A DNA stretch of 59,941 bases, counting the filler, from Hausera hauseri (taxonomy: Eukaryota): assembly GCA_046269625.1 (NCBI GenBank). It is 10 parts of 10 records of this genome, joined end to end, with 100 filler letters (N's around TTAATTAATTAA, not from the genome) between each part and the next. Parts side by side here need not be neighbours in the genome. Positions count along the whole stretch, not along the records: positions 16,806 to 27,751 come from JBJURY010141093.1; 9 more parts are not named here. One strand, written 5' to 3'. Positions 1-59,941 of this stretch are shown one piece after another. The position numbers and the translations under genes are program-made. A model generated the notes under the pieces. That model worked only from the letters and a program-made list of their open reading frames with translations. It was not told where the DNA came from and made no database searches. How positions within the stretch are numbered: the first letter of the stretch is position 1; each line of letters opens with the position of its first letter.

Positions 1-344
1 GCTGCAGGTAGAAACAACAGCTACATTCAACCTGTTACCTCACACTGATACCATATTCTCTTTAACACCAGGCCACCCTGCTTCCTTTCTTGTGGATGCA
101 GCGCCCACGGCAACAAGCATCACTTCTAAGTGGTACTGTGACACAACTCTGGTTGGATATCGCCACTTGTGACCACAACGCTTCAAGTTACACTGGGCAA
201 CAACCTAAATGGGCTTAAATTTTTTATTTTTTGCTGAAGAACAGAGATCACATCTTGGGGGTATAGCGTAGCTGTAATTTATTTAGAAACCCCACAGAGG
301 AAGAGTTATTTTGGAGACAGAGAACTCGTAGGAAGGATGGCTTT

Positions 345-373
345 TCTCTCTCTCTCTCTGTCTCTCGCTCTCT
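345..373. repeat. (CT)n microsatellite
   Basis: tctctctctctctctgtctctcgctctct read directly. Confidence 0.9.
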
Positions 374-715
374 GCTCAAGGGGCTTGCAGGTAAACTTCA
401 ATCAGAAGTGACCTACTCTCTGATCTGAAGCAGCACTGCAGATGAACATTCTATTTATGTTGCACTCCTCAGGAAAATAAGTTCAGTGGAAAAAGTATTT
501 CTCCTTCATTTCTAAAGATAAAATGAAGCTCTTTGAATGAGTGCTTTGAAGTTTCCTGAAAATCTTTTTTGCAATTCAGCTGAGTAAAGAGATTCGTCAG
601 CTGTGTCACCCTACAGTTTGTCTCTTCTCAAATTAGTTTTCCATTTGAAGGCTCAGTAGAATGCAGTCAAAAGTGCTCAGATTTTTTTTGGTCAAACACA
701 CGTCACTTTTGTGGG

Positions 716-2374
716 CACGGAATCAAAGCTTTGATTGCGATAAAGCGGAAGTAGGATCTACATATACCTTGGTTGATTTAGAGAAATGCCCTGATGCTGA
801 ACCGGACAAAGTGACAACAGAATCTGCAACGAAATATTACATTTATCAAGAAAATAAATTTTTCGAGTAAAAGCGCTAGAGTGTAAATTGACGAAACAAA
901 CAAAAATGGCATTGTGGAAAAGCGCATACTCGTTCAACGAATCTACTAATAGCATTACCAGATGAGTCCCGGCGAGTGCTACCAGACGATTCTAAACAGG
1001 CGGTGAGACTGGGTAAGTTAAAGATAAATGACAAGGTGGAAATAACGACAATAGTTAATGGTATTAAATACCTCACAATAACTGAAGGAGGTATGGTAGA
1101 TAAAGACGGAACATGTACAGGACAAACCGTGGATGACGTATCACGGATAGTTGTGCAAAACCTATATACTTGGACAGTCACCTATAAAGAAATCACGTTT
1201 GACGTTGAAACATTGAAATTAATGATTCGGGTGGACTGCGTATATGGTAACGGGTATTGTTTTACCTCAGACTCGGTAATTACCTGGAATGTAGAAGTTA
1301 TAACCTGCAATTTAGCCTTTATTAAAGTTGCAACATTCAATATCACGAAAGGTGTTAGGTTTTCAAAGCCAACGTCACCGCGCTCTGAGGAGGCGGATGT
1401 ACAGCAATTAACAGAGATTGAAACACCAGCAGTCCTAAGGTCAACAGTTGATGACGCAGTACGATTGACAAGAAAACAGATAGTAACCAAATGTAAAACG
1501 GAGATGTATGCTACAAATGTGGAAATGTATACATTAAAACAACCGAAGTTGAAGACACAAAAACAAGTACACCCAACCGAGTACACCCAAACAACGGGGG
1601 GTATTCGGCAGAACTACTGGAGAAGGGCTAGTAACATTCCAGTGTCGGGAAGTTGATGTACTTGTGATAGACACGGCCACATGCACTAATGAAATAGCTG
1701 TCAAATATAATAGACACACGAGATACGTAGCACCAATAAGGAGAGTAATGTTGTTACCAGCAGAAAATCCAACAATATTAAAGGAGTGCATAAGAAACGT
1801 TGAATCATTGTTTAAGATTGAACATGATCACTGGGTTACGATGCCGTCAAGGACGAAAATAATAACCCCACAGAAACTGACGATGCTGGCATTAAACCAA
1901 CAACTGAAATTCGACAATAATGCTAATTTCTTTCAAGGAGGGTTGTACGATGCGACTAGTATGGAAAAGTTAAGAAGGTATTTATTGTTTCCGAAGTAAT
2001 TACACAGACTTATAGTGTCATATACGCAGAGAGTTACTGATACGGGAGATGGAAAAACAAATTGGGAAAATGTCTTATCCCCAGATCACTTCACTAAAGC
2101 CGCAAAGACGATGTTTAAAAAACTATGGGGAGAAATGAAGACGTTTGGAGAAGTACCATCCGGATTTCTAGCTATTTATTTCATAATGCAGATTATGCGA
2201 ACGATAATCGCCCAGATAACTAGTGGGTTTGTAAATTTCCAGCTATTTGGCTGCTCAAAGAAAATATTAACAGCACTTTGCACACCGTTAGCCAAATACG
2301 TACAGCATGCATTAATGGCCCAGTGGATGAGAGAAAGAGAAAGACGATATGACATTATGATGGTAGTGGAATAG
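716..2374 (+). pseudogene. Chuvirus-like glycoprotein (env-like), frameshifted, with an internal deletion
   Basis: N-terminal FDCDKAEVGSTYTLVDLEKC; GGMVDKDGTCTG; CVYGNGYC; GVFGRTTGEGLVTFQC; C-terminal LWGEMKTFGEVPSGFLAIYFIMQIMRTIIAQITSGF hydrophobic segment; collinear with 18440-20283. Confidence 0.8.
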
Positions 2375-2870
2375 GCAGAGTGAGTATCTGTGGATCCAAA
2401 TGGTCAAAACAAGGAAAAATACTAAATAGTAGAAAGCCAAAAAAGGATATATGGAAATGGATAAAGAACTCTAGCAGTAAAGAACGAGACAATAAAATTA
2501 ATAGTTGTACTCAATTGTACCAAATCAAAACCAGGAATCAGGGAAGACCGTTGCCAAGGGTACCCATAACCGATGATAATGATGTGGAAGAGTTAAAAGA
2601 GAATCAGATGGATGCGTTATGTAGCGGTAGCAGTGCTAAGTATATTAAATACCGAGAATTACGGCAACAATTGAAGGGCATGAAGAACGTTACATCAAGT
2701 AGATTATCTATCGCCGAAGTAAGGCTAGTAAATGAAGAAAATTCGAATACTGACAACAAGAACATGACGGTAAAAGTACTACGCTTTAATAATTTTGTGC
2801 ATTACGCTCTACTAAAAGGAAGATGGAGACGAAGAGACCATATACATTGGTTACCGTTCATGAAGATTAG

Positions 2871-5310
2871 GACGTAGTAGCTTTAGTGGATACTGGTTGT
2901 AACGATTCAATAATATTACTATCGAGTATACCCGACAGATACAGATCGGAGTTGGACCCACCCAGGAAAGGGGACCGAGCAACCGTATCGGGATGGGGCG
3001 ACAAATTAATGCCAGTAGGCTATTGGACAACTTAGATAATACTCTACAACAAACGCTTGAAACACACATTTAAAGTATTTGACAAATTGGTTGAGGACGT
3101 AATTGTAGGACTTGACTTACAACGTAAATGTACAGGGCGATACTTGAACTTGACTACGGGACAGCTCGCAATACCAGCGGTAAAGTTCCGAAAAGAAGTA
3201 GTCATTGTACGAGAAGGAATCATCTTGGAACCTACCAGTGAACACATTATACAAGGATATGCGCCAAATATGGTAAATGGAACTATGCTATTCGAACCTG
3301 ATGTGGTATCAAATAGCAGGCAAGGAATAAAAGCGGCGTGCAGTATTAGTACCATCAACGAAGGTTACTTACCAATTCGAGTAATGAACACAGATAGACA
3401 AGCAGATTTACTCAGACCAAATGCAATTATTGGACAATTATGCGTCATATCACACATTATTCAGCCGAAGGAATGTATTGACACGTTTGTAGAGATAGAT
3501 AAAATAAAAACTGATTTAGTTGGGAAAGATAAAATACGTCTATTGTGTGTTCTCAGAAGGCACCTAAAAGCTTTCGCTAAATTTGACACATATTTGGGTA
3601 AAACCGATCGCGTAGTGCATCGTATTCCGTTGCTAAACGAACGACCGGTAAAACAACGACCGCATCGAGTTCCATATACGTTACAAAAAGAATTTAATCG
3701 TCAATTACAGCAAATGTTGGAAAATGATGTTATTAGAAAAAGCAATTCGTCATGGCTATCACCAATCGTAGTAGAAGCAAAAAGGATGGTGGAGCTAGAA
3801 TTTGTATAGATTTTCAACAATTAAACAGTTAGACAATAAAGAAGTCATACCGGCTACCACTACAGGAAGATATATTTGATAAATTAAGAGGCTCTAAATA
3901 TTTTACAACGATGGATATGCAGAGCGGGTACTGGCAAGTCCCACTAGCCGAGGAAGATAAATATAAAACGGCATTTTCCGCCGGTAAAGGTCAATATGAG
4001 TTTAATGTAATGCCTTTTGGACTATGAAATGCTCCATCTACGTTCCAAAAAACCTTAGAAGCTATGTTGATAGATAGTACGCACGCAATGGTTTACATTG
4101 ATGACATTGTGATATTTTCACGGACGTTGGACGAACACTTAGTTGACATCGAAAAAATCCTTGATTTGTTGGAAGTATGGGGATTTAAACTGAAGCTTAA
4201 GAAATGTGCATTTGCAATGTTGAAAGTTGCTTTTCTTGGTCATACTGTGTCAGCTGACGGCATAGAAGTGAATCCAGAAAAAGTATCTGCTATTATGGCT
4301 TGGCCAATCCCAAAGAGTTTAACAGAACTACGCGCGTTTTTGGATACATGTGGTTATTACAGAAAACATGTTCCAAACTTTAGTACAATAGCAGCTCCAT
4401 TGTTTGCGTTAACTGATGAAGGAATTAAATTCTTATGGACAATAGAAACCCAGGAATCATTTGACACTCGAAAGAAACTTTTGTCTTCAGCACCAATACT
4501 CAGATATCCGGATTTATCCCTGTCGTTCATCGTATTTACTGACGCAAGTAACACCGATTTGGGAGCTGTTTTATCACAAACGCCACCAGATTCAAAATTG
4601 GAATATGTAATTGTGTACGCAAGCAGAACCTTGTCAGAAACTGAACAGAAATACGCCGTAATAGAAAAGGAAATGTTAACAATTGTCTTCGCAATGGATA
4701 AGTTCCGATATTAAGTGGGAGTGCATGAAGTGAAAGTTTTTACAGATCACGCGCCATTAGGTTTCTCAACAGTAAAAGACCCATATTCAAGACTGAAATG
4801 ATGGCAACTTAAACTGCAAGCGTATAATTTAACTATATTTTATCGGCCGGGGAAGACCAATAGAAATGCAGACGGACTATCGTGCAGGCCAGCGACGGTT
4901 GAGGGTCTAGAACGTCTAGAGAAAGGATACGAGTCAAAACATATATCGCAAATGATGATTTTCCAGACAACTACTATGCATATCCCGGATGATGAAATTC
5001 ACATATTGATTAACCAACAGGAACAAGATATCGAATTATGCGTAATTCGAGAATTTGTACGAACGCGAGAGATTAATACGTCTAATAAAGAATTGGTCCA
5101 ACATTTGATAAATGAAGGTGCGAAATACCTTATTGCGTCCGAATTATTACGTTATCGGAACCTGCAGTAAAGAAAGGCAAGTCCTCAAAGTTAGCCCGTC
5201 CGTGGCAAGGCCCCAATAAGGTCGAAAAGGTTACAGAAACGAATATTTTTATACGAAACTAATGGGGAGACGAGAAGAAATCATAACCGTCTCTGTAGAC
5301 CGATGAAAAA
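2871..5310 (+). pseudogene. pol: Gypsy pol: aspartic protease, RT, RNase H, integrase C-terminal GPY/F remnant
   Basis: ALVDTGC (DTG 2889-2897, missed by the ORF track); GYWQV and YEFNVMPFG; YIDD at 4094-4105; FTDASNTDLGAVLSQ; KLARPWQGP near 5190-5215. Confidence 0.95.
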
Positions 5311-5329
5311 GGCACCTTTAAATTTATAA

Positions 5330-6493
5330 GTGGAAATACTGCAACAAACGGGCATCGCCCAAACCAGAAACGAGTTAATCTCATCAAACCAAGGTGTGTC
5401 GAAACTCTCTATATTGTATACGTTTTGCCTGTTTATGAGCTTGTGTTCGACATCTCGTGGAATAGATATTGACTGGGGATGGACTCGTCAGAGAAACGAA
5501 TTACGTTTATATACGTTGGTATCAGATATTCTTAATGACATTAAGGTTGGAGTTTTTATGATACAGGGTCATAGGCAATACCAACGGTTCTACTGTGAGT
5601 TTAAACCACTAGGAGGCCACTGCCACTATAAATATCCGGATGAAGGAACACTACAGCAAGTGATCGAAGAATAGGTTAATGGTACTCAAATCAGAAGATA
5701 GAATTCAGAAATAATAAAGATCACGACGTTTTCGTATCAAAAGGAAATCCCAGTTTATATATATTTGTCTGAGAACCAAAAAGGGGTACAAATGCGAGTT
5801 GTCTCGAGAGGGCAAAAATGCCCACTAATGATTAGGAAACAAGGGGAGAGCTCTAAACGGGTAGTTAGATATCAACGCGATTTTAACTATAGCGAATCAG
5901 CTTGGCTAGAACTCAGTTGTTACACAGGCAATCTGCGCCGGTATATTAATTTCCAATGGATTCAAGCACAAGCTAAGCCGTTAAATCTATCAGGCGAATA
6001 CCTTTAGGAGAGAGTATCGTCAACGAAGGATGATAAATTAAAGGAAACGTATAGAGTTCCGTGGATTTTTATACGGCAAGATATGAATATTGTCACAATC
6101 TTGTTGGGCTCGTATCACAGAGCAATAAAAGTACTGTGTCGTAGTGCTACAGGACATCAGGTAGAGAATGGTGGTTTTAATAAAATTCAGGTCACGAAGA
6201 ATTATAGCCTTGAGATTTCAAGCACTAGCTACGACATTGTCCAATTAACCTTTATTATACATGGCTTAAATAATTTTATGCTACTTAATACCACCTTAAA
6301 ACTCATTGTACCTAAACTATTGTTGGTTTCAAAGACTATAGCAAAAAACGTGTACACCCTACTGTTTCTTCTATGCTGCAATGTCTTATCTCGAATATCA
6401 CTTATATATAAAAAATCAAAGAAAGGGACGCAGGAAGAAGTACCACAGCAGACAACAAGACCCAAGACGGCAAAAACACCATTGCATAATTGA
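5330..6493 (+). pseudogene. Putative type I membrane protein downstream of pol (disrupted)
   Basis: Signal-like SILYTFCLFMSLCSTSRG; Cys-containing ectodomain fragments; hydrophobic YTLLFLLCCNVLSRISLIY followed by basic KKSKK. Confidence 0.55.
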
Positions 6494-7113
6494 GTAGGCC
6501 ATCCATTAAAGTCCTTATCTGTTTCAGGGGAATTAGGCACACTGGATCTGCTCACTGCTGCACAGTGCCAGGAAATGATGGGCAGCACTGAGGGACAGAG
6601 CTAAGATTAGACCCCAGTGATTGACAAGTTGATAGAGCCAACTGGAAAACTGCCATTCCTCTCTTAAGATAGTCTCCTTACAGTAATGAAGCAGAGTGCG
6701 CCAGCTCTACATGACGGCATAAGCAGCTAGGGAGATAATGAGGAACTTAAGGACGTTTTATGCAGTCTCTTCTCTTTTGGTCTGTTTTACTTGTCCCACG
6801 TATTGAAATTAACAAGATAAAATGTTGCTTTCCAAAACCATCCACCTGTGACCTCTATCGACTCCTCTGACACACACAAGACACGCAAAAGAAATCGTAA
6901 AATGTGACCAAAACATTTGAGTTGTGAATATTTGAGGAGGAGAAATTTAGAAGGGAGGAATTCAATTGAAGCCTCTAAAATGTCTCTAAAACCTCATCTG
7001 CTGTGAGCACACTGAGCTGATATTATACTTGTCTTATCAGTTCAGACTGAATTAATGAACACAATGTGGAGCAGTGTTAAATTATACTAGCCCACTACCG
7101 TTCAAACTGTCAC

Positions 7114-7162
7114 CATACATACATACATACATACATACGTCACATACATATACATATATATA
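7114..7162. repeat. (CATA)n/(TA)n microsatellite
   Basis: catacatacatacatacatacatac...catacatatacatatatata. Confidence 0.9.
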
Positions 7163-7243
7163 TGGCTGAGTCATACCTGTGTGGCAGACATTCTGCAGTA
7201 GGTGCTCTAGCAAAAACTTATTGGGTTTAGTACCTGGTCCTTT

Positions 7244-7343
7244 NNNNNNNNNNNNNNNNNNNNNNNNNNNNNNNNNNNNNNNNNNNNTTAATTAATTAAN
7301 NNNNNNNNNNNNNNNNNNNNNNNNNNNNNNNNNNNNNNNNNNN
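7244..7343. other. Artificial contig linker
   Basis: 44N-TTAATTAATTAA-44N, stops in six frames. Confidence 0.99.
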
Positions 7344-7715
7344 TTTTCTTGCAGTTACGAAACAAAATACATCGTCCTTTGTTAGTGGCACAAGTAATGG
7401 TGCACATTCTATTCGATTAACTATGGGTAGTAATTCGTATTGTCGCAAGGCATCCCACACCTCATTAGGTGCTAAATCTGTCATTTGTAATTTAGCTTTT
7501 ATTGTTTCTATTAATAATTCTGAAGGTTCACCGTATACTATAGAACCTGGTGGTATATTTACTTTGGGAATAAACCTCTGGTTTTTGATTGGTGGTAATG
7601 TGGCTTCCGAGTGTTGGAGCGTATCCGACATAGATATAAGTTCCTCATCTAACATTTCAAATATTTCGTCATCATTTATAAATTGAAGTTCCTGTCTAGA
7701 TGTGCTCGACTGCAT
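7344..7715 (-). CDS. Retroelement ORF fragment of unknown function, cut by contig end
   Basis: ORF 7296..7715 on the same A-rich strand as the gag region; runs into N. Confidence 0.45.
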
Positions 7716-7868
7716 CCAATTTCGAAGGTTTTCAAATAATGACGGTCATTGGGGTGGAACCTTTGGTTGAGTAAGTGACGCAATTAATTTGTCACCATAA
7801 GGATCTATCCATTCTCGAGTTGGTCTTATTTTAACAGGTTACTATGAATATTCGTCAGAATCCATATC

Positions 7869-8531
7869 CTAATGTATTTGAGCTATTGGTTCGATTCCTG
7901 GAATTGCTCTTGCTTCTTCCATTTTTTTAAGTTCTTTTATTACTGGGAAAGATATTCGTAATGTTTTCTGACTTTCTATTACCCAAGGTGTGTTATATTC
8001 TGTTCGCATTGTCTTCAAATATTCGTCTAAGCATCTTTGTGCCATAACTTCTAAATTGTGACCATTATATAGATCTATACATCTATAATTCCTGTTTGTT
8101 TGTTCCAGATCATAAATGGCGGTTAGATTTGCTGGGTTTATGTTTAATGTATTTAGCAATTCTGGTAATTGTCGTCCGATAATTATTTTTCCTGGTAGAT
8201 ACTTATCCATAAATTCGCTTACCGATTCTTGACGCTGAGGATTAAACCGTCTACTGTATTCTGTGTATTTTGTGTTATCTAGGATGTTTGGGTATACGTG
8301 AACGTTAAGGATTGTTTTCCCTTCTAAATTCTTTGCAGTGATTTGTGTTAGTCCTTTCTGATTTCCTTTGGTTATAAATCTACCGGTAAGGATTATTTCT
8401 TTATCCTGTGTTACCGGTTCTTCTATAGTTAATTTGGATATTTCCTTAAGTAATTGTATTAAATATATCGGACAGTTATCTAGAGGCTGAATCTGATAAT
8501 CTCCATCATAAGGGTAATTGGGAAGTATCAT
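7869..8531 (-). CDS. Degenerate DEDDh (REX4/ISG20-like) exonuclease-fold domain 2
   Basis: LTQITAKNLEGKTILNVHVYP...YLPGKIIIGRQLPELLNTL...IYDL parallels REX4-type ARVSIVN.G.VL..YVKP...L.GRILVGH.L..DL..L; catalytic acids not evident. Confidence 0.5.
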   Translation of the reverse strand: MILPNYPYDGDYQIQPLDNCPIYLIQLLKEISKLTIEEPVTQDKEIILTGRFITKGNQKGLTQITAKNLEGKTILNVHVYPNILDNTKYTEYSRRFNPQRQESVSEFMDKYLPGKIIIGRQLPELLNTLNINPANLTAIYDLEQTNRNYRCIDLYNGHNLEVMAQRCLDEYLKTMRTEYNTPWVIESQKTLRISFPVIKELKKMEEARAIPGIEPIAQIH

Positions 8532-8548
8532 AGTTTCTTTTGAGACTA

Positions 8549-9300
8549 TTACTGCTTTATTGTCAATTTGAACCGTGCTTCTCCTTTATTAGTAATTACA
8601 ACACATGGCGGATCATTTCTATTAATCTGAATATCAGTTCTTTTAAGGTAGATTTTATCTATACCTTCCATACAAATTGATCCTTGTTTGGCAATATCTG
8701 TAAACTCTATTCGATTAGTTTTCTTATTTATAAGCAATTTATCCCAATGTTGGGCAATTTTCATATCCATGGGTTGTAACGTGACTTCTGGTATTAAAGT
8801 GGTATTACACGTTACTTCCTGTTGGGGATATCTATTATCCTTAGTTAGAGGTCTACTTGGGAAAATATAACATGGAGATCCTTGATGATTAAGTTTGATT
8901 TTGTATTCTTGTCGTAAATTATTTAATTGTTGTTGTAATGTACCTTCTCTAATCCAATAATCATCTGGTAAATTAAAGTTCTGATCCACACTAAATGTAC
9001 CGAAGACATGCGTTTCCCTTAATTGAATTTGTTTGAATAACCAGGGCAAATCTGTTCCCACAACAAGTTTTCCACAGAATAGCTGTCTTAAGTTTTCGTA
9101 ACATGTTTCTTTTTCCAAGTGTACGTTTTCTAATTCGGCTATTACATCACCTTCTACATTCTCTATTCTTATTTGAGTGATTTCTGATGCCTGTTCGTCA
9201 TCTATGGTTTTATCCCAAGCTACAAAGGTTAAAAGTAAATTTTTAATTTCTTTGGTTTCCGGCCATAATATGTATGGTAGTGTATTACTTTGGATGTGGG
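8549..9300 (-). CDS. Degenerate DEDDh exonuclease-fold domain 1 plus linker
   Basis: ITQIRIENVEGDVI...LFCGKLVVGTDLPWLFKQI resembles domain 2. Confidence 0.4.
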
Positions 9301-9349
9301 ATTTTTCGTTCAGCTTGATCCAGATACTTTCTGGTTATGAAAGGTTTTT

Positions 9350-11400
9350 CTAAAATAGAAATATTAGATGGTGATTAGATTTATTTTGATGTCGGTCCGC
9401 CGTTGGTTTAGTGAATAATAATCCTGTAAATGCTGATTTGGTCTGTTCATTAAAAGTTACTGATCGACGGGGTGAAACACTTCTTTCCTCATTATTACCT
9501 CTTCTATTATCTGGTGAGTTTTCTTTTTCTCTTATGGAATCATTATAAGGTGGTGTTGAATACGGTTTTCTTTCATCATAATATTTAGAATTTCCTGATG
9601 TCGCATTTCTATTGTATCTAGGTGGAGAAAATCTTCTATTCATTGGTGAATCATTTCGTCTGTAATTATAATCTGATGATCGAGTATATCTATCATTATT
9701 ATTGTTATTCAGTCTATGGGAAGGAGTTTGGTTTCGGTCTCTTGGAGTATATGGACTAGGATTCCTATTATATCTACGATTCTCGTCGAGGTGGTATATA
9801 ATCATGTCTTCTATCATAGTTTACTGATCTTGGATCATTATATCTGTTTCTGTTATCAGGATTATATCTATCTCTACTATCAACGCGCTGATTATTTCTT
9901 TCTCTGCTGTCATTTCTATTAAATCCACCATATCGTTCTCGACTGTCATCCCTTCTAAATCTCTTACAACTTTCACTTCGTCTTTCATTAAAATAATTAG
10001 ATCCTTTTGAACGATTGTTTGGATATCGCGTTTGGCTATCGTCTTGTGGATATCGTGTTTGACTATCTTGTCTGTAATATCAGTTCGTTTGACTATTTCT
10101 GTTTTCGTAACGATTAGAATTTCGGTCGTTATTATATCTTTCTCTGCTAGGAAATCTATTTCTGTTATCATTTGTGTCTCTTGAATAATCTCATGGTCTG
10201 TCATATCTTGTATCATTTCGTTGTCGGTCATCATAATTTTCTCTATTTCGTTGATATTGTATATCTCTTTGGTGATTGATTATAATTTCTTTCTGGAGTA
10301 TTACTTCGCTGCGGTGTATTATTACCTTGTTGATTAGGGCTTTGACTTCTTGGAGAGTCTCTCCAAGGCGAACTACTACGATTGGGTACGTCTGACCATA
10401 CTAATAATGGTGCTGTAGCTACTGCTGCTACTTGCGTTTGATTGGTCCATAAAGGCGTTTCATCCACTCGAGTCGCCATTTTTCTGGCATAATCTATTAA
10501 TTCGTTAATATTGTTAGCTGTATGAAATTTAACTCCTTCTCGTAAGGGTGGTAAGAGCCAGAGTACAAAATGCTTTATAATCATAGCGCTAAAAGCATCC
10601 ACATTAGGGCCAATATATCTATTCATTGCCGTTTTGAATCTATTAATATAAGTTAAAATTTCCTCATTTGATTTCTGTTTGCAATTTTAAAATTTTAAGT
10701 ATCTATTTTCTTGTATATTGACCTGTTGATTTCGTAAAATCCTTTTTCTGTATCGGTTCGAAGTTTCATTATCCAATCTAGGTAGACGAGTTATTGCCGT
10801 ACTTAAATCACTGTTCACATGTACTGGTAACATGGATATTTTCTTTGCCTCATCCCAATGCATAGCTGTAGCCAAAAAATCGTATTCATCTAAAAAGTCT
10901 TCCTATTTTGATACTTGTCCTTCGTATGGTTGGAGACGAGGGAGCATCTGATATTTTTCTTCCCTTCTTCTCTCCTCTCCATTTGGTAAACCATAACCGA
11001 CGTTGTTACGGTCATAATCTTCACGGTGGGCCGCTGGCCCTTGATTATTCCTTTGCGGATACATGTTGTTGCTATCAGTGTCAGAGATTTCACAAGGTAT
11101 GGAATCTACGTCTATTGAAAACTCTTGTGATTGGATTTCTTCTCGTCGATCTATTTCTTCTGGCCTTATTTGTCCAATTCGTTCATTTAACTGGTCTATT
11201 CCTCGTGTTAATATTTCTATTCGATTTCTGGTACAATTATTTTCCTCCTGCATTTGTTCCCGTTCATCTACTATAATTGCTACTCGATCTTGTATTTCGC
11301 TTATCCTTTATCTTACTTGCCTTTTGTTATTATCAATTTGTTCCCTATTTCTTTTTATCATGGTTATACCGTCATCAGTTTCATATCGTAGGTTATATAT
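9350..11400 (-). pseudogene. gag: Retrotransposon Gag-like protein: coiled coil, capsid, long RS/RD/SP-rich C-terminal region
   Basis: LPRLQPYEGQVSK*EDFLDEYDFLATAMHWDEAKKISMLP (capsid N-terminal pattern); KQKSNEEILTYINRF (major-homology-region-like); then DSRER, SPRR, SPP repeats. Confidence 0.75.
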
Positions 11401-11676
11401 TTGTCTAGAATTATACAAAAGACGATGTCGAATAAAATTTGACATTGGAAATTTATATGTAAGCTAACAGGATAGCCCAGTAGCTACGTCAATGATATCT
11501 CGACACCCCGCTAAACGTGAGAATATACAACAATACATTAAATACCGAACAGAAACACAGCCAGATTGGTCGCCAAACGGGATAGAATTACTTCAGAATA
11601 AAATTTTGTATCCCCAGAGAAGGAAAAGAAACCTAAACAAAATATCCTCGACAATCTCTATTTATGCGATCTAGAA

Positions 11677-11868
11677 TGCGTGATCTGCTATGTAAACGTA
11701 CCATAAGTTATTCTTCTACCGTGTGGTCATCTAGAAACATGTTAGCTATGTTCCAATAAAACAAAAAATTGCCCAGTTTGTAGAAATCTTACAGAAAGAC
11801 GAGTGACTCATTTCCAATTTTCAGAAAGGAACAGTGAAATAATCTCACCCGAAATGGATATTAACTAA
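11677..11868 (+). pseudogene. IAP/Mdm2-type C3HC4 RING finger with two in-frame stops
   Basis: Manual translation: ECVICYVNVP*VILLPCGHLETC*LCSNKTKNCPVCR. Confidence 0.85.
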
Positions 11869-11877
11869 TAATTAGTA

Positions 11878-11977
11878 NNNNNNNNNNNNNNNNNNNNNNN
11901 NNNNNNNNNNNNNNNNNNNNNTTAATTAATTAANNNNNNNNNNNNNNNNNNNNNNNNNNNNNNNNNNNNNNNNNNNN
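11878..11977. other. Artificial contig linker
   Basis: 44N-TTAATTAATTAA-44N. Confidence 0.99.
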
Positions 11978-11997
11978 ACGTTTGGCTTTTTTAAACA

Positions 11998-12449
11998 ATG
12001 TCTTTGGAAAAGAATTCAGCAGGTGACAGTCTCTCAAAAGCGCCACAGTACAGCGAATATTCGCTTAGAAATTCCCAATTGTATAGTGGATACAACTTAC
12101 ATTATTTGCGCAACGCTATTCAATTGCCATTGACGCAAACGGTCAAAATCAAAGCGGTGAAATATGGTCTATTGGTAAAAAAAATCGGCAATGATGATTT
12201 GGATACAATGGAAGACACAATTAAAAAGTTGACAGTGATTTGGAGTTGAGTAACGATATCCGAGATACATTGTCGATTTTTCTCAAAGGAAATATGGCGA
12301 AAATTGTCAGTTCACATTGCGGAGAAGCAGCAGCAGTTTTGCCACCGGAAGGAGCTAAATGTTACCTGACACTGAAGATCAAAGGATACAAGGAGAGGAG
12401 CGGCATCAAATCCCCAATATGGAAAATGGGGAAGTTTACTATGATTTAA
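11998..12449 (+). pseudogene. Polinton-associated conserved protein of unknown function (frameshifted)
   Basis: KIKGYKERSGIKSPIWK matches VLQGYKEKAGIKSQIWR on the minus strand at about 49530-49590. Confidence 0.55.
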
Positions 12450-12736
12450 CTGACTTACTTTGTGTGTTTTAGTCATTTTAGTTTTTCGCCGATCAATAAA
12501 TAAATGTATTCATGTTACATATTTTGTCTTCTCGTGCAAGGTTATTGTTTTACTTTTACTTCTATCTTACTTAATAATAATAGGTTAAGTAAATAACCGA
12601 AAACAAAACATAAAAGACACTGAACAATATACGTTATTAAAATATAAAAAACAATATATATCGGATAATTGTCAATGATTGTCACAGTAACTGAACTGAA
12701 CTGAACCGACAGATGACCACTTGTTTGGACGTGCGT

Positions 12737-15700
12737 TTATTTTAGCCGCCAATGTCCATACGCCCAACTCTTATTTCTCCCAACCCACTTTCACTTATCA
12801 TCGTCACATGACAAAGCGACTTTCGCACTAGTTATTGTGTACAGCTGGTGCTGAATTGATTGGATTATAGTTTGAGACACAACAGCCACTGATTGTCCTC
12901 CTTCTCATGCTGTAGCTGCTGCTGCTTCATATATACGGCAATAATCACCGTGGCCAATTTCCGTCTGCTGCAACTGGAATCCTTTTGCTCGAATTTTCGG
13001 TTCACAGTCTGTCAGGAGACTGTAGCACTTTGTGCGTAAAAATATCCATTCCCGATACTGAACCAGACCTTCATTTTCATCCGTGAAGCAGCCGATTTTG
13101 TTGATTATCGCGCTGCTGTATAACGGATGACACGGTTGGTAATTGGACGTGTCCAGTAACCCATCTTACTGTATTTTATGCAGTATCTGTTCGCGATTGA
13201 GTTTTTTAACCGCAGGAAAAAACCGTCTGTGTCACTGGCAATTATACTAATGTCACAGCCGTCAAAAATTTGCCGGTAACGTTCCAAGTTGCGATACTGT
13301 AGCTTATACATGCGCAACTTGCTCATGTCCAATACCATTTGTCCGATGTGACTTGGCCGATCCAGTATGACTTCTCCTCTGTTTAATAGCACCGCAACCA
13401 ATCCATCGTCAATGCTCATTGATTGCCGAAATTGTCTTGCTGGTATACATAATCAGCCGCTTTTCGGTGTTGCATAGGCGTACATTGAGCCGCTTTTTCA
13501 GATTCGCCACTGTTTGTCCGTACAGGGAATTGTTTTCCAGTTTGTAACCGTCATTTTTGTACTTTGAACAAGCTGCGGCTCGTTTCTCCGAATTTCCATC
13601 TATGCACGCCTTGAATATAAGCGCCTAAGCAAATTGGATTGCACGATGCAGCTATGCAACGCGAACACCGAGCTGCATGCAGAACTGTAGCAGATGCCAA
13701 TGGACCACGTAATTCAGCTTCGGTTCATGCGTCATGAGCAGTTTCTTTACTTTTGAGCCTGGTGGACATTAGTTAAATGGTGCAACCGGCAAATCGTCCA
13801 AAACGTCATGCAGCTCATCTGGTATCTTGAGATCGACCGCCATAAGTTGTCCGACTGAGCTTGTCATGTCTGCTCGTGGTAGGTTGACCATTATGTCGTC
13901 CAGATCTTGTCTGTCGACTACCCATTCGAATGAACCGTACGGCGAGGGTTGCGGAAGTGCCCAGCCGTACAAGTTATTAATACCAATATACAGCAGTAAT
14001 GTGGTATCGGTAGCACTGACTGCTGCTTGTTGACAAATGCCATGCCACCTGAAATACCAACATCAAACAGTTGGTACATTTCCGGGTCTTGCAGCAGCTC
14101 AATATCTCGATCCAGTGACATTAGAGCTGACGCCCAACTCTTTCCGAGTATTGAGTAAAAGTTTAGTGGTTTCAGCCTATCTTCAGCCAACGCTTTCGCC
14201 CGAAACGCTTGGAACACATCGGTTAATAAGTACACGTCCAATTACGATACTGAAGCATGTAATCCAACATGTTTCTGTAGCCGAGTTCTGTCCAACACAT
14301 CTGCACTTTCCGGTATTCATCCTCTGCGATACCTGTCCATCGTGGCGGTAATTCCTCTGCTGTTCGGAGTCTCTCATATGATGCTGCAAAGTCATATGGG
14401 AATATGCCTTTGCTACGCGCAATATGTGTGGAAAATTTCGTCAATATTATCGGCACATCCGAGAAGGCATTTACGAGATTTGCTAGAGACTCATTGAGAA
14501 ATTGCAATAAGTCGAGGAAGCGTACTTGGAACCGGTTTATGCGTGCTGACAGGGACAGGTATTTCTCGATTGTTGTTGGGATTACTGACAGTTCCCAGTG
14601 AGCAAACCCATTAATTGTCCATTTCAGTATATGGTGACAGTAATAACCTCAAAAATTATGAAAGATTACCGGCAGGAATGGCCGCACACGCCTTTCCAAA
14701 TTGCACAAATTGCATGCTGATCCCAAATATCGACCGGTGAAATGGTCATGGTCCGGTACAAGCCGTTCGTGTGCATCGAACGGTAATATTTTGTGGCACA
14801 GATAGCATTCATCGGTTGCAGCGAACATCGGCGGTTCATATTCATCTGTCCAAATCAATGGTTTAATGGAATTATTGCGATACCACGGTTCGATTTCCGT
14901 TTCTATTATCGTTTCCAAACGCTGCAAAAAATTACGTACGTAGTTCCAGCCGTGAAAGGCGTAATACTGTGGCTAACAGACTGCTTTTATTGGACAAACA
15001 ACATACCAACGGCGATTAAAACGTGTTTTTGATCCCACATGGTGTGCAGTGGTAGAATTGCCTCAATATCGGCATATACCACATATGCCAGACTGTTCGT
15101 TTTTGACCAGTCACTGAATCGGAGCTCCTTTTTGAGTGGCATAACGTACATGGTTGTTCCAGTTGAATTCTGCTTGCACAGCGTCACATGTTTCGACCAT
15201 TTTGTTTTTGACCTGAATCTATGCAGACATACAGGACATCATTTGCATTGTATTCGCTTTTTGATAAACTGGTCATGCTCCATGTTCAACAGTCTATTTA
15301 GATTTGTCACTGCCACGTAATGAACTTTTTCGGCCTGCTCCAACAGCAACAAATTTACCGAGCGTCAGTTCGGGTTCCGACTGCAATAAATTATGTCCGC
15401 ACCGGGGTTCTTATAAATTTATTCGTTTTCCGGTATTTCAATTATTGTGTTGTACTAGAAAACATTGATTTACAGCACCGGATTATGCCGTTCAAAAGCC
15501 GGAATCATTTTCATCGGCATCCAGAATTCATTAAATTTAAATTCGGAAACGTACTGCCGATACTGATTTGGACGATTTGCATGATATCTGTTCACTTCGC
15601 TGTACTTCAATACAGCCAGAATACTGTACAGAAAACAGTATTCGTCGTCAGTATTTTGTACATTCACTACCGCCAGAGACTGCTTTAGATATGCAGGTAT

Positions 15701-16190
15701 CCTATGAATAACCGTCCAGACAAATATACCACGCCACTCAACTTTGTTATGATAAAGCCGAGTGTGACACTTCGTATAAATTGCCATCCACTATCCTTTT
15801 CGGTATAGTTGGCGATCTTCTCATCCAACTTTTCGCATATATCGGCAATAAAATCTTCCGAATACGGTACGGCTCGATATGACAGGTACCATTGTTTCCT
15901 GTCACCTACAACGTTTTCAAATTATGCAAGTGCATAATATTGCACTTTGCAGTTGTTGCGTTTGAATTTATCCACCTGTAATTCCAACCGGCTACGCACA
16001 CCGGACGGAACATGTCTCAGCTGTACTGTTGTTGTCCTCGAAATGTTTGCTTTCATGTCCACGTACGATTTGATTAGATCGTACTTGACAGTAATGGAAG
16101 GTTCCTGCTGTTGCACCTGCTGCTATTCGGTACTGTTTTGGATGTATTCGTCAAGACGTGTTCAGGCCTGACGTTTCCTGCTTGTTCAGA
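12737..16190 (-). pseudogene. Polinton/adintovirus protein-primed DNA polymerase B (pPolB)
   Basis: VVYADIEA; DHDHFTGRYLGSACNLCN; VIFHN; KGIFPYD; DVYLLTDVF; NNLYGWA; NSLYG; SDTDG; C-terminal DDDK...SWAYGHWRLK* ending at 12737. Confidence 0.95.
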
Positions 16191-16608
16191 GGTTACTGGT
16201 TTTTTTCGTCGACATCACTATTTCCTTTCTGGACCGCTGAAATTGGTTTATGTGGTCCTTGTGCTGGTTATAAAATTGTTCATAGCTGATTTTATCAACT
16301 ATCGAACAACCGGGACAAACGTAGGCCCGTTTACCGTGCACCATTGTGGCGTCATAGTATTGCCCCATTGCACTATGGCAACCATCAACTTCATGTACTC
16401 TACTACTACAATATCGGGGGTATGTGTGGCAATGCACAAGCATCATCTTTTTTGCACGCTTAAACGGCCAAGATGATGCTTGTGCATCGCATAAAAGTTG
16501 GGGTATAAACAAGGGGATGAAATAATAACGCACGTTTGGCCAAATGTGAGTCCGTGCCAACGGTGTAACATTTAGCCATCTGCTGATGGTACTGTTCCTG
16601 CTCCGCAT
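16186..16608 (-). CDS. Cys/His-rich (C2H2-like) region immediately upstream of pPolB
   Basis: YVCPGCSIVDKISYEQFYNQHKDH; homologous to 46839-47462 and 54060-54472. Confidence 0.65.
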   Translation of the reverse strand: MRSRNSTISRWLNVTPLARTHIWPNVRYYFIPLFIPQLLCDAQASSWPFKRAKKMMLVHCHTYPRYCSSRVHEVDGCHSAMGQYYDATMVHGKRAYVCPGCSIVDKISYEQFYNQHKDHINQFQRSRKEIVMSTKKTSNL

Positions 16609-16705
16609 ATATGGGCGAGACGCAATACATGGGATAATTACAAAATAAAATAAATGTTTTATATTAAGTTATAAATACTATAAATTGAGAAGTGACTTAT
16701 AAACA

Positions 16706-16805
16706 NNNNNNNNNNNNNNNNNNNNNNNNNNNNNNNNNNNNNNNNNNNNTTAATTAATTAANNNNNNNNNNNNNNNNNNNNNNNNNNNNNNNNNNNNNNN
16801 NNNNN
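16706..16805. other. Artificial contig linker
   Basis: 44N-TTAATTAATTAA-44N. Confidence 0.99.
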
Positions 16806-17087
16806 TGGGCTGCACACTTGAACTGTTCACCAATCGATGCATCTCGATGTGCTCTATCGAGTAGCACTTTGTCCCTATCGATTTGATTAATGGCGCACTG
16901 TGCAGCGATCGATTTGCCAAATGTGCAAAAGTGCCCTTAGCAACGGTGCCTGGCGCCACCGTTGCCAGGCACTTTTTGTATGGATAGTGCTCCGGGTGCA
17001 CTATCGATTGGCATATGTGCAAAACTGATTTATCGATTACCCCTCCCCCCACCCCGGGTGGGACAGAAAGCACATTTTCACACTACT
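16806..17087. mobile_element. Probable Polinton terminal inverted repeat end
   Basis: GC-richer palindromic block ending CACACTACT; ACTACT at 17082-17087 is the reverse complement of the canonical Polinton 5'-AGTAGT terminus; abrupt switch to A-rich retroelement coding sequence afterwards. Confidence 0.65.
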
Positions 17088-17195
17088 GACGAGAAAATAA
17101 GACAATTGTTGCCACAAATATGACAATTTGAAGAAACTTGCATTAAAACCAAACAGAGAGCGGTAAGATTAGACGAACTAACTAAAGGGCTCAAA

Positions 17196-18167
17196 GTGTA
17201 TAAAAATAACTATGCTCTTACAGAAGCAGAAAAGACTGACAAGTCACAATTTGTTCAAAGATGGCCAAGAGACGTAGCCTCCGAGTTAACCAATTATCAA
17301 GAACCAGGATTTATATCAGGTGAAGAATTGTGTCAGCTGCTAACAGTATTACGCCAAACTTCCGGAAACGGACGTTGTTTCCGAAGCACACAAATGGTTA
17401 TAATGCAACAAAAACTACGGGAACTAAGAGAATCAAATAAGGATGCGAACTTAGTCCGGCCGTTAGAAACTCCGGAGATTGATTTCGGACTACCCGAAAA
17501 CGAAAACGAATGGGACGCGTATCTGAATGCAATAGTTGCCGAAAACCCGAAAACTCCCGTGCACTTGTACGAAACGGAGACATGTCCACCAGATCAGAGA
17601 TTCAATGTGGAGATGCTTCTGGACTCGGCACAAACTGAAAAGGATCTAATAAAGTTAATAAATGTAAACCTTACCGAAAATCAATTAAGACGGTTAGTTC
17701 CCACCCTAACTAAATTATCTAGCGAAGGTACGATTTATCGTGCTGCACAAAAACTTTTAATCAAAGAATATGCTAAAATCTTAAGGACAAGGCCCGAAGA
17801 GACGATTAAAGTAATAATAACGTCTGACTGAATGGACTAGAAGGAGCACGAGTTTACAACACGTTCCCTTGTGAAGGATGTAGCACTGTGGTTAAGGAGT
17901 AATGGTCATAAAAATGAATTGAACTGTAGGCTTCATTTTAGAGGAAGAATATTAGACAAACTGGAACTACTAATAGAAATTGGAATTATTCCAGACGAAG
18001 CAAACCGCATAGCGGTTACCATTCCCACCGACGAAGCAAAAGAAGAGGCCACCAGAAGGGCGAAGACTGAACAGTGGGTAGGACGAATTGTAGGAGTTCG
18101 ACATGCAGCAATGTACTTCAAATACTTGCAAAAGATGAAGACAAGGAACAATATGATAAGAATTTAG
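17196..18167 (+). pseudogene. N-terminal ORF with a ubiquitin-like domain (about 17800-18030)
   Basis: ORFs 17196 and 17871 are in one frame across two stops: TIKVIITSD*MD*KEHEFTTRSLVKDVALWL...CRLHFRGRILDKLELLIEIGI, compared with ubiquitin [21 protein letters not shown]. Confidence 0.55.
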
Positions 18168-20283
18168 TGCCACCCAGTAATATCGCACAGACAGTAACCA
18201 AACAGAAGCCTCCTGTCGGCAGGCCACGGAAGACACGAGAAGAAATCGACTATAACGGAGACATATTCGAATTTAATAAGACCACAAGCTTGGCAAGGAA
18301 GGCTGCCAGGAAACTGCCCCAAGAAGTAAACTGGTCCAAATTATTTGAAAAAGAAGAAGAACGTCAAAATAGACCCTTTCTTGACAATAATAGATTTGTA
18401 GACCTGCTACAAAACGTAACCGGAAATAATAGAGGAAATGGGCCAAACTGGCTAATTAACTTCTTAACCGTGATGATGTTAATAAGACAAATGGGTGCAG
18501 TTACAGTGTACGACTGCGGCAAATATAAACTTGGCCAAAAATACTCATTAATGGACTTAGAAATGTGTGAGGATGCGAGACCACATAAACTAGAAACAAA
18601 AGAGAAAAATTACGTGCTATACCAACAACGCGAACTAGTTACATTAGACGGAATAGAATGTATGTTGCGACGATCCCGTAGTATTTTCCATTGTGGACTA
18701 GTACATGAGCATATATCGATAATCAAGCCAACAACCCCACCAATTCCGATGAACTTAGAACGCCAGCACTGTAAGCAAGCTAGACAGACTGGAAGATTAA
18801 AATGGGATGACATGGAATTGGAAATGCAACAAGGAAAGATAATTAGAGTATATAACCCGGCAGCTGGAAGACTACATATGCATATCGAACATTGTCACGG
18901 TACGGAGTATGATACTGGAAAGGGATTAGAGTCGAATATCGTAGTGGTAGATTTTTACAAAACCGAGATGCGCCTACAAAAGGTAATGTTCCGTAGCGTT
19001 ACTAAACTTTACACGGAAAACCAGAAGTGCCACATTCAGGACGGTACTTGCTCTTTTAGAAGCTCCGTGGTAATTTGGGAACTCCCAGCCAAGGCCGATT
19101 GCAATTTTATCAGAATTAAAGAACTTAAGTTTAATGAGACAACAGGGAAACGATACATACGTAGCACGGAAACTAACTCTAAAACACGAGAAGATGTAGC
19201 CAAACAGTCCACACCTGCTATACTGATTTCTGATATTTATGGATTAAAATTTGTGAAGATGTACTAGAAAGATGCAATGTCATAATGTACGCCACCAATT
19301 ATGAAGAATTCATTGTAGCTGAGACGGAGATAAACGCCAGAACGTTTAAGCTCGAGACTCAAGATATTCGAATTGAGGATTATTTGAAAGAGACGACCAT
19401 TTCTACTATAAAGGACAAGTTGGAATAGCCGAGTTATATAACAAAATGATAACAAATGACTGCAAATTTGACTTGGAAGTTATGAGGACTAAACTGGTTT
19501 TAATATATGATAACCCCGAATTAGCGTCACTAATAATTCCGATGAAAGAAGGCGTTTTCGGTCGGGTAACCGGAGAAGTCCTGCTGACCTATAAATGTGA
19601 AAAAAACGATGAACCTATTAATATGGAAGAGAAGAGGTGTATACAGGAACTTCCAGTAATATACCAAGACGTACAAAGGTTAGTAACACCAATTACTAGA
19701 GTATTGTTGGCAAACTCTACTCAACCGACAATTTTGAGACTGCAAGACCAGCCTAGGCGAATCAATGTTCAGACGTAGCAAAACCTATTGGGTAAGTTTG
19801 CCAAACGGCGGCATAATTACGCTGCAGACCAAGTTAACAGGAACAAACTTAATAATAGGAAAAACCGATGATAAATTTCAAGATACCGCCGCAAAGGGCA
19901 TTTAACGACCAAAAGAGGTAGAGGCGTTCAGACAATTCCTCGCTTTTCCTCGTCAGCGCACACATGAATTAAACAGAACGATGCATACAATACCAGAGGA
20001 CTCGCGTTATCAAGCGAAGTGGAAATCATTGCTTGGTGTCAACTACTACCGAAGAGTAACTACGGAAATATTGTATAAAATTTGGGGAAGATTCCTGATA
20101 TTCGAACAAGCCGCGTCAGGATTCCTAGCAATTTATTTCTTGATTCAACTGATCAAAGCGATAATTCAAGCGATTATAAATGGATACGAGATATTCACTT
20201 TGACAGGATTCTCGTGTAAGATTCTAACAGCTATTATAACACCTCTCGGTAAATTCTTAAAGGCTTATAAAGAGAGTAAATAG
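18074..20283 (+). pseudogene. Chuvirus-like glycoprotein with internal signal peptide and C-terminal membrane region
   Basis: WLINFLTVMMLIRQMGA/VTVYDC...YSLMDLEMC...IECMLRRSRSIFHCGLVHEHISII...CKQARQTG...AG...CHG...GVFGRVTGEVLLTYKC...CIQELPV...IWGRFLIFEQAASGFLAIYFLIQLIKAIIQAIINGY. Confidence 0.85.
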
Positions 20284-20959
20284 AAAGCGGATGTGGAACG
20301 ACATGTTGACTACCATAATCGAAAACGTAAGACATTCGATTACAAGCAAAAATTCATGGATACTAATACACGAAGATATAACTCTGACATGACGAGCCTA
20401 AGGGAGGAGACGTTCTCTCCAAGTCGAACAGGCACAAAAACTACTCTGCTATGAAACTACCATTACCAATACTACCGCCAACGGCACCTATATATGAAGA
20501 CTGTGAGAAACAATCTGAGCTCGTGCCAGACAGGAGTCAATCGGAAGCCGTTTAATCTAGAGGATCCTTACGAAGGAACAAAACACTATGGGATATTGCG
20601 TAAGATCCACGAAACAAAAAGAACGTCTGCCCCACATCGCCGCGCGGCAATCGACGATCACGGTATAATTTATTCACCTAGAATACCTAAATCAAACGAA
20701 AGGCAGTCAACATTTACCGGAAGCCGCGAAACACACCATCTCAGAAACCAAGAGATCCAGCCGCCAGTTAGAAAACAGGAGATAGAAAACGTAAATGGTA
20801 TGAATAACGAACTATACCCAATTGGAGTGTTAAGACAATTAATCGATTGGCCAGTTGAAACCACTGATGTCACCATCAACGGCTATACGTTATCCACAAT
20901 ACGACACCCCCACATAGAACCAAGCTATTACGGTGCCGTAATCGAAGGAAGCCCTTCGC

Positions 20960-23900
20960 AAAAATTCAAATAGAAGATTGGGAAGTTTGCGGACTGATAG
21001 ATACAGGATCCTAAATCTTGCTGATAAAGTATAATTCGATACCACAATTCCTAAGGAAACAATTATATCCATCTCCTACAACAGACCCAGGAAGTGTCGG
21101 AGCCTTCGGCCAATCGTCTAAAAGCAAATTTCGTTGGAAATTGGAAATTCGCATAATGGGACAATCTTTCCATCATGAATTTTCAGTAATGGAACAATTA
21201 ACGGATGATGTAGTATTGGGGTGCGATCTATTGAGGCAACTACCCAACATAGCGATAGATTTCAATGCAGGGAAATTAATAGAACTTGGTCCAATAAAAG
21301 GATTAAAACCACTAAATACAAAAAATTCGGAGAAATGTGGATTCCCGTGGATGAAAACATACCGCCCAGAACCGAATTGCTAATATATGCTCAGATACGT
21401 CATGATGACGATCAGAAAGTATATTTTAAGCCAAAAGAATCGATTAATCCTAACATTGTGCTCAGCAACGTTTTGACAAGAGTATCAACGGGCCGCGTGC
21501 CAATTAGAATAGCAAATAACGCACCGACCCCGATCAAGCTATATGCCAATACCACTTTGGGACACACGTATAGAGTGTCATCAATTACTATCGAAGAGAA
21601 ACCGTATAAAGGCTCCGAATTTCCACCCCACGTTGAGATCAAATTTTCACCGGAGTCATATAGTCGATTTTACGAATTACTTTGTCGATATAGCTCGGTT
21701 ATCGTAAAAGATGAAGAGGATATTGGCCGAGCTAAAGCTTTAAGACTCACGATCCCACTTAAGAAAAAGCCTGGGTCCAACGATAAAATAGATTTAGAGG
21801 ATCAAAAGATGCCGAAATTGTATCCCCTCCACACTCGTTAAGACCGGAGATAACCAAGGAGGTTGAACGGATGTTAAAGGCAGACATAATCAGACCAAGC
21901 TATAGACCTTATTATTCACCTATCCTTATGGTTAAGAAGAAATGTACCACTAAGCACCGATTTTGTATCGATTATCGAGCGTTAAATACGCTCACGATGA
22001 AGGACTCTTTTAAATTACCATCGGTAAAGAAAGCTCTGGATAGGCTTTCTGGAGCTAAATGGTTCACCACACTTGATTTAAAATCCGGATATTGGCAAGT
22101 AGAAATAGAGGAAGAAGACCGTTACAAAACCGCGTTTAAGACACACGACGGTATATACGAATTTAACGTCATGCCATTTGGAATAACTACCGGACCAGCC
22201 ATCTTTACCGGCATGATGAACAAGATGCTGATGGGATTAGAACACGCGTTCGCCTACCTAGATAACGTCATGATTGAGATAAAAACGGAAGAGGATCATT
22301 TAAAGGATATTGAAGGTATGCTCATGAGATTGAAGCAAGCTGGATTGAAACTGATTCCTAAGAAAGGCAAATGGGCTCAAAATGATGTATCTTATCTTGG
22401 ACACAGTCGGGGAAGGAGGATCAAAGCCGGATAGATCATTGCTAAATAAAATATAGGACTGCATGGAACCACAGAATCAAAAGGAACTAAGATACTGGTT
22501 GGGATTATGTCAGTATTATGCTACGTATGTTTCAGATAATTTGGAGATAAACACACCCTTGAATCGCTTGCTTAAAAAAGGGATAAAATGGAAATGGACC
22601 GACGTTGAACAGAAACATTTGATGAAATGACGAAAATTCTAACTAGTGAATCTGTATTAAGATATCCTTACTTCAACCTAACGTTCATAATCAAAACAGA
22701 CGCCAGTAAGGAAGGCATCGAATACGAACTAGCTCAGAAACGAGGAGACGAGGAACTAGAACATCCGATCGCATATGGAGGGGGCTCTCTAAAGAAAGCC
22801 GAGAAAAACTACTCTGTAACGAAGTTGGAAACGCTAGCGGTGAATGAAACACTGAGACATTTTAATGTATACGTCTATGGACAGAAGATTGTAATCGTCC
22901 CTGGTCACAAGGCGGTCACAACCTTGAAAGGTAGAGCAAATAATCCAACCTGTAGACTCAACAGATGGATCTAGGAGATCTCACGTTACAACATTGAATT
23001 CCAATGCAAGCCTGGAAATAAACATGTCGATGCCGATGCATTATCGAGACTTAAAACTAAGACAAGCGCAGTTGCGGTAATGAGGAAAGCCCACCTGAAA
23101 GACTTAGTAGAAAGACAACGGACTCTCACACTGGATAAGGCATTGACGATTTCTATCGAACAGAGAAACGACAAAGTTATACAACAAATTATCGAGTTTG
23201 TTGACACCAACAAACCACCAAATGGTCATAAGTTACGGAAACACCTACGACGACATGGTCACAAATACTGCATCGTAAGAAATTTGAACCACGGAAATGT
23301 TTTGTACCACAGACGAAAGGGACGAAAACTAGTCGTCATATTAAAGGGACTACGTGCGGAAGTACTAATGGCTGAACACGACTCATACCTAGCCGGACAA
23401 ATGTCGTGGAAGAAAACATTGGAAAAAATATTAAATAAATATTACTGGCCGAGCATTTACATTGACGAGATAAATTGGGTGAATGCTTGTGAAGTATACG
23501 CAATCAAACAGAGAAAAGTGAAAAACTACATCACGGAACTTAAACCTATCAATGTGCCAGATAGACTAATGCAGGCAATGTCCATGGATATTGTAGGACC
23601 ATTGCCTACAACTCACAAAAACAATAAATACATTTTGACCTGTGTAGACCGATTGACTCATTTCGTCGAGCTTATAGCGTTAATAGACCAAAAGGCCGAG
23701 ACTTTGGCAGAAGTAGTAGTCTGGAAGATTATTTGCAGATACGGACCACCTGAACAAATTTTGACAGACCAAGGAAGAAACTTTACAAGCAAATTGTTCG
23801 AAAAAATTAACAAAATTTTTGAAATTGGACGATTAACTACCACAGCTTATCATCCCCAGTGTAATGGAATGGTTGAACAGATGAACGCGACAGTTACATG

Positions 23901-24420
23901 AATCTTATCAACAGTAGTCGCAAAAGACCAGAACGATTGGGACGAGTTTTGAGAAGACACAGTTTGCCATTAATACTACACCACATCCTGCGACGGGATT
24001 CACTCCATTTTTCATGATGTACGGTAGAGAAGCTGTATTGCCCACAGATTTAGGACTGATCCCATACATAACAAGAACGGAAGATTTAGAGCAAAATTTT
24101 GTCGAGATTACACAAGTGCTGGGAAATAGCCAAAGAATTATCTAGAGAATACCAGGAACAATTCAAGAAGCAATACGACAAGAAGGCGAAACGACACAAC
24201 CTAGAACCAGGAAACTGGGTTTACGTACACTATCCAGTGGCAAAGAAAGGCACGTTTGTTAAACTTACCAGGACAGGCAAAGGACCTTATGAAGTTATCA
24301 AAACTACATCAACCACAGTTTATATAAACAAAAACGGCAAGGAGGAGGTCATATCAATTCAAAGACTAGTCAAAACGGAAATAAGACCAAACAAGCGCTA
24401 TAGTTTGCGTTCGAGCAAAG
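20960..24420 (+). pseudogene. pol: Gypsy pol: protease, RT, RNase H, integrase with GPY/F
   Basis: GLIDTGS (DTG 21000-21008); RFCIDYRALN; LDLKSGYWQV; YLDN (mutated YxDD); KTDASKEG; MDIVGP, LTDQGRNF, NGMVEQ (DDE); GKGPYEV. Confidence 0.97.
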
Positions 24421-24469
24421 CAAAATTGGACTATACAAACAAAGAAAAGAAAACGTTGTCGATAGTGAC

Positions 24470-25798
24470 TAGACCAATATCGTATGTACAAGTAGTCATC
24501 GCCTTATCGTTAATCGCTTCGTATATACCAAAGACAAGGTCGATAACCCGAACCGAAAACTACAGTATGCGGCAAGACGAAGAGATATCCAAAACTTACA
24601 GTCACTTAGAGTATATGATATGGATTGGAGCAAACCATGTGCATGGTTCGAAGCAAGTGAACCTATTCTGGGCCATGTAAAATTTCAAATAATCTTTGTA
24701 ACTAGATACACATGTAAAACATGCGATTTTCCATACGGAGCTCATAGACAATGTTGTAATTTAGATTTCAGACAAACCTACCGATACAGATTTCAAATGT
24801 TCTATTATAATCAGCCCAGAGCCCAAGCATATATAATTACTGAACTTTTAATAAGGATGCCTCAACGAAATGACACGAACCAAGCCAAGGCGGATGAGAT
24901 AATCCAAAGTACTGATGTATTTAAAAGGCTCTTAGATTATAACATTGTTGGGATTTCCAATGACCTAAAGAACCAATGTATCCGAATCAAAACCAAAATA
25001 GAACTGCAAGGAGACAGATACATTTCTGCCCGATTTATACAACTGAATGCCTCGACTCCTATTCCGGAGTATTGTTATCTCGCACGACGACGGCCTACGG
25101 TATGTTGTAAATTGCAGCTAGGACACAACTACCAGTTACAGTTTGATCTGTACAACACTTACCCTAAAAAACCGAGTACTTACTTACGAGGATACCGTCC
25201 AAAAACCGGAATATAGAAACTTCCGTTTTTAACCACTACAAGGAAACCGTCCACTATTCCAAGTACAATTCGCACTACTGCAATCGTCACTTCGGAGGAA
25301 ATGCCAGAAAAAGAACTAGGGAGCATACCGGTTAAGATTTTGGCAAAAAGTGATAAAATTCTATTTTATGCTGACGAAACGTTAAATCAAGACGTCAAAA
25401 TTGAATGTCGCATCCTGCACATTAACCAAATCATAATCCTAAGAAAGAATAGTCAGGAAACTGAATGCAGTTCATTGCGACCGCAGCATAACTATATAAT
25501 CCGAATCACCTGGAAGAGTAAAAACCCTAAAACTTTTACAGTCCGAACTCTTGACAACAAAATTGATGTAATGCAGTATAAAGATCTTAGTACTCAGAAT
25601 GTGTCTACCACAAAAGATTCTATTGAGCCAGACAATTTACCGATGATAGCTATATTAAGTTTGTCAATTTTCGTTCTTGTCGCATTAACAGCGATGATTT
25701 TTCTAGTTTCCAAAAATTGTAATAAAAACAGTAAAAATCAAAAGGGAGATAAACGGGTAAAAGGATGCCAAGACGAACTTTATGATAGCATAACTTAA
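24470..25798 (+). pseudogene. Second type I membrane protein with three Cys-containing FN3-like repeats
   Basis: Signal-like YVQVVIALSLIASYIP in frame with the IN tail; repeats CCNLDFRQTYRYRFQM, CCKLQLGHNYQLQFDL, ECSSLRPQHNYIIRITW; TM MIAILSLSIFVLVALTAMIFLV then basic tail. Confidence 0.65.
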
Positions 25799-25903
25799 CA
25801 ATTACACATCAGGTTATCCTATCATCAGACAGCGAAAATGTTTTGTTTCAAAACGATGATCTGTCTTAGGATTGACCTTTATTTTTATTTTAGCAGAGTA
25901 AGT

Positions 25904-27150
25904 ATGGCCGAAAAAGCGAAGAATCCAGCCACCAGCTCCGGATATGACATCGAAAACGTCATGCAGCAACATGTAACAGTCCTCAAACCATTATCTAAAA
26001 ACGTATATCGTCAAATTGAAGAAAATCTGAAAAACAACACTTACGTCGAAATCGATCAGGAAAATAAAATACCAAATGGGTTAAAATGGGGTTTAGAGGA
26101 AAATCGACTGATTCGGCTATACGAAATGCGAAGCCCCAGAGACGCACGAGCATACCTGTTGAGAGATATGATTCCATATGAACCGACGCATCAGCAATTG
26201 TACGTACATATCGCTAACGGAGAAATTCAATACAGGATCGTAAGTCAATCCTGGAGCGCACAAAAGGGGCAACAATGGAAATTTAGCACTTATGAGTTAT
26301 GTTGCTATAGTCTCATGAACTATGCTATGGAATTTAGAATCGCAGAAATTCCAACCAAACTCATGTTCGAAATGATCTGGCGGACAGAAGTAATGAAACC
26401 GCTACCACCATTAATGTGCATACAAAAGCCTTCAGAAGATGAGATAAAAAAGAATGTAGAATCTTATAGATTAGTTCAGACGGCCATAATACTCGAATTT
26501 TAGTTGTGAACTATGGAGAAAAGGATGGTGGATGGTATACGCCGATTGAAGTCGCGATTCGAAGTACAAACTGGGAAGAACTTATAAACAAAATAATTGC
26601 ACCCAGAACTAGGGTGAAGGACACCTTTCCCGATGTTACCGGAATTACGAAAGTACTACTCGAAATATGAAAATATTTCTTAGAAATCCAGGAAGATATA
26701 AACCATTGCTTATATGGATGTATTGCAACCGGATTTCGAGTGCACGAAATGTTGGAACGACTGAGAATTAGACAAGAGTATATATCCGGAATTCGCGAAC
26801 TAAGTCGGAATCCAACGGTTGTAAGACGAGTAGAAACCGTTTTAGTGAGAAAAAGAGGGTGTCTACTTCCGTCAGCATCACGTAAATCACAATTCAAAAT
26901 GATGTTATAAGCCATGAATGGCGAACGATTTAAATTTCCTAAACTAATGTCAGCGAGTCAGCGTACGAAGCTTTAAAGGTCATTTACGCCTCTCTGACAT
27001 GGGAACATGAGTGGAAACCTATGAACCCCATACAGAATGTGATGTCCGACAACAATCCAAAAATCTTGATACAAAAATTTCTAAAAGGGTTTAGCGAATA
27101 CTCAACTCATACAAGTTCAGCCGCAAGGACACAATCGATTTTGAGTAACG
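25904..27150 (+). pseudogene. Accessory ORF of unknown function
   Basis: ORF to 26503 from ATG 25904, with coding-like continuation in another frame; same strand and composition as the element. Confidence 0.45.
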
Positions 27151-27494
27151 GTTCATAATAATTCAACGGAAACGCCCAACCGTCGACCAGCCGAGCCCGA
27201 GAAAAAATTGAAAAAAATTCAAGTAACCCCGAAACTTTGAGAGAACAAAAACTAAAACTCCCTTCTTAGAGTATATTATCAAGAAAAGAAGGAAAACTAG
27301 TAAAAACCCAGTAAAAGAAAACAAGTCACCTGAGCATACAGAAAAACCCACAAGACGAGAAGCCGATAATTCTGACGAGATCAAGATGAGAACTGCCGAT
27401 ACAAAACTCCGTAAGATGGAAGTGTGAGGAGGAATTTAAACGGATATTAAGGTTTAAATTCAATTCAAAGTTAGTTCAAATTTAAGCCAATAAA

Positions 27495-27751
27495 ATGTCA
27501 GGAAATTCAGGAAAGGAGGAAAATAAGACTCATTTAATGAGTGAAGAAGACAATTTTTATACAAACTTTTATAATAAATTTCTAACGCATAATTCGGTCT
27601 TAGAACCATTGAGTGACGCTGATGTCGGTTTGATAGAAACGCAATCTACTAAAATGGCGAACCACGCTTCAAGGGACTTCTTCGAAAAGAAATTGATGCC
27701 AAAAGAATTCCAGAAAGGTGACAACGTGGAAACCTTTATTGGAAAATGCGA
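27495..27751 (+). CDS. Start of a Gag-like ORF, cut by contig end
   Basis: LMPKEFQKGDNVETFIGKC resembles the P..F..G.....F...F start of retrotransposon capsid domains. Confidence 0.5.
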
Positions 27752-27851
27752 NNNNNNNNNNNNNNNNNNNNNNNNNNNNNNNNNNNNNNNNNNNNTTAAT
27801 TAATTAANNNNNNNNNNNNNNNNNNNNNNNNNNNNNNNNNNNNNNNNNNNN
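27752..27851. other. Artificial contig linker
   Basis: 44N-TTAATTAATTAA-44N. Confidence 0.99.
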
Positions 27852-27863
27852 AAAGAATAAACT

Positions 27864-28880
27864 TCAATCAATTATATCTTTCGATTTGTTCAATAACTTT
27901 TTGCCATCTTCCTGGCAACTTTCGCGTTCATAAAACTTCTGATCCTTATCAGCAAAAAATTGAACCAAATGCGATTTTAGATCATCATCATTAGTGTAAG
28001 TTTTACAATTCCAAACGTTTTGCAAACTTCGAAATAAATGATAATCAGATGATGCTAGATCAGGACTGTATGGAGGATGTAACATCGTTTCCCAACCCAG
28101 CTCCAATAATTTTACACGAGTTGCTAAAGATGTATGAGGCCTCGCATTGTCTTGGTGGATCATGATTCCTTTGTGATTTGCCAAGTTTGGGCTTTTTTCT
28201 TTGATTGGTTGCTCTAATTCTATTGATTATTGACAATAAACATCCGAGTCTAACGTCTTGTTATTTGGAAGCAGCTCAAGATACGCAATACCTTTGTAAT
28301 CCCATTAAACTGACAGAGTGGTCTTTTTTGATACAATTCAACTTTCGGTGTGGTTTGTGCTGGCTCATCACGCCTAGACCATGATCTTTTCGATTGATAT
28401 TACTGTATGTGGTCCACTTTTCATCGCCAGTGATGATTCGTTTCAAAAAAGGATTGAGTTTATTTCGCTTTAGGTGAATATCGCAAATGTTGATTTGCTG
28501 CGTCAAATGGATCTCTTTCAAATTATGTGGAATCAAAATATCGGCCTTCTTAATAAATCTAAGATATTTTAAATGATTTTCAATTGTTGTATGTGACAGA
28601 TGTAACTTCTACGCAATCTCTCGAACAGTTATTTGACGATCTCCTTTAATTATGGCTCTGATATGATGATCATTAACTTCAGTAGGTCTACCAGAAGGTT
28701 GAACACATTTGAGTGAAAAATCTCCTAAACGAAATATTTTATACCAGTTTTGACATGTGCGTTTTATTACACAATCAACACCATGAATTTCACATAGTTC
28801 TTTATATGCCTCAGAAGCTTTCTTGCCTTTACAAAGATAAAATGTAAAGTATGTCGACAATGTTCCTTATTGCACTCCAT
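27864..28880 (-). pseudogene. Mariner (D,D34D) transposase, near full length, frameshifted
   Basis: RTCQNWY..FR.GDFSL...SGRP; IPHNL; IITGDEKW; HQDNARPHT; HPPYSPDLASSDYHLF. Confidence 0.95.
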
Positions 28881-28999
28881 GTTTAAGTTGACCCTAAACT
28901 TAGAAATATTAAAACAAAATTATACACAATTTGCTTCTAACGTAGCCTGAATGTGACTGATACTAACTGTTAAAATGAAAGTATAATAATATTAAGAGA

Positions 29000-31900
29000 T
29001 GTCATTGTCAGTTCATTTGCAACATAAGCCCAGAAGTCACCCAGATTCTTTTCCTTAAATGCAATTTGAAGTCCTCCATTAGTAATTACGTGGTGCGTTA
29101 GGTAAGTCCCTGGACTCGACAAGAAAAAAGAGACCAAACCTGTTCAAATTTTAATGACATTTACATAACCCAACATACACTCATTTCTCAATTTATGAAC
29201 CATTTTCCTCCACAAATTCATTTTCGAAGAAATTTGGAGCTAATTTTGTCAGGATTTGCTCCTCTTCCTCCTTCGGTTCTTCTGCGGATTGAAAATGGTG
29301 ACCTTTCAGATGTTGTTTGAGGTTGCAGAATAGCACAAAATCACTGGTTACCAGGTCCGGGATGTATGGAGGGTGCACCTCAAGCTGGAAGCCACACTCT
29401 TCTGTTGTGGCCGAGGAGATGTGTGACGTGTGAATTGGAGCGTTGTCATGTAACAGTCAGAGAGGGACGCCTAGAGACTTTCGCCGACGTTTTCGCACAT
29501 CACGCATAAGCTCACTGCAGTACTGTGAGTTCATCGTGGCTTCTCGGTCCAGGAAATCGATTTTAATAATGCCGCGAATATCCCAGAACACAGTAAGCAT
29601 GGCAACCGGTTCGTCAGATGTCCCACTGCGAAGCTTGCGTGGAGCTGATTCTGATGACATTCGCCATTCAGCAGGGTCCCTCTTTTTCTGACCCTCAGTT
29701 TTCTGATGCCAAAATCCTTCAGGATTGCATGAGTAGTGAACGTACTGACGTGGAGACGTTGCATCAGTTCACGAATGCTGATTCTGCGTTTAGAGAGGAC
29801 AATTTTCTGGCACAGTTCTCGTTTTTCATCGGAAATTTCAGGCGATCTTCCCTTTCTTTCCTCGTCGAAAACTGACTGTCGACAACGTTTAAACTTCCCA
29901 ATCCAGTTGTAAATCGTTGAACGTGATATGCACTGGTTCCGGTAGACCTCCTGTAGCTGTTGGATGATTTCTTTATTCTCAGTGCCTTTCAGCACAAGGA
30001 ATTCGATGACGCTGCGATATTCAATGTTTGACGACATCGCTTGCACGAAAATCACAAAACTGCCCTGCTCTGTCACCTAAGCAGCAGCACAAACACGACA
30101 GTGCTAAATTTGTAGCCACTAAAGTGACCGTTATTTATAGTAACAACGTCATTATTACCATCATTCTATTTATACACGAGTCCATGGAATTATCTAATGG
30201 AACACGTAAGTCTTCCTTGCCTTTAAAGGGCATGCCTTCTTTTACTCTGAACAGATCCCGAATCCATGATTTAGTTTTATCAAGGAAAGGAAAATATTCT
30301 CTTTCTTAGACTTTGCAAATGAAGCACTGTTGACAGGTTTAGGAATGATTCCAAATTTCCACTTGTGAGTTTTTTCTCCTACAACTCCAATTTTAGAATG
30401 GTTGATTCAATTTTGTCCTCAACATGGAAACAATTTATGTTAGCTCCTTGAAGTTTAGTATTTAATTCATTAAGATAGTTGAAGATATCGGTTTCTTAAG
30501 CTAATTTTGTAAGAAACCCTAAATTATTCAAATTTTATGGAGCAAATTTTTCGGAGTAGTACGTTTCAGTGTGCTCTTCCATTAAGACTAACCTCACTTC
30601 ATTGCGTAGCTGCTAAAATCGAGTCAGTGTTTTTCCTTTGGATAGCCACCTTATTTCAGTATGCATTAGAAGTATGTAGTGCTCATTTTCCATTTCTTTA
30701 CATAATTCTGATAATAGTCGCGAATTCAGCGCCCTACATTTTGTAAAATTTACCATTTTGACACATTCGTGTAATGTTTGTTTCAGTTCAACTGGAATTT
30801 TTTGTCACCAAAGCTCCCAGATGGATATCACAGCAATAACAGTCACCACTTGGCAGATGGTGTTATTTCCTAGATTCTTCACCTTAGACCTGTTATCCGT
30901 TCGGACATGGCTTTGGCTCCGTCAGTGCTAACTCCTACATATTTCGTTCAGTCAATCTTGTTTTATCGAAAAATGCATTTAATTTTTCAAAAGTTTCTTC
31001 GGCAGTATTATCAATTAAGAAAACCGACAAAAAACAAATCCTCTTGAATAGTGTTTTCGTGCTTATACGTCACGCAATACAATAAAACTGCCTGATTAAT
31101 AACATCTGTAGTTTCATTAAACTGTATGGCAAACCAAGATGTACGAACTCTTTCTATTAATTGTTCTTTAATGCCATCTACCATGCATTCAATTATCCTT
31201 TCTACCATGTTGTTAGTGGAATTTGTGAAATTTCTTTGAGAGCCTTACCACCAATCATTGATGACACCATAGTTTTTGCTGCTGGTAGAATGAGTTCTTC
31301 GACAGTGGTATGAGGTTTGCTTTTTTGAGCTATGAGTTGAGTCACCTTAAAGCAGGCAATTGCGGCTAATTTGTTTGATCCTGGTACAATAATGTTAGAC
31401 ATAATTTTTGGAGACTCTTTTAACTGGTGTTGTTTCTTTTTAACGAAATCAACATTCCTATGCTGAAACTCTGAGTGCTTTGTTTCAAAGTGTTTCTTTA
31501 ACTTCGCTGGTTTCATGGAATCATTTGTTAAGATTTGACCATAAATGTGATGCATTGTGGTTATGTTTCGGCACTATGCGATGATGATCAATACTCTGTA
31601 AAACTTAGAGTCAAATACCCTATATTATATCGACGGACTTTCTTGTCATAATACTTAATAATCTTGTTTACGAGAAAAACTATTGCCCTTGCTGCTAGTA
31701 CCGACTGACATTGAATGTATCACAATATTTTCAACAGTGTCATCATTTTCATTACTTCTGTCTCGCCGCTTTGGCTTTGATTCCCAGTTTTTTGTAATTT
31801 TGTAAACAACCAACGCTTTATAGTTCTTTAAAGACAAAAAATTGTAAAAATGTTTTGTAAAAAAAATTGTACTTACCACATATTGTCTTAATTTTCTTCT

Positions 31901-32529
31901 TCAATTTACTTAATTATAAAAAGCACCGTCAAAATGTTGCAAAATTATTATATTCAAAGTTCTACAATAATTTTGCAAACGTTCACAAAAGTACAAACAC
32001 TAACGTTTATACAAAAAGCAGTACTAAAATTTTTAAACTAAGAATAACGAATTCAAAACTCTGGAACATCACGCTTCCAGTCTTTTCATAGGAGCACAAA
32101 TTACAGCCATCTATCAGAATATTTTCGGGCAAAGAACAACATTCTAGTGCTAGTTCTACACGTAATTCTGTTTTTACACGATATGTACGTTCCTGAAAAA
32201 TTCCCATAAAAGATGTTGTATTTTCATACAAAATTTACTAAAAATTCTTTCACTTTGAACGCATGTGTGCGATTTGTTGTGCGCGCGTGAATCGCTTCGT
32301 TGACTATGCACGTAAATAGAAAAAATCATGTTAAATCAAAACGAGTCGCATAAAATGAAATTTAAATATTTATAATCAATTCGTATATAATGGTTCGTGC
32401 AAAAACAGATTTAGGTGTATTTATTGCATTATTTGGTTACTTTTTATGATTTCAAAATCAGACCTTGGGCCCCTCGAAACATGGCCGTGGACCCCTGGGG
32501 GTCCAGGCACCTCCATTTTGGGAACGCTG
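29000..32529 (-). mobile_element. Decayed hAT (Buster/Charlie-like) transposon interrupted by a mariner
   Basis: NDSMKPAKLKKHFETKH; LIAQKSKPHTTVEELILPAA; FAIQFNETTDV; C-terminal AFKEKNLGDFWAYVANE at about 29010-29085; terminus CAGCGTTCCCAAA on the minus strand at 32529. Confidence 0.8.
29089..30206 (-). mobile_element. Mariner element with both TIRs and TA target duplication, internally deleted transposase (29193-30037)
   Basis: Left TA|CGTGGTGCGTTAGGTAAGTCCCTGGACTCG; right (reverse complement) TA|CGTGTTCCATTAGATAATTCCATGGACTCG; EYRSVIEFL, MLTVFWDIRGII, HPPYIPDLVTSDF. Confidence 0.92.
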
Positions 32530-33469
32530 TGCTACAATATCTTATTGTCTTTATCCTTTTTATCTTTAGCTTCCGGTGATATTTTTGTCATCAGTCTTGG
32601 AATGTTTGGCGATATATACTTTGATGAAAGTAATCGTCAGAATTCAGAGAAGAAAATCAATTGTAGTAAAGAAATATGTGATTCAGTTCCAAAAATTTTA
32701 AGTCGAATTGAAAGTGCCAGTCAATCAGATCTTAGCCAGTGTATGAGTTAAATTTGTAGAGAAATTGTTTATATTTTATTTATCAAAAAAATTTTGACGA
32801 AATTTAAGCATTGCAAAATCCGATTTCAAATTGTTACGTCATGAAATTATTTCAGATTTTGAAATAATTATTAATTATTTTTTCATTCAACATTTTTTCA
32901 AAAACTAGGCGGTTGAGTTGAAATTATCAAATTTATCGTCTGACAACGTAATTTTATCTGCTTATTTTAGTTGAATAAGTTTACATTAATTAACAGCTAT
33001 ACAGGATTGATTTGTAACGGCATTGTTTTTGACTGTAATTTGTTTTGTAAAAAGAAGAGAACGAGAAATAATCCATTTTTATATATTGACCTCATTTCTT
33101 AAAATTTGTCATTGGGGAGCATCAAACTTAACATTTCTCTACTGGTTAATAATAATTCCTTTCTCCAGACAACCTGATTTCAGGAATAGGTATATGTATA
33201 CGAAAAAAAAAAACAATTATTCTTGAAACCGCGTTCGTCCCTAAGATCGCTTGTGTTACCACCATGAGTTCCGACAAAAACAAATTTCCGTATTCAAGTT
33301 CGAGAATATTAACCTGATCTCGGATAGATCGATATTTCATATTTTGACTGAAAAATTGTATGTGGGAAATATGGTTACGCTTTGCTGACAATTGAACGGA
33401 AATAAATTAGTACCCAGGTTTCTTAAGTCTGTTTAGAGGGTTTCAAGAAGCATATTTTCAATTTTTTAT

Positions 33470-33700
33470 GTTGATATTTAACCACTGACGAGAATTCAGT
33501 CCATAAATACACACCGAATTCGACGAAGACGATTAAATTATGAACAAGTTCGGATATTCGTCTCCAAGGAAGACATGGACAGTTTCATGTGCATGAGAGC
33601 TCATTACATTGCTTTTCTGGGATGCGAAAGACATTTCTCATAGAATACGTACGAAATGGTAAAACAATAATCAGAGAGAACAAACGTGTTTGGATTTGTA
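33470..33700 (+). pseudogene. Old mariner transposase remnant
   Basis: TTDENSVHKYTP and FWDAKD...LIEYVRNGKTI fragments. Confidence 0.5.
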
Positions 33701-34265
33701 GGCTAGAACTATTCAAGAAAACATCATCTTTCTCCTGGGCAATTCACCGGCCTGCACTTTACTTTGTCTTTCATTTCTTTCCAAATCTGATACGGGAAGT
33801 TGTATCAAATCAATAGGTGAAGTAGTACTGGACAGTTACTTTTTTGTGGTGCTGAAATCGCACTCTCTAGATGGCATCATAGCTTGGAATCAAAATATAC
33901 TCACCTAATAAAAAGTCGCGCGTTTAATGTTGCTTACATACAATTGCTGACTTTGACATGATCATCATTGTATTAAACAATAATCTCAAACTTTTTGTTT
34001 GTTTTCTTAGTTCATATTAGAGAATCACTTATTATTCGTTCGGAGCCAAAAGTATGCAATCAGAGCTTTTAAATGTTATATAATCTCGTGCGTTTATAAT
34101 TTCCCCGTAACATGCAGAGAAATTTCGAAGGTTCATAACATTTTCGTTTGTATTTTCAACCAATATTCTACTAAAGTTCCATTTTCCGTTTTTCATTCAA
34201 GTTATGTCAAAGTGCAATGTATTCGTCTAATTATCAGTCAGTTCGCTAATATTTTTTCCATTTTA

Positions 34266-34365
34266 NNNNNNNNNNNNNNNNNNNNNNNNNNNNNNNNNNN
34301 NNNNNNNNNTTAATTAATTAANNNNNNNNNNNNNNNNNNNNNNNNNNNNNNNNNNNNNNNNNNNN
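34266..34365. other. Artificial contig linker
   Basis: 44N-TTAATTAATTAA-44N. Confidence 0.99.
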
Positions 34366-34772
34366 TCACGTGTGAAAGTTCAACAAGAAGGAAAGTAAAG
34401 CACAACTCTGATGACTCCCTTCCCTCCTCTGACAAATATCCCAAAAAGCCCTCAGCCAGCAGGTGACAGGAGCAGAACTCCCTTTTCTGACTCAGACACT
34501 TACTCACCAAACGAACATTAAAGTGTACACACAAACCTTGACTCTGTGTTGAAGATAGCAAAAACAAGTTTGCTGGACATGAAGCCCCTTTCCACATTTC
34601 TGAGCTTTAGGTTGTCCAGAGGAAGCATGTACTTCTTCTCCTTCTCCTGAAAAACACAGAAGGTGCAGAGATTAGGCCATAGAGAGGAGATCCAGGATCG
34701 GGCTGCAGCAGGACAACATTACTGTTGATAGGTTTACTTAGAGAGCTAAAGACAAAATGTTGTCTGCTAGTG

Positions 34773-35266
34773 CAGTGGTTCCCAACTTTTTTGGACTTGT
34801 GTACCCCCTGAGACATTTTGTCATTTCACTAGTACCGCCTCTGTCAAACGTAATGAGGATTCTCCAAAACTATAACGTACAACAGCTGATTATTAAATGA
34901 AAATGATTTATTTAACCCTAGAACGTTTTCTTTTCAACTCAAAATTAAACATAAAGATAAATATGTTGCTTTGAAAGTGAATAAGTATTTAAATAAATAA
35001 ACTAGGTAATGGCAGGTGCAGGAAGCAGCAGCGCCCAAAATACATCAAATACCACAAATGAGGAAATTCCATGAGATTCCGCGTTTTATACAGGATTCCA
35101 TTTTGTGTCAATTTCGTGATTGCACATTGTGGAAATGATAGGGTCCTACATATCTCAGTCCTATTTTTATTTATTATTTTACACACCTGGGAAATTTTTC
35201 CCCATACCCCCTGTAATATGCTTGTGTACCCCAAGGGGTACACATACCCCTGGTTGGGAATCATTC
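34773..35266. mobile_element. Non-autonomous hAT-type element (MITE-like)
   Basis: CAGTGGTTCCCAAC ... GTTGGGAATCATT imperfect TIRs and subterminal GTACCCC motifs; no matching 8-bp TSD. Confidence 0.55.
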
Positions 35267-35713
35267 CCTTATTTTTTTTCAGTCAGTTAAAGTACATGTC
35301 TATCAAATAAAGTCTAATGTTACAACAAATTGTGGATCCCTTTAAAGAACATTAATGTTTTAGCCTGTAATTAAAAAACAGAAGGCAAAGGTTTTTATTT
35401 ATTATTATGTTTTCAAAAAATGTTTTTTATATAGTAGTATGTAGAATCAAAAAGTGGTTTTTTCTCAATTACTTAAAAATATAAAAAAGTGGTGTTTTTT
35501 CAATCAATTACAAATATGGAAAAAGTGGATTGAGTAGATTGTAGAACCAATAAATGAAAAAGCGAATAGTTAGTTAATTTTTTTCATATTTTTGAACGAC
35601 AGTTAAGGAGTTAAAAAATATTAAAAAAGGGAAGTGTTTTTCTTTACTGGTTCTGCTATCTATTTATAAATATTATAGCTATCGAAATGTGACGATTAAT
35701 TATTATTAAGCTT

Positions 35714-36420
35714 CTAGTGATCATAGGCTAAAGAAGTATTACGACTCGTACAATGTCGTTTATTTTTAAATATAGATAGTGCACGTTTCATATGTTTAAC
35801 TGTTTGTGTCTGGAAGTTAAAAGACTGAAACCTTGTTTGATCAACATTAAACACCGGACCATCATTATGAACTTTAAGGCAATCATTATGATTTAACATT
35901 GCCTGTTCGACGATGACACCCTTTGCACCGGATCCAGATCGGTGTAAACTGTATCATTTGGTATTCACGAACACAGTTTTATCGAACTCATCACCATGTC
36001 CTTCATCTTTACATAAGCCTATTTAATTGGCACACGTATTGGAACAAAAAGCATGATCAGATGGATAACTGCTTGTGTCCAGTAGTTTATCTCGTTGTAT
36101 CTTTTGAAGTTTAATTTATTGACGTTACGGCAGCAGAAGGAAAAAACTATTAGTATCATCGGCAATAATATCTATATCACAGTTGAAATGACGTCGTATG
36201 ATTCTAATTCCTTGTACTGTAGCTCATACATGCGGAATTTACACCAATCCAATACCGTTTCACCAATGTAAATAGGAAGGTTCAAACATACTGAATTACG
36301 GTAAAGTAAAATAGCTACGATATTTTCTTCTATGTGAGAAGGTAGAAGTGAGCTCTCCACCTTACTTCTCTGATTGGTCCGCCGACCAGTTTTCCACACT
36401 TGATTAGTTATTTTGAACAT
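35714..36420 (-). pseudogene. pPolB C-terminal remnant
   Basis: LNLPIYIGETVLDWCKFRMYELQY; KRALSIFKNKR...SLAYDH. Confidence 0.8.
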
Positions 36421-36459
36421 TTTACTAAAATTTTCTCACGACCTTCCCAGAAAATGAGG

Positions 36460-37230
36460 TCAAGTGATAAGGTTCATACCAGGTAATGCCTCAAACCGCT
36501 GTTTTTCAAAACCCAATACCATGGCCAAAGTTTCGTCCAATAAAATGTTGACAGTATCCTTAGCCAGTTCAAATTTAATGTACCCATTTGCACGTGATTC
36601 GAATACTTTAAATGTCACATTGTACTTTTGATTTGAAGAAAAGTATTCAGAGAGATGTGCTACAGATTCGCAATGGACATTGTCTCCAATCGATACGTAT
36701 GACGTTGACACTCTTTCCGCTGTATAAGTAAATTTCACTGTTGTCTGGTAATATACGGGACTTAATCTTGGACCAACTATATATTCACTTTTAATATTTT
36801 GACCTTTGTACTCTGTATTTTTGAATCCAAATTTCTGCGCCATCTCAGAGAACTCAAAGGTGACACTAAATTCAAAATCTGCCATAAAATGTACGTTTTA
36901 ATCTAAAATAAAAACACTGACTTCGCCGTGTAAACCATAATTTGCTTCGGTCGTGCAAATGGTCGATTCTCCAACCGTTACTTTATTGTTAGTAAGTGTC
37001 AGAGAACAAAAATGTGTTTTGATTTCCCTAACAGTTTTGTTGTACGTTATTTTGATACTATCTTTCAATGTCACCAGTGCGTAGGGAAAGTTAAATTCCG
37101 TCAGTGCAACCTCCCATTTTCCAGCAGAAAAATCCAAAGGATTGTTCCAATCTACAACGTATTCACTAGCGGAATTGTTCGGACAAATCGTCGGACAACT
37201 GTTGCTCGGCAACACCATGTAAATACTCAT
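36460..37230 (-). pseudogene. Polinton minor capsid (penton-like) protein 2, N-terminal part
   Basis: MSIYMVLPSNS...PNNSASEY...NPLDFSAGKWEVALTEFNFP; LAMVLGF. Confidence 0.8.
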
Positions 37231-37279
37231 AATCTGGATGATAATGGTTATGATGATGACGCAGTTTGTTTATTACCAA

Positions 37280-37670
37280 CGTTGACGACGTCGAAAATGT
37301 AACGTCAAATGTGTCGTTAACCAAACAGAAATTTAATTGGTTCCCATAATTCATCAAGCATATACACGGAAATACTGTGCACAATATTGTGAAACAATGA
37401 TAAGTACATGGGTCTGAGCATATTAACGCGAACAGTTTCAACCGATGTTTTGTACGCGTCAGAATCCAGTTCGATAGAAGCCAGTAGTTGTTTATGTTCC
37501 CCACGAATGAGTACGGATTCGGTTAAATCCGTTAAAATGTTGAATCTATAAAATGCTCCATAGAGTTGTCGTTTGTATTTGGCAACAATAGATCGCCCAA
37601 CAATGTTTTGATAGAATTGGCGTTCTGAAAAATCAGTTGCATATTGCACTACCCGAACGAACTGATGCAT
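37280..37670 (-). pseudogene. Polinton minor capsid (penton-like) protein 1, C-terminal part
   Basis: NILTDLTESVLIRGEHKQLLASI...RPMYLSL...ISVYMLDELWEPIKF. Confidence 0.75.
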
Positions 37671-38574
37671 CGTATGTCTTATTTAACTGTCTAACGAACT
37701 AAAAACTCGCTTACTCTGTTTACCAATGATTCCCAACATACACGCATATGAGAATATGTCGTATTAGAAGTGGGACATTCCGTATGTTACTCAAAAATAT
37801 AGGAAATTTTGGCTAAATAACACCTATTTTGCATAAAAATTACTTAAGCAATTTGGATTTTGGTAATTATTCACTAAGAATTGAAAATATTTTGTTTCTT
37901 GGCCAATATTACTGGGGTAAAAAAAGTACCCATTTGGAGTCAAGATGTTCAGTATCGAAAAGGATAATATGACAATCTTCATAAAACCAATATGTTCATT
38001 AAATACTAATTAGATTTATATTGTTTAGAAAATCAATAACTTTGGTTTTGTATAAATCTAAATGGAATTAACGTATATTTCGTATGTTTGTTTTATTAAA
38101 CAAGCTCATACTACCCTGTAGACTTTAACCGGTGTATGAACATTATTAACTGAACTGTGATCATTACTAACTGAATTGTGATCTATCATTATTAACTGAC
38201 TAGTGATTGATTTGTGAACATTATTTTGTAATATTTGGAAGTATAATATTTTCATGGAAAATTTTATCACGTATGTCGTAATTTTTGTCAATTTAAGGAA
38301 TTTTATTTGAATAATCACGTATTATCATGAACAAAGTTTGTAACCAGACAAGTATATAAAGACGTGATATCTTGCTACAAACTTAGACCTTTTGATCTTC
38401 CAATTACATGCTTGTCTTCACGTAAGTGCTTAGTTTTGATGGTATATGTTTGTTAACTGTAATTCTTTATTTTTGTGTGAATATCAATTATAGTTTTAGT
38501 TCATTAATTGTTGCTATTTAATAACTAAGTAATTCAGTAAACACATCAAAGTAATTGGCATTATTGGTCGACCA

Positions 38575-38674
38575 NNNNNNNNNNNNNNNNNNNNNNNNNN
38601 NNNNNNNNNNNNNNNNNNTTAATTAATTAANNNNNNNNNNNNNNNNNNNNNNNNNNNNNNNNNNNNNNNNNNNN
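38575..38674. other. Artificial contig linker
   Basis: 44N-TTAATTAATTAA-44N. Confidence 0.99.
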
Positions 38675-38699
38675 GTTTCAATGTGTGGTCAGCTTCCTG

Positions 38700-39530
38700 T
38701 GCTTGTTGTGGATACTTATTGCGATTTCAAATACATACCGGCAGTGAGGGCAATCAAGAGAAAGACCTGACACATCCTGTAGTGACCTGATTGAGGAATT
38801 GGCATCACATGACATTTCTGTTTGTGGTACATATCGAACCAATCGCACTGGATTCCTCAAAGAGCTTGTTAATAAAACAAATTTGAAGAAACTGAAACGA
38901 GGCGAATGCATCTTTCAGCATAAATATGAAATAATTTGTGTTGCATGGATGGACAGAAAACCAGTACATGTAGTTTCCAATGCTTTCATTCCAGAAATGG
39001 AAAATGTCAACAGGAAGAATGTAGATGGATCTTCAGCACTAGTACCATGTCCAATTATCATAGCCAACTACAATCGTTTTATGGGCGGCGTTGACCAGAC
39101 AGACAGGTGAAAGGCAGTTATGGTTGCAATTGCAAGTCCAAGAGTTAGTGGTTACGGTTGTTTTTCCACATGTTTAACCTGGCAATGACAAATTCATTCA
39201 TACTATAAGTACACTGCTACACACTGAACTGGCATTCACCACTGTAGTTCAAACCGATGAAACAATTAGAGTTTCGATGCAAGATAGCTGATTACTTAGT
39301 TGATCATTTCTCTTCCAGAAAACAGACTGGAAGACGAGTGCTGACGCCATTTGCGTCACCCACTCCTTCAGGCCACAAAATTGAAGATATGCGTCAGCTT
39401 GGACTTGCCATAGGCAGGTGTCAGTACTGTTCAGTTAGTCAGAACAAGAAACGAAAACGAAACAAAAGTTTTCGGATGTCCAATGTGTGAAAAAACGGCT
39501 TTGTCCAGTGAAACATTGTACAGAATTTCA
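38700..39530 (+). pseudogene. piggyBac transposase C-terminal half
   Basis: CGTYRTNR; VAWMDRKPVHVVS; CPIIIANYNRFMGGVDQTD; WLRLFFHM; C-terminal GRCQYC. Confidence 0.92.
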
Positions 39531-40379
39531 CAGCAGGCTGTGCAAACTCAGTAGACCGACTGATACTATTTGATCAAGTGAATATTTGGTTACTATCTTA
39601 ACAATTTGTGTACAAACTACGTTTGCTGTGCATTTCAACCTGAAAACCAGATTGAACAGTATAGAATAAAATTGCTGGTGAATATTCAAGCATTTTTATT
39701 CTTGCGCCCCCAACAAATATTGTGGCTGATATAACATTCATTTTCTTTTGTTTCTCGAAATGAAACTGCTTTGTTTATTTTTTCGTCAAACAATTCATTT
39801 AACTGTTTTAAATTTATGCAACAAAAATGCCGATGCACTAAAATTATTAAAATTAATTTTCCGGGCCTCTTCCGTAGCCAATCGTTTCAGATTTCTATCA
39901 TGTACAAATCTTTATTGATAAATGATTTTGTGCTGAAAAAATTAATAATTTTTTCAAAGTAAAAATTAATCTAAAGGATATCGTATCTTCAGGTAATTTC
40001 ATAAATTTTAGCTTTTAAATTTTTTGCACAATTTGGAAAGGGTAATCATGTGGGAATTTTATTATTCTCCGCATTTCCATTTAATTCATTTTCTGGAGGG
40101 ATATTTCTGTCCAGATAATGCTTATTTATAAAATCTCGCAACGCCCGATTAAAAGTGCCTCAACTCTAGCTAGTCTTGAAAAGTCGATGTTTTAAATGTT
40201 CTTATCGTTTTCAAAGATGCTAATATTGGAAGAAATACTTCAAATTCTACGAATTAAACTTTTAATGAAACAGCGTTTGTGCTATACGACGAGACGTATA
40301 AACCTGTAATAGTTGGTTTAGAGTATGTCTAGGTTGCTTAGGAATCTAAATATCTTTTGACTTTCACATCGAGGAATGG

Positions 40380-41045
40380 CGACGAACCGTTGACTTCTAG
40401 TTCATGAATGTATCATTCATACGTTTTTGCACAATTTCGGTAAAGTTCTGCAAAATTCGTAGAAACGATCAAAAAAAGGATTGATGCCATTGTTGTGCCC
40501 AGAAGTGATCTTATATAGACAATGTCAACTAATTTGTACCATTTATTATTGTGAGTGGCACATATTTTATCCTGTGCGTCATTTTATATGACTTTTAGGA
40601 TTATATTTATGATTTCAATTACTGATACGCTAGTAAATAAACTGCAAATGTCAAAGGAAACCATAACTTCTATTGGGTCATTTACTGATTCTTTGTAGTT
40701 CCTTTCTAGAACGTCAAACGTATCTTGTATTTCGAATTTTGAATTCAACAGTGGTTTCAAAGTGATATCAAGCACTTTGGTCACATTATATTGTGTACTA
40801 CCTACCACTGATAACACTGGTATCATATGTACGTTGTGTTTATGTATTTTCGGTAAGCCACAAAGTCTTGCAGGTTGCGATCCAGAACTAAGGAATGCGT
40901 CGTACAAGCATTCAGGTATATTAATCATTTAGCATTTTGCTTAAATTTTCTTCATTACTAAGCACATGAAATTTTCTTAAAGATATTTGTTGACATTTTT
41001 CATTGTTAATAGTTTCATTGACTTTAGAATTATGCGACCCTTATC
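40380..41045 (-). pseudogene. Penelope-like element reverse transcriptase fragment
   Basis: SGSQPARLCGLPKIHK...IPVLS; MVSFDICSLFTSV. Confidence 0.85.
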
Positions 41046-41219
41046 AAATCGACGCCATATCTCAGAAATTAGTGGCGCCATCTGTTTAACATTAACATCA
41101 TGAGAAAGACACAATTTTCTTCTTTCTAACGCGCCCTGGTTTATTCAAATTGAATGACAAATGAAATAGTTATGATAGTTCTTCCTAAACAAGTTTTAAA
41201 TCGATGTTGAAATTTTACC

Positions 41220-42095
41220 ATGGAACAAAGATCGGTTATTAAATTCAATGCAAAACTTGATAAAAGTGCATCAGAAACATTTCAATTGATGCAACAAGTG
41301 TATTGCGATAATTGTTTAAGTCGATCAAATGTTTTCGTGTTTCATAACCGATTTTAGGATGTAGAAATTCAACAGAACATAAGAAACATACAGGAAGACA
41401 AATTTCAAGTCGAAAACCAGAAATGATCCAAAAAGTATATGATTTTATTGAAAATGACCGCAATGCTTCACTGAAAATGATTGAAGAGGTTCTGAATATC
41501 AACCGAAATACCATTCGGACCAATCTTCACGAGGATTTAAGTAAACCAAAGATCTGTTCTACGTTTGTTCCACACACCTTGACGGATGAACAGAGGTCAG
41601 TGAGAGTTAGCCACTTCAGAGAAGTCGTACATTAAATGCTCATCACATTCTTTGATAGCAAAGGAATTATCCATAAAGAATTCGTTCCATCTGGCCAAAC
41701 AGTTACTAGCGACTATTATCTTGGAGTTATGAAGCGATTGATGGCACAATCCGTCGAAAACGTTACGAATATCGAGATGCAGAAAATTGGCCGCTATTGC
41801 ACGATAACGCGCCATCTCATAATTCACTTATTGTTCGCCGATTTGTGACCGAAATCAAGTCTGTGTGCTCAATCATTCGCCAAATTCACGTGATTTGGCT
41901 CAGTACGACTTCTTTTTAGTTCCAAAATTGACAATGAAGTTGAAAGGATGCTTTTTCAAAGATATTTTGACCATTCACACAGCTTCAATGCAAACATTAA
42001 AGGCAATACCACAAAACAAGCTGAATTGTACATTTGAATCTCTTTTGAATCGATGTAACAAGTGTATTGGAGTAAGAGGGGATTATTTTCAATAA
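41220..42095 (+). pseudogene. Mariner transposase with internal deletion
   Basis: MEQRSVIKFNAKLDKSASET; FVPHTLT; MLITFFDSKGIIHKEFVPSGQTV; HSPNSRDLAQYDFFL; GDYF. Confidence 0.92.
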
Positions 42096-42239
42096 ATAAA
42101 ACAATAAAGTTACACCAACAAGATGGCTCCGACCAACATCTGATGGAACACTATTGGTTAAATTGAAGGGCTTGCCAGCAGGACAATCAAGCGTTGTACA
42201 ACATATGTACTTCACGATGTAAGTCATGGACTATTCTCA

Positions 42240-43517
42240 ACAATAATCTAGAAGTGTCACGGCAGCATCAACTGCAAAACAGAAAAGTGTCCACCACTAC
42301 TTATCTTGATATCTATCCTGTATTTGGCGATGTTCTGGTCTATCCTATCAGTACCTCTATTCCATAGTTGTATTTTGACACAACGTGAAGCTGATCAATT
42401 AATACTCGCTTCTTTTAAGATTCTGACCAACATGTGGCATGTGCAATTGGTTGAATTCCAAATCTATTGGATATGACAGTGACGACGTTATTGTTATTCC
42501 ATCTCACAGCAAACAATCCTGTGCCTCGTGGAGTCTTCTAAATACTATCAACATCGAACAGTGGGCAGACATCAGTACGATTGGCTCTTACAGTACCAGT
42601 CGTGAGTACCACTTTCTCGGCCATGCATTGAATCAACTTAGGTGAAGTAAAGAAATTGTCGGTATAGGGGTGGTGATTTAGCCCGTCTGGAATAGCAGAC
42701 ATCAAACTTTACACCACTGAACTACCCAAGCCAAGCTCCTTATCGTTGTTTCCACTGGCTCCCAGGTATAGTTCACACTGTACTAGATATCCCAATCATG
42801 TTTTTGAGCACCATACTTTAAATCCAAACCTGATTGGCTTTCCACGCAAGAACTGTTTAGAGGACTGGTAGTTGTCATCGCAGGACAAATCTTGTTCCAC
42901 TGGCCAATACTGAAAGAAACGTTTGTTCAGCATAGAGTATAGAGGCCTGAGCTTGGATAGCTTGTCACTGCGCTTAAGTGTGATTGTCACAAGCATGTAT
43001 GTAACAAAGCATCTTTTCAAACCTATTCACTGACATAGTTGACGCAACTTCTTCGTTGTGGACATTTCCCTTCTTCTACCAATGCATTCGTACCATTTAA
43101 ACTCCTGTTGCATTTTCGTTTTCGTTATGTCTGGATGCTATTCTCTTCATCACCAGTATCGTTAGTGTTACCTTTATCCTCACCAGCCAATTTGGAATCC
43201 CCTGCTTCTAGTAGAATGCCACTCATGTCATGTAAATCACGTAGGCTGCTTGACTCTGCACCGTCCAAAACACCAATATATCTCCTATCTATAGGAGGTA
43301 TCATCGCCGTAGCATCTGATGCTGGGCGAAGCTGGTTGCCTGTGGGATTGGATACCATACCACCATCATCTTCCGGACTATTGTCTTCATCAGAGCGCGT
43401 CGGATCATCTGGTGGTAATTTGTAAACATTAGCATCCTGAAAGTTAACATCTTCCAGCATAAAAAGTATTTCATGAACGTTGTATCTACAACGTAATAAG
43501 GAAATTTTACCCCACAT
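42240..43517 (-). pseudogene. piggyBac (PGBD2/3-like) transposase, heavily decayed
   Basis: Acidic N-terminus PPDDPTRSDED; DKLSKLRPL; KQFLRGKPIRFGFKVWC. Confidence 0.85.
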
Positions 43518-43827
43518 TTTAAGTGAGACACTTGATTGCTAATTTTTCAAACAAAAGACTGTCAGCTTACTTCTTCCAGCAGTACTTATTGAGTACAAAG
43601 CGTAAAATCACATTCATGTACTAATTTAGCAAATTTACCTTTCACTGATATATGTGGGCTTCAACGCTTAGCGTCCTAAAAAGGACACCTCTTTCAAAGA
43701 GCATTTTAAGAAAACGGTTATTAACATTTAGACTATCACTTGAAAGTATCAAACTAGATTCTTTTGCCACAAAAATTACATATGAATAGTTGACACTAAT
43801 ATAATAATAAGAAAGAAACTTATCTTT

Positions 43828-43927
43828 NNNNNNNNNNNNNNNNNNNNNNNNNNNNNNNNNNNNNNNNNNNNTTAATTAATTAANNNNNNNNNNNNNNNNN
43901 NNNNNNNNNNNNNNNNNNNNNNNNNNN
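43828..43927. other. Artificial contig linker
   Basis: 44N-TTAATTAATTAA-44N. Confidence 0.99.
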
Positions 43928-46900
43928 GCCGATTTTGTTTGTGATCGCGCTACTGTACAACGGATGATCCGGTGAGTAGTTGGACGTGTTCAGTAATTTA
44001 TCTGACCGCATTTGCTGCAGTAGATGTTCGCGATTGACGTTTTTCAGCCGCAGACAAAAACTGTCTGTGTCACCGGCAGTTATGTCAATATTGCAGCCAT
44101 TAAACATTTGCCGCTAACGTGTCAAATGGCGATACTGTAGCGCATACATCCGCAACTTTCTCAGGTCCAATACCATTTGTCCGATGTAATTTGGCCGGTC
44201 CCGAACGACTTCTTCCCAGTTTAACAGCATTGCAGCCAATGCATCGGCAGTGTGAATTGACCGCCGAAACTGCACCTTACTCGTGTACGTGACCAACCAT
44301 TTTCCGCTATTGCATAGGCGTATATTTCGCCGCTTTTTCAGATTCTCCACTGTTTTCCGTACAGAGAATTGTTTTTCAGCTTGTAGTAGTCCTTTTCGAA
44401 CTTTGTGCAAGCTGCAACTCCTTTCTCCGAATTCCTATCTATGTACGCCTTGAATATTGGAGCCTGAGCAAATTGAATTGCACGATGCAGCTGTGTGACG
44501 CGTACACCGAGCTGCATGCAGAACTGTAGAACACACCAATTGACCACGTAATTCAGCTTTGGTTCATGCGTCATGAGCAGTTTCTTCACTTTTGAGCCTG
44601 GCGGACATTGGTTAAATGCTGCGACCGGTAAATTATCCAAAACGTCATGCAGCTCATCCGGTACCACGTGATCGACCTCCATCAGGTATTCGACTGAGCC
44701 TGCCATGTCTGCTCGTGGTAGATTGACCATTATATCCTCCAGATCTTGTATGTCAACAACCCATTTGAGTGAACCATACGGCAATATTTGCGAAAGCGCC
44801 CAACCGTACAGATTATTAATATCAATATACAGCAGTGATGTGGTATCGGTACTCTGACCTGATGCTTGTTGACAGATGTCATGCTGCCGCGAATACAAAC
44901 ATCAAACAGCCGGTACATTTCTGGGTCTTGCAGCAGCTCAATGTCCCGATCCAGTGACATTAGAGCTGACGCCCAACTCATTCCCGGTATGGAATAAAAA
45001 CTACATGGCTCCAGCTTATCGTCAACCAACATTTTCGCTTGAAACGCTTGGAACACATCGGCTAATAAGTACACGTTTAATTTAAGATGCTGGAGCATGT
45101 AATCCAACATGTTTCTACAGCCGAGTTCTGTCCAACACCTCTATGCTTTCCGGTATTCATCCTATGCGATACCTGTCCATCGCCTCGGTAATTTCTCTGC
45201 TGTCCGAAGTCGCTCATACAATGTTGCAAAGTGATATGGGAATATGCCTTTTCTGCGTGCAATATGTACGGAGAACTGCGTCAATGCTATTGGCACATCT
45301 GACAAGGCATTTACCAGCTTAGCAATGAATTAATGAAACGTACCTGGAACCGGTTTATACTGGCAGGCAGTGACAGGTATTTCTCTATCGTAGTCAGAAT
45401 TATGGATAGTTTCCAGTGCGGAAATCCGTTTATTGCCAATTTCAAAACATGGTGACAATCATAATTCCTGGAATTATGAAATTCCACCGGTAGGAATGGC
45501 CGCTCACGCCTTGCTAAATTGCATGAATTACATGCGACTCCGAGATATGGACCGGTAAAATGATCGTGATCCGGTACAAGCCGTTTCTGTGCATAGAACG
45601 GTAACATTTTGTGGCACAGATATTGCAAACGTCAGGCGTTTATCTTCTTTTGTCCAGATCATAGGTTTGGTGCTATTATCGCAATACCACGGTGCAATTT
45701 CCGTTTCCACAATGGTTTGCAACTGCTGCAAGAAATCGCGTACACAATTCCATCCGTGGAAAACATAATATTGAGTTTGACTTGCAGCTTTTATTGGGAC
45801 AACCAACATACTGACGGCGATTGGAACATGATTTTGGTCATATATATTGTGCCCTGGTAAGATAGCTTTGATATTGTCATATACTACATATGCCGGACTG
45901 TCTGTTTTAAACCAATTAGTGAACCTGGGTTCCTGTTTGACGGGCATGACATACATTGTGGTTCCTGACTAATTTTGTCTGAACAGGGTCACATGTTTCG
46001 TTAATGTTGTATCCGACCTGAATCCATCAAGACATACAGGACACCATTTACACTGTATCCGTTTTTGGAGGAAATGGTCATGCTCCATATTTGGTAGTCT
46101 GTCCAGATTTATCACTGCAAAGTAATGGTACTTTTTATTTTGTTCCATTAGCAACAAATTTACTGAGCGGCCATTTAGGTTCCGACTACTATAGAATATA
46201 TCCACATGAGGATTTTTGTAAATTTCTTCATCCGCCGGTATTTCTACCATTGCATTGTACCGGAAAACGTTGATTGCCAGTGTCGGATTACGCCGCTCAA
46301 AAGTCGGAATGGATTTCAATTTTATTGGCATCTAGCTTTTATCAAAATCTAATTCGGAAAAATATTTTTGATACTGTTTTGGACAAGATGCACTATGTCT
46401 GTCCACTTCGTCATATTTCAATACCGCCAGAATACTGTAAAGAAAACAGTATTCATCCTTAGTATTTTTCACATTCACTACCGCCAGAGACTGCTTCAGC
46501 ACTGCAGGTGTCGGTATGAATGATCGTCCAGACAAATATATTGTCACTCGACTTTGTTATGATAAAGCCGCGGGTGACAATTTGTATAATTCGCCATCCA
46601 CTACCCTTTTCTATATAGTTGGCGATTTTCTCCTCGAGCTTTTCGCATACGTCGGCAATAAAATCATTGGCATATGGTACAGCTCGATGTGACAGGTACC
46701 ATTGTTTCCTGTCACCTTCAACGTTTTCATATTCTGCAATTGCATAATACTTCACTTTGCAGCGTTGGTGTTGGAATTTCGCCACTTCTCATTCCAACCG
46801 ATTGCGCACATTTTGCGGAACATATCTCAGTTGCATTGTTATTGTTGTTCCTTCGCCGACATGTTCACTTTTATGTCCACGTACAATCTGTTCAGGTCAT

Positions 46901-47174
46901 ATTTGACATTAATATCGGATTCCTGTTGTATCTGTTCCTCTTGCTGTTGCTGTTCCTGCTGATCCTGATGTTGCTGTTCTTCTTCCAGCCCGGTACTAGT
47001 TCTGATGTGTTTATCCAGACTTGTTGATACTTTACGTTTCCTACTGGTTGTTGTTGTTATTGTTAAAGGGACGCTGCTGATTTTTGTTGATTCCATTATT
47101 AATTCTTTTTTCGACCACCGCTGAAACTGGTTTAAGTGGTCCTGGTGCTCATTGTAAAATTGTTCATAGTTCAT
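43928..47174 (-). pseudogene. Polinton pPolB, same subfamily as 12737-16190, 3' end cut
   Basis: KGSGW; DEYCFLYSILA; DHDHFTG; YIDINNLYGWALS; KLKNNSLYGK; GDTDSF; DNA visibly alignable with contig 3. Confidence 0.95.
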
Positions 47175-47186
47175 TTCATAAACTAT

Positions 47187-47462
47187 TCAACAACCGAGAC
47201 AAATATAGGTCCGTTTACCGTGCACCGTTGAGGCGCGATAGTATTGCTCCATTGCACTATGGCAACCATCAACGTCGTGCACTGTACTTGTACAGTGCCA
47301 TGGGTACATGGGGCAATGCATTAGCATCATCTTCTTAGACTGTGTAAATTGTCCGAGATGACGCATATGCATTTCATAGAAATGGGGGTACGGACATTGG
47401 GTTGAAATATTACACGTCGGACACAGATATGTGTCCATTCCAACGTTGTAATATTTCGCCAT
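47187..47462 (-). CDS. Duplicated Cys/His motif region upstream of pPolB
   Basis: YLCPTCNISTQCPYPHFYEMHMRH and YICLGC.../YEQFYNEHQDH. Confidence 0.65.
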   Translation of the reverse strand: MAKYYNVGMDTYLCPTCNISTQCPYPHFYEMHMRHLGQFTQSKKMMLMHCPMYPWHCTSTVHDVDGCHSAMEQYYRASTVHGKRTYICLGC

Positions 47463-48374
47463 CTGTTTATGAAACTGTTTTGCCTCCTCACGTATGCGAG
47501 AGATACAGTATATGGGATATTGTGAACAGTTCTAAATTTAAACAAATTAAAGAAAATGTTAACTTTAAATTGAAAACATTAAGTACAATTATATAATAAA
47601 TTGATATACACAAACTTATTTCTCTTACGCAGGTATAAATATATCAGCTATATTACATATTACAACTTAAATGGAAAAGTACATTTAGAGTGAAATTCGG
47701 AAATGGACAGATGAAATAATGACTGGACACGTGTTTAACGTTCCGTATCTATGTGAGCTGACAGAAATCAGGATAATGAGCAGACGACAGTGTATTGAAA
47801 TAATAGTCCCATCTCCCTTCATAAAACTTATTTAAGATGAGTGGAAACGAAAGCGGCAACGACGTATTAATTTCCTCAATGGAATTGTATATTCTGCTTC
47901 GCTTTGTATTGTAATGAAAAAGTTGATTAACCGTATTTAGTCAAAAATTTTGCTGCTTGTTTTCGTGACTTAATATGATTTCTTTGTTATATTTCAGTAC
48001 AAATACATGCGCTTCTTTACGGTATGACATTACGACATGTCCCATTTAACAGAACACATTCGTTTATATCACTCGTTTGACCGTCTCCGAAGTTTATTTA
48101 AAATCTTGATCGACCTTTACATGAAGCACGATACTGTTCGCTCGAAGAGATACTCCGGCGTGTTGAGGAGAATTGGAGGGCACGAGAACCTTATCTACGA
48201 CATATAAAGCAGGTTTTTGTTGACACGAACACGATTTTCGGCCCGATTTTTCGCTCCTATCAGAAATTGGCATTGCATGACAATCCACGTCAAATACGGT
48301 TTGAGGAATACTTAGTCAAAGGTGATTGCAACATTCCAACGTGACAGTGAGCAGATCGGATTTGTTTCAAGCAA

Positions 48375-48474
48375 NNNNNNNNNNNNNNNNNNNNNNNNNN
48401 NNNNNNNNNNNNNNNNNNTTAATTAATTAANNNNNNNNNNNNNNNNNNNNNNNNNNNNNNNNNNNNNNNNNNNN
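48375..48474. other. Artificial contig linker
   Basis: 44N-TTAATTAATTAA-44N. Confidence 0.99.
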
Positions 48475-48920
48475 GTAAGAACAATCGGTCCATGATCACG
48501 ATACGGACATCGGATATTGTCAGGTACCATCGACAGCGAGTGATTTGATGTTGTTGAATACGTCTTCGTTCGCAACTCGGGAAACTGTGAATGGAGTTAT
48601 GTAAACTTTTGTCCGTCAATTTGATCTTTAATGTAAAATATTGTATTTTTAATGTCAAAACGATCACAAATGTCTCGCATAATATACGTCGCACAGAAAA
48701 TTGAATTGCCTTCATATCAATGAAGTTTATGTCGATGTCGAAAGAGAAATCCGTTTGTAATTTTCGCTTTTTCCTTCAGATTTTTCCACACAATACCAGG
48801 CTTGAATATGTACACAAGCAGTTCAAAAATGTTACCTACGTCCATAATGCATAATTCCTTTATTATATACCGGGCATTATCATCTTGGAAAGCTTCAATA
48901 TCTATAAATCCTGTTGCCAT
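48475..48920 (-). pseudogene. DEDD-type exonuclease-like protein
   Basis: MATGFIDIEAFQ...YIIKELC...IFKP...HKLH*YEG (ExoI DxE motif). Confidence 0.65.
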
Positions 48921-49001
48921 TAATTATCATGTACAAAATAATTTTTTGTTTATAACACAAGCAAAAACAACTAACTATTATTATTATCATTATCGCAATA
49001 A

Positions 49002-49445
49002 CTAAACATAGGTGGTTTTGTCCATATCACCAAAGCCAAATTCTTTGAGTTCATTTCGTGTCGATTCATTGACACAAAACAGTCCCCATTGTTTTGGCGA
49101 CATGACACTGAATTCCGCCTCTTCACGGCGAAGAATAACGATTTGTGCGATTGCACTGCCTTTCGAAAAAGCATACGGTTCGCCGGATTGGTTTTCTAGC
49201 AACAGCTAAATATCACCACGAAAGTTTAAATCAATAGCGCCGCCCACAACCATCAGTCCGAGCTTTACAAGTCCACTTTTCGATAAAAGTTGGCCATAAT
49301 AACCGGGTGGAATCGCCAGTCGAATGCCAGTCGTTATGCATTTGATTGTACTGCCCAGAATTGTCGTAGCCTGCACTTTTTTTGTAACACGTCTCGGTAC
49401 AAAGGCATTTTCGTCTGTTAAGATAATCTTTACATCATTCATTAT
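49002..49445 (-). pseudogene. dut: dUTPase
   Basis: AFVPRR; TGIRLAIPPGYYGQLLSKSGL; GGAIDLNFRGDI*; GSAIAQIV; RNELKEFG. Confidence 0.92.
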
Positions 49446-49519
49446 CACTATTCTTATGTCAATATTAACATTACACGTANNNNNNNNNNGGTAAAACAAT
49501 AAAATTTATTAATAATTAA

Positions 49520-50110
49520 AATGTGCTTCAGTTACACGCCAAATCTGGCTTTTTATACCGGCTTTTCCTTGTATCCCTGCAATACAATATTCAGTCAACA
49601 CTAAACCACCACCACCATCATCGTGGGTAAATGAGACATTTTGCGACCGATAAAATCAAACAATTTCGTTTTCTGCGCCGGTAAATAGACAGACTGCTGT
49701 TGTACGGTCGTTTCGTTTAACTTTAAATCAACGTTTAATTGATGTACAGCATCAGAAAGTTTATCCGAATTTTTACCAGAAAGCCATTTTACACGATAGT
49801 TGTACTTGGGTGTGCGTAGAGACAACGGATCATTCAATGAAATCAGTACGGGGGTTTGCAGAAAATGCATTTCATACTTGCGAAAAATTCGTTTCGGTAA
49901 AAATATCTGTGTTTGACGCTCCGACGGTTTTGATTTTCCTTTACGTATTCCAGTCATTGCATTTCGCCTTTTTAACGTCGGTTTTGCTGCTGCTGATGAT
50001 TTCTGAGCAAGGTCCTGTTTCGTTTCCAGACAATCGATCTGACGACAATCGTTCGGTTTTTTTAATTGTTGGACAGGTTTCAGCAGTTTGACATTAGAAT
50101 TGTCCTTTTG
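49520..50110 (-). pseudogene. Conserved Polinton protein of unknown function
   Basis: ORF 49601..50161 plus frameshifted tail LQGYKEKAGIKSQIWR, homologous to 11998-12449. Confidence 0.55.
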
Positions 50111-50120
50111 NNNNNNNNNN

Positions 50121-50768
50121 CCAATCGGAATTTTTATCATACGCACAACCATCATCATCATTGAGTAAAATCATTTTATCGTCGTCGTCTTTCATAGCAG
50201 TAATGTCTGAATGAGCATGGGAATGGTATTTATAGTTTGTTATTCTTGTGCAATGTACATTATTTTGATTCTCTAAAACATTTATGTGGTTTTTAATTTG
50301 ATTAATAATCGGTTCATAGTCCACTGTCTGAATACCGAGTACAACGATTTTTCTACTCCTAAACACATTGACACAAAGTGGGCAAAATGATGTAAGTCTC
50401 AGTGCAGGAAACAGTTCGGGTTCATGCACAAATTCAGCAGTGACCATTGCTAATTTGTACAGATTGATTGTTTGGTGGTAGTCTAACTGAGTCGTTACCG
50501 TTAATAATTGGATTTGGTTAATGACAATTCCGAGTGGCAGTAGTTTACTGTTACTGTTGTTAGCTGTGATTGGTTTGCGACAGCCCATAATACGACACTT
50601 TTCCGATTGAAATATGATGCATGTAAAATCCGGTGGACACTTGAGGACATACTGCATCGGCTTCCATTGATTAAAATGTAGCGCGTTAATGTCACACCCG
50701 GTAACATGTCCGCGATAGTTGATATTAGCGAATATTGTGGAAACAGTGTTTATACTATAGCTATTCAT
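50121..50768 (-). CDS. TATA-box-binding protein (TBP)-like protein
   Basis: Two TBP repeats: FANINY...TCIIFQSEKCRIMG and IQLLTVTTQLDYHQTINLYKLA...HEPELFPALRL...VNVFRSRKIVVLG, compared with TBP TALIFSSGKMVCTG and YEPELFPGLIY...LLIFVSGKVVLTG. Confidence 0.85.
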
Positions 50769-50799
50769 ATGTGCGTGTAACACGATTATAAACAAATCA

Positions 50800-51480
50800 T
50801 GTGGTGAACAAAGGTTGTATTATTATTATTAGATAAAGCTGCATAATGATGATATTTTCCACACTGTAGGCCCCAGTGGAAGTGGCAAGACACACTTTGT
50901 GTGTAAACTATTTCAGAACTAACATGACATGTTCCATTCACCGTGGTACAATCACATATACTGGCATCAGGGTGGTGGTGATGATGGTTAGTCTGGTCTG
51001 ACACATCGGGAATTTTGTAAACTGAAATCGATAACGGTAATTGATGGGTTTAATGAGAACTGGTCAGAGAGATTACGCAACGGTGACGTTATTGTAGTTG
51101 ACAGTTTATTTCAAGAGGCAACGAAATAATCGGACTTCAACAATCTGTTCACGAAGATTGCACGAAACCGTGGTGTGACGGTTATTTTCATTACACAAAA
51201 CATGTTCCATCAGGCGGACTGCATTGAACAAGAAATCTAAACGTACATTATTTTGTGTTGTTCAAAAATTCCCATGATCAGACTAGCATTGATTTTGTTG
51301 CACAATAAGCATTTCCTCACAATCGAGCCTACTTAATAGATGCATATTATGACGTTACAAACGGATACTTGTTCATCGACTTTGCACAATTGTCCCGATG
51401 ACATGCGTGTACAAACAGACATTTTCAATCAGAAAGGTAGTGTATGTGTCTATAAACAAATTCGAAAATCGACGACATGA
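50800..51480 (+). pseudogene. A32/FtsK-like DNA packaging ATPase (absent from ORF track)
   Basis: Walker A GPSGSGKT at 50869-50892; Walker B-like DVIVVDSL; LFTKIARNRGVTVIFITQNMF. Confidence 0.9.
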
Positions 51481-51492
51481 TTATGATAAAAA

Positions 51493-52034
51493 ATGAAGAA
51501 TTTCCGAAAAACAATTGTTAAACGTAAACCTACCAAGCGGGTGTCCGGTGGCAAGAAACGTGTATCAAAAAGAACCACTGCTACAGTCAGGCGATTAATC
51601 AATTCTGTTTCGTCGAACAACAAAAGCAGCAGCTAGACGCAAATTTCTGTCACAGTGGCAACGGTTATAAACAACTACGTCTCATCATCATCAATACGTC
51701 CAAAAAAGTGCGATTTAAACGTAGTCAGCCGTACATTATTGCTTTGCTCAAGGCACCTACGAAACATAAGCGAAACATGCTGCGATCATTCTCACAGTTT
51801 GTAGTGGACTATTTGATGGAAATTTTATACATTATCGTTTTGGGTCACGTTGACATTGGTAGTGGAAAGCAGAATTTACTAAAGTATCGAAAACAATTCA
51901 TTGGCCTTGCCAACGCCTGTAGTAAACGATTGAAACGGGAGGTTATGTAACAGCAAGACAGCGGATTCCTTGGTGCAATTCTACCGATTGTCACGTCATT
52001 ACTGGGTGGACTCATTTGTTCTTCAGCAGCATAG
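51493..52034 (+). pseudogene. Basic core-like peptide followed by conserved Polinton small protein ending in a GFLG amphipathic segment
   Basis: MKNFRKTIVKRKPTKRVSGGKKRVSKR (51493-51636); 51708-52034 reads ...EILYIIVLGHV...LLKYRKQF...M*QQDSGFLGAILPIVTSLLGGL. Confidence 0.65.
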
Positions 52035-52184
52035 TATAAACAATGACGATAAGTATATGATGATTCGGCGATATGGGTGCATGGTTTTCATGTTTCTGTC
52101 CCAGTTTACCGAATCTTTCATTCACGTTTCGTTCTAATTGTTGCAATGCATGCAAAACCGACAACATCGACGTCAACGATTGGC

Positions 52185-53218
52185 GATGTGTGGTTCTACC
52201 CGCGTCATTCTGTCGGCTATACTGACGTCGACAAACTGGCAAAGACTGTCAAACAGACTCGGCAACAGACCCAACGTTGGCTCCGGAAACAGTTAGCATA
52301 CAGCCTAAACAAACCGATAAGAAGGCGGTTTCTAACTCGTGCATACCGTGGTACCAGTGTAAATAACGTATGGCAAATGGATCTAATGGAAATGATTCCG
52401 TACACCAGCATCAATGATGGGTATTGGTACGTGCTGACATGTGTTGATGTGTTTAGTCGTTTTGCACGTGCAATTGCTCTGAAATCTGAATTCGGTAAAG
52501 AGATTGCCGACGCTGTCCAGACACTGATACAACAACAACAACTGAAGCATTTACAAACGGATTTGGGTAAGGAATTCTACAACGCCCACGTTTCAGCGGT
52601 CTTGAAACGGTTCTGCATAAACCACTACTCGGTGTTTTACCAATACAAGGCTGCACTCGTTGAACGATTTAATCAAACATTGCGCGGTCGCCTAAACAAA
52701 TTCTTTATGAAGCAATGAAACAAACGCTGGGTAGATGTACTGCGGGATATTATTCCTGAATACAATCATTCGACACGTCGTGGCATCAATGGATTACGAC
52801 CGGTTGACGTAATCGATGATTTGGACATGTGGCTTTATCAAAACCGAACAACACAAGGACAACGACAACAGGCAATTAAACGCCCAAAATATAAAATCGG
52901 TACTTACGTACGTATTTCGAAAATAAGTACGATGCCATTCATTAAGCATTTCAATCAGAACTGGAGCGACGAGTTTTTCCGCATTTCCGCAATCAACATA
53001 AAACAAACACCTATCATATATGTTTTACAGGATGAAAACCGTGAAGAAATACGCGGTAAATTCTACGAACATGAACTGCAGGTACTGCCCGAGAAACCCG
53101 ATGTATATCGTATTCAGGAAATTCTATGTTCACGTGGCAAAGGTTCGAATAAACAATATCTCGTCAAGTGGCACTGATACACTACATCGAGGTGGATAAT
53201 TGCATCGCAGATTGAGTG
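52185..53218 (+). pseudogene. Polinton retroviral-like integrase with C-terminal chromodomain
   Basis: WQMDL; VDVFSRFA; LQTDLGKEF; KAALVERFNQTL; NWSDEFF; GKFYEHEL; YRIQEIL...QYLVKW; stops at 52716 and 53175. Confidence 0.95.
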
Positions 53219-53284
53219 ATGAGCATTTATTTAATACTTGATAGTAACAGATTATCAGAACATGACAACAACAACAACAATACC

Positions 53285-54472
53285 GTTGAACGATTTACCA
53301 TCATTATATAGCCAAACTCGATCTTCTGCGTGTTTTTGATCCTGTACGAGTATACATAAAAGAGCATACATGAAACACATGTTGTCATTATTATGGACAT
53401 TAACATGCTTTTTATTAGCGATCCATTCCGAAAGTTGAATATATGAACTACCCCGCATGGGAGAGTACTTGTGAACATACACCAGCAATCCCTTGATGGT
53501 TGCCAGAGTCCATCCACTCTTCTTACTCTGGCTCTCATCGGCTTCATGGATCAGCTTTGCATGCTCTACATGCAGCCATTCTTCTATATTGCGGGCTTCA
53601 AAAATAAGTCTATTTCTGGTCTTGAAGGCCCTTTTGGACTCTTCGCCATCAACATTGACGTATGTGGCCTCAAGTTTCATATTAGCCTTAATGGCCTTGA
53701 GCTCAGCTATGTTGTCCTGGAGAATTCCCTCTGTTTCTTCCTCTGTGTACTCCAGGAACTCCTTGATGGTTGTTTGACCAGTTGCATCAATGACATATTT
53801 GCGGCATTTCCTCTTTAAGGCTGCAGCATCAACTGGCCGCTGCCTTTGACTCTTTGATGGAGCTGCTGCATCTCATGCACCTGATGCACCCGATCCGCCT
53901 GATGCGCGTTTTAGTCCTGCATTTGGCTGCACTGCAGGCTGTGGTACTGCAGGATGTAGTACTGCAGGTAGTTGTACTGCAGGTTGTGCAACGGGCTTAT
54001 GTTCATTAAAGATGATCTTTGACTTTCATGCGAAGTCAGTCAAATGATGTTTGTGATCTTCATAAAACTGTATGTATTCTCCATCACATATAGTCTCACA
54101 TCCTGGGCGGATATAATGTGATCCTATTGAATGTGTCCATAATAGCTCCTCATGGTATTGTGGCAATTCTGAGGGTTATGTATTACACATGCGCAATACA
54201 CATAAACTGCATCTTTGATTTACCTTTAAAGTCTTTATTGGCATATTGGTTCTGAATATTTATTTTTTCGACTTGGTGAAAGAAATCAAGGGCTGCTTAC
54301 AGACATTGTAAAAGTCTTCATAATTGATTTGGCACACTACCTCACATGTAGGGCATATATAATACTGAACCCTGTTGCACATATGGCCAAAGTACTTCTT
54401 CATAATATTGTGGCAATTTTCAGGCTCATGGATTTGAGCCAAACATTCAACCAATTGTTTTGAGGAGCACAA
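53285..54472 (-). pseudogene. pPolB N-terminal portion with Cys/His motifs (same subfamily as contig 10); catalytic part absent
   Basis: RAFKTRN; KSGWTL; GSSYIQL; NDNMCFMYAL; near-identical DNA to 58400-59145 and 59790-59941. Confidence 0.85.
53931..53990. repeat. 4 x 15-bp coding minisatellite
   Basis: actgcaggctgtggt/actgcaggatgtagt/actgcaggtagttgt/actgcaggttgtgca. Confidence 0.85.
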
Positions 54473-54680
54473 TTAAATACTCACTATTCGTCGAAGTGAT
54501 GTCGGAAATAATGAAATATATTGCCATATCACCATGTACTGCCTCGCTTATTGATTGGATTAATGCGCTTTTTTGTTTTAATCCGTCAATTAAATACGTG
54601 GGGGCGCCAAATTTAAGGTTTTCGACCATGGGGAATCGAATGATTTCATTAGATTCTTCGTATAATGTATACTTGACCAA
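54447..54680 (-). CDS. Small Polinton ORF of unknown function
   Basis: 77-aa ORF directly upstream of the Cys/His region. Confidence 0.35.
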   Translation of the reverse strand: MVKYTLYEESNEIIRFPMVENLKFGAPTYLIDGLKQKSALIQSISEAVHGDMAIYFIISDITSTNSEYLIVLLKTIG

Positions 54681-55252
54681 TTATTCGATTTCGAATAGCT
54701 AAATATTCGACGTAAGCTCGAATTTGAATACCTGATGCCATACTCCGATTCGGCATACATGACTTCCTATCCCACCCCGCTTATAGATTTATTGATTCCC
54801 GCTTCACTGGGCTTTAAATGCACATTTTTGCTTAATTCGAAATATTGATTTTGTGCCTATATAGTACATTTTCATTTAATAATTTTTATTTACAAGGAGG
54901 TTTTCATATTTGAGGAATCGATTGCCGCTGTTAGAATTTTCGAATAGTTCAATATTGGATATTCGAGCTCGATAATATTAGAATTTCGAATATCTGACTC
55001 GAGATTCGAAATCGTAATGGTCGACTTCCTATCTGTCCTCGCTAATTATAATATCAAATTTTGCTCCCTTAGGGCCTAAAAATACCTATTGGGAGTCTGT
55101 CTCAGTTTCACTTTTGATAGATATTATTCGAAAATTAATCGACAAATTTAAATTCTAGCTGCACAATCATATACTGCATCGTATTTTCAATCGATTGCGC
55201 CCGATCACATGTCCTAATTATCAATATTGGAAATATCGGAAATCCGATATTA

Positions 55253-55352
55253 NNNNNNNNNNNNNNNNNNNNNNNNNNNNNNNNNNNNNNNNNNNNTTAA
55301 TTAATTAANNNNNNNNNNNNNNNNNNNNNNNNNNNNNNNNNNNNNNNNNNNN
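55253..55352. other. Artificial contig linker
   Basis: 44N-TTAATTAATTAA-44N. Confidence 0.99.
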
Positions 55353-55616
55353 ACAAATTGGTAACTATACCAAAGAACATTACATGTATTTATCGTGAAC
55401 ATGGTTCACATTGTGCATATAAAAAGTTTCTAGCGTTATGTCAAAGTTATATTGTTACTAAATAAATGTATTATGAAATTAGTTGGTCTTAACCTATATG
55501 ATAGTTGCTTAATTTTACTTGGCCTTATCCTATATTCCACATTACTTGATCAAGAAGACAACACGATATTTCTATACAAAATTTATTAAACAAAGAATAA
55601 AAATGAATAACAATAT

Positions 55617-58600
55617 TTACAGTGCCACATGTCTGTGAGCTAGTGTGTGGATTACATCGTTCAGGATCTGCCTCTTGTCATCCATACAATCTGGGCTTTT
55701 CTGATGCAGAGTTACTGTTTGGATGTTATGATGCCTAGATTGGATCCTTATCATTTCTGAAATGATGTGATTCTGCTCCTGCAGAACTGTCACAGTCCTG
55801 AAAACTGATCTTGGCTAAGGTAGCCCTTTGGACGCCATTGGCTCGCTTTTTGATCTGACCACATACGTTTAAAGCATACATTTTATATCTGAGAGCTACA
55901 AGTCGCAAGATGACTGCTTCTTTCACCTCGTCTTTGAATTTCCGAAGGACTTTCTTATTGGCAACTAAATAGTTGGGATGATCCTTATGATAGTCCGAGG
56001 TATTCATGTGTTGAGTCAACTGGGAAAGACCTCATAAATATCATCTGTATGGATCTGATAGATGAAACTATGAGTATCCATATACATCAGCTGCATGGAC
56101 TTGAACTTTGGGACCATTATATCGTAATGGAATCTGTACATTAGGGTCTTTGATAGATCCAATATTGCCATACTCACGTATATGGACTTGTTGAATACCA
56201 ATGCTGTTTTCAGCATATGGATGCCTACCAAGTTCTCAGTATATATGGTGCTGCTATAGAAGTTGGGCTTGGCAATGAGATTCTTTGCCCGCTTCCAGTC
56301 ACATACTAGCTCAATGTTGATCCTGTTGCGGATATACCCCATGGTCTTGCCAAAAACGCTGTTGTTATATAGTTTGATTTGATATTTCTCAAAGTCGCTC
56401 TTGGCATTAGTCCGCAGCTTCGTATTGAGATCTGTATATGACTGCAGTCACATGGACTGGTTGAATTGCAGGACTGTATGGATGATAGTAATACGAAGTC
56501 CATGTCTAACTGCCTGCTGGAGATTGATGTAGCGAACTACATACCTCCCCTTATTCCCCATATGACAGAGCAGCTTTCTCTGTTTGCCATGGGGCGGATG
56601 CCTGCTCTCATGGACGAAAGGCAGCTGTTGATGCCTTGCGTGAATGGAAGCCAGATATTCCATATCTACCTCCAGTATGTATCGCGTATTTTCAGTAGGA
56701 TCTAGGTCCAATATAGGGATGTTTTCAGGATTCTTGACCCATTTGAAGTTATCATATGGCATGAAACGCTCATTGCCCATCCCTACAAGTTGTTGGCATC
56801 CAGATATGATACATATGAGGATTCCTTTATTGAATCGTATTCGGCCATATACTTGTTATTGGTCTCATTGTACTGGTGAATGGCCTGGCATATTCCGCCT
56901 CTAATGCCTCTCTCGATCATAAGGGTCATATCATAATCCGTAATGATCTGCAGCCTTATGCCGGTATATCTCAGCATTTCTGCCCAACTCATTTTTAGAG
57001 CCGTAAAGAAATGAGCCGGATCCAATGCATGGTTCTTCATTGTAACATCCCTGAAACTCTCAAAGACATTTGTCAGCAGCAGCACATCGGTTTGGAGATA
57101 CATATCACTATATTCCCCTAATGTTTGGCATTGGAATGTCTGCCAGACGTTCTATTCATGCTGGTAGTCAGCATTACTGATATCGCAATCAGAGAGGATA
57201 TAGTAAAAGTCCTTATTGTCCGGCAATGAGGTCTTATCCAGTGTTTCTCATGAAGTGATATAGTCATAAGGAAACACGCCTTTCATCTTGACTATGTCAA
57301 AGGTAGTGGGAAAGAACCGCTTCGTCTCCTTGAGCTCTTCGGCAGGAAGGTTCTTCACTAAACTGTCCAGTGAAGACGACATGAAACAAAAGCTGTCTAT
57401 GAAGCGAAGTCGGATTTTGCTCACATGCTTAGTAAAAGTGATATATATCTCCTCACTGTTGCGGATCACATATATATACCATCAATGTTGCCTAATTCTC
57501 GGACTATAAAATGGGAATCATAGCCACTGAGATTACGGAACACTACAGGCACATGTGTACATGTTTTGCAGCGAAGATTGCAGTTGTTGCATGCCGCGCC
57601 TCGATATTTGCTTTTAAAATGGCAATGATCCCTGACTTTATGATTCGCCTTAGTGAATGATTTGGAGCACAAGTAACATGCTGTTGCCTTGCGCCATTCT
57701 TCTTACTTCTTCGACATGCTCACTGTATCCTTATGTTGGTGCTACATATCGCCAAGCCTATGAGCCATATTTTCAAGTCGTTTCATGAAATATGTTTCTG
57801 CGCCTGGACCTCTAAATAGATATGGTTCACTGTCCAGTCCCTTGGCATACGTACAATATGATGAGAGCTCATGATATTGGTATGCCGTTGTGCTGCTATG
57901 TTGAGGACTGGGAGTGCATGTTCGAACTGGCCGGAGAATAGATTCAAAGTCGCAATAGATAACTATTGGGACCTTGATCGTATTTTCGAACTCCTTAAAT
58001 TCAATGTAGTCCTCCTTGGGAAATTCTGGCTTTACACAGTAATTGTTGCTGCAGTACATTTTGTGCTCTGCAAGCTTGTACACTGCTGAATCACCACTGA
58101 AATGAGACACACATCGCGTACATATTTCTATTCGTCCATGATGATTCGTAATTTGGGATCTGACTAGACGCTCAAAGTTCTTGATACAAACATGTTGCTT
58201 TTCTCCATTATCTAGTAGGAGCAGATCCCTATGATCCTCCAATTCAGCATCGCATATCTGCAGTGGATAGAATTTGTCCTCATCATCCAATCCAATGATG
58301 TTGATGGATATATTGTTGATTCGCCCGAATTTTTTGACTTCATCTATGGATGGCGGAAACTTAATACATTGGAAATCATAGTTGTGCTGCAGATCATTAT
58401 ATAGCCAAACTCGATCTGCTGCATGTTTTGATCCCGTACGAGTTTACATAAAATGGCATATATGAAACACTTGTTATCATTATAGACATTGACACATGCT
58501 TTTTTATTAGCGATCCAATCGAAGAGCTGAATATATGAACTACCCGCATGGGAGAGTACTCTTGATGGTTGCCAGGGTCCATCCGCTCTTCTTATCCTGG

Positions 58601-59145
58601 CTCTAATCAGCTTCACGGATCAGCTTTGAATGCTCTTTATGCAGTCTTTCTACTATATTGGTGGCTTCAAAAATGGGTCTATTTTTGGTCTTGAAAGCCC
58701 TTTTGGACTCTTCGCCATCAACATTGACGTATATGACTTCAAGTTTCATATTAACCTTAAGGGCCTTGAGCTCAGCTATGTTGGCCTGGAGAATCCCTTC
58801 TGTTTCTTCCTCTGTGTACTCCAGGAATTCTATGATGGTTGTTTGACCAGCTGCATCAATAACATATTTGCGGACTTTTCTCTTTAATGCTGCAGCATTA
58901 ACTGACCGCTGTCTTCGGGTTTTTGGTGCAGCCGCTACGCCTAATGAGCCTGATGGGCCTGATGCGCGTTTTAGTTTTTCATCTGGATGTACTGCTGCAT
59001 CTAGCTGTGGTACTGCAGGCAGTGCTGCTGCAACCCGATTATGTTCATTAAGGATGATCTTCTTTGACTTTGATGCGAAGTCAGTCAAATGATATTTGTA
59101 TGTATTCTCCATCACATACAGCCACACATCCTGGGCAGATATAAT
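55617..59145 (-). pseudogene. Polinton pPolB, second subfamily, near full length
   Basis: VIYCDFES; VRDHCHF...GAACNNCN; RFIDSF; KGVFPYD; YLQTDVLLL; RGIRGG; YLDANNL; NSVFGK; YMDTHS; KFKDE; DDKR...TLAH. Confidence 0.95.
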
Positions 59146-59159
59146 AGATGATTTTTAAC

Positions 59160-59627
59160 AGGCTCTTTTGGAATGCCCGTCAATTCATTATTATCCATTT
59201 ACGACACTTTTGGATCTGACAGTTTTTCAAGAGGTTTCGGAAATTCCTAAAATTTATTTACACCCAAGTCTAGTGGTTCAAGACATTGAAGTTTAGCAAA
59301 GGAATTTGGAAAAGTTTTTAAGCAATTATCTCTCATTTCCAGCTCCTGCAAAACGGAGAGATTTCCCAAATCATTCGGTAATTCAGTCAACAAAATTTCA
59401 TTTAAATTAAGAATCAAAAAATTCCGTAACGCACTGAATTCCTCTGGCAGTCTATTAATTTGATTGTCATCAAGAAAACATTCTTCGATTGATCTCGCAT
59501 TTCTCATTACTTCATATGGCACTGCTAACAGATTGCAGTGACGCTTATCAATTATATCCAATTGACTAGCACACGTGGTGAGAAAAGGAAAACTCTTTTT
59601 CGTAACGTTTGATGAAATTACATACAA
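59160..59627 (-). pseudogene. scrib: Scribble/LAP-family LRR gene fragment (5' end), intronless, with internal LRR deletion
   Basis: IIDKRHCNLLAVPYEVMRNARSIEECFLDDNQI matches Scribble N-terminus DKRHCSL..VP.EI.RY.RSLEELLLDANQL; LPNDLGNLSVLQELEMRDNCLKTFP...LDLGVN; LRR continues past the stop (MDNNELTGIPKE). Confidence 0.8.
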
Positions 59628-59790
59628 ATTAAGAAAATCGCTTGCAAAGGCGGATATAAATTCAAAGCATTTACGCTAAAAAAATTTATTTCAAAATTCA
59701 CCATAACGTATTTTCCATATTTAAAGAAAAAAATTTTTAACATCAAAAGTTGCACATGCAGATAACCAACTGGGTGAATGTGGGCACCAC

Positions 59791-59941
59791 AATGATCATA
59801 TTGAATTTTTGACCATAATAGGTCCTCATGGTATTGTGAAAATTCTGAGGGTTGTGTATGGCACATGTGCAATACACATATGAACTGCATCCTTGATTTT
59901 CCTTTGGCATGAAAGTCGTTATAGACATATTGGTATTGAAT
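59791..59941 (-). pseudogene. Resumption of Polinton Cys/His region after the insertion
   Basis: CTCAIHNPQNFHNTMRTYYG; aligns with 54119-54260. Confidence 0.75.

Follow-up and report, generated by a model that had tools for sequence, protein, structure and literature searches.

We propose that positions 730-6395 of the window, i.e., the whole stretch of 59,941 nucleotides analysed here from the Hausera hauseri assembly GCA_046269625.1, probably represent a dead, end-truncated copy of a Burro-type Ty3/Gypsy retroelement with a gB-type env before pol, which decayed in an invertebrate and was then joined to vertebrate DNA. The identity of the element as Burro-type Ty3/Gypsy with a gB-type env can be stated with high confidence. 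The first-pass annotation had assigned the span 716..6493 to it; the core of this span stood, but its outer ends did not, as the tail after the last hydrophobic stretch (6395-6493) is flank DNA common to other organisms.

Record 1 (positions 1 to 7,243) displays, on the plus strand, a gB/chuvirus-type glycoprotein followed by a spacer, a protease, reverse transcriptase (RT), RNase H, a GPY/F remnant, and a signal-peptide protein. This order and the motif positions, as first read from the sequence, were borne out by Pfam, by motif search, and by tblastx to record 4. There, the comparison family (17598..25798, +) comprises, by Pfam, a helical and ubiquitin-like module, glycoprotein, protease, RT, RNase H, a whole integrase, and a second membrane protein; its pre-env module scored 41 bits and its C-terminal repeat 20.4 bits, values reached in each case by none of 200 shuffles. 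Equivalent motifs were located in records 1 and 4, respectively, for GVFGR.TGE (1598 and 19551), SGFLAIYF (2159 and 20116), KILTA (2261 and 20218), L[VI]DTG (2883 and 20994), Y[IL]D[DN] (4094 and 22255), TDAS (4538 and 22696), and the GPY/F-like motif (5209 and 24282). Both records are collinear in tblastx (E 6e-115) without any match in blastn, which agrees with the earlier remark that their DNA cannot be aligned by eye and with the view of record 1 as a second, divergent Gypsy family of the same layout.

The glycoprotein (730..2350, +) is of the gB/chuvirus type (class III fusion glycoprotein), comprising the ectodomain and C-terminal membrane segment. Its signal segment was removed by the left joint, and the gene is broken near 858-901, 1525-1588, 1997, and 2353. 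It matched Pfam PF24664 (Monjiviricetes fusion glycoprotein) at 1553-1996 (E 3.7e-18) and 2000-2371 (E 4.8e-15) and, in tblastn, its relatives, which were found by HMMER scan; word-indexed protein searches with the glycoprotein gave no match, nor did the Env profile find a sequence match in PDB. The claim of common motifs and cysteines held, as the motifs occur in both records and record 1 retains 12 of the 14 cysteine columns common to the glycoprotein set. The class III fold was modelled on the relative P0002, not on the broken record 1 copy, and this predicted fold (pLDDT 80) matched herpes gB (E 9e-14) as well as Tacheng tick virus 4 and chu-like glycoproteins (E 3e-42). The left joint at the start of the mature ectodomain might have pointed to exaptation of env, but this reading was rejected because the gene is broken in several places.

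Between glycoprotein and protease lies a linker (2353..2861, +). The spacer of about 500 bp reported earlier is thus correctly located, but it is not non-coding, since it contains an open frame of 147 codons, and contigs of run X1 bridge it on each side. From membrane motif to protease motif, record 1 has 242 codons vs 136-379 in 12 relatives; frame breaks occur in it near 2353 and 2795, two sites at which length differences among the X1 contigs are seen. The aspartic protease (2862..3170, +; LVDTG at 2883) contains two stops and was recognised by tblastx to record 4 (30 % identity) and tblastn to P0003 and P0063, while its RVP match was weak and under the cut-off (E 0.0056). An intervening domain (3180..3480, +) without Pfam match aligned in tblastx to loci L001 and L002 at 24-29 % and occupies the position of the domain named dUTPase-like in the available Burro description (PMC6431247). 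RT (YIDD at 4094), connection, and RNase H (TDAS at 4538) follow at 3549..4882 (+), with stops and frame breaks, and match RVT_1, RT_RNaseH, and RT_RNaseH_2 (RVT_1 and RT_RNaseH spanning 4028-4711). The last Pol segment (4883..5259, +; tblastn to P0063) consists of a linker, an integrase deletion at about 5155, and the GPY/F remnant (GPNKV at 5209). Here, the integrase zinc finger and catalytic core are absent, as P0063 residues 2948 and 3254 adjoin with a loss of about 306 residues; X1 and X2 contigs diverge from record 1 at 5155 and continue into other sequence. The Pol order protease, RT, RNase H, and integrase with GPY/F is present, except that record 1 lacks the integrase core, which record 4 and the relatives retain in full.

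The downstream protein (5400..6394, +), as judged from translation, has a signal-peptide-like start, a beta-rich region with three stops, and a hydrophobic end cut by the right joint. Its description as a signal-peptide/TM protein was thus confirmed in its position after integrase, where it occupies the slot of the relatives' second membrane protein, but no stretch exceeded a simple hydrophobicity cut-off and the sequence did not match the relatives' counterpart; the correspondence is positional only. Against the relatives' repeat profile it scored 0.5 bits (48 of 200 shuffles as high), and its single-sequence fold had a pLDDT of 30. Pairwise phmmer produced no link for the last protein of either record 1 or record 4, and a structure Atlas search with that of record 4 gave no usable match.

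No profile match to gag was found in record 1, which we read as truncation since the copy is cut at the Env start and CCHC knuckles lie upstream of Env in 6 of 13 relatives. Elsewhere in the window, a candidate gag-like start at 27495 was discarded (2.3 bits, a score reached by 9 of 100 shuffles). Long direct repeats that could be LTRs were not seen in records 1, 2, and 4 or loci L001 and L002, all partial sequences, nor were a primer-binding site or a target-site duplication seen in partial records 1, 2, and 4; Rfam gave no match and no tRNA was found. With 11 stops in 1,858 codons, frame breaks, two deletions, and no intact ORFs, the record 1 copy is dead: devoid of gag, LTR, and integrase core, it can neither move nor make Env.

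The env-before-pol layout is supported as an inherited trait, as had been suggested for an old lineage, and has already been published (PMC6431247 and PMC13524379). In eight of 24 scanned glycoprotein relatives, the polypeptide continues after the glycoprotein into a protease or full Pol; in none does the glycoprotein follow Pol. The intact loci L001 and L002 from metagenome_contigs show the same order within one ORF, while locus scans of viral_contigs and genome_contigs yielded no usable relative. In intact relatives, a single ORF that reaches 4,844 aa (P0063) contains the complete set, in the order Gag, accessory modules, internal signal segment, gB-type ectodomain, membrane segment, linker, protease, RT, RNase H, integrase, second signal segment, beta-rich ectodomain, and membrane anchor. 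Weak accessory matches comprised Bcl-2 in P0002 and ubiquitin in L002; the module region is absent from record 1. Identity of record 1 to the single-ORF relatives P0003, P0014, P0063, L001, and L002 amounts to 27-34 % for the glycoprotein and 40-48 % for RT. The in-frame env-pol fusion is observed in these relatives, and by analogy the record 1 family would have possessed it too. A one-off chuvirus insertion or misassembly before an ordinary Gypsy pol might be imagined, as the same glycoprotein family occurs in chuviruses and often as endogenised genes (PMC7642597, as far as available); this is refuted to the point of being hardly conceivable by the recurrence of the order in record 4, eight proteins, and two loci, by X1 contigs joining glycoprotein to spacer and spacer to protease, and by the identity of the window glycoproteins to most Burro-type Envs (28-31 %) vs stand-alone glycoproteins (18-20 %). 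The corresponding claim of the first-pass annotation accordingly stands for the interior of the element, whereas its joints to the flanks may be artificial.

That records 1 and 4 instead gained env before pol independently, by rearrangement or env swapping, appears improbable. Their RTs are only 37 % identical and each is nearer to other elements; in trees of 122, 45, and 30 rows, free of named reference elements (Burro, BEL, Copia, retroviruses) and of the set of Chary and Hayashi, neither RT obtained a supported placement and no tree united them, and the published GAG-ENV-POL elements are likewise not one clade (PMC13524379). However, the two glycoproteins are sisters under two models (support 92/97 and 96) inside the gB-type Env set and share 18 pair-only columns, the most of either row (next 16 and 12). 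Furthermore, both RTs have the same nearest clade, and a single clade was not rejected by the AU test (p 0.23 and 0.275), for which groups were named after earlier RT trees had been seen. The RT matches are Gypsy-type, some so named; the best 7 of 121 fall in the clade of Env-Pol polyproteins, and by score and path the record 1 RT is nearest to this Burro-type clade, without supported placement.

On both sides, the element is bordered by DNA that is vertebrate-type and likely from fish. The left flank (1..729, unstranded) is non-coding and lies on single contigs of X3 (95.7 %) and X9 (97.8 %), which carry other sequence after 733-736; at the left joint (730-733/736), a few bases are common to the flank matches and the element matches. 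The right flank (6395..7243, unstranded) changes sequence again at about 6918, and its part 6393-6918 matches X3 (97.1 %) and X9 (92.7 %), with other sequence before and after. In X3 and X9 the two flanks reside on separate contigs and need not be neighbours; run X2 holds pieces of both flanks and of the element. No contig bridging either joint was listed in the four runs compared, and the joints thus rest on the window. Altogether 18 runs were listed, 17 of them with a small share and none an RNA run carrying the sequence; X5-X8 and X11-X18 were left out, and contigs show presence only. With the same reservation, most of the element was uncovered in X3 and X9, as were nearly all of the flanks in X1 and nearly all of record 2 in X4. 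Median depth in X1, which does not equal copy number, was 133 for Env, 114 for the linker, 135 for the protease, and 46 for the last protein. The X1/X2 depth ratio, again no copy number, was 36 for record 1 and 47 for record 2, a hint that X2 may hold a minor share of an organism like the coded organism A.

Where the element decayed is suggested by its CpG content, with an observed/expected ratio of 0.31 in both flanks vs 1.07 in the element (Fisher p 8e-8) and 1.04-1.11 in intact relatives. The 11 stops translate into about 4-5 % decay, at which a methylated genome would lose about 16-30 % of its CpGs. Among window-only transitions, 2 of 11 (the best-supported 11 of more than 1,000 rows) fell at CpG vs 56 % expected at a five-fold CpG rate (p 0.012), a test that weakens if the family started at a ratio of 1.2 (p 0.06-0.56) or if the CpG rate was three-fold (p 0.078). 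Since CpG was retained, decay probably took place outside a vertebrate, the host being likely an invertebrate and probably a flatworm.

How the decayed element came to lie between vertebrate flanks is less certain. A real germline insertion, with already decayed DNA patched in, is our leading though tentative reading, somewhat short of an even chance. A less likely explanation is a real element in a chimeric record, in which invertebrate DNA of parasite or prey origin became fused to that of the host in the library or during mixed-sample assembly. This would fit the lack of a listed bridging contig, the separate flank contigs of X3 and X9, the mixed pieces in X2, the zero CpG loss, and the further joint at about 6918, which also suits a patchwork contig; but it requires vertebrate DNA to have been misjoined twice, at points separated by 5.7 kb and on either side of the element, in a record without N gap. 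Moreover, overlaps of a few bases are too short for joining by a word-based assembler, which counts against a chimera.

It is rather unlikely that an envelope-bearing Burro-type family entered the vertebrate germline and transposed, with this copy later losing both ends and integrase. The vertebrate-type surroundings, a gB-type Env that could carry the element across hosts, and flank differences to X3 and X9 (2-7 %) of the same order as the inferred decay (2-9 %) would be consistent with such an invasion, against which speak the untouched CpG content, the lack of LTR or target-site duplication, the need for two separate end deletions, and the survey of Chary and Hayashi, which records no intact vertebrate homologue of the invertebrate elements (PMC13524379). 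The reverse direction, i.e., a parasite genome that captured host DNA beside the decayed element, seems less plausible still: although the element looks unmethylated and the right flank is made of two pieces, two captures would be required, and host DNA reaches both record ends (730 and 850 bases) with no invertebrate-type DNA beyond. Returning to the patched-in insertion, a decayed DNA piece would have been used to mend a chromosome break, with host DNA lost and no integrase involved, and joined to the vertebrate DNA probably by end-joining. In short, and with the same reserve, what we see could be a 5.7-kb scrap, decayed in a parasite and then incorporated as a patch into the fish germline, of a gB-enveloped Burro-type lineage that until now has been described from invertebrates only.

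In the intact family, we hypothesize that the ribosome threads the polyprotein in and out of the ER, and that cleavage by the signal peptidase of the host releases the N-termini of both the fusion protein and the last protein. Subsequently, the element protease might release the enzymes from the membrane-tethered linker, so that all parts would be made one to one and could be packed into an enveloped particle; both processing and packing are proposals from sequence.

Because the layout was already published, our finding mostly widens a known group by two families, about 30 % alike in Env and forming their own branch, which supports a deep age of the Env-in-polyprotein design and shows the second membrane protein after integrase to be a regular component of this design. 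Provided that the joints are real, dead DNA of an invertebrate retroelement would have passed passively into the germline of a vertebrate, an event that could be dated with close relatives in which the site is empty, and this in a group where the recent survey found no intact vertebrate member (PMC13524379). The scrap would then be direct fossil evidence of DNA passing from parasites to vertebrates, and would mark an element branch of fish parasites that has yet to be sampled. If the joints are false, the case warns that mixed fish samples give convincing false transfers, for which CpG contrast could serve as a cheap flag.

Several known systems are comparable. Anakin, a set of BEL/Pao elements with a chuvirus glycoprotein (PMC7642597; PMC13524379, PMC12440569), also exemplifies capture of this glycoprotein family by an LTR retroelement; unlike its backbone, Pol in the window finds its matches among Gypsy-type proteins and retains a GPY/F remnant. 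Troyka, an LTR retroelement of aquatic animals that encodes one polyprotein and moved across phyla into fish, was rejected as identity since it is described without env and GPY/F (PMC12440569), both of which the record 1 element has. More closely related in design are the HSV/gB-type GAG-ENV-POL errantiviruses of Nematoda, Bryozoa, and Platyhelminthes (Chary and Hayashi, PMC13524379; Sacco 2022 as cited there), whose flatworm rows (n=9) cover Macrostomum, Prostheceraeus, and Schmidtea. They share the gB-type Env with conserved cysteines and C-terminal membrane segment before Pol in a Ty3/gypsy element, although record 1 has no intact ORFs. Burro/GYPSM1 are giant planarian Gypsy elements (Grohme 2018, Jurka 2007 as cited in PMC6431247) of more than 30 kb in dugesiid hosts, with env in frame between gag and pol and ubiquitin-like, BCL2, dUTPase-like, ankyrin, and BIR modules. 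In contrast, record 1 holds a dead fragment of 5.7 kb, set in vertebrate-type DNA and with one protease instead of tandem copies, the two window families form their own Env branch at the above Env and RT identities to Burro-type proteins, and a second membrane protein after integrase is not mentioned in section 7 of PMC6431247. P0063 approaches the Burro1 ORF (4,873 aa; PMC6431247) in length, a likeness of length alone. Nevertheless, the window elements are reminiscent of Burro/GYPSM1 in having a mononegavirus-like env directly before the protease in records 1 and 4 (the gag side missing in both), a ubiquitin-like module before env in record 4, and the succession of a pre-RT domain, RT, RNase H, and integrase.

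Every motif named in the first-pass annotation, which had described a divergent Gypsy family with its glycoprotein before pol, was found in the same order in record 1 (1-7243) and record 4 (16806-27751) of the window, which was built from ten records with a fixed spacer between them. With 76 of 155 ORFs scanned, Pfam recognised a Monjiviricetes fusion glycoprotein in two pieces in record 1 and in three in record 4. Both records also gave reverse transcriptase (RT) and RNase H matches, and record 4 alone an integrase match. No DNA match between the two records was returned by blastn; by tblastx (E 6e-115) they were collinear, glycoprotein through GPY/F remnant, with 30% identity in the glycoprotein and 37% in RT-RNase H. 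The observation is confirmed once its span, 716..6493, is corrected to about 730-6395 on flank contigs of the sequencing runs X3 and X9, and its interpretation is supported as one already known from print.

The layout had further been taken as inherited in an old lineage. In the glycoprotein tree (15 of 42 rows, kept for long alignments; one near-duplicate removed), the two window proteins were sisters, with support of 92/97 under LG and 96 under a mixture model. On long branches, this pair nests within the Burro-type set, apart from three stand-alone glycoproteins that would be viral judging by Pfam score and length. In a ranking by score, the first 7 of the 121 RT matches for record 1 and the first 6 for record 4 fall in the clade holding the related proteins P0003, P0014 and P0063; RT trees of 122, 45 and 30 rows nevertheless left both copies unplaced, and forcing records 1 and 4 together, or all env-before-pol rows together, was not rejected (AU p 0.23, 0.275). 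Among five intact relatives, Env and RT groupings were congruent. Common descent is thus backed by Env and left undecided by RT.

A HMMER scan with the record 4 glycoprotein as query found 62 proteins. All 24 relatives scanned carried PF24664, eight had protease or full Pol after it in the same chain (four of them with RT, RNase H and integrase), and in none of the 24 did the glycoprotein follow Pol. CCHC knuckles preceded the glycoprotein in 6 of 13 long proteins; P0063, a cluster member, measures 4,844 residues. Two metagenome loci, L001 and L002, have one such ORF each, no shorter than 3,426 and 3,703 codons and arranged like the window families, and both encode a second signal-plus-membrane protein downstream of integrase, a cassette also present in P0003, P0014, P0063, P0068, P0070, P0071 and P0074. 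Record 4 matched the repeat profile of this protein at 20.4 bits (0/200 shuffles as high), record 1 at 0.5 bits (48/200). The P0002 glycoprotein has a confidently predicted fold (pLDDT 80) resembling herpesvirus gB (E 9e-14) and chuvirus-like glycoproteins (E 3e-42).

The relatives encode a single polyprotein in which a cytosolic Pol is surrounded by two internal signal segments and two membrane anchors. Cleavage of this chain by signal peptidase and by the protease of the element would yield a gB-type fusogen, enzymes first tethered and then freed, and a second surface protein, presumably in a one-to-one ratio for an enveloped particle.

Tandem protease-like copies follow Env in P0003, P0006, P0007, P0063, L001 and L002, with up to eight D[TS]G motifs in P0063; each window family has one copy. 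An AT-hook-like GRP[RK] motif lies upstream of the Env signal segment at 18219-18233 and in P0001, P0003, P0007, P0008 and P0063. Separate downstream ORFs (L001:10617-12104, L002:12085-13470) match an RNase_T (DEDDh) exonuclease at E 1.4e-5, above the cut-off, and E 1.1e-3, below it. P0014, a Burro-type polyprotein of 2,627 aa, is assigned at NCBI to a genome bin of Flavobacteriaceae, as a hypothetical protein, and likely stems from animal DNA in that bin.

The record 1 copy is unable to transpose or make Env: it has 11 stops in 1,858 codons, several frame breaks, an ectodomain deletion near 1525-1588 and a loss of about 306 integrase residues at 5155, and profile and repeat searches found no gag and no LTR, respectively. 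Contigs of run X1, 82-92% identical to the window, span the junctions of the glycoprotein with the linker (1915-2421) and of the linker with the protease (2458-3582); other copies therefore keep this order. Their length departs from that of the window at the frame breaks bordering the linker, which is free of stops; this is compatible with, though no proof of, a single ORF in this family.

The interest of the finding rests mainly on the putative vertebrate setting of this element. Single X3 and X9 contigs match 1-736 and 6393-6918 with 93-98% identity and continue into unlike sequence at both joints, which delimits the element and marks the flanks as host DNA continuing differently in two related organisms. 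In X3, other DNA extends past the joints for no fewer than 331 and 2,313 letters, on separate contigs, and thus offers no clean empty site. CpG observed/expected changes abruptly at each joint, from 0.31 in both flanks to 1.07 within the element; a depletion like that of the flanks is typical of methylated vertebrate DNA. The X3 and X9 runs amount to 780-830 million letters, a size that a teleost might have. We tentatively favour capture of already dead DNA by end-joining at a break in vertebrate DNA, whereby host sequence would have been lost. No contig among those listed in four runs bridges either joint, and that record 1 is itself a chimeric contig we consider a somewhat less likely alternative.

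Descent from a vertebrate-resident family appears improbable. Intact relatives have CpG ratios of 1.04-1.11; the decay accounting for the 11 stops, 4-5% (range 2-9%), should have removed 16-30% of CpG if these sites mutate five- to ten-fold faster, the flanks implying about four-fold. Of the 11 listed transitions seen in the window only, just 2 fall at CpG (p 0.012 at a five-fold rate, 0.078 at three-fold), and changes between element and X1 are symmetric (333 versus 331). By this test, which is moderate, not strong, the decay probably took place in a genome lacking CpG methylation, before the copy was joined to vertebrate DNA. The converse, a parasite genome that captured host DNA around the element, we regard as very improbable. 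Transposon transfer between host and parasite, flatworms involved, is reported in print (PMC13155389).

Elsewhere in the window, a third Burro-type family is represented in record 2 (7344-11877, minus strand) by its gag end, which scores 45 bits on the gag profile (0/100 shuffles) and is about 50% identical to the first 1,009 residues of P0019, a protein that has a gB-type Env further on; some 600 residues past the Arg/Asn-rich stretch of record 2 had no Pfam match, and 8,220 X1 contigs fall on this record. The first 290 or so bases of record 4 (16806-17100), with raised G+C (49.5%) and short repeats inside, may be a small non-autonomous element fused to the retroelement. At its other end (25799-27751), record 4 has extra ORFs past the polyprotein, of 234 aa and others, which match neither Pfam nor the ORFs found downstream in L001 and L002. 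Its last 85 codons resembled a gag start by eye and failed the profile test. Records 3 and 8 (13091-16636, 43928-47519), 77% alike across 3.6 kb, contain pieces of DNA polymerase B and a match to endonuclease VII, and are decayed Polinton-like elements. Record 9 (50097-53174), in a Polinton-like setting, has a TBP-like match (E 2.7e-6) and, downstream of it, an integrase whose chromodomain is weak; it shares about 800 bases with record 10 at 79%.

Searches of the literature outside Repbase, subscription papers and bioRxiv supplements, sources that may bear on the question, listed no description of an element of this kind from a vertebrate or fish parasite. Chary and Hayashi (PMC13524379) describe gB-type GAG-ENV-POL elements from nematodes, bryozoans and flatworms, which form more than one clade, and record no intact vertebrate homologue. 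According to Arkhipova and Yushenova (PMC6431247), the env of planarian Burro/GYPSM1 lies between gag and pol, in frame with them, and matches fusion proteins of mononegaviruses; ubiquitin-like and BCL2 modules stand upstream of it, and a dUTPase-like domain follows the protease. The first-pass annotation therefore rediscovered a published layout, and the likeness extends to record 4, whose helical/ubiquitin-like module (41 bits, 0/200 shuffles) recalls the ubiquitin-like module that, in that account, stands before env in Burro.

What the first reader, a model, noticed from the sequence alone, without database searches (positions are those of the whole stretch)
18074..24420. Ty3/Gypsy element with a chuvirus-like fusion glycoprotein upstream of pol: candidate new enveloped retroelement lineage
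Seen: a full-length glycoprotein (signal, Cys-rich ectodomain, C-terminal hydrophobic region) lies about 700 bp 5' of the protease, on the same strand and with similar composition and decay as PR-RT-RH-IN. Known: env genes of retroviruses and errantiviruses lie 3' of pol; errantivirus env is baculovirus F-like; chuvirus-type glycoprotein capture has been reported for BEL/Pao elements. Inference: an independent capture of a chuvirus-type (probably class III) fusogen by a Gypsy lineage, in an unusual position, suggesting a formerly infectious retrovirus-like agent. I do not know of this layout being described, but cannot search.
Basis: partly seen in the sequence, partly recalled or inferred. 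Interest (0 to 1): 0.92.

Follow-up and report, generated by a model that had tools for sequence, protein, structure and literature searches.

The report
Decayed Burro-like enveloped gypsy retroelement
This is a broken copy of a retrovirus-like jumping element that carries a viral membrane-fusion gene in front of its polymerase genes, a layout already published for flatworm, roundworm and moss-animal elements; only a likely second surface protein after the integrase may still be undescribed.

Summary
Three collinear pieces at 18449-20283 match Pfam PF24664 (chuvirus-type fusion glycoprotein), about 700 bp before a Ty3/gypsy PR-RT-RH-IN. An intact relative's envelope folds like herpesvirus gB (E 1e-13). 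The envelope lies inside the element: intact relatives read gag-cargo-env-protease-pol as one ORF, their ubiquitin-like module matches 17616-18020, and a second divergent env-pol element lies in the same window. The novelty claim fails. Env in frame between gag and pol was described for planarian Burro/GYPSM1 (PMC6431247), and GAG-ENV-POL gB-type gypsy elements for nematodes, bryozoans and flatworms (PMC13524379). This copy is decayed, multi-copy, and lacks gag and LTRs on its contig; the host is undetermined. The remaining extra is a predicted single-pass membrane protein after the integrase, also in intact relatives, which I did not find in print. The scan noted this layout and that extra before on other DNA. 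Verdict: new member of a known kind.

The parts
17616..18020 (+). helical plus ubiquitin-like cargo module of the gag-env spacer, broken by stops
   Evidence: profile from 5 relatives hits it at iE 9.6e-10, 27.3 bits; best of 20 shuffles 0.1 bits. The ubiquitin-like label rests on Pfam ubiquitin E 0.031 in P0121 and on the Burro description
18449..20283 (+). gB-type (chuvirus-like, class III) envelope: internal signal segment, Cys-rich ectodomain, transmembrane segment; five frame pieces
   Evidence: PF24664 in three pieces; 14 conserved Cys columns; fold of relative L001 matches herpesvirus gB
20284..20939 (+). envelope tail and linker to the protease, no family match
   Evidence: P0132 aligns to 20418; no Pfam hit for 20455-20970; env-to-protease linkers of 35-298 aa in 6 intact relatives
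20940..21290 (+). retropepsin-type aspartic protease, broken by a stop
   Evidence: D-T-G motif; RVP E 0.099; aligns to relatives' protease
21332..21571 (+). conserved PR-RT spacer domain, at the position of Burro's dUTPase-like domain; identity not confirmed
   Evidence: profile of 5 relatives iE 1.8e-12; no dUTPase hit in Pfam or PDB
21787..22434 (+). reverse transcriptase, Ty3/gypsy type, active-site motif degenerate
   Evidence: RVT_1 E 1e-32; best named PDB hit Ty3 Gag-Pol 1.1e-41, top hit 4ol8 RT/RNase H 1.8e-42, against HIV-1 RT 3e-12; motif read
22609..22974 (+). RNase H
   Evidence: RT_RNaseH_2 E 1.5e-25, RT_RNaseH E 1.6e-23
22975..24425 (+). integrase: H2C2 zinc finger, rve core, GPY-type C-terminal domain; broken
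   Evidence: Integrase_H2C2 E 4.4e-12, rve E 4.1e-13; GPY at 24282; C-terminal part aligns to relatives
24462..25798 (+). predicted second single-pass membrane protein after the integrase (signal-like segment, ectodomain, Thr-rich stalk, transmembrane segment), in three frame pieces
   Evidence: hydrophobic peaks at 24462 (KD 1.73) and 25652 (KD 2.84); same position and topology in P0132, P0188 and L001; sequence similarity to them not significant (iE 0.064)
25904..27158 (+). separate downstream ORF with its own ATG, broken; no known relative; membership of the element likely but unproven
   Evidence: ORF pieces; no Pfam, homologue or Atlas hit for its first part; covered by multi-copy contigs in run X1

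Best explanation
This is a decayed genomic copy of a multi-copy Ty3/gypsy retroelement of the published GAG-ENV-POL, gB-type-envelope kind, likely a compact relative of the planarian Burro elements, whose active ancestor likely made gag, cargo, envelope, protease, RT, RNase H, integrase and a second membrane protein as one polyprotein. Shown: domain content and order, gB fold of an intact relative, single-ORF layout in relatives, decay, many diverged copies. Inferred: Gag and cargo would stay cytosolic; an internal signal segment would send the envelope ectodomain into the ER; its transmembrane segment would return PR-RT-RH-IN to the cytosol; and a second signal and anchor would place the post-integrase protein on the surface. 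Signal peptidase and the element's own protease would cut the chain. The envelope would let particles fuse with other cells of the host, as for Drosophila errantiviruses. This copy can no longer do so.
For: Pfam domain order. Of 23 of the 67 phmmer hits scanned (mainly the longer ones), 9 carry PF24664 followed by a retropepsin in the same ORF, 4 of them also RT-RH-IN, and 4 of the 23 have a gag mark (zf-CCHC or Retrotrans_gag) before env. P0188 (4,844 aa) and L001 (at least 3,426 aa, open ORF) add two more. The relatives' ubiquitin-like module hits 17616-18020. A second, divergent env-PR-RT-RH element sits at 727-5260 with no nucleotide similarity to the target. The 13 retroelement envelopes form one side of a branch (SH-aLRT 94). 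The window's RT has env-bearing relatives as its five nearest rows. A model of the L001 envelope (pLDDT 86) gives herpesvirus gB in all listed top PDB hits, best E 1.1e-13, TM 0.37. Profile against Wenzhou crab virus 2 G: probability 99.95, 569 columns, 20% identity. 29,931 contigs of run X1 lay over all 30 bins, mostly 90-95% alike, and 1,043 of 1,347 differing places are transitions. The published Burro order Gag-Ubi/SUMO-BCL2-env-PR-dUTPase-like-RT-RH-IN matches the relatives.
Against: No LTR, primer-binding site or upstream gag on this contig, and L001 shows no LTR either, so no LTR-bounded copy was seen. The Bcl-2-like module of the relatives has no match in the window. The PR-RT spacer gave no dUTPase hit. 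The RT tree was a quick search, not the finished careful one: the branch holding the window RTs has SH-aLRT 88 and includes one long non-env row, and two env-bearing RTs (P0136, P0140) fall elsewhere. The fold was predicted for a relative, not for this broken copy. The host phylum is unknown.
Confidence: 0.85

Rival explanations
1. An independent, previously unknown capture of a chuvirus glycoprotein by a separate gypsy lineage; the gag-env-pol order would be convergent with Burro and the nematode elements.
For: Chary and Hayashi state that GAG-ENV-POL elements are not monophyletic in pol. Env-bearing RTs need 3 changes on my tree. The window copy lacks the Bcl-2-like module and Burro's giant size. 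No direct comparison with Burro sequence was possible.
Against: Close relatives share Burro's unusual cargo order (ubiquitin-like, then Bcl-2-like, then env) and, in P0188, ankyrin repeats. The envelopes form their own group far from the chuvirus G in the set. Even if the capture were separate, the layout is already in print.
Confidence: 0.1
2. A chuvirus endogenous viral element that lies next to an unrelated gypsy fragment by chance or by nested insertion.
For: Dezordi 2023 found chuvirus-like glycoproteins beside gypsy fragments without clear evidence of capture (PMC10084718). No LTRs enclose both genes here, and no X1 contig listed spans env and pol.
Against: Intact relatives fuse env and pol in one reading frame. 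A second divergent element in the window repeats the order. Element cargo lies upstream of env. No viral nucleoprotein or polymerase family was hit among the contig's 20 ORFs scanned.
Confidence: 0.02
3. A BEL/Pao 'Anakin'-type element with a chuvirus glycoprotein.
For: Anakin carries a chuvirus-derived glycoprotein, and BEL/Pao share the PR-RT-RH-IN order (PMC7642597 passages; PMC12440569).
Against: The RT's best named PDB match is Ty3. It has gypsy-type RT_RNaseH and Integrase_H2C2 families and a GPY motif, and no Pao-type Pfam family was hit; which families mark BEL/Pao is recalled.
Confidence: 0.01

Closest known systems
Burro / GYPSM1 giant gypsy-like LTR retroelements of planarians (Jurka 2007; Grohme 2018; as described in PMC6431247 section 7, read in full)
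   Same: Env with mononegavirus-glycoprotein similarity in frame between gag and pol; ubiquitin-like module before env; a conserved domain between PR and RT; relatives with a Bcl-2-like module, ankyrin repeats and ORFs up to 4,844 aa.
   Different: This copy is compact (about 6.8 kb from the ubiquitin-like module to the end of integrase), has no detectable Bcl-2-like, MATH, BIR or ankyrin module, is decayed, and shows a post-integrase membrane protein that the section read does not mention. That paper relates Burro env to gypsy Env by HHpred; here the fold is gB-like.
HSV/gB-type GAG-ENV-POL 'ancient errantiviruses' (Chary and Hayashi, eLife 2026, PMC13524379)
   Same: Ty3/gypsy pol, gB-type envelope related to Chuviridae G, env before pol. 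Their table has 36 nematode, 10 bryozoan and 9 flatworm rows (from 72, 20 and 18 term counts).
   Different: They list intact, mostly LTR-flanked copies; this one is broken. Passage searches found no 'polyprotein' or 'accessory' in their text, so cargo and the second membrane protein appear not to be covered. Clade placement not testable.
Nematode NERVs (Sacco et al. 2022, J Gen Virol; not held, known from its citation in PMC13524379 and from recall)
   Same: Metavirus pol with an RNA-virus-type glycoprotein placed before pol.
   Different: Host and cargo could not be compared; paper not seen.
Anakin BEL/Pao elements of mosquitoes (PMC7642597, passages)
   Same: Chuvirus-like glycoprotein inside an LTR element.
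   Different: BEL/Pao pol, not gypsy.
Wenzhou crab virus 2 glycoprotein (P0178; a chuvirus, by recall) and herpesvirus gB
   Same: Same Pfam family and cysteine frame; same class III fold.
   Different: About 20% identity to the crab-virus G and 10-12% to gB; the retroelement envelopes are a separate group.

Membership tests
Ty3/gypsy (Metaviridae) | pol order PR-RT-RH-IN | tested here: met
Ty3/gypsy (Metaviridae) | RT closest to Ty3/gypsy rather than to retroviruses or BEL/Pao | tested here: met
   Ty3 Gag-Pol E 1.1e-41 against 3e-12 for HIV-1 RT; gypsy-type Pfam families. No BEL/Pao reference was in the comparison
Ty3/gypsy (Metaviridae) | GPY/F motif in the integrase C-terminus (hallmark per PMC12440569) | tested here: met
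   GPY at 24282
Ty3/gypsy (Metaviridae) | flanking LTRs, primer-binding site, target-site duplication | tested here: inconclusive
   no repeat within the contig; the contig ends in other high-depth repeats; L001 also lacks LTRs
Ty3/gypsy (Metaviridae) | gag upstream of pol | tested here: inconclusive
   gag profile has no hit on this contig, which is cut upstream; 4 of 23 scanned relatives have gag marks before env
HSV/gB-type GAG-ENV-POL errantiviruses | gB-type class III envelope | tested here: met
   PF24664; relative's model matches gB at E 1.1e-13; shared Cys frame
HSV/gB-type GAG-ENV-POL errantiviruses | env between the gag side and pol | tested here: met
   element cargo upstream and protease downstream; full order in P0140, P0168 and P0127
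HSV/gB-type GAG-ENV-POL errantiviruses | placement in one of the published pol clades | not testable with these tools
   the supplements read give coordinates and labels, not sequences
Burro / GYPSM1 | gag, env and pol in one ORF | tested here: inconclusive
   met in relatives; this copy is broken, so only inferred
Burro / GYPSM1 | ubiquitin/SUMO-like module before env | tested here: met
   iE 9.6e-10 at 17616-18020; the sub-ranges were picked by eye and the ubiquitin label is weak in Pfam (E 0.031)
Burro / GYPSM1 | Bcl-2-like module just before env | tested here: not met
   no window hit; weakly present in relatives (P0122 E 0.00096)
Burro / GYPSM1 | dUTPase-like domain between PR and RT | tested here: inconclusive
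   conserved spacer iE 1.8e-12, but no dUTPase hit
Burro / GYPSM1 | giant size (about 4,900-aa ORF, over 25 kb) with MATH, BIR or ankyrin modules | tested here: not met
   compact span and no such Pfam hits in the contig; the 5' part is missing
Burro / GYPSM1 | planarian host and RT clustering with Burro | not testable with these tools
   no genome held; run organism coded; no host gene recognised in the ORF lists (13 ORFs scanned)
Anakin (BEL/Pao) | BEL/Pao-type pol | tested here: not met

The most novel reading that the evidence does not exclude
Compact Burro-like elements form a distinct lineage whose single polyprotein ends in a second, fibronectin-III-like surface protein that serves as the attachment or trigger partner of the gB-type envelope, giving a retroelement a two-glycoprotein entry system like that of herpesviruses. 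All 5 relatives that run past the integrase continue in frame into a signal-like segment, 3 of them with a strong C-terminal anchor. L001 has a second such unit between its proteases, and its post-integrase protein resembles FN3 single-pass proteins (scores under 0.9, a lead only).
Probability: 0.15. Interest if true: 0.75.

Novelty: new member of a known kind. Interest (0 to 1): 0.3.

Why it matters
As it stands it adds further families, in an unidentified animal, to a known but thinly studied group of enveloped gypsy elements that put gag, envelope and pol in one protein. How gB-type retroelement envelopes enter cells without herpesvirus gD/gH/gL is stated as unknown in PMC13524379. The recurring post-integrase membrane protein is a concrete candidate for the missing partner and would make that question testable. 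The decayed copy itself is a poor substrate; the intact relatives carry the interest.

Tried and rejected
No whole genome is held. Word-index homologue searches for the env N-terminal piece and for the 25904 ORF found nothing. The Atlas gave no usable hit for the 25904 ORF. The integrase search gave only generic gypsy proteins at 27-41% identity. Scans of viral contigs and genome contigs found no relative; metagenome contigs gave one locus, L001, without LTRs. No RNA holder was listed, which says nothing on expression. Depth figures are not copy numbers, and X1 may be the window's own source. The finer read-laying of the 3' end was not obtained, so the LTR boundary stays open. A purine run at 26847 followed by TG was considered as PPT plus LTR start and dropped: it lies inside an ORF, no matching repeat exists and depth there is low. 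A single-sequence fold of P0122 was unusable (pLDDT 33). Sequence-profile hits to gB in PDB were not significant (E 0.8-1.9). The 27495 ORF looks gag-like by eye, but the gag profile misses it. Local profile-profile comparison of the post-integrase proteins timed out. Sacco 2022 and Grohme 2018 are not held, and Jurka 2007, Repbase and GyDB could not be searched; any of them, or supplements and figures I could not see, may already describe the second membrane protein. The 'not found in print' statement rests on searches (0 papers) and 107, plus passage searches.
Full report
Setting. The window is a chain of ten short contigs joined by N linkers. The finding lies on the contig 16806-27751. No whole genome is held. 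The other contigs hold mariner, Polinton-like and other transposon pieces, and no host gene was recognised, so the host is undetermined; an animal is inferred.

Observation. Pfam PF24664 (Monjiviricetes fusion glycoprotein) matches three collinear pieces covering model positions 6-227, 325-424 and 482-601 (E 5.7e-16, 2.9e-13, 2.3e-17). A weak retropepsin, RVT_1, RNase H, integrase H2C2 and rve follow on the same strand. The envelope runs from a hydrophobic segment near 18449 to a transmembrane-like segment ending before 20283; the protease motif is 717 bp further on. Base composition of env and pol is alike. Env lies in five frame pieces; pol has several frame changes and stops and a degenerate RT active-site motif.

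The envelope. Fourteen cysteine columns are invariant in 11 of 11 close relatives and kept in 8-9 of 9 distant glycoproteins; the window has 13 in column and the 14th at a frame break. A profile of the family aligns to Wenzhou crab virus 2 glycoprotein over 569 columns at 20% identity, probability 99.95. The envelope region of the intact relative L001, folded with a 59-row alignment, gave pLDDT 86. All listed top PDB matches are herpesvirus gB, best E 1.1e-13, TM 0.37. So it is a class III, gB-like fusogen family. The broken copy itself was not folded.

One element, not neighbours. phmmer with the N-terminal env piece gave 67 hits; I scanned 23 of them, mainly the longer ones. Nine have PF24664 followed by a retropepsin in the same ORF, four of these also RT-RH-IN, and four of the 23 have a gag mark before env. 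P0188 (4,844 aa; several proteases, ankyrin) and L001 (open ORF of at least 3,426 aa) add two more. A profile of a helical plus ubiquitin-like module from five relatives hits 17616-18020 at iE 9.6e-10, against at most 0.1 bits in 20 shuffles (sub-ranges picked by eye). The envelope is therefore flanked by element sequence on both sides. Contig 1 holds a second env-PR-RT-RH element, 26-47% identical in protein and without blastn similarity. Contig 2 holds gag plus cargo 45-51% identical to P0139, which continues into env. In run X1, 29,931 contigs lay over all 30 bins, mostly 90-95% alike, with 1,043 of 1,347 differing places being transitions. That fits many decaying copies; X1 may be the window's own source and its depths are not copy numbers.

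Pol class and trees. The RT's best named PDB match is Ty3 Gag-Pol (1.1e-41; HIV-1 RT 3e-12), and the integrase has a GPY motif. In a quick RT tree of 101 rows, both window RTs have env-bearing relatives as their five nearest rows. Support is modest (SH-aLRT 88, one non-env long branch inside), and P0136 and P0140 fall elsewhere. In the env tree the 13 retroelement rows are one side of a branch (SH-aLRT 94), apart from the group holding the crab-virus G. Median identity is 30% within the close group and 18% to the distant group. This does not look like a recent capture from a chuvirus.

What is missing. No LTR, primer-binding site or upstream gag was found on this contig. Both contig ends are very deep in X1 and look like other repeats. 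L001 also lacks LTRs. The relatives' Bcl-2-like module has no match in the window. The PR-RT spacer is conserved (iE 1.8e-12) but gave no dUTPase hit.

Mechanism. Inferred from the hydrophobic segments of intact relatives: one polyprotein with cytosolic Gag and cargo, an internal signal, a lumenal envelope ectodomain, an anchor, cytosolic PR-RT-RH-IN, a second signal, a second ectodomain and anchor. It would be cut by signal peptidase and the retropepsin. The envelope would mediate cell-to-cell spread as in Drosophila errantiviruses; no infectivity data exist here.

Prior art. [quoted passage not shown] PMC13524379 (abstract, text parts 2-5 of 11, sections 14 and 22, first part of section 9, passages, searched rows of supplements 1 and 4) reports gB-type GAG-ENV-POL gypsy elements in Nematoda, Bryozoa and Platyhelminthes, ENV-GAG-POL in two mites, and 114 arthropod gypsy elements with the Anakin-like glycoprotein. 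PMC10084718 (parts 1-3 of 5) saw only fragmentary gypsy associations. PMC7642597 (passages) describes Anakin. PMC12440569 (parts 1-2 of 5) gave the GPY/F hallmark. PMC11410931 and PMC8532177 (passages) only mention Burro. Sacco 2022 and Grohme 2018 were not held. I file it under gB-type GAG-ENV-POL gypsy elements and call it Burro-like, not Burro, because the Bcl-2 and size tests were not met.

Residual novelty. After the integrase the window has a signal-like segment (24462), an ectodomain and a strong transmembrane segment (25652). All 5 relatives that extend past the integrase (P0125, P0132, P0136, P0188, L001) continue in frame into a signal-like segment (for L001 judged by eye). Three have a strong C-terminal anchor, and L001 has another such unit between its proteases. 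Similarity of the window piece to them is not significant (iE 0.064). The Atlas places the L001 protein near FN3 single-pass proteins at scores of 0.83-0.89 with low recognition, a lead only. Searches found no paper on this. An earlier scan note reported a second surface protein on other DNA; that is not independent support.

Verdict. Real feature, correct biochemical reading, known architecture. New member of a known kind; interest 0.3.

Noticed in passing
window 584-6493 (+): Second, divergent env-PR-RT-RH element with the same order, most of its integrase missing, and post-integrase ORFs ending in a hydrophobic segment.
   Followed up: partly
window 7344-11307 (-): gag capsid (profile iE 1.5e-10 at 10567-10935) plus long cargo, 45-51% identical to P0139, which continues into a gB-type env: likely a third family of the same kind.
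   Followed up: partly
window 27495-27751 (+): ORF start that looks gag-like by eye, very deep in run X1; one X1 contig joins 27308 to 17332, hinting at a tandem or permuted arrangement. The gag profile does not hit it.
   Followed up: partly
window 16806-17100: Palindrome-rich, very deep repeat, possibly a MITE, that cuts the element on the gag side.
   Followed up: no
window 13091-16452 and 43928-47336; 48475-59941: Two 75-86% identical copies of a Polinton-like region with type B DNA polymerase (E 1.9e-6), plus an rve integrase at 52053 and a TBP-like ORF at 50097-50819 (E 2.7e-6).
   Followed up: no
L001:10617-12107 (+): Separate RNase_T (DEDD) exonuclease ORF downstream of the polyprotein (E 1.4e-5); P0136 seems to carry an exonuclease-like module before env (by eye).
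   Followed up: partly
P0188, P0127, P0126: Polyproteins with many tandem retropepsin domains (7 stretches in P0188), C2H2 finger and ankyrin repeats.
   Followed up: no
P0132: An env-pol polyprotein filed in NCBI as a Flavobacteriaceae MAG protein, likely animal contamination of that bin.
   Followed up: no

Follow-up and report, generated by a model that had tools for sequence, protein, structure and literature searches.

The question raised by this locus is whether the envelope glycoprotein (Env) of a retroelement could be made as part of one polyprotein with Pol. The DNA analyzed, a 59,941-nt stretch from Hausera hauseri (the window), consists of 10 pieces joined by spacers, and the element lies on the 10.9-kb piece at 16807-27751. 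This piece is a decayed Ty3/gypsy (Metaviridae) element, referred to below as the main copy, in which a ubiquitin-like cargo, an internal signal, a gB-type Env (PF24664), an anchor, a linker, the protease, the reverse transcriptase, the RNase H and the integrase (PR-RT-RH-IN), a second signal, and a fibronectin type III (FN3) membrane protein follow one another (Table 1). The Ty3/gypsy order of Pol was recognized from Pfam domains and from alignment to relatives, and the class of the Env upstream of it, with its predicted signal and anchor, was assigned from the PF24664 sequence match. Neither a Gag match nor an LTR or primer site was found within 16807-27751; a Gag capsid with a zinc knuckle was seen in relatives and in the window piece 7344-11877. 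No long direct repeat was found in the main piece or in two intact relative loci (L001 and L002); the pieces are short contigs. A second element in the window, which the first-pass annotation had taken for another copy of the same one, belongs instead to a diverged family on a separate contig, with no blastn match to the main copy and 25-54% amino-acid identity in tblastx.

Table 1. Coordinates of the features of the main copy and of the second family in the window
Position	Strand	Feature	Basis
17124..18128	+	Pre-Env cargo frame: helical module and ubiquitin-like domain (~17600-18035); two stops	Relatives' cargo, profile, stop shuffles
18071..18445	+	Met-free open leader in the Env frame	Frame scan, shuffles
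18446..18499	+	First internal signal peptide (predicted)	Aligns with relatives' signal stretch
18500..20109	+	gB-type (chuvirus-like, class III) Env ectodomain, split among several frames	PF24664; collinear with relatives
20110..20280	+	Env membrane anchor (20110-20187) and weaker second hydrophobic stretch	KD19 2.19 versus 1.09
20284..20948	+	Env tail/linker to protease	Stop codons at 20281 and at 20452; change of frame near 20945; YPxxxL, late-domain-like, at 20812
20949..21242	+	Aspartic protease with a DTG motif; interrupted by one stop	Profile match, E 1e-11
21302..21763	+	PR-RT spacer domain, common to relatives, at the place of Burro's dUTPase-like domain	Alignment
21829..22971	+	Reverse transcriptase and RNase H, broken	PF00078, PF17919, PF17917
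22975..24470	+	Integrase (zinc, core, C-terminal tail), broken	PF17921, PF00665
24474..24536	+	Predicted signal peptide 2, internal, continuing the frame of the integrase tail	Present at this position in 10 relatives
24620..25633	+	Second ectodomain: FN3 repeats and Thr-rich stretch, one stop	AF2, Foldseek, profile, internal repeat
25634..25798	+	Membrane anchor 2 (25634-25723), then a short tail and a stop	Hydrophobicity
25904..26910	+	Separate downstream frame	3′ part similar to the DEDDh exonuclease frame that follows two intact relatives
601..6493	+	Element of the other family, on its own contig, with Env, anchor, linker (2353-2877), PR, RT, RH, a core-less integrase tail, signal 2 (5405-5455), anchor (6359-6412)	

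The signal sequence of Env had been described as lying about 125 codons inside an open frame, and this was borne out: frame 18071..19267 is open, the signal-like stretch begins at ~18446, and no Met precedes it in this frame. The stretch is moderately hydrophobic (KD 1.74 over 13 residues). Within 18140-18457 the stop count of the best of three frames was equalled in 2 of 1000 shuffles. The cargo frame farther upstream, which is also open beyond chance in a shuffle test, matches the pre-Env cargo of the single-frame relatives P0134 (E 9e-8), P0123, P0037, and P0136, and a profile of it (A5) matches ISG15/ubiquitin (E 1e-6). A structure-atlas search with the helical/ubiquitin-like module gave no usable match. 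The likeness of the helical module to TFIIS-N was seen by eye only, found no support among the 60 PDB matches listed, and was dropped. Relatives also have Gag with CCHC knuckles, and their cargo varies, including ankyrin and a BCL2-like domain with weak matches (PF00452, E 1e-3; Bcl-2 chains, E 0.14 and up); no match to a BCL2-like domain was found before Env in the main copy. Three Env pieces of the main copy match PF24664 with E values of 6e-16, 3e-13, and 2e-17. The Env profile found no match among solved structures, and the N-terminal half of Env none among 1148 candidate proteins of 698-2000 residues. The weaker hydrophobic stretch after the Env anchor probably does not cross the membrane.

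The region between the Env anchor and the protease had been described as coding-like in both families, and as running to the protease with no evident non-coding gap. The low number of stops agrees with coding: 20284-20946 has one stop in 221 codons whereas each of the two other frames has 14, and a count as low arose in 1 of 1000 shuffles; 2380-2820 of the second family has none in 147 codons versus 13 and 19 (0 of 1000 shuffles). The codon usage of both linkers is not clearly coding, as the score, computed with a model for which the main copy served as training data, was reached by 80 of 1000 shuffles of the main-copy linker and by 996 of 1000 of the other. Nor is the main-copy linker unbroken, given its two stops and one frame change. 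These breaks belong to a wider pattern of 10 stops and 12 frame changes (~22 breaks) over 8672 nt, and most of the frame changes fall within RT, Env, or IN and can there be nothing but decay. The anchor-to-protease stretch carries 3 breaks versus 1.75 expected (P(≥3) = 0.26). The RT active-site motif is damaged as well. The family is many-copy and decayed; the contigs of one sequencing run gave 28,755 records over all 30 bins, mostly 90-95% alike, none of which spans the linker.

The layout of intact elements was read from natural relatives; the main copy is dead and on its own contributes little. A protein search that set no length filter gave 12 near relatives extending as far as the anchor, and 10 of these continue into the protease. 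The matches of two other searches were restricted to proteins longer than ~1500 residues, which favors fused forms. On DNA, the two loci from a second metagenome scan have single frames of 3703 codons (L001) and at least 3426 codons (L002); viral contigs and the first metagenome scan yielded none. The RT tree places both window families in one clade (99/91), and in all nine of its other rows Env is joined to PR in frame; the main copy, whose branch is long (1.14), is sister to all other members of the clade, and the bootstrap had not settled. This placement, together with linker breaks at the background rate, suggests that the ancestor of the main copy likely encoded one polyprotein, and that the breaks are likely the decay of an ancestral single frame. 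A single polyprotein that contains Env, Pol, and another protein with a signal is demonstrated for the natural relatives and likely for the ancestor; the main copy itself is broken.

The second signal-bearing protein was recovered at the position where it had been proposed: frame 24090..24680 contains the C-terminal tail of the integrase, in which a basic YxLR motif lies near 24399, followed by the hydrophobic stretch. Ten near relatives reach well beyond the integrase, and every one of them has a second signal-like and a later anchor-like stretch. According to the AF2 model, the second ectodomain of the main copy has a fibronectin type III fold: the repeat at 25304-25573 was predicted with seven strands (pLDDT 85.5), FN3 structures match this model in Foldseek (TM 0.57-0.70), and alignment indicates two more repeats. 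A profile of this ectodomain matches IGF1R, neogenin, and DCC, while a Pfam search of it returned no FN3 match; a model of the whole ectodomain from three rows (pLDDT 33.7) was set aside. The separate frame farther downstream resembles that of L002 (pairwise E 1e-7), and RNase_T (PF00929) is found on the downstream frames of both L001 and L002. Between PR and RT, no dUTPase was found with a 3-row profile of the spacer domain.

We consider it probable that the locus is a dead Ty3/gypsy copy, likely a Burro-type element, and that two internal signal/anchor pairs thread the polyprotein of such elements through the membrane of the endoplasmic reticulum. In its intact relatives a single frame covers Gag, cargo, gB-type Env, PR-RT-RH-IN, and the FN3 membrane protein. 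The ancestor of the main-copy family would have had the same single frame. The first signal would bring Env into the lumen and be cut by signal peptidase, the Env anchor would return the chain to the cytosol, and the second signal and anchor would repeat this passage after the integrase. Pol would thus stay in the cytosol, tethered to the Env tail, until the protease of the element likely frees it. Env trimers could gather the tethered protease copies and carry Pol into particles, while the FN3 protein may serve in attachment or targeting beside the fusogen. In L002 an extra signal-FN3-anchor cassette lies inside Pol, between protease copies; since it carries both a signal and an anchor, the parity of inside and outside is kept, and Pol would stay cytosolic. 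N-glycosylation sites did not tell lumenal from cytosolic parts. In the polyproteins of flaviviruses and hepaciviruses, and in foamy virus Env, internal signals cut by signal peptidase part lumenal glycoproteins from cytosolic enzymes; the likeness is one of working only, and no homology is claimed.

The joint between Env and Pol can also be explained in two other ways. Env and its tail could form one protein, and a programmed −1 frameshift immediately ahead of the protease could give access to Pol, leaving only some of the Env molecules with Pol attached. Both window families do change frame at that spot in the sense expected of such a shift, the second having two frame changes between anchor and protease, and a shift would lower the Pol:Env ratio. 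Many gypsy elements reduce the share of Pol by a frameshift at the gag-pol junction. However, neither linker contains a canonical X XXY YYZ heptamer in frame, the nine other RT-clade rows are all in frame there, and most frame changes of the main copy fall where they must be decay, which makes this explanation very unlikely. Still more improbable is that Env ends at a real stop after its anchor and that Pol is a separate frame, expressed by readthrough, splicing, or an internal start. The stop at 20281 would suit the end of a short-tailed Env, and the Env frame of the second family ends similarly, at 2374. At the protein level, two of the 12 near relatives, P0135 and P0149 (the latter the homologue of the window piece 7344-11877), stop at the anchor. 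Among Env-like proteins that are more distant, 31 also end after it, without a protease. On the other hand, homology to uninterrupted relatives extends past this stop, up to 20322-20418, the following 660 nt are largely open in the same frame, most near relatives read on, and the stop density elsewhere accounts for the two stops.

The single frame is thus preferred, and what the Env tail does can be considered separately. YPx(1-3)L motifs occur in 11 of 17 linkers versus 0 of 15 equal stretches before the first signal and 2 of 10 integrase tails, and of the five PT/SAP motifs that the 17 proteins contain, four fall in the linker (4 of 17 linkers), counts that are not fully independent, as five pairs of the linker sources are >60% identical in Env. 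The density of YPx(1-3)L is 6.35 per 1000 residues in linkers versus 0.73 in the overall comparison. No such late-domain-like motif was found in the linker of the second window family (2353-2874). These motifs could recruit ALIX and TSG101 for budding. Alternatively, they could be sorting signals or protease sites, with no enveloped particle formed, and Env and the FN3 protein could act in cell-cell fusion or contact. YPxL is compatible with the YxxΦ endocytosis pattern. No particle is shown for Burro in the literature covered. Yet other YxxΦ motifs are not enriched in linkers (8.8 versus 9.2), PT/SAP co-occurs with the YP form, and motif and protease lie anywhere between ~12 and 70 residues apart, which speaks against a fixed cleavage site; we regard this alternative as unlikely. 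Our broader proposal, offered tentatively, is that Burro-like elements are two-glycoprotein flatworm retroviruses on a flavivirus-like plan. One polyprotein would cross the membrane at least four times, budding would depend on ESCRT late domains in the Env tail and not in Gag, Pol would enter particles as the fusogen's tail, and the choice of cells to enter would depend on an exchangeable FN3/Ig attachment protein that follows the integrase.

The layout had been thought unlike known retroviruses. It does differ from Retroviridae, but it is not new, as the placement of Env inside a Gag-Pol polyprotein has been in print since 2019, when planarian Burro/GYPSM1 was described with env in frame between gag and pol (PMC6431247). 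The main copy is likely of this kind, already known from flatworms. Common to both, in the available part of that paper, are PR-RT-RH-IN, an env upstream of the protease (in frame in the relatives), a ubiquitin-like domain before Env, and many decayed copies (PMC6431247). The likeness is by description and not by sequence; the piece studied here shows no Gag, BCL2, BIR, MATH, ankyrin, or LTR, and its 10.9 kb compares with the giant Burro/GYPSM1 (>25 kb inside) of a planarian host. The gene order and Env class of the element are also those of the GAG-ENV-POL errantiviruses with HSV/gB-type Env from Platyhelminthes, Nematoda, and Bryozoa (PMC13524379). By eye, six Schmidtea Env rows in supplement 2 of that study are far closer to the relatives than the bryozoan and nematode rows, and the nematode rows look distant from the window element. 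The available part of this source presents three ORFs, has no mention of Burro, of fibronectin or a late domain, or of fused frames, a polyprotein or a single ORF, and describes nothing after the integrase; for nematode NERV elements it confirms only the flipped order (PMC13524379). Anakin (BEL/Pao with a chuvirus glycoprotein; PMC7642597) and chuvirus G share PF24664 with the element but have another class of Pol, with Env last or alone, e.g., P0124. Assignment to Troyka was rejected, since Troyka is defined, in the part of the source available, without an envelope protein (PMC12440569), which is present in the main copy.

In the literature searched we found neither the FN3 protein after the integrase, nor late-domain-like motifs in the Env tail, nor the extra signal-FN3-anchor cassette inside Pol. 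The section on Burro mentions neither late domains nor a membrane protein after the integrase (PMC6431247); figures of this paper and of PMC13524379 may annotate a TM segment there. How an Env-in-polyprotein layout works is a question that the literature covered leaves unaddressed. The 2018 study by Grohme, which reportedly shows a TM label, may also mark such a segment after the integrase. Sacco and colleagues reportedly described in 2022 nematode NERV elements with a continuous gag-env-pro-pol frame, which are not known to have a second membrane protein. The relatives yield a testable model, with paired signal/anchor cassettes that would keep Pol cytosolic, late-domain-like motifs in the Env tail, and a receptor-like protein after the integrase. 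In Schmidtea, BURRO1 is strongly expressed on loss of PIWI, so the model could be tested there. If true, it would mean that retroelements have a route of assembly other than Gag-driven budding.

Three pieces of the main copy, a decayed Ty3/gypsy element, match PF24664, a chuvirus-like gB-type fusion protein, and Env is followed by PR, RT, RH and IN, in this order. As the first-pass annotation had stated, the signal lies about 125 codons inside an open frame, since 18071..19267 is open and its 125 Met-free codons precede a signal-like stretch at ~18446. The second signal peptide that it placed in frame with the integrase tail was likewise recovered, as a signal-like stretch at 24474-24536. A basic YxLR motif (24399-24413 in the window), which is also found in most relatives, precedes this second signal. 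The claim that coding-like linkers run from the Env anchor to the protease held in part. The main-copy linker (20284-20946) has one stop in 221 codons, where each of the other two frames has 14, and 1 of 1000 shuffles had so few; the piece 1 linker has no stops in 147 codons (0 of 1000); on the other hand, the main copy contains breaks, and codon usage gave the linkers no support, its score being reached by 80 of 1000 shuffles for the main copy and 996 of 1000 for piece 1. The frame upstream of Env (17124-18128) is likely part of the same polyprotein, because it matches the pre-Env cargo of relatives and contains a ubiquitin-like domain. No Gag match was found in piece 4.

The window consists of ten pieces joined by N/TTAATTAATTAA spacers. 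The elements of pieces 1 and 4, previously taken as two copies of one element, gave no blastn match and a tblastx identity of 25-54%, and by this sequence comparison piece 1 holds a different family. One public run contains the piece 4 family in numerous divergent copies, with 28,755 contig records, most of them 90-95% alike. In the piece 1 family there is no integrase core, and the integrase tail directly follows RH near 5150. At 16810-17173 and 27366-27700 the summed depth in public run X1 is far above that of the element interior, and these stretches are likely either an LTR edge or part of another, commoner repeat. At 16864-16923 there are short inverted/direct motifs. The Gag and cargo of a related element in the window are 49% identical to the relative protein P0149 across two stretches, each of ~400 residues; downstream, P0149 has Ubl, BCL2-like and Env regions.

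Features of the window and of the relative loci L001 and L002
Feature	Position	Remark
Element under study	16807-27751	piece 4
Second element, same layout	1-7243	piece 1
DEDDh exonuclease-like downstream frame, window	25904-26910	acidic motif looks degenerate
DEDDh exonuclease-like downstream frame, L001	12085-13473	
DEDDh exonuclease-like downstream frame, L002	10617-12107	
Gag and long cargo of related element	7344-11877	minus strand
Polinton-like pieces	11978-16705, 43928-48374, 48475-55252, 55353-59941	protein-primed DNA polymerase B (PF03175)
rve integrase, Polinton-like	52053-52718	
TBP-like match, Polinton-like	50094-50819	PF00352, E 3e-6
N-terminal piece of Mos1/Tc1-mariner-type transposase	29531-30076	minus strand

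Among the best 120 of 560 matches in an RT-IN search restricted to 1485-4725 residues, at least seven proteins carried PF24664 together with RT-IN, in the Pfam order Gag-Env-PR-RT-RH-IN, and three of these seven gave the best full-length identity (39%). Because this length restriction favors fused forms, a search without length filter was used; among the best 150 of its 175 matches, 12 near-type proteins reach the anchor, and a protease follows in 10 of them. The other two, P0135 and P0149, known as proteins only, end at the anchor. A further 31 Env-like proteins, more distant and gathered over all searches, stop behind it without protease. On DNA, L001 and L002 are single frames of 3703 and 3426+ codons, respectively, while the other relatives are gene calls. 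An RT tree was built from 54 of 128 rows, six near-copies and one BEL protein having been removed first and the non-Env rows then thinned at 70% identity. In this tree both window families form a clade with nine rows (99/91), in all nine of which Env is joined to PR, P0140 and P0151 form a separate clade, and P0049 and P0060 are unplaced; the bootstrap is unsettled, and the branch leading to piece 4 is long. A distant PF24664 protein, P0197, is fused directly to an RNase H domain and is probably a rearranged copy. Two to four protease-like copies, which in tandem could function as single-chain dimers, follow Env in P0122, P0121, P0037, P0123, P0137, P0141, P0158, L002 and P0034, and P0034 and P0137 have one further copy between integrase and second signal.

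Between anchor and protease the main copy is interrupted three times, by the stops 20281 and 20452 and by a shift of frame near 20945. Across 17124-25795 there are 10 stops and 12 frame changes, mostly within Env, RT and IN, and the RT active site is damaged; the three breaks between anchor and protease compare with 1.75 expected (P=0.26), and similarity to uninterrupted relatives continues beyond the first linker stop. A programmed frameshift just upstream of the protease may alternatively operate, as the main copy and piece 1 both shift frame immediately before it in the same sense, but neither linker contains a canonical slippery heptamer in frame. The Env-Pol polyprotein proposed by the first-pass annotation is broken in the main copy, while it is a single frame in L001 and L002; the feature is real and was correctly interpreted, its headline is already published, and the element joins a known kind. 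Nematode elements with a continuous gag-env-pro-pol frame were reportedly described by Sacco in 2022. GAG-ENV-POL elements whose Env is of the gB type are listed for Nematoda, Bryozoa and Platyhelminthes (PMC13524379), and the Schmidtea Env rows of that study look, by eye, like the relatives gathered here. Knock-down of smedwi-2 raised BURRO1 RNA in another study (PMC8532177). From these comparisons, a flatworm is the likely host of the window.

Every one of the 10 near relatives whose sequence continues well beyond the integrase, with clusters counted once (P0034, P0035, P0037, P0069, P0123, P0131, P0136, P0137, P0140 and L002), has a signal-like and then an anchor-like stretch; P0041 and P0151 end earlier, and neither stretch is present in P0049 and P0060, which are distant. 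The second ectodomain is variable, being Cys-rich in P0034 and P0035, Ig in P0131, and composed of repeats with a CxxLxPxTxY-like core in other relatives. The window repeat at 25304-25573 was modeled by AF2 (10 rows) with pLDDT 85.5 and seven strands. In Foldseek this model matched FN3 domains, with 32 hits at E<=0.001 and a TM of ~0.6, and all 15 PDB matches of the repeat profile were receptors that we take to be FN3-bearing (best E 0.002). The Pfam search of the second ectodomain returned no FN3, and its sequence similarity to relatives is weak (E 0.003-0.03). The C-terminal residue is Val in 6 of 10 relatives, and the main copy ends otherwise. In L001 and L002 a stop after the second anchor is followed by a separate DEDDh exonuclease frame, which has a homolog at the same place in the window; by eye, P0140 apparently has a DEDDh-like domain upstream of Env. 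A literature search, covering sources other than Grohme 2018 and Jurka 2007, found neither a post-integrase FN3 protein nor Env-tail late domains, and neither is mentioned in the searched parts of PMC13524379.

In the proposed topology, signal 1 would initiate translocation and the Env anchor would halt transfer, Pol after this anchor would be cytosolic, and signal 2 and anchor 2 would repeat the cycle. The model requires a weaker hydrophobic stretch behind the Env anchor to remain outside the membrane; this stretch scored below the anchor in the window and in 12 of 12 correctly parsed relatives (15 tried, one mis-parsed, two unmatched), which only hints that it is not in the membrane. L002 contains an extra signal-FN3-like-anchor cassette at 4745-5340 (residues 1582-1779), between its second and third protease copies and inside the Env-Pol frame, giving three membrane proteins within one frame; the presence of both signal and anchor agrees with what the parity rule would demand.

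The Env tail abounds in late-domain-like motifs. YPx(1-3)L is found in 11 of 17 linkers, compared with 0 of 15 in one set of control stretches and 2 of 10 in another, and PT/SAP in 4 of 17 linkers, which hold 4 of its 5 occurrences in whole proteins, while the shuffle means for 16 linkers were 1.1 and 0.08, respectively. Other YxxPhi motifs are not enriched in linkers, which are unalignable save among three close relatives. The main copy has a late-domain-like motif at 20812, and the piece 1 linker has none. In retroviruses ALIX is the established partner of YPx(n)L, and TSG101 that of PT/SAP, and we infer that the Env-tail motifs of these elements would bind the same proteins. The interest of the finding rests on the second glycoprotein and the Env-tail motifs.

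Follow-up and report, generated by a model that had tools for sequence, protein, structure and literature searches.

Directly behind the integrase of a decayed Ty3/gypsy retroelement of Hausera hauseri lies a gene, here called ORF4, whose product is predicted to span the membrane in type I topology and to bear three FN3-fold domains. An errantivirus-like element with its envelope gene (env) before pol is a known arrangement; the second, receptor-like surface protein appears to be new. By the window we mean the whole stretch of DNA that was analysed, 59,941 nucleotides long, which consists of ten pieces joined by N-run spacers; the element concerned, element B, lies in the piece at 16806-27751 (Table 1). 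As an earlier note on this DNA had proposed, the gene content of B includes, next to a class III-type fusogen (a PF24664 env), a gene for a second predicted surface protein, ORF4; the two-component envelope for which the note also argued is a hypothesis, the co-occurrence of these two genes being what the sequence shows.

Table 1. Features of elements B and A, with positions counted along the window
Feature	Position	Strand	Evidence or remark
Element B, unassigned ORF ahead of env, interrupted by two in-frame stops near 17830	17124..18167	+	not recognised as gag
Element B env, Monjiviricetes-type fusion glycoprotein, over three frames	18071..20380 (end approximate)	+	PF24664
Element B pol, decayed: protease, RT, RNase H, integrase with C-terminal domain	20990..24460	+	Pfam
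ORF4, decayed gene, predicted type I membrane protein with three FN3-fold domains	24462..25798	+	tblastn and phmmer against P0002
ORF4, signal-peptide-like hydrophobic stretch	24462..24542	+	hydropathy, P0002 match
ORF4, frame break between signal stretch and ectodomain, approximate site	24540..24580	+	frame change between two P0002 HSPs
ORF4, predicted FN3-fold domain 1, four Cys shared with P0002	24590..24868	+	7 strands in P0002 model
ORF4, predicted FN3-fold domain 2, internal duplicate of domain 1	24911..25213	+	6 strands assigned
ORF4, in-frame stop codon	25214..25216	+	
ORF4, Ser/Thr-rich linker, predicted disordered	25217..25312	+	P0002 model and composition
ORF4, predicted FN3-fold domain 3, L-x-P-x-x-x-Y in all three proteins	25304..25558	+	structure alignment
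ORF4, transmembrane helix	25652..25708	+	KD 2.84; P0002 model helix 429-465
ORF4, basic cytoplasmic tail ending Y-x-x-I-T	25709..25798	+	kept in all three proteins
ORF5, open frame directly 3' of ORF4	25799..26503	+	element-like codon usage
Element A, ORF behind pol with a signal-like stretch, a basic tail and three stops in frame	5330..6493	+	positional counterpart only

ORF4 and its predicted FN3 domains

ORF4 is a real gene that carries two lesions, one frame break and one in-frame stop. The earlier note had taken 24470-25798 as a single ORF, which is contradicted by the stop and by the change of frame; its signal-like segment is indeed present, but in a frame other than that of the repeats, namely the frame of the integrase C-terminus (open from 24090 to 24680), in which there is no ATG ahead of the stretch from 24090 on. 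The signal and transmembrane (TM) calls rest on hydropathy (KD), which for the signal-like stretch is 1.73 over 19 residues and 2.59 over 11; the single strong TM helix and the basic tail bear out what had been claimed of the C-terminal end. With P0002, an uninterrupted relative, as the query, tblastn aligns 24465-24542 at 65% identity and 24542-25795 at 33%, in two frames, the signal-like stretch pairing with residues 10-35 of P0002, and since both parts are covered by this one open protein, the signal-like stretch and the second-frame ectodomain form one gene. Its layout runs from the signal through a helix, two adjoining FN3 domains, a Ser/Thr-rich linker (11 of 31 residues are Ser or Thr, and 14 of 39 in P0002) and a third FN3 domain to the TM helix and a tail ending in YxxI, which we take to be a YxxPhi-like motif.

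An exhaustive phmmer search over 1.84 billion representatives returned exactly two relatives of ORF4, namely P0002 (479 residues, uninterrupted, 35% identity, E 1.1e-70) and P0003 (189 residues, partial, 46% identity), both singletons without a name, on contigs of 4,939 and 16,242 bases. A word-seeded homologue search found nothing for the ORF4 of element B and only P0002 for the three-sequence profile, Pfam and NCBIfam gave no significant match for ORF4, a PDB sequence search with the same profile gave none up to E 10, and neither the 120 Pol hits nor the window, searched as 683 six-frame pieces, contained a second FN3 copy. Conserved in P0002 at 35% identity are 10 Cys of the ectodomain, all three repeats and the motif of the tail, and the preservation of these features in a frame open over 479 residues would speak for past selection on the family.

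The repeats follow the pattern C-[CS]-x-L-x5-Y-x3-[FI] and occur at 24752, 25103 and 25466, with spacings of 117 and 121 codons, so that the regular spacing reported before stands, while the x4 spacer then given has no match and is corrected to x5. They are the only matches of the pattern across six frames of the whole window, and among 200,000 shuffles at least two matches were seen in none and one match in 180, counts that refer to a pattern picked post hoc. Independent support comes from P0002, where the relaxed pattern has three matches, from the partial P0003, where it has one, and from the mutual profile match of repeats 1 and 2, with a single-comparison E of about 1e-9 in P0002. L-x5-Y is present in all seven domains of ORF4, P0002 and P0003; the Pro of L-x-P-x-x-x-Y, which had been cited as the FN3 signature of the repeats, occurs in repeat 3 only, there in all three proteins, and is missing from repeats 1 and 2, which have L-x5-Y without it. 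The N-glycosylation sequons that had also been pointed out do exist, three of them in the ectodomain, but they are no more than chance would give (2.5 expected, P=0.49), and their enrichment was rejected.

FN3 domains are beta-sandwiches of seven strands and some 90 residues, with a tyrosine corner of the consensus L-x-P-x-T-x-Y before strand F and a conserved Trp in strand B. In the alignment, this Trp is present in domain 1 of both ORF4 and P0002 and absent from domains 2 and 3. The model of P0002, built from a three-sequence alignment, has a mean pLDDT of 48.9, a moderate confidence; domains 1 and 2 lie at about 55-75 and domain 3 at about 45-63. In it a signal helix and a long charged helix precede three beta-domains with 7, 6 and 7 core strands; a disordered Ser/Thr linker separates domain 2 from domain 3, and the model also has a TM helix. 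Foldseek with this model gave 194 PDB matches at E<=0.001, the best being three-FN3 fragments of gp130 and fibronectin (E 2.5e-8), and the model of the natural homologue thus yields three beta-sandwiches that match FN3 arrays, in agreement with the FN3 fold and type I membrane topology that had been proposed. By VIA-align each P0002 domain pairs with FN3 structures at Z 5.9-7.3 and rmsd 2.5-3.4 A: domain 1 with an FN3 monobody at Z 7.3 and 2.8 A over 83 residues, domain 2 at Z 5.9-6.4 and about 3 A over about 80 residues, and domain 3 at Z 6.7 and 2.5 A over 63 residues. The best Z is 7.3 and none reaches 8, a range that the tool terms a common arrangement, and some non-FN3 Ig-like sandwiches tie with the FN3 matches. 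ORF4 itself, folded from its single sequence, gave an uninformative model (pLDDT 40, no Foldseek match at E<=0.001). Domains 1 and 2 cross-match by profile and are internal duplicates, domain 3 being more distant; in the Atlas search the best three clusters for domain 3 were unnamed (0.87-0.89) and FN3 clusters followed at 0.81 as sub-threshold leads, while domains 1 and 2 met clusters without a name, up to 0.84. Pfam PF00041 (fn3) stays under its gathering score of 25 bits: its highest score is the 13 bits of P0003 (E 0.12), and it gave nothing for ORF4 or P0002. On the P0002 model matches, the sub-threshold leads from Atlas and Pfam and the tyrosine-corner pattern together, the FN3 fold predicted for the ORF4 protein is well supported.

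In its tandem FN3 domains, type I topology and tyrosine corner the protein is like gp130, fibronectin, Tie2, contactins, receptor phosphatases, and tissue factor or the class II cytokine receptors. Unlike these animal receptors, it has a short tail without a catalytic domain, and it shares only 2-17% identity with its FN3 structural matches, with no match at the sequence level. WSxWS, the motif in the membrane-proximal FN3 domain by which class I cytokine receptors are recognised, has no match in any of the three proteins. Class II cytokine receptors and tissue factor are marked by the geometry and Cys pattern of a tandem FN3 pair, and the alignments of domains 1-2 to them (Z 6.2-6.8, rmsd 11-13 A) are tied with those to unrelated FN3 proteins. 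The low identity, the absence of WSxWS and the blank PDB sequence search point to no particular donor family. That the module was taken from a host receptor, as the earlier note had considered, is plausible from the fold, but a donor was found neither among the phmmer hits, which comprise the two relatives only, nor in the PDB by sequence. A search of BFVD met mostly phage FN3/Ig proteins; membrane proteins from herpesviruses of fish and turtles also matched, with E values of about 1e-4. A viral donor is not proposed, the similarity being at the level of the fold only.

Element B and the slot behind its integrase

The pol of element B has the Ty3/gypsy order PR-RT-RH-IN, with the Pfam domains RVP (weak), RVT_1, RT_RNaseH, Integrase_H2C2 and rve. 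Upstream of it the three env pieces match PF24664 at E 5.7e-16, 2.9e-13 and 2.3e-17, and this glycoprotein before pol, the mark of gB-type errantiviruses, is above the PF24664 cut-off in three pieces of B and in two of a second element, A; the fusogen class is gB-type in Chary and Hayashi's terms (PMC13524379). Named RT matches include a transposon 297-related Pol and an erranti-like replicase, and there is no BEL/Pao (Anakin-type) label among the named of the best 120 RT matches and no BEL/Pao-specific Pfam domain.

No significant gag match was obtained in B or A by Pfam or with 16 N-terminal Pol/Gag queries, and the ORF upstream of env, where gag would be expected, has no Pfam match below E 0.1 and no gag similarity. 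An ORF of about 170 codons separates env from protease in each of the two elements (2353-2877 in A and 20455-20973 in B, both on the + strand), that of A with weak matches (E 0.13-0.3) to N-terminal parts of gag-pol proteins; by analogy with the ENV-GAG-POL elements of mites, it could be a short gag. ORF5 is followed by a further ORF at 26470-26910 (+), and neither of the two has a significant Pfam, NCBIfam or PDB match. At 27486-27751 (+) an ORF is cut by the contig end, and its last 25 residues resemble a gypsy gag start by eye, a likeness unsupported by any search made. The borders of the element are not set because no LTR, in the form of a long direct repeat, was found in 14000-32000, and the contig may end inside element B; a tRNA gene search found none.

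ORF4 is probably part of element B because it lies directly 3' of the integrase on the same strand, without a gap and without needing an intron, because the A-rich composition is uniform across the contig, because its codon usage correlates at r 0.50-0.57 with that of pol, env and further ORFs of B, against -0.03 to 0.10 for Maverick or mariner ORFs, and because it is decayed like pol, with two lesions in 1.3 kb as compared with 7 stops in 714 columns of the main pol alignment. The best codon-usage correlation of ORF4 is with an ORF set on another contig (r 0.70), and this usage may reflect an A-rich retroelement or host bias and not element B. The slot in question is the one in which other errantiviruses carry env, as the earlier note had it, but env is already present in this element, upstream of pol.

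Element A occupies a separate piece (1-7243) and likewise has a PF24664 fusogen upstream of pol, in decayed form. That A and B are copies of one element was rejected: there is no blastn match between them, and the tblastx identity of 30-47% in env and pol marks them as different families. The check that the earlier note had set for its proposal, presence in other copies, comes out divided: A has a membrane-protein-like ORF in the same position, in which there are five sequons and a TM-like stretch that is weak (KD 1.92), but no homology is detectable, as the ORF4 repeats are absent from it, hhalign gives a probability of 0.1% and profile scores fall under those of shuffled controls. A homologous segment near 6080-6230, suspected by eye, was likewise unsupported by profile comparison. 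About 5165-5210 (+) the integrase core of A seems to be missing, the connection region passing straight into the C-terminal motif of the integrase.

Among the 120 best Pol hits, P0007 is the one nearest to B in its RT (56%). It is an open Pol of 1,349 residues that goes on in frame beyond the integrase, where residues about 990-1349 hold a signal-like stretch, an ectodomain that is small and rich in Cys, a TM helix and a tail rich in Tyr. This extension has no Pfam match and no detectable homology to ORF4, and P0007 is the only one of the 120 hits with a TM segment. In an RT tree (a single build, with long-branch joins flagged) that contained A and B along with the 40 hits that scored best among the 120, A, B and P0007 split from the other 39 RTs with support 96/91. 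The presence of unrelated predicted membrane proteins behind the integrase in B, A and P0007 suggests a variable slot, and a lineage that may append varying type I membrane proteins there. Expression of ORF4 as a C-terminal extension of Pol would fit both B and P0007; as P0002 is called as a stand-alone ORF, the extension and the stand-alone route are both possible.

The window also holds other mobile-element remains, among them Maverick-type polB and integrase and Tc1/mariner and piggyBac-like fragments, a content that most likely marks it as animal DNA rich in repeats. Related Maverick/Polinton-like fragments with a protein-primed polB lie at 13091-16636 and 43928-47519 (a pair 77% identical), the former with an Endonuclease VII-like match at 14649-14972, and further such fragments lie at about 36200-36400 and 56300-57650. 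A TBP-like Pfam match (E 2.7e-6) at 50094-50819 (-), near an integrase/chromodomain ORF at 52053-53177, is possibly Maverick cargo, and Tc1/mariner fragments, a piggyBac-like DDE fragment and a leucine-rich-repeat ORF were noted at 27864-30076 (-), 38748-39110 (+) and 59247-59675 (-). An A-rich, decayed long coding region at 7344-11877 (-), with a gag-like stretch near 10900-10400 (weak, E 0.05-0.2) and then Arg/Ser/Asp-rich repeats, is possibly the front part of another large gypsy element; it has no tblastx similarity to A or B.

Comparison with known retroelements

Like the gB-type errantiviruses described by Chary and Hayashi (PMC13524379), which have the order GAG-ENV-POL in Nematoda, Bryozoa and Platyhelminthes and ENV-GAG-POL in two mites, element B combines a Ty3/gypsy pol with a chuvirus-like, gB-type glycoprotein upstream; unlike them, as annotated with three ORFs, it has an FN3 membrane protein and more post-pol ORFs. 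Neither 'fibronectin' nor 'FN3' occurs in the main text and supplementary file 1 of that paper (PMC13524379), and some of its elements could carry an ORF4-like ORF that is unannotated. The giant Burro/GYPSM1 gypsy elements of planarians (PMC6431247) share with B an env before pol, accessory ORFs and captured host-like domains, the Burro env lying between gag and pol and having mononegavirus glycoprotein matches. Their accessory domains are, unlike ORF4, intracellular (BIR, BCL2-like, MATH, ankyrin, SUMO-like), and the word 'fibronectin' does not occur in that paper (PMC6431247). The gene order of B is compatible with the single giant gag-env-pol ORF of the Burro type, its frames being heavily decayed, and no BIR, BCL2, MATH or ankyrin match was found in it by Pfam.

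The LTR retrotransposons of bdelloid rotifers (PMC5408684) are similar in having an exchangeable post-pol ORF3, which includes small TM proteins with Cys and is a precedent for a variable slot; they differ in that ORF3, as characterised there, is the sole extra gene (F-type env, TM, GDSL or DEDDy), with no mention of FN3 and no separate fusogen described beside it. Anakin elements share with B the captured chuvirus glycoprotein class (PMC7642597, PMC10084718) but have a BEL/Pao backbone, and no second surface protein is mentioned in their description (PMC10084718). In searches of the open literature we found no description of an FN3 membrane protein in an LTR retrotransposon.

Possible roles of the ORF4 protein and their significance

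The most likely reading, which we hold tentatively, is that ORF4 encodes an optional adhesion or attachment factor, with a host-modulating decoy as its main rival. ORF4 would then be an accessory gene of an env-before-pol Ty3/gypsy retroelement, its FN3 module having been captured long ago from a cellular receptor or adhesion gene and domains 1 and 2 duplicated. The protein would enter the ER by its signal stretch, either cut from the end of Pol by signal peptidase or made from a start of its own, and as a type I glycoprotein it would hold its tandem FN3 head off the membrane through the Ser/Thr-rich linker and the third FN3 domain, an architecture that, we infer, suits binding at a distance. 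The terminal YxxI could sort it between surface and endosomes, and the distal FN3 pair would bind a ligand; on the particle or the producer cell, ORF4 would bind a host surface molecule and bring the fusogen to the target cell, fusion itself being performed by the upstream glycoprotein. Several points count against attachment. Most class III fusogens bind receptors themselves; the A ORF and the P0007 tail are not detectably homologous to ORF4; and the structural evidence is a model with a mean pLDDT below 50, a best Z below 8 and no match from ORF4's own fold. Furthermore, no ORFs beyond gag, env and pol are annotated in the published gB-type elements (PMC13524379), and the accessory domains of Burro point to host modulation (PMC6431247).

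Host modulation, in which ORF4 would act at the host cell surface and outside the entry machinery, its disulfide-rich FN3 pair serving as a trap resembling a cytokine or growth-factor receptor, or as an inhibitory or down-regulating receptor acting through YxxI, is possible, though we consider it unlikely. Poxviruses have FN3-type interferon decoys, structure alignment matches domains 1 and 2 as a pair with IL-9R, IL-20R2, IL-6R and tissue factor at Z 6.2-7.1, and the tail motif is kept in all three proteins, but the paired matches have an rmsd of 10-13 A, single FN3 domains of unrelated proteins score equally, and neither WSxWS nor a donor was found. The BIR, BCL2-like and MATH accessory domains of Burro elements are a precedent in its favour (PMC6431247).

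It is improbable that ORF4 is a neighbouring host gene, or that it stems from a host cDNA transduced recently and rides along without serving the element. P0002 and P0003 could be host transcripts, no LTR bounds element B in 14000-32000, and element A has no ORF4 homologue; yet ORF4 abuts the integrase end, is in frame with it and intronless, has decayed like pol, and is element-like in composition, and a conserved receptor family would probably have more than two matches in 1.84 billion, although a lineage-restricted one could escape. Slightly less probable still is an obligate second envelope subunit, a receptor-binding trigger that the fusogen would need as herpesvirus gB needs gD and gH/gL: a type I membrane protein does occupy the slot in B, A and P0007, and the signal-like stretches of both B env and ORF4 lie inside longer frames, compatible with co-production in a polyprotein as in Burro (PMC6431247), but the occupants are unrelated in sequence, which is hard to square with a fixed partner interface.

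To return to attachment, its more general form, in which two proteins would share the work of entry, a class III-type fusogen that is conserved and encoded ahead of pol and a receptor-binding membrane protein that is exchangeable and added after the integrase (three FN3 domains in B, unrelated ectodomains in A and P0007), is in our view doubtful. If it were true, the cells reached by the element would change with a swap of the post-integrase cassette, and retroelements would have their own version of the divided attachment and fusion machines known from herpesviruses and paramyxoviruses; if ORF4 is a passenger or a host neighbour, it is only an orphan FN3 family. Cargo that lies beyond pol in env-before-pol elements can escape surveys in which only gag, env and pol are annotated. 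Enveloped invertebrate retrotransposons have been described with a single envelope protein, and a second, receptor-like surface protein is a concrete candidate for cell targeting or host manipulation, the role of which is made testable by the uninterrupted natural homologue P0002.

Follow-up and report, generated by a model that had tools for sequence, protein, structure and literature searches.

According to the excerpted text of Ravarani et al. 2020 (PMC7221094), the TATA-binding proteins (TBPs) of NCLDVs are two-lobed, keep the L5.1 Phe and have lost the eukaryotic N-lobe signature; C.L3.2 is about 40% conserved in them, and almost all of those viruses encode TFIIB. The same excerpts describe viral TBPs as usually losing the TFIIB Glu and bringing their own TFIIB, and they assign TFIIB contact to a Glu pair of the C-lobe, and contacts with TFIIA, TAF1, Mot1 and Brf to a basic H2 patch of the N-lobe (PMC7221094). 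The herpesvirus vTBP (KSHV ORF24) is portrayed in the excerpts of PMC12529657 as a TBP mimic with TBP-like Phe residues and a polar DNA interface, which serves the non-canonical late word TATTWAA with host Pol II in the nucleus. It is a large, multi-domain protein that binds Pol II directly, needs five viral partners and is without the TFIIB Glu (PMC12529657). For Polintons, the label TBP appears in the legend of Fig. 5 of PMC8502044 (Starrett et al. 2021), in the section on non-animal datasets; the excerpted text of that paper does not discuss it, and its supplement may carry TBP annotation. No discussion of TATA or TBP was found in the excerpts of PMC8097293 (Barreat and Katzourakis 2021), PMC11131425 and PMC12220804. 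Apart from the figure label, we found in the open literature no account of the TBP family, the reduced anatomy or the promoter box presented below. To our knowledge, gene control in Polintons is essentially undescribed, and whether animal Mavericks go through a productive viral cycle is a long-open question.

Our sequence comparison identifies a conserved, widespread family of short (about 150 aa) TBP homologues borne by one large branch of Polintons. The related loci share pPolB, an rve-chromo integrase, an A32/FtsK ATPase, adenain, a double jelly-roll capsid, PLA2 and pX with the adintoviruses and animal Polintons-Mavericks outlined in the excerpts of PMC8502044 and PMC8097293. The proteins resemble NCLDV TBPs in their two lobes, the kept L5.1 Phe and the lost N-lobe signature, and differ from them in that both Glu residues are invariant, no TFIIB was seen in the (incomplete) loci and the model predicts outright loss of the N-lobe helices. 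They are likewise distinct from ORF24 in having about 150 aa, both Glu residues and no extra N- or C-terminal domains; the word before the carriers' structural genes is a different one, YATAAACR, and a fold search with the predicted Polinton model reaches herpes proteins weakly at best (E 2e-3). By analogy, we infer that the Polinton TBP works like the vTBP-TATT system without being a member of it. With cellular TBP/TRF and archaeal TBP (PF00352) the family shares the saddle fold and a nearly complete C-lobe with EPELFP, whereas identity to cellular TBP is 17-23%, one Phe and, in the model, two helices are missing, and the DNA face is polar. TBP-based late control, if it holds, would be new in Polintons, as a variant of viral TBP systems.

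The TBP-bearing contig

The window, a stretch of 59,941 nucleotides (filler included) from Hausera hauseri (GCA_046269625.1), consists of contigs joined by nine identical N-linker-N spacers, and neighbourhoods across spacers are not real linkage. The TBP contig (48475-55252; 6.8 kb, partial) has two short internal N gaps. Its minus strand holds remnants of a family F4 gene, a dUTPase, a family F2 gene and the TBP gene, and its plus strand remnants of an A32 ATPase, a pX-like gene and an rve integrase. The features are as follows.

7244-7343, 11878-11977, 16706-16805, 27752-27851, 34266-34365: N-linker-N spacers
38575-38674, 43828-43927, 48375-48474, 55253-55352: N-linker-N spacers
48489..48954, minus strand: family F4 gene remnant, DEDD-exonuclease-like by eye
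48947-48954, minus strand: YATAAACR box before the F4 gene
49209..49478, minus strand: dUTPase remnant (Pfam dUTPase E=2e-5, above cut-off)
49568..49888, minus strand: family F2 gene remnant, a frequent TBP neighbour, SSB-like by eye only
50094..50768, minus strand: decayed TBP-homologue ORF, intronless, containing EPELFP
50747..50754, minus strand: YATAAACR box, 19 nt upstream of the place where TBP starts in the family
50787..50794, plus strand: YATAAACR box before the packaging ATPase
50833..51471, plus strand: A32-type packaging ATPase remnant (Walker A 50869-50892)
51451..51458, plus strand: YATAAACR box after the ATPase
51528..52007, plus strand: remnant of a basic pX-like core-protein gene, family F5
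51666-51673, plus strand: further YATAAACR box, within the pX-like remnant
52035..52042, plus strand: YATAAACR box before the integrase
52134..53198, plus strand: rve integrase with one interrupting stop (rve E=5e-11)

Each of the six boxes on the contig lies on the strand of the gene that comes after it, and in the read comparison no difference at or above 60% is listed at the places of box 50747..50754. The ATPase remnant is 44-47% identical to intact relatives, and relatives match Pfam Pox_A32 above cut-off; for F5, one relative has a weak Adeno_PX match below cut-off. Capsid and adenain protease genes are absent from this contig and known in relatives only. The pPolB remnants at 43.9-46.8 kb are separated from it by a contig joint, so their linkage to the TBP gene is not shown. 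In 27000-59941, the inverted repeats found are linker artefacts only, and long inverted repeats as element ends were rejected, being contig linkers.

The first-pass annotation had proposed an intronless, two-repeat TBP-like ORF divergent from the packaging ATPase, and its observation is confirmed in substance. The minus-strand ORF runs from 50768 to 50094 without introns and contains EPELFP; its family-homologous part spans about 50283-50735, and its 3' end overshoots the family's usual end and reaches a short N gap. The Walker A (GPSGSGKT) of the ATPase begins on the opposite strand at 50869, 101 nt from ATG 50768, in agreement with the distance of about 100 bp given earlier, but this ATG is private to the window copy: about 99% of the summed depth in run X1 differs at 50766. 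The family start codon lies 11 codons inside the ORF, where the window copy is altered (place 50733). The divergent layout holds for the sub-family of this copy, whereas in 25 of 29 metagenome loci with both genes the ATPase follows TBP on the same strand, the other four being one locus with the ATPase upstream, two convergent loci and one divergent locus, which makes the head-to-head arrangement a sub-family trait. Sister copies share it, as one of the 32 listed contig pieces (X4 record 26) bridges the TBP start and the ATPase.

Comparison with sister copies also reveals decay. In run X1, 13,200 contig pieces of 80-100% identity cover 1480 bases of the stretch, with many variants and giving no copy number; the same stretch is present in three further organisms. 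The window TBP gene differs from at least 90% of the X1 depth at 25 places, spread 9/8/8 over the codon positions as expected of neutral decay, and these include the SEK codon, the SRK codon and the family's initiator position. The suspicion that SEK and SRK stem from decay was therefore right: the codon changes at 50602 and 50354 are private to the window copy, and SEK/SRK as family traits are rejected. The window ATPase is broken by at least three in-frame stops plus frameshifts, and the integrase by one stop. The window TBP copy is probably non-functional; judged by sequence, the family is alive and the window copy dead, a decayed copy of a conserved gene.

Family, fold and protein anatomy

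Assignment of the ORF to TBP is supported by profiles and by a predicted structure. Pfam TBP (PF00352) matches the ORF with E=2e-6 and 28 bits, above the curated cut-off of 22.9, and a profile of 84 family members retrieves 35 distinct PDB sequences, all of them TBPs or TBP fusions (best E=1e-19). The AlphaFold2 model built from the same 84-member alignment (pLDDT 82.7) superposes in VIA-align on solved TBPs (human TBP) with Z 12.3 and an rmsd of 3.0 A over 153 aligned residues, the next unrelated fold reaching Z 6.2; Foldseek returns 44 matches to solved structures at E<=1e-3, and among the matches listed all are TBP. Both comparisons thus give a TBP fold for the predicted model. The two-lobed saddle is present in it, as the term 'two-repeat' implied, but the first repeat is incomplete, with a reduced N-lobe that is about 10 + 11 residues shorter and without its helices.

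The gene recurs across many related Polinton elements. A word-index search gave 88 relatives among 163 candidates, mostly 145-160 aa long, the two closest being 69% (the best value) and 67% identical to the window ORF, and an exhaustive search gave 181 representatives at E<=1e-3. Among the metagenome loci, which are the best 80 of 94 matches, a Polinton hallmark gene occurs in 40 of the 80 and in 23 of the 25 loci of at least 4 kb. The hallmarks are the A32 ATPase, rve-chromo integrase, pPolB, adenain (Pfam Peptidase_C5/C48), PLA2 and a capsid family; pPolB lies on the same contig as TBP in L014, L027, L030, L056, L057, L060, L062, L071 and L092. The model of the capsid family (F10) is a double jelly-roll, with matches of E about 1e-15 to the capsids of PBCV-1, iridovirus and virophage; PDB sequence searches gave no identification of this family, and its fold is known from the model. 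Scans of viral contigs with TBP, ATPase, capsid and pPolB alignments found no Polinton. L001 carries an unrelated full-length viral TBP, without the box. The Polinton contigs L092-L126 lie inside 'prokaryote' MAGs, most likely as eukaryote binning contamination. Families F2, F15 and F18 (L034:464-1150, L023:598-1236, L045:943-1794) adjoin the TBP gene and look OB-fold SSB-like by eye, F15 and F18 with acidic tails at the end; they have no Pfam or PDB match.

Pairwise dN/dS among 79 locus ORFs, from pairs that are not independent, has a median of 0.28 (101 usable pairs) and of 0.22 in the 31 pairs with dS<0.8, indicating purifying selection; together with the 88 relatives this rejects a chance ORF. 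In a quick, unrooted tree of 68 rows, which names no donor, 46 family rows stand apart from the TBPs of eukaryotes (15 rows), archaea (6) and one other virus, on a branch of 1.26 changes per column (SH-aLRT 100). The family thus falls outside animal TBP, and its position excludes a recent retrocopy of the animal host gene. The earlier interpretation, a Polinton-borne TBP homologue, is supported.

Residues were scored in 83 relatives on an alignment of the family with cellular TBPs, the DNA-facing positions being those we assign from cellular TBP by strand register. E116, E118, F53, F120, F136, R59, M61, C132 and N134 are invariant in 83/83, and N17 in 81/83. Three of the four intercalating Phe residues (F53, F120 and F136) are therefore present, as the first reading of the sequence held; the N-lobe stirrup Phe position is variable and has no counterpart, leaving the four-Phe set of cellular TBP incomplete. 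N17, R59, M61, R124, C132 and N134, invariant or nearly so, stand where cellular TBP is mostly aliphatic or Thr, and the C-lobe Asn of cellular TBP is kept in none of the relatives. The C-lobe is nearly complete and keeps the EPELFP stirrup. The N-lobe, by comparison, lacks about 10 residues ahead of its Phe and about 11 following strand 5. In the 145/230 proteins that carry all four motifs, lobe spacings have medians of 37 and 50; the 11 cellular TBP rows given have 46-47 and 61-66. In the model, H2 of the N-lobe is absent (no helix between residues 63 and 81) and H1 has three residues only, and loss of both helices is predicted for the family. The proteins are basic (median pI 9.4) and their DNA-face residues vary no more than the stirrup does; both features point to DNA as the ligand.

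The YATAAACR box and its distribution

A search for shared promoter motifs, suggested in the first-pass annotation, revealed YATAAACR in front of virion-module genes. In an unbiased k-mer count over 261 de-replicated (of 296) upstream windows of 100 nt, ATAAACA occurs in 101 windows against 7.4 expected. YATAAACR occurs in 114 of the 261 on the sense strand and in 4 on the antisense strand, and 200 dinucleotide shuffles gave a mean of 4.9 and a maximum of 11. By gene, the box precedes ATPase in 22/25, capsid in 9/11, PLA2 in 10/12, pX in 13/17, F4 in 14/18, integrase in 10/15 and protease in 2/6, and pPolB in 1/5, TBP in 0/40, zinc finger in 0/10, F13 in 0/8 and F9 in 0/7. Grouped into gene classes, a split made after the per-gene table was seen, 94/127 virion-module windows have the box versus 5/97 of the other class. 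Canonical TATA precedes 21/40 TBP genes versus 20/127 virion-module genes.

The distance from box to ATG has its mode at 33-39 nt, resembling that of the canonical TATA boxes of TBP genes, and a smaller group of boxes lies at 8-20 nt. The sequence downstream of the boxes showed nothing initiator-like. Position 7 is C in 66 windows versus A in 4 and T in 17, position 1 accepts C (29) and the last position G (15), while G at position 2 is found in 2 windows and C at position 3 in none. Inside coding sequence the box uses both permissible frames (42 and 48), indicating a DNA word rather than a peptide. The whole window has no box enrichment (19 vs 14.8 expected); it is confined to the element region 47001-53200, with 4+4 boxes vs 1.2+0.9 expected. 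The window sub-family has a box 19 nt before its TBP start, which is unusual against 0/40 TBP genes of relatives, fits a simple early gene poorly and may reflect autoregulation.

As a control, 44 loci on partial contigs were chosen by integrase alone and screened with three TBP profiles. Two of these contigs carry TBP and have the box in 9/12 virion-module windows, and L093, nested among the TBP carriers, has it in 4/4. In the remaining loci, with no TBP seen, it occurs in 2/82 windows, or 1/45 without integrase windows; a Pfam search of the 65 unassigned ORFs in five long loci of this kind gave no TBP. No box at all was present in 26 of 31 integrase-selected loci with at least two windows, whereas half or more of the windows carry it in 24 of 29 TBP-selected loci. 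TBP-less Polintons of several lineages have canonical TATA-like upstream words or none. The gene order of TBP-carrying elements differs from that of the two-module, TBP-less L083-L090; in the latter, TCGCGC/ATCGCG is shared upstream in 6/24 windows, a count that near-copies may inflate, and canonical TATA boxes stand before the ATPase.

TBP carriers form about one side of a quick, unrooted integrase tree (3 changes), so gene and box may be co-inherited with neither reading the other. The contrast in TBP and box accordingly amounts to little more than a single evolutionary comparison. L077 may provide another: its integrase groups with those of the TBP-less loci (support 89), yet TBP and box are present. 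L053, L065 and L080 have a TBP homologue and no box before two or more virion-module genes, and L079 has a TBP homologue and no box in 5.6 kb. The homologue of L080 (TBP 3-395) is more divergent, with different DNA-face residues, and the capsid, protease and integrase genes of this Polinton are without the box, a possible natural test of co-variation.

A candidate late-promoter TBP and its alternatives

From sequence and model together, we consider it moderately probable that the family is a viral late-promoter TBP acting on YATAAACR together with the host's TFIIB and Pol II. The TBP gene itself would, in most relatives, be expressed early from an ordinary TATA promoter via host TBP, and its product would prefer YATAAACR over TATAWAWR. 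An intact homologue would thus bind TATAAACA better than TATAAAAG, and C at position 7 would be favoured among TATAAACA, CATAAACG, TATAAAAG and TATAAATA. Through its intact stirrup the element TBP would recruit host TFIIB and Pol II; it may use the host TFIIB, as Pfam saw no TFIIB or cyclin fold in 51 representatives of the families or in another 72 ORFs from the eight longest (incomplete) loci. Since the H2 basic patch is lacking in the model, the protein may escape from TFIIA, TAF1, Mot1 and Brf1, and would serve Pol II on element promoters only. The bound box would turn on packaging, capsid and integrase genes as a late-gene switch, with transcription starts about 25-30 nt downstream of the boxes. 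For the broader proposal, that an animal-associated Polinton clade runs an early-to-late cascade with the smallest known viral promoter switch, a TBP of about 150 aa that has no host-regulator surfaces, has shifted its DNA specificity to YATAAACR and takes nothing but TFIIB and Pol II from the host, we hold the chances to be evenly balanced.

The most serious competitor, which we nevertheless regard as unlikely, takes the box as a weak TATA variant read by host TBP/TFIID for delayed expression, with the element TBP otherwise employed and merely co-inherited. PDB entry 1qn3 is, by its title, a solved structure of wild-type TBP from a plant bound to the adenovirus major late TATA in its C(-25) variant. 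The box also occupies the usual place of a TATA box, gene and box coincide with roughly one clade, and L053, L065 and L080 have TBP without the box. We take the C(-25) variant in 1qn3, by the numbering of that promoter, to be TATAAACG, a member of YATAAACR. However, the preference for C at position 7 together with C at position 1 is sharper than, and different from, what host TBP predicts, several TBP-less lineages do with canonical TATA-like words or none, and L077 combines TBP and box on the TBP-less side of the integrase tree. In another reading the element TBP is a decoy, whose kept stirrup ties up host TFIIB and shuts down or dampens host Pol II initiation. The invariant TFIIB-contact Glu pair and the loss of the N-lobe partner surfaces and of one Phe are consistent with it, but a basic protein whose DNA face is as invariant as its stirrup is not what a decoy calls for, and the box is left unexplained; we judge this quite improbable. 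Of the two functions offered in the first-pass annotation, redirection of host initiation is better supported than its inhibition, since a strand- and position-specific box marks the virion-module genes of TBP carriers and hardly occurs in Polintons where TBP was not seen.

Two further explanations are very improbable in our estimate. The forkhead consensus is RYAAAYA, which ATAAACA matches exactly, so the box could be a site for a host forkhead factor to which the element TBP is unrelated. Against this, forkhead-type variants are not enriched (2 windows with G at position 2 and none with C at position 3, vs 66), G is tolerated at the last position, and the strand bias of 114 vs 4 and the fixed position are unlike an enhancer site. 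The other explanation is that the TBP fold has been repurposed outside transcription, for instance for termini binding, replication or packaging. The ATPase and the SSB-like and exonuclease-like neighbours would suit such a role, and the fold recurs in rolling-circle initiators (Z about 6), yet the Z to TBPs is twice that value, and EPELFP, kept letter for letter, is hard to explain without TFIIB.

If the broader proposal is correct, protein and box would constitute an orthogonal TBP-promoter pair and would show directly that these 'transposons' produce virions to a timetable. With a dedicated factor and a defined promoter word, one small protein and a reporter of 8 bp are enough to put the proposal to the test, and box and TBP could mark tissues where capsid genes are switched on. 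The family would also offer a natural experiment in TBP minimalism once contacts with TFIIA, TAF1, Mot1 and Brf1 are gone, and in altered TATA specificity.

Other features were seen in the window. Five minus-strand ORFs of 137-261 aa lie at 7872-10686, AT-skewed and with no Pfam match above cut-off. Decayed pPolB remnants at 12740-16068, 35717-37589, 43883-46788 and 53258-59154 come from two or more Polinton families; the more distant ones, at 53-59 kb, have 27-37% identity to the pPolB of the TBP lineage. Broken retroelements occupy 1553-2371 and 18071-23898, with RT and RNase H and, in the second copy, also an integrase; they are envelope-capturing LTR elements, preceded by pieces that match the Monjiviricetes (chuvirus-type) fusion glycoprotein family.
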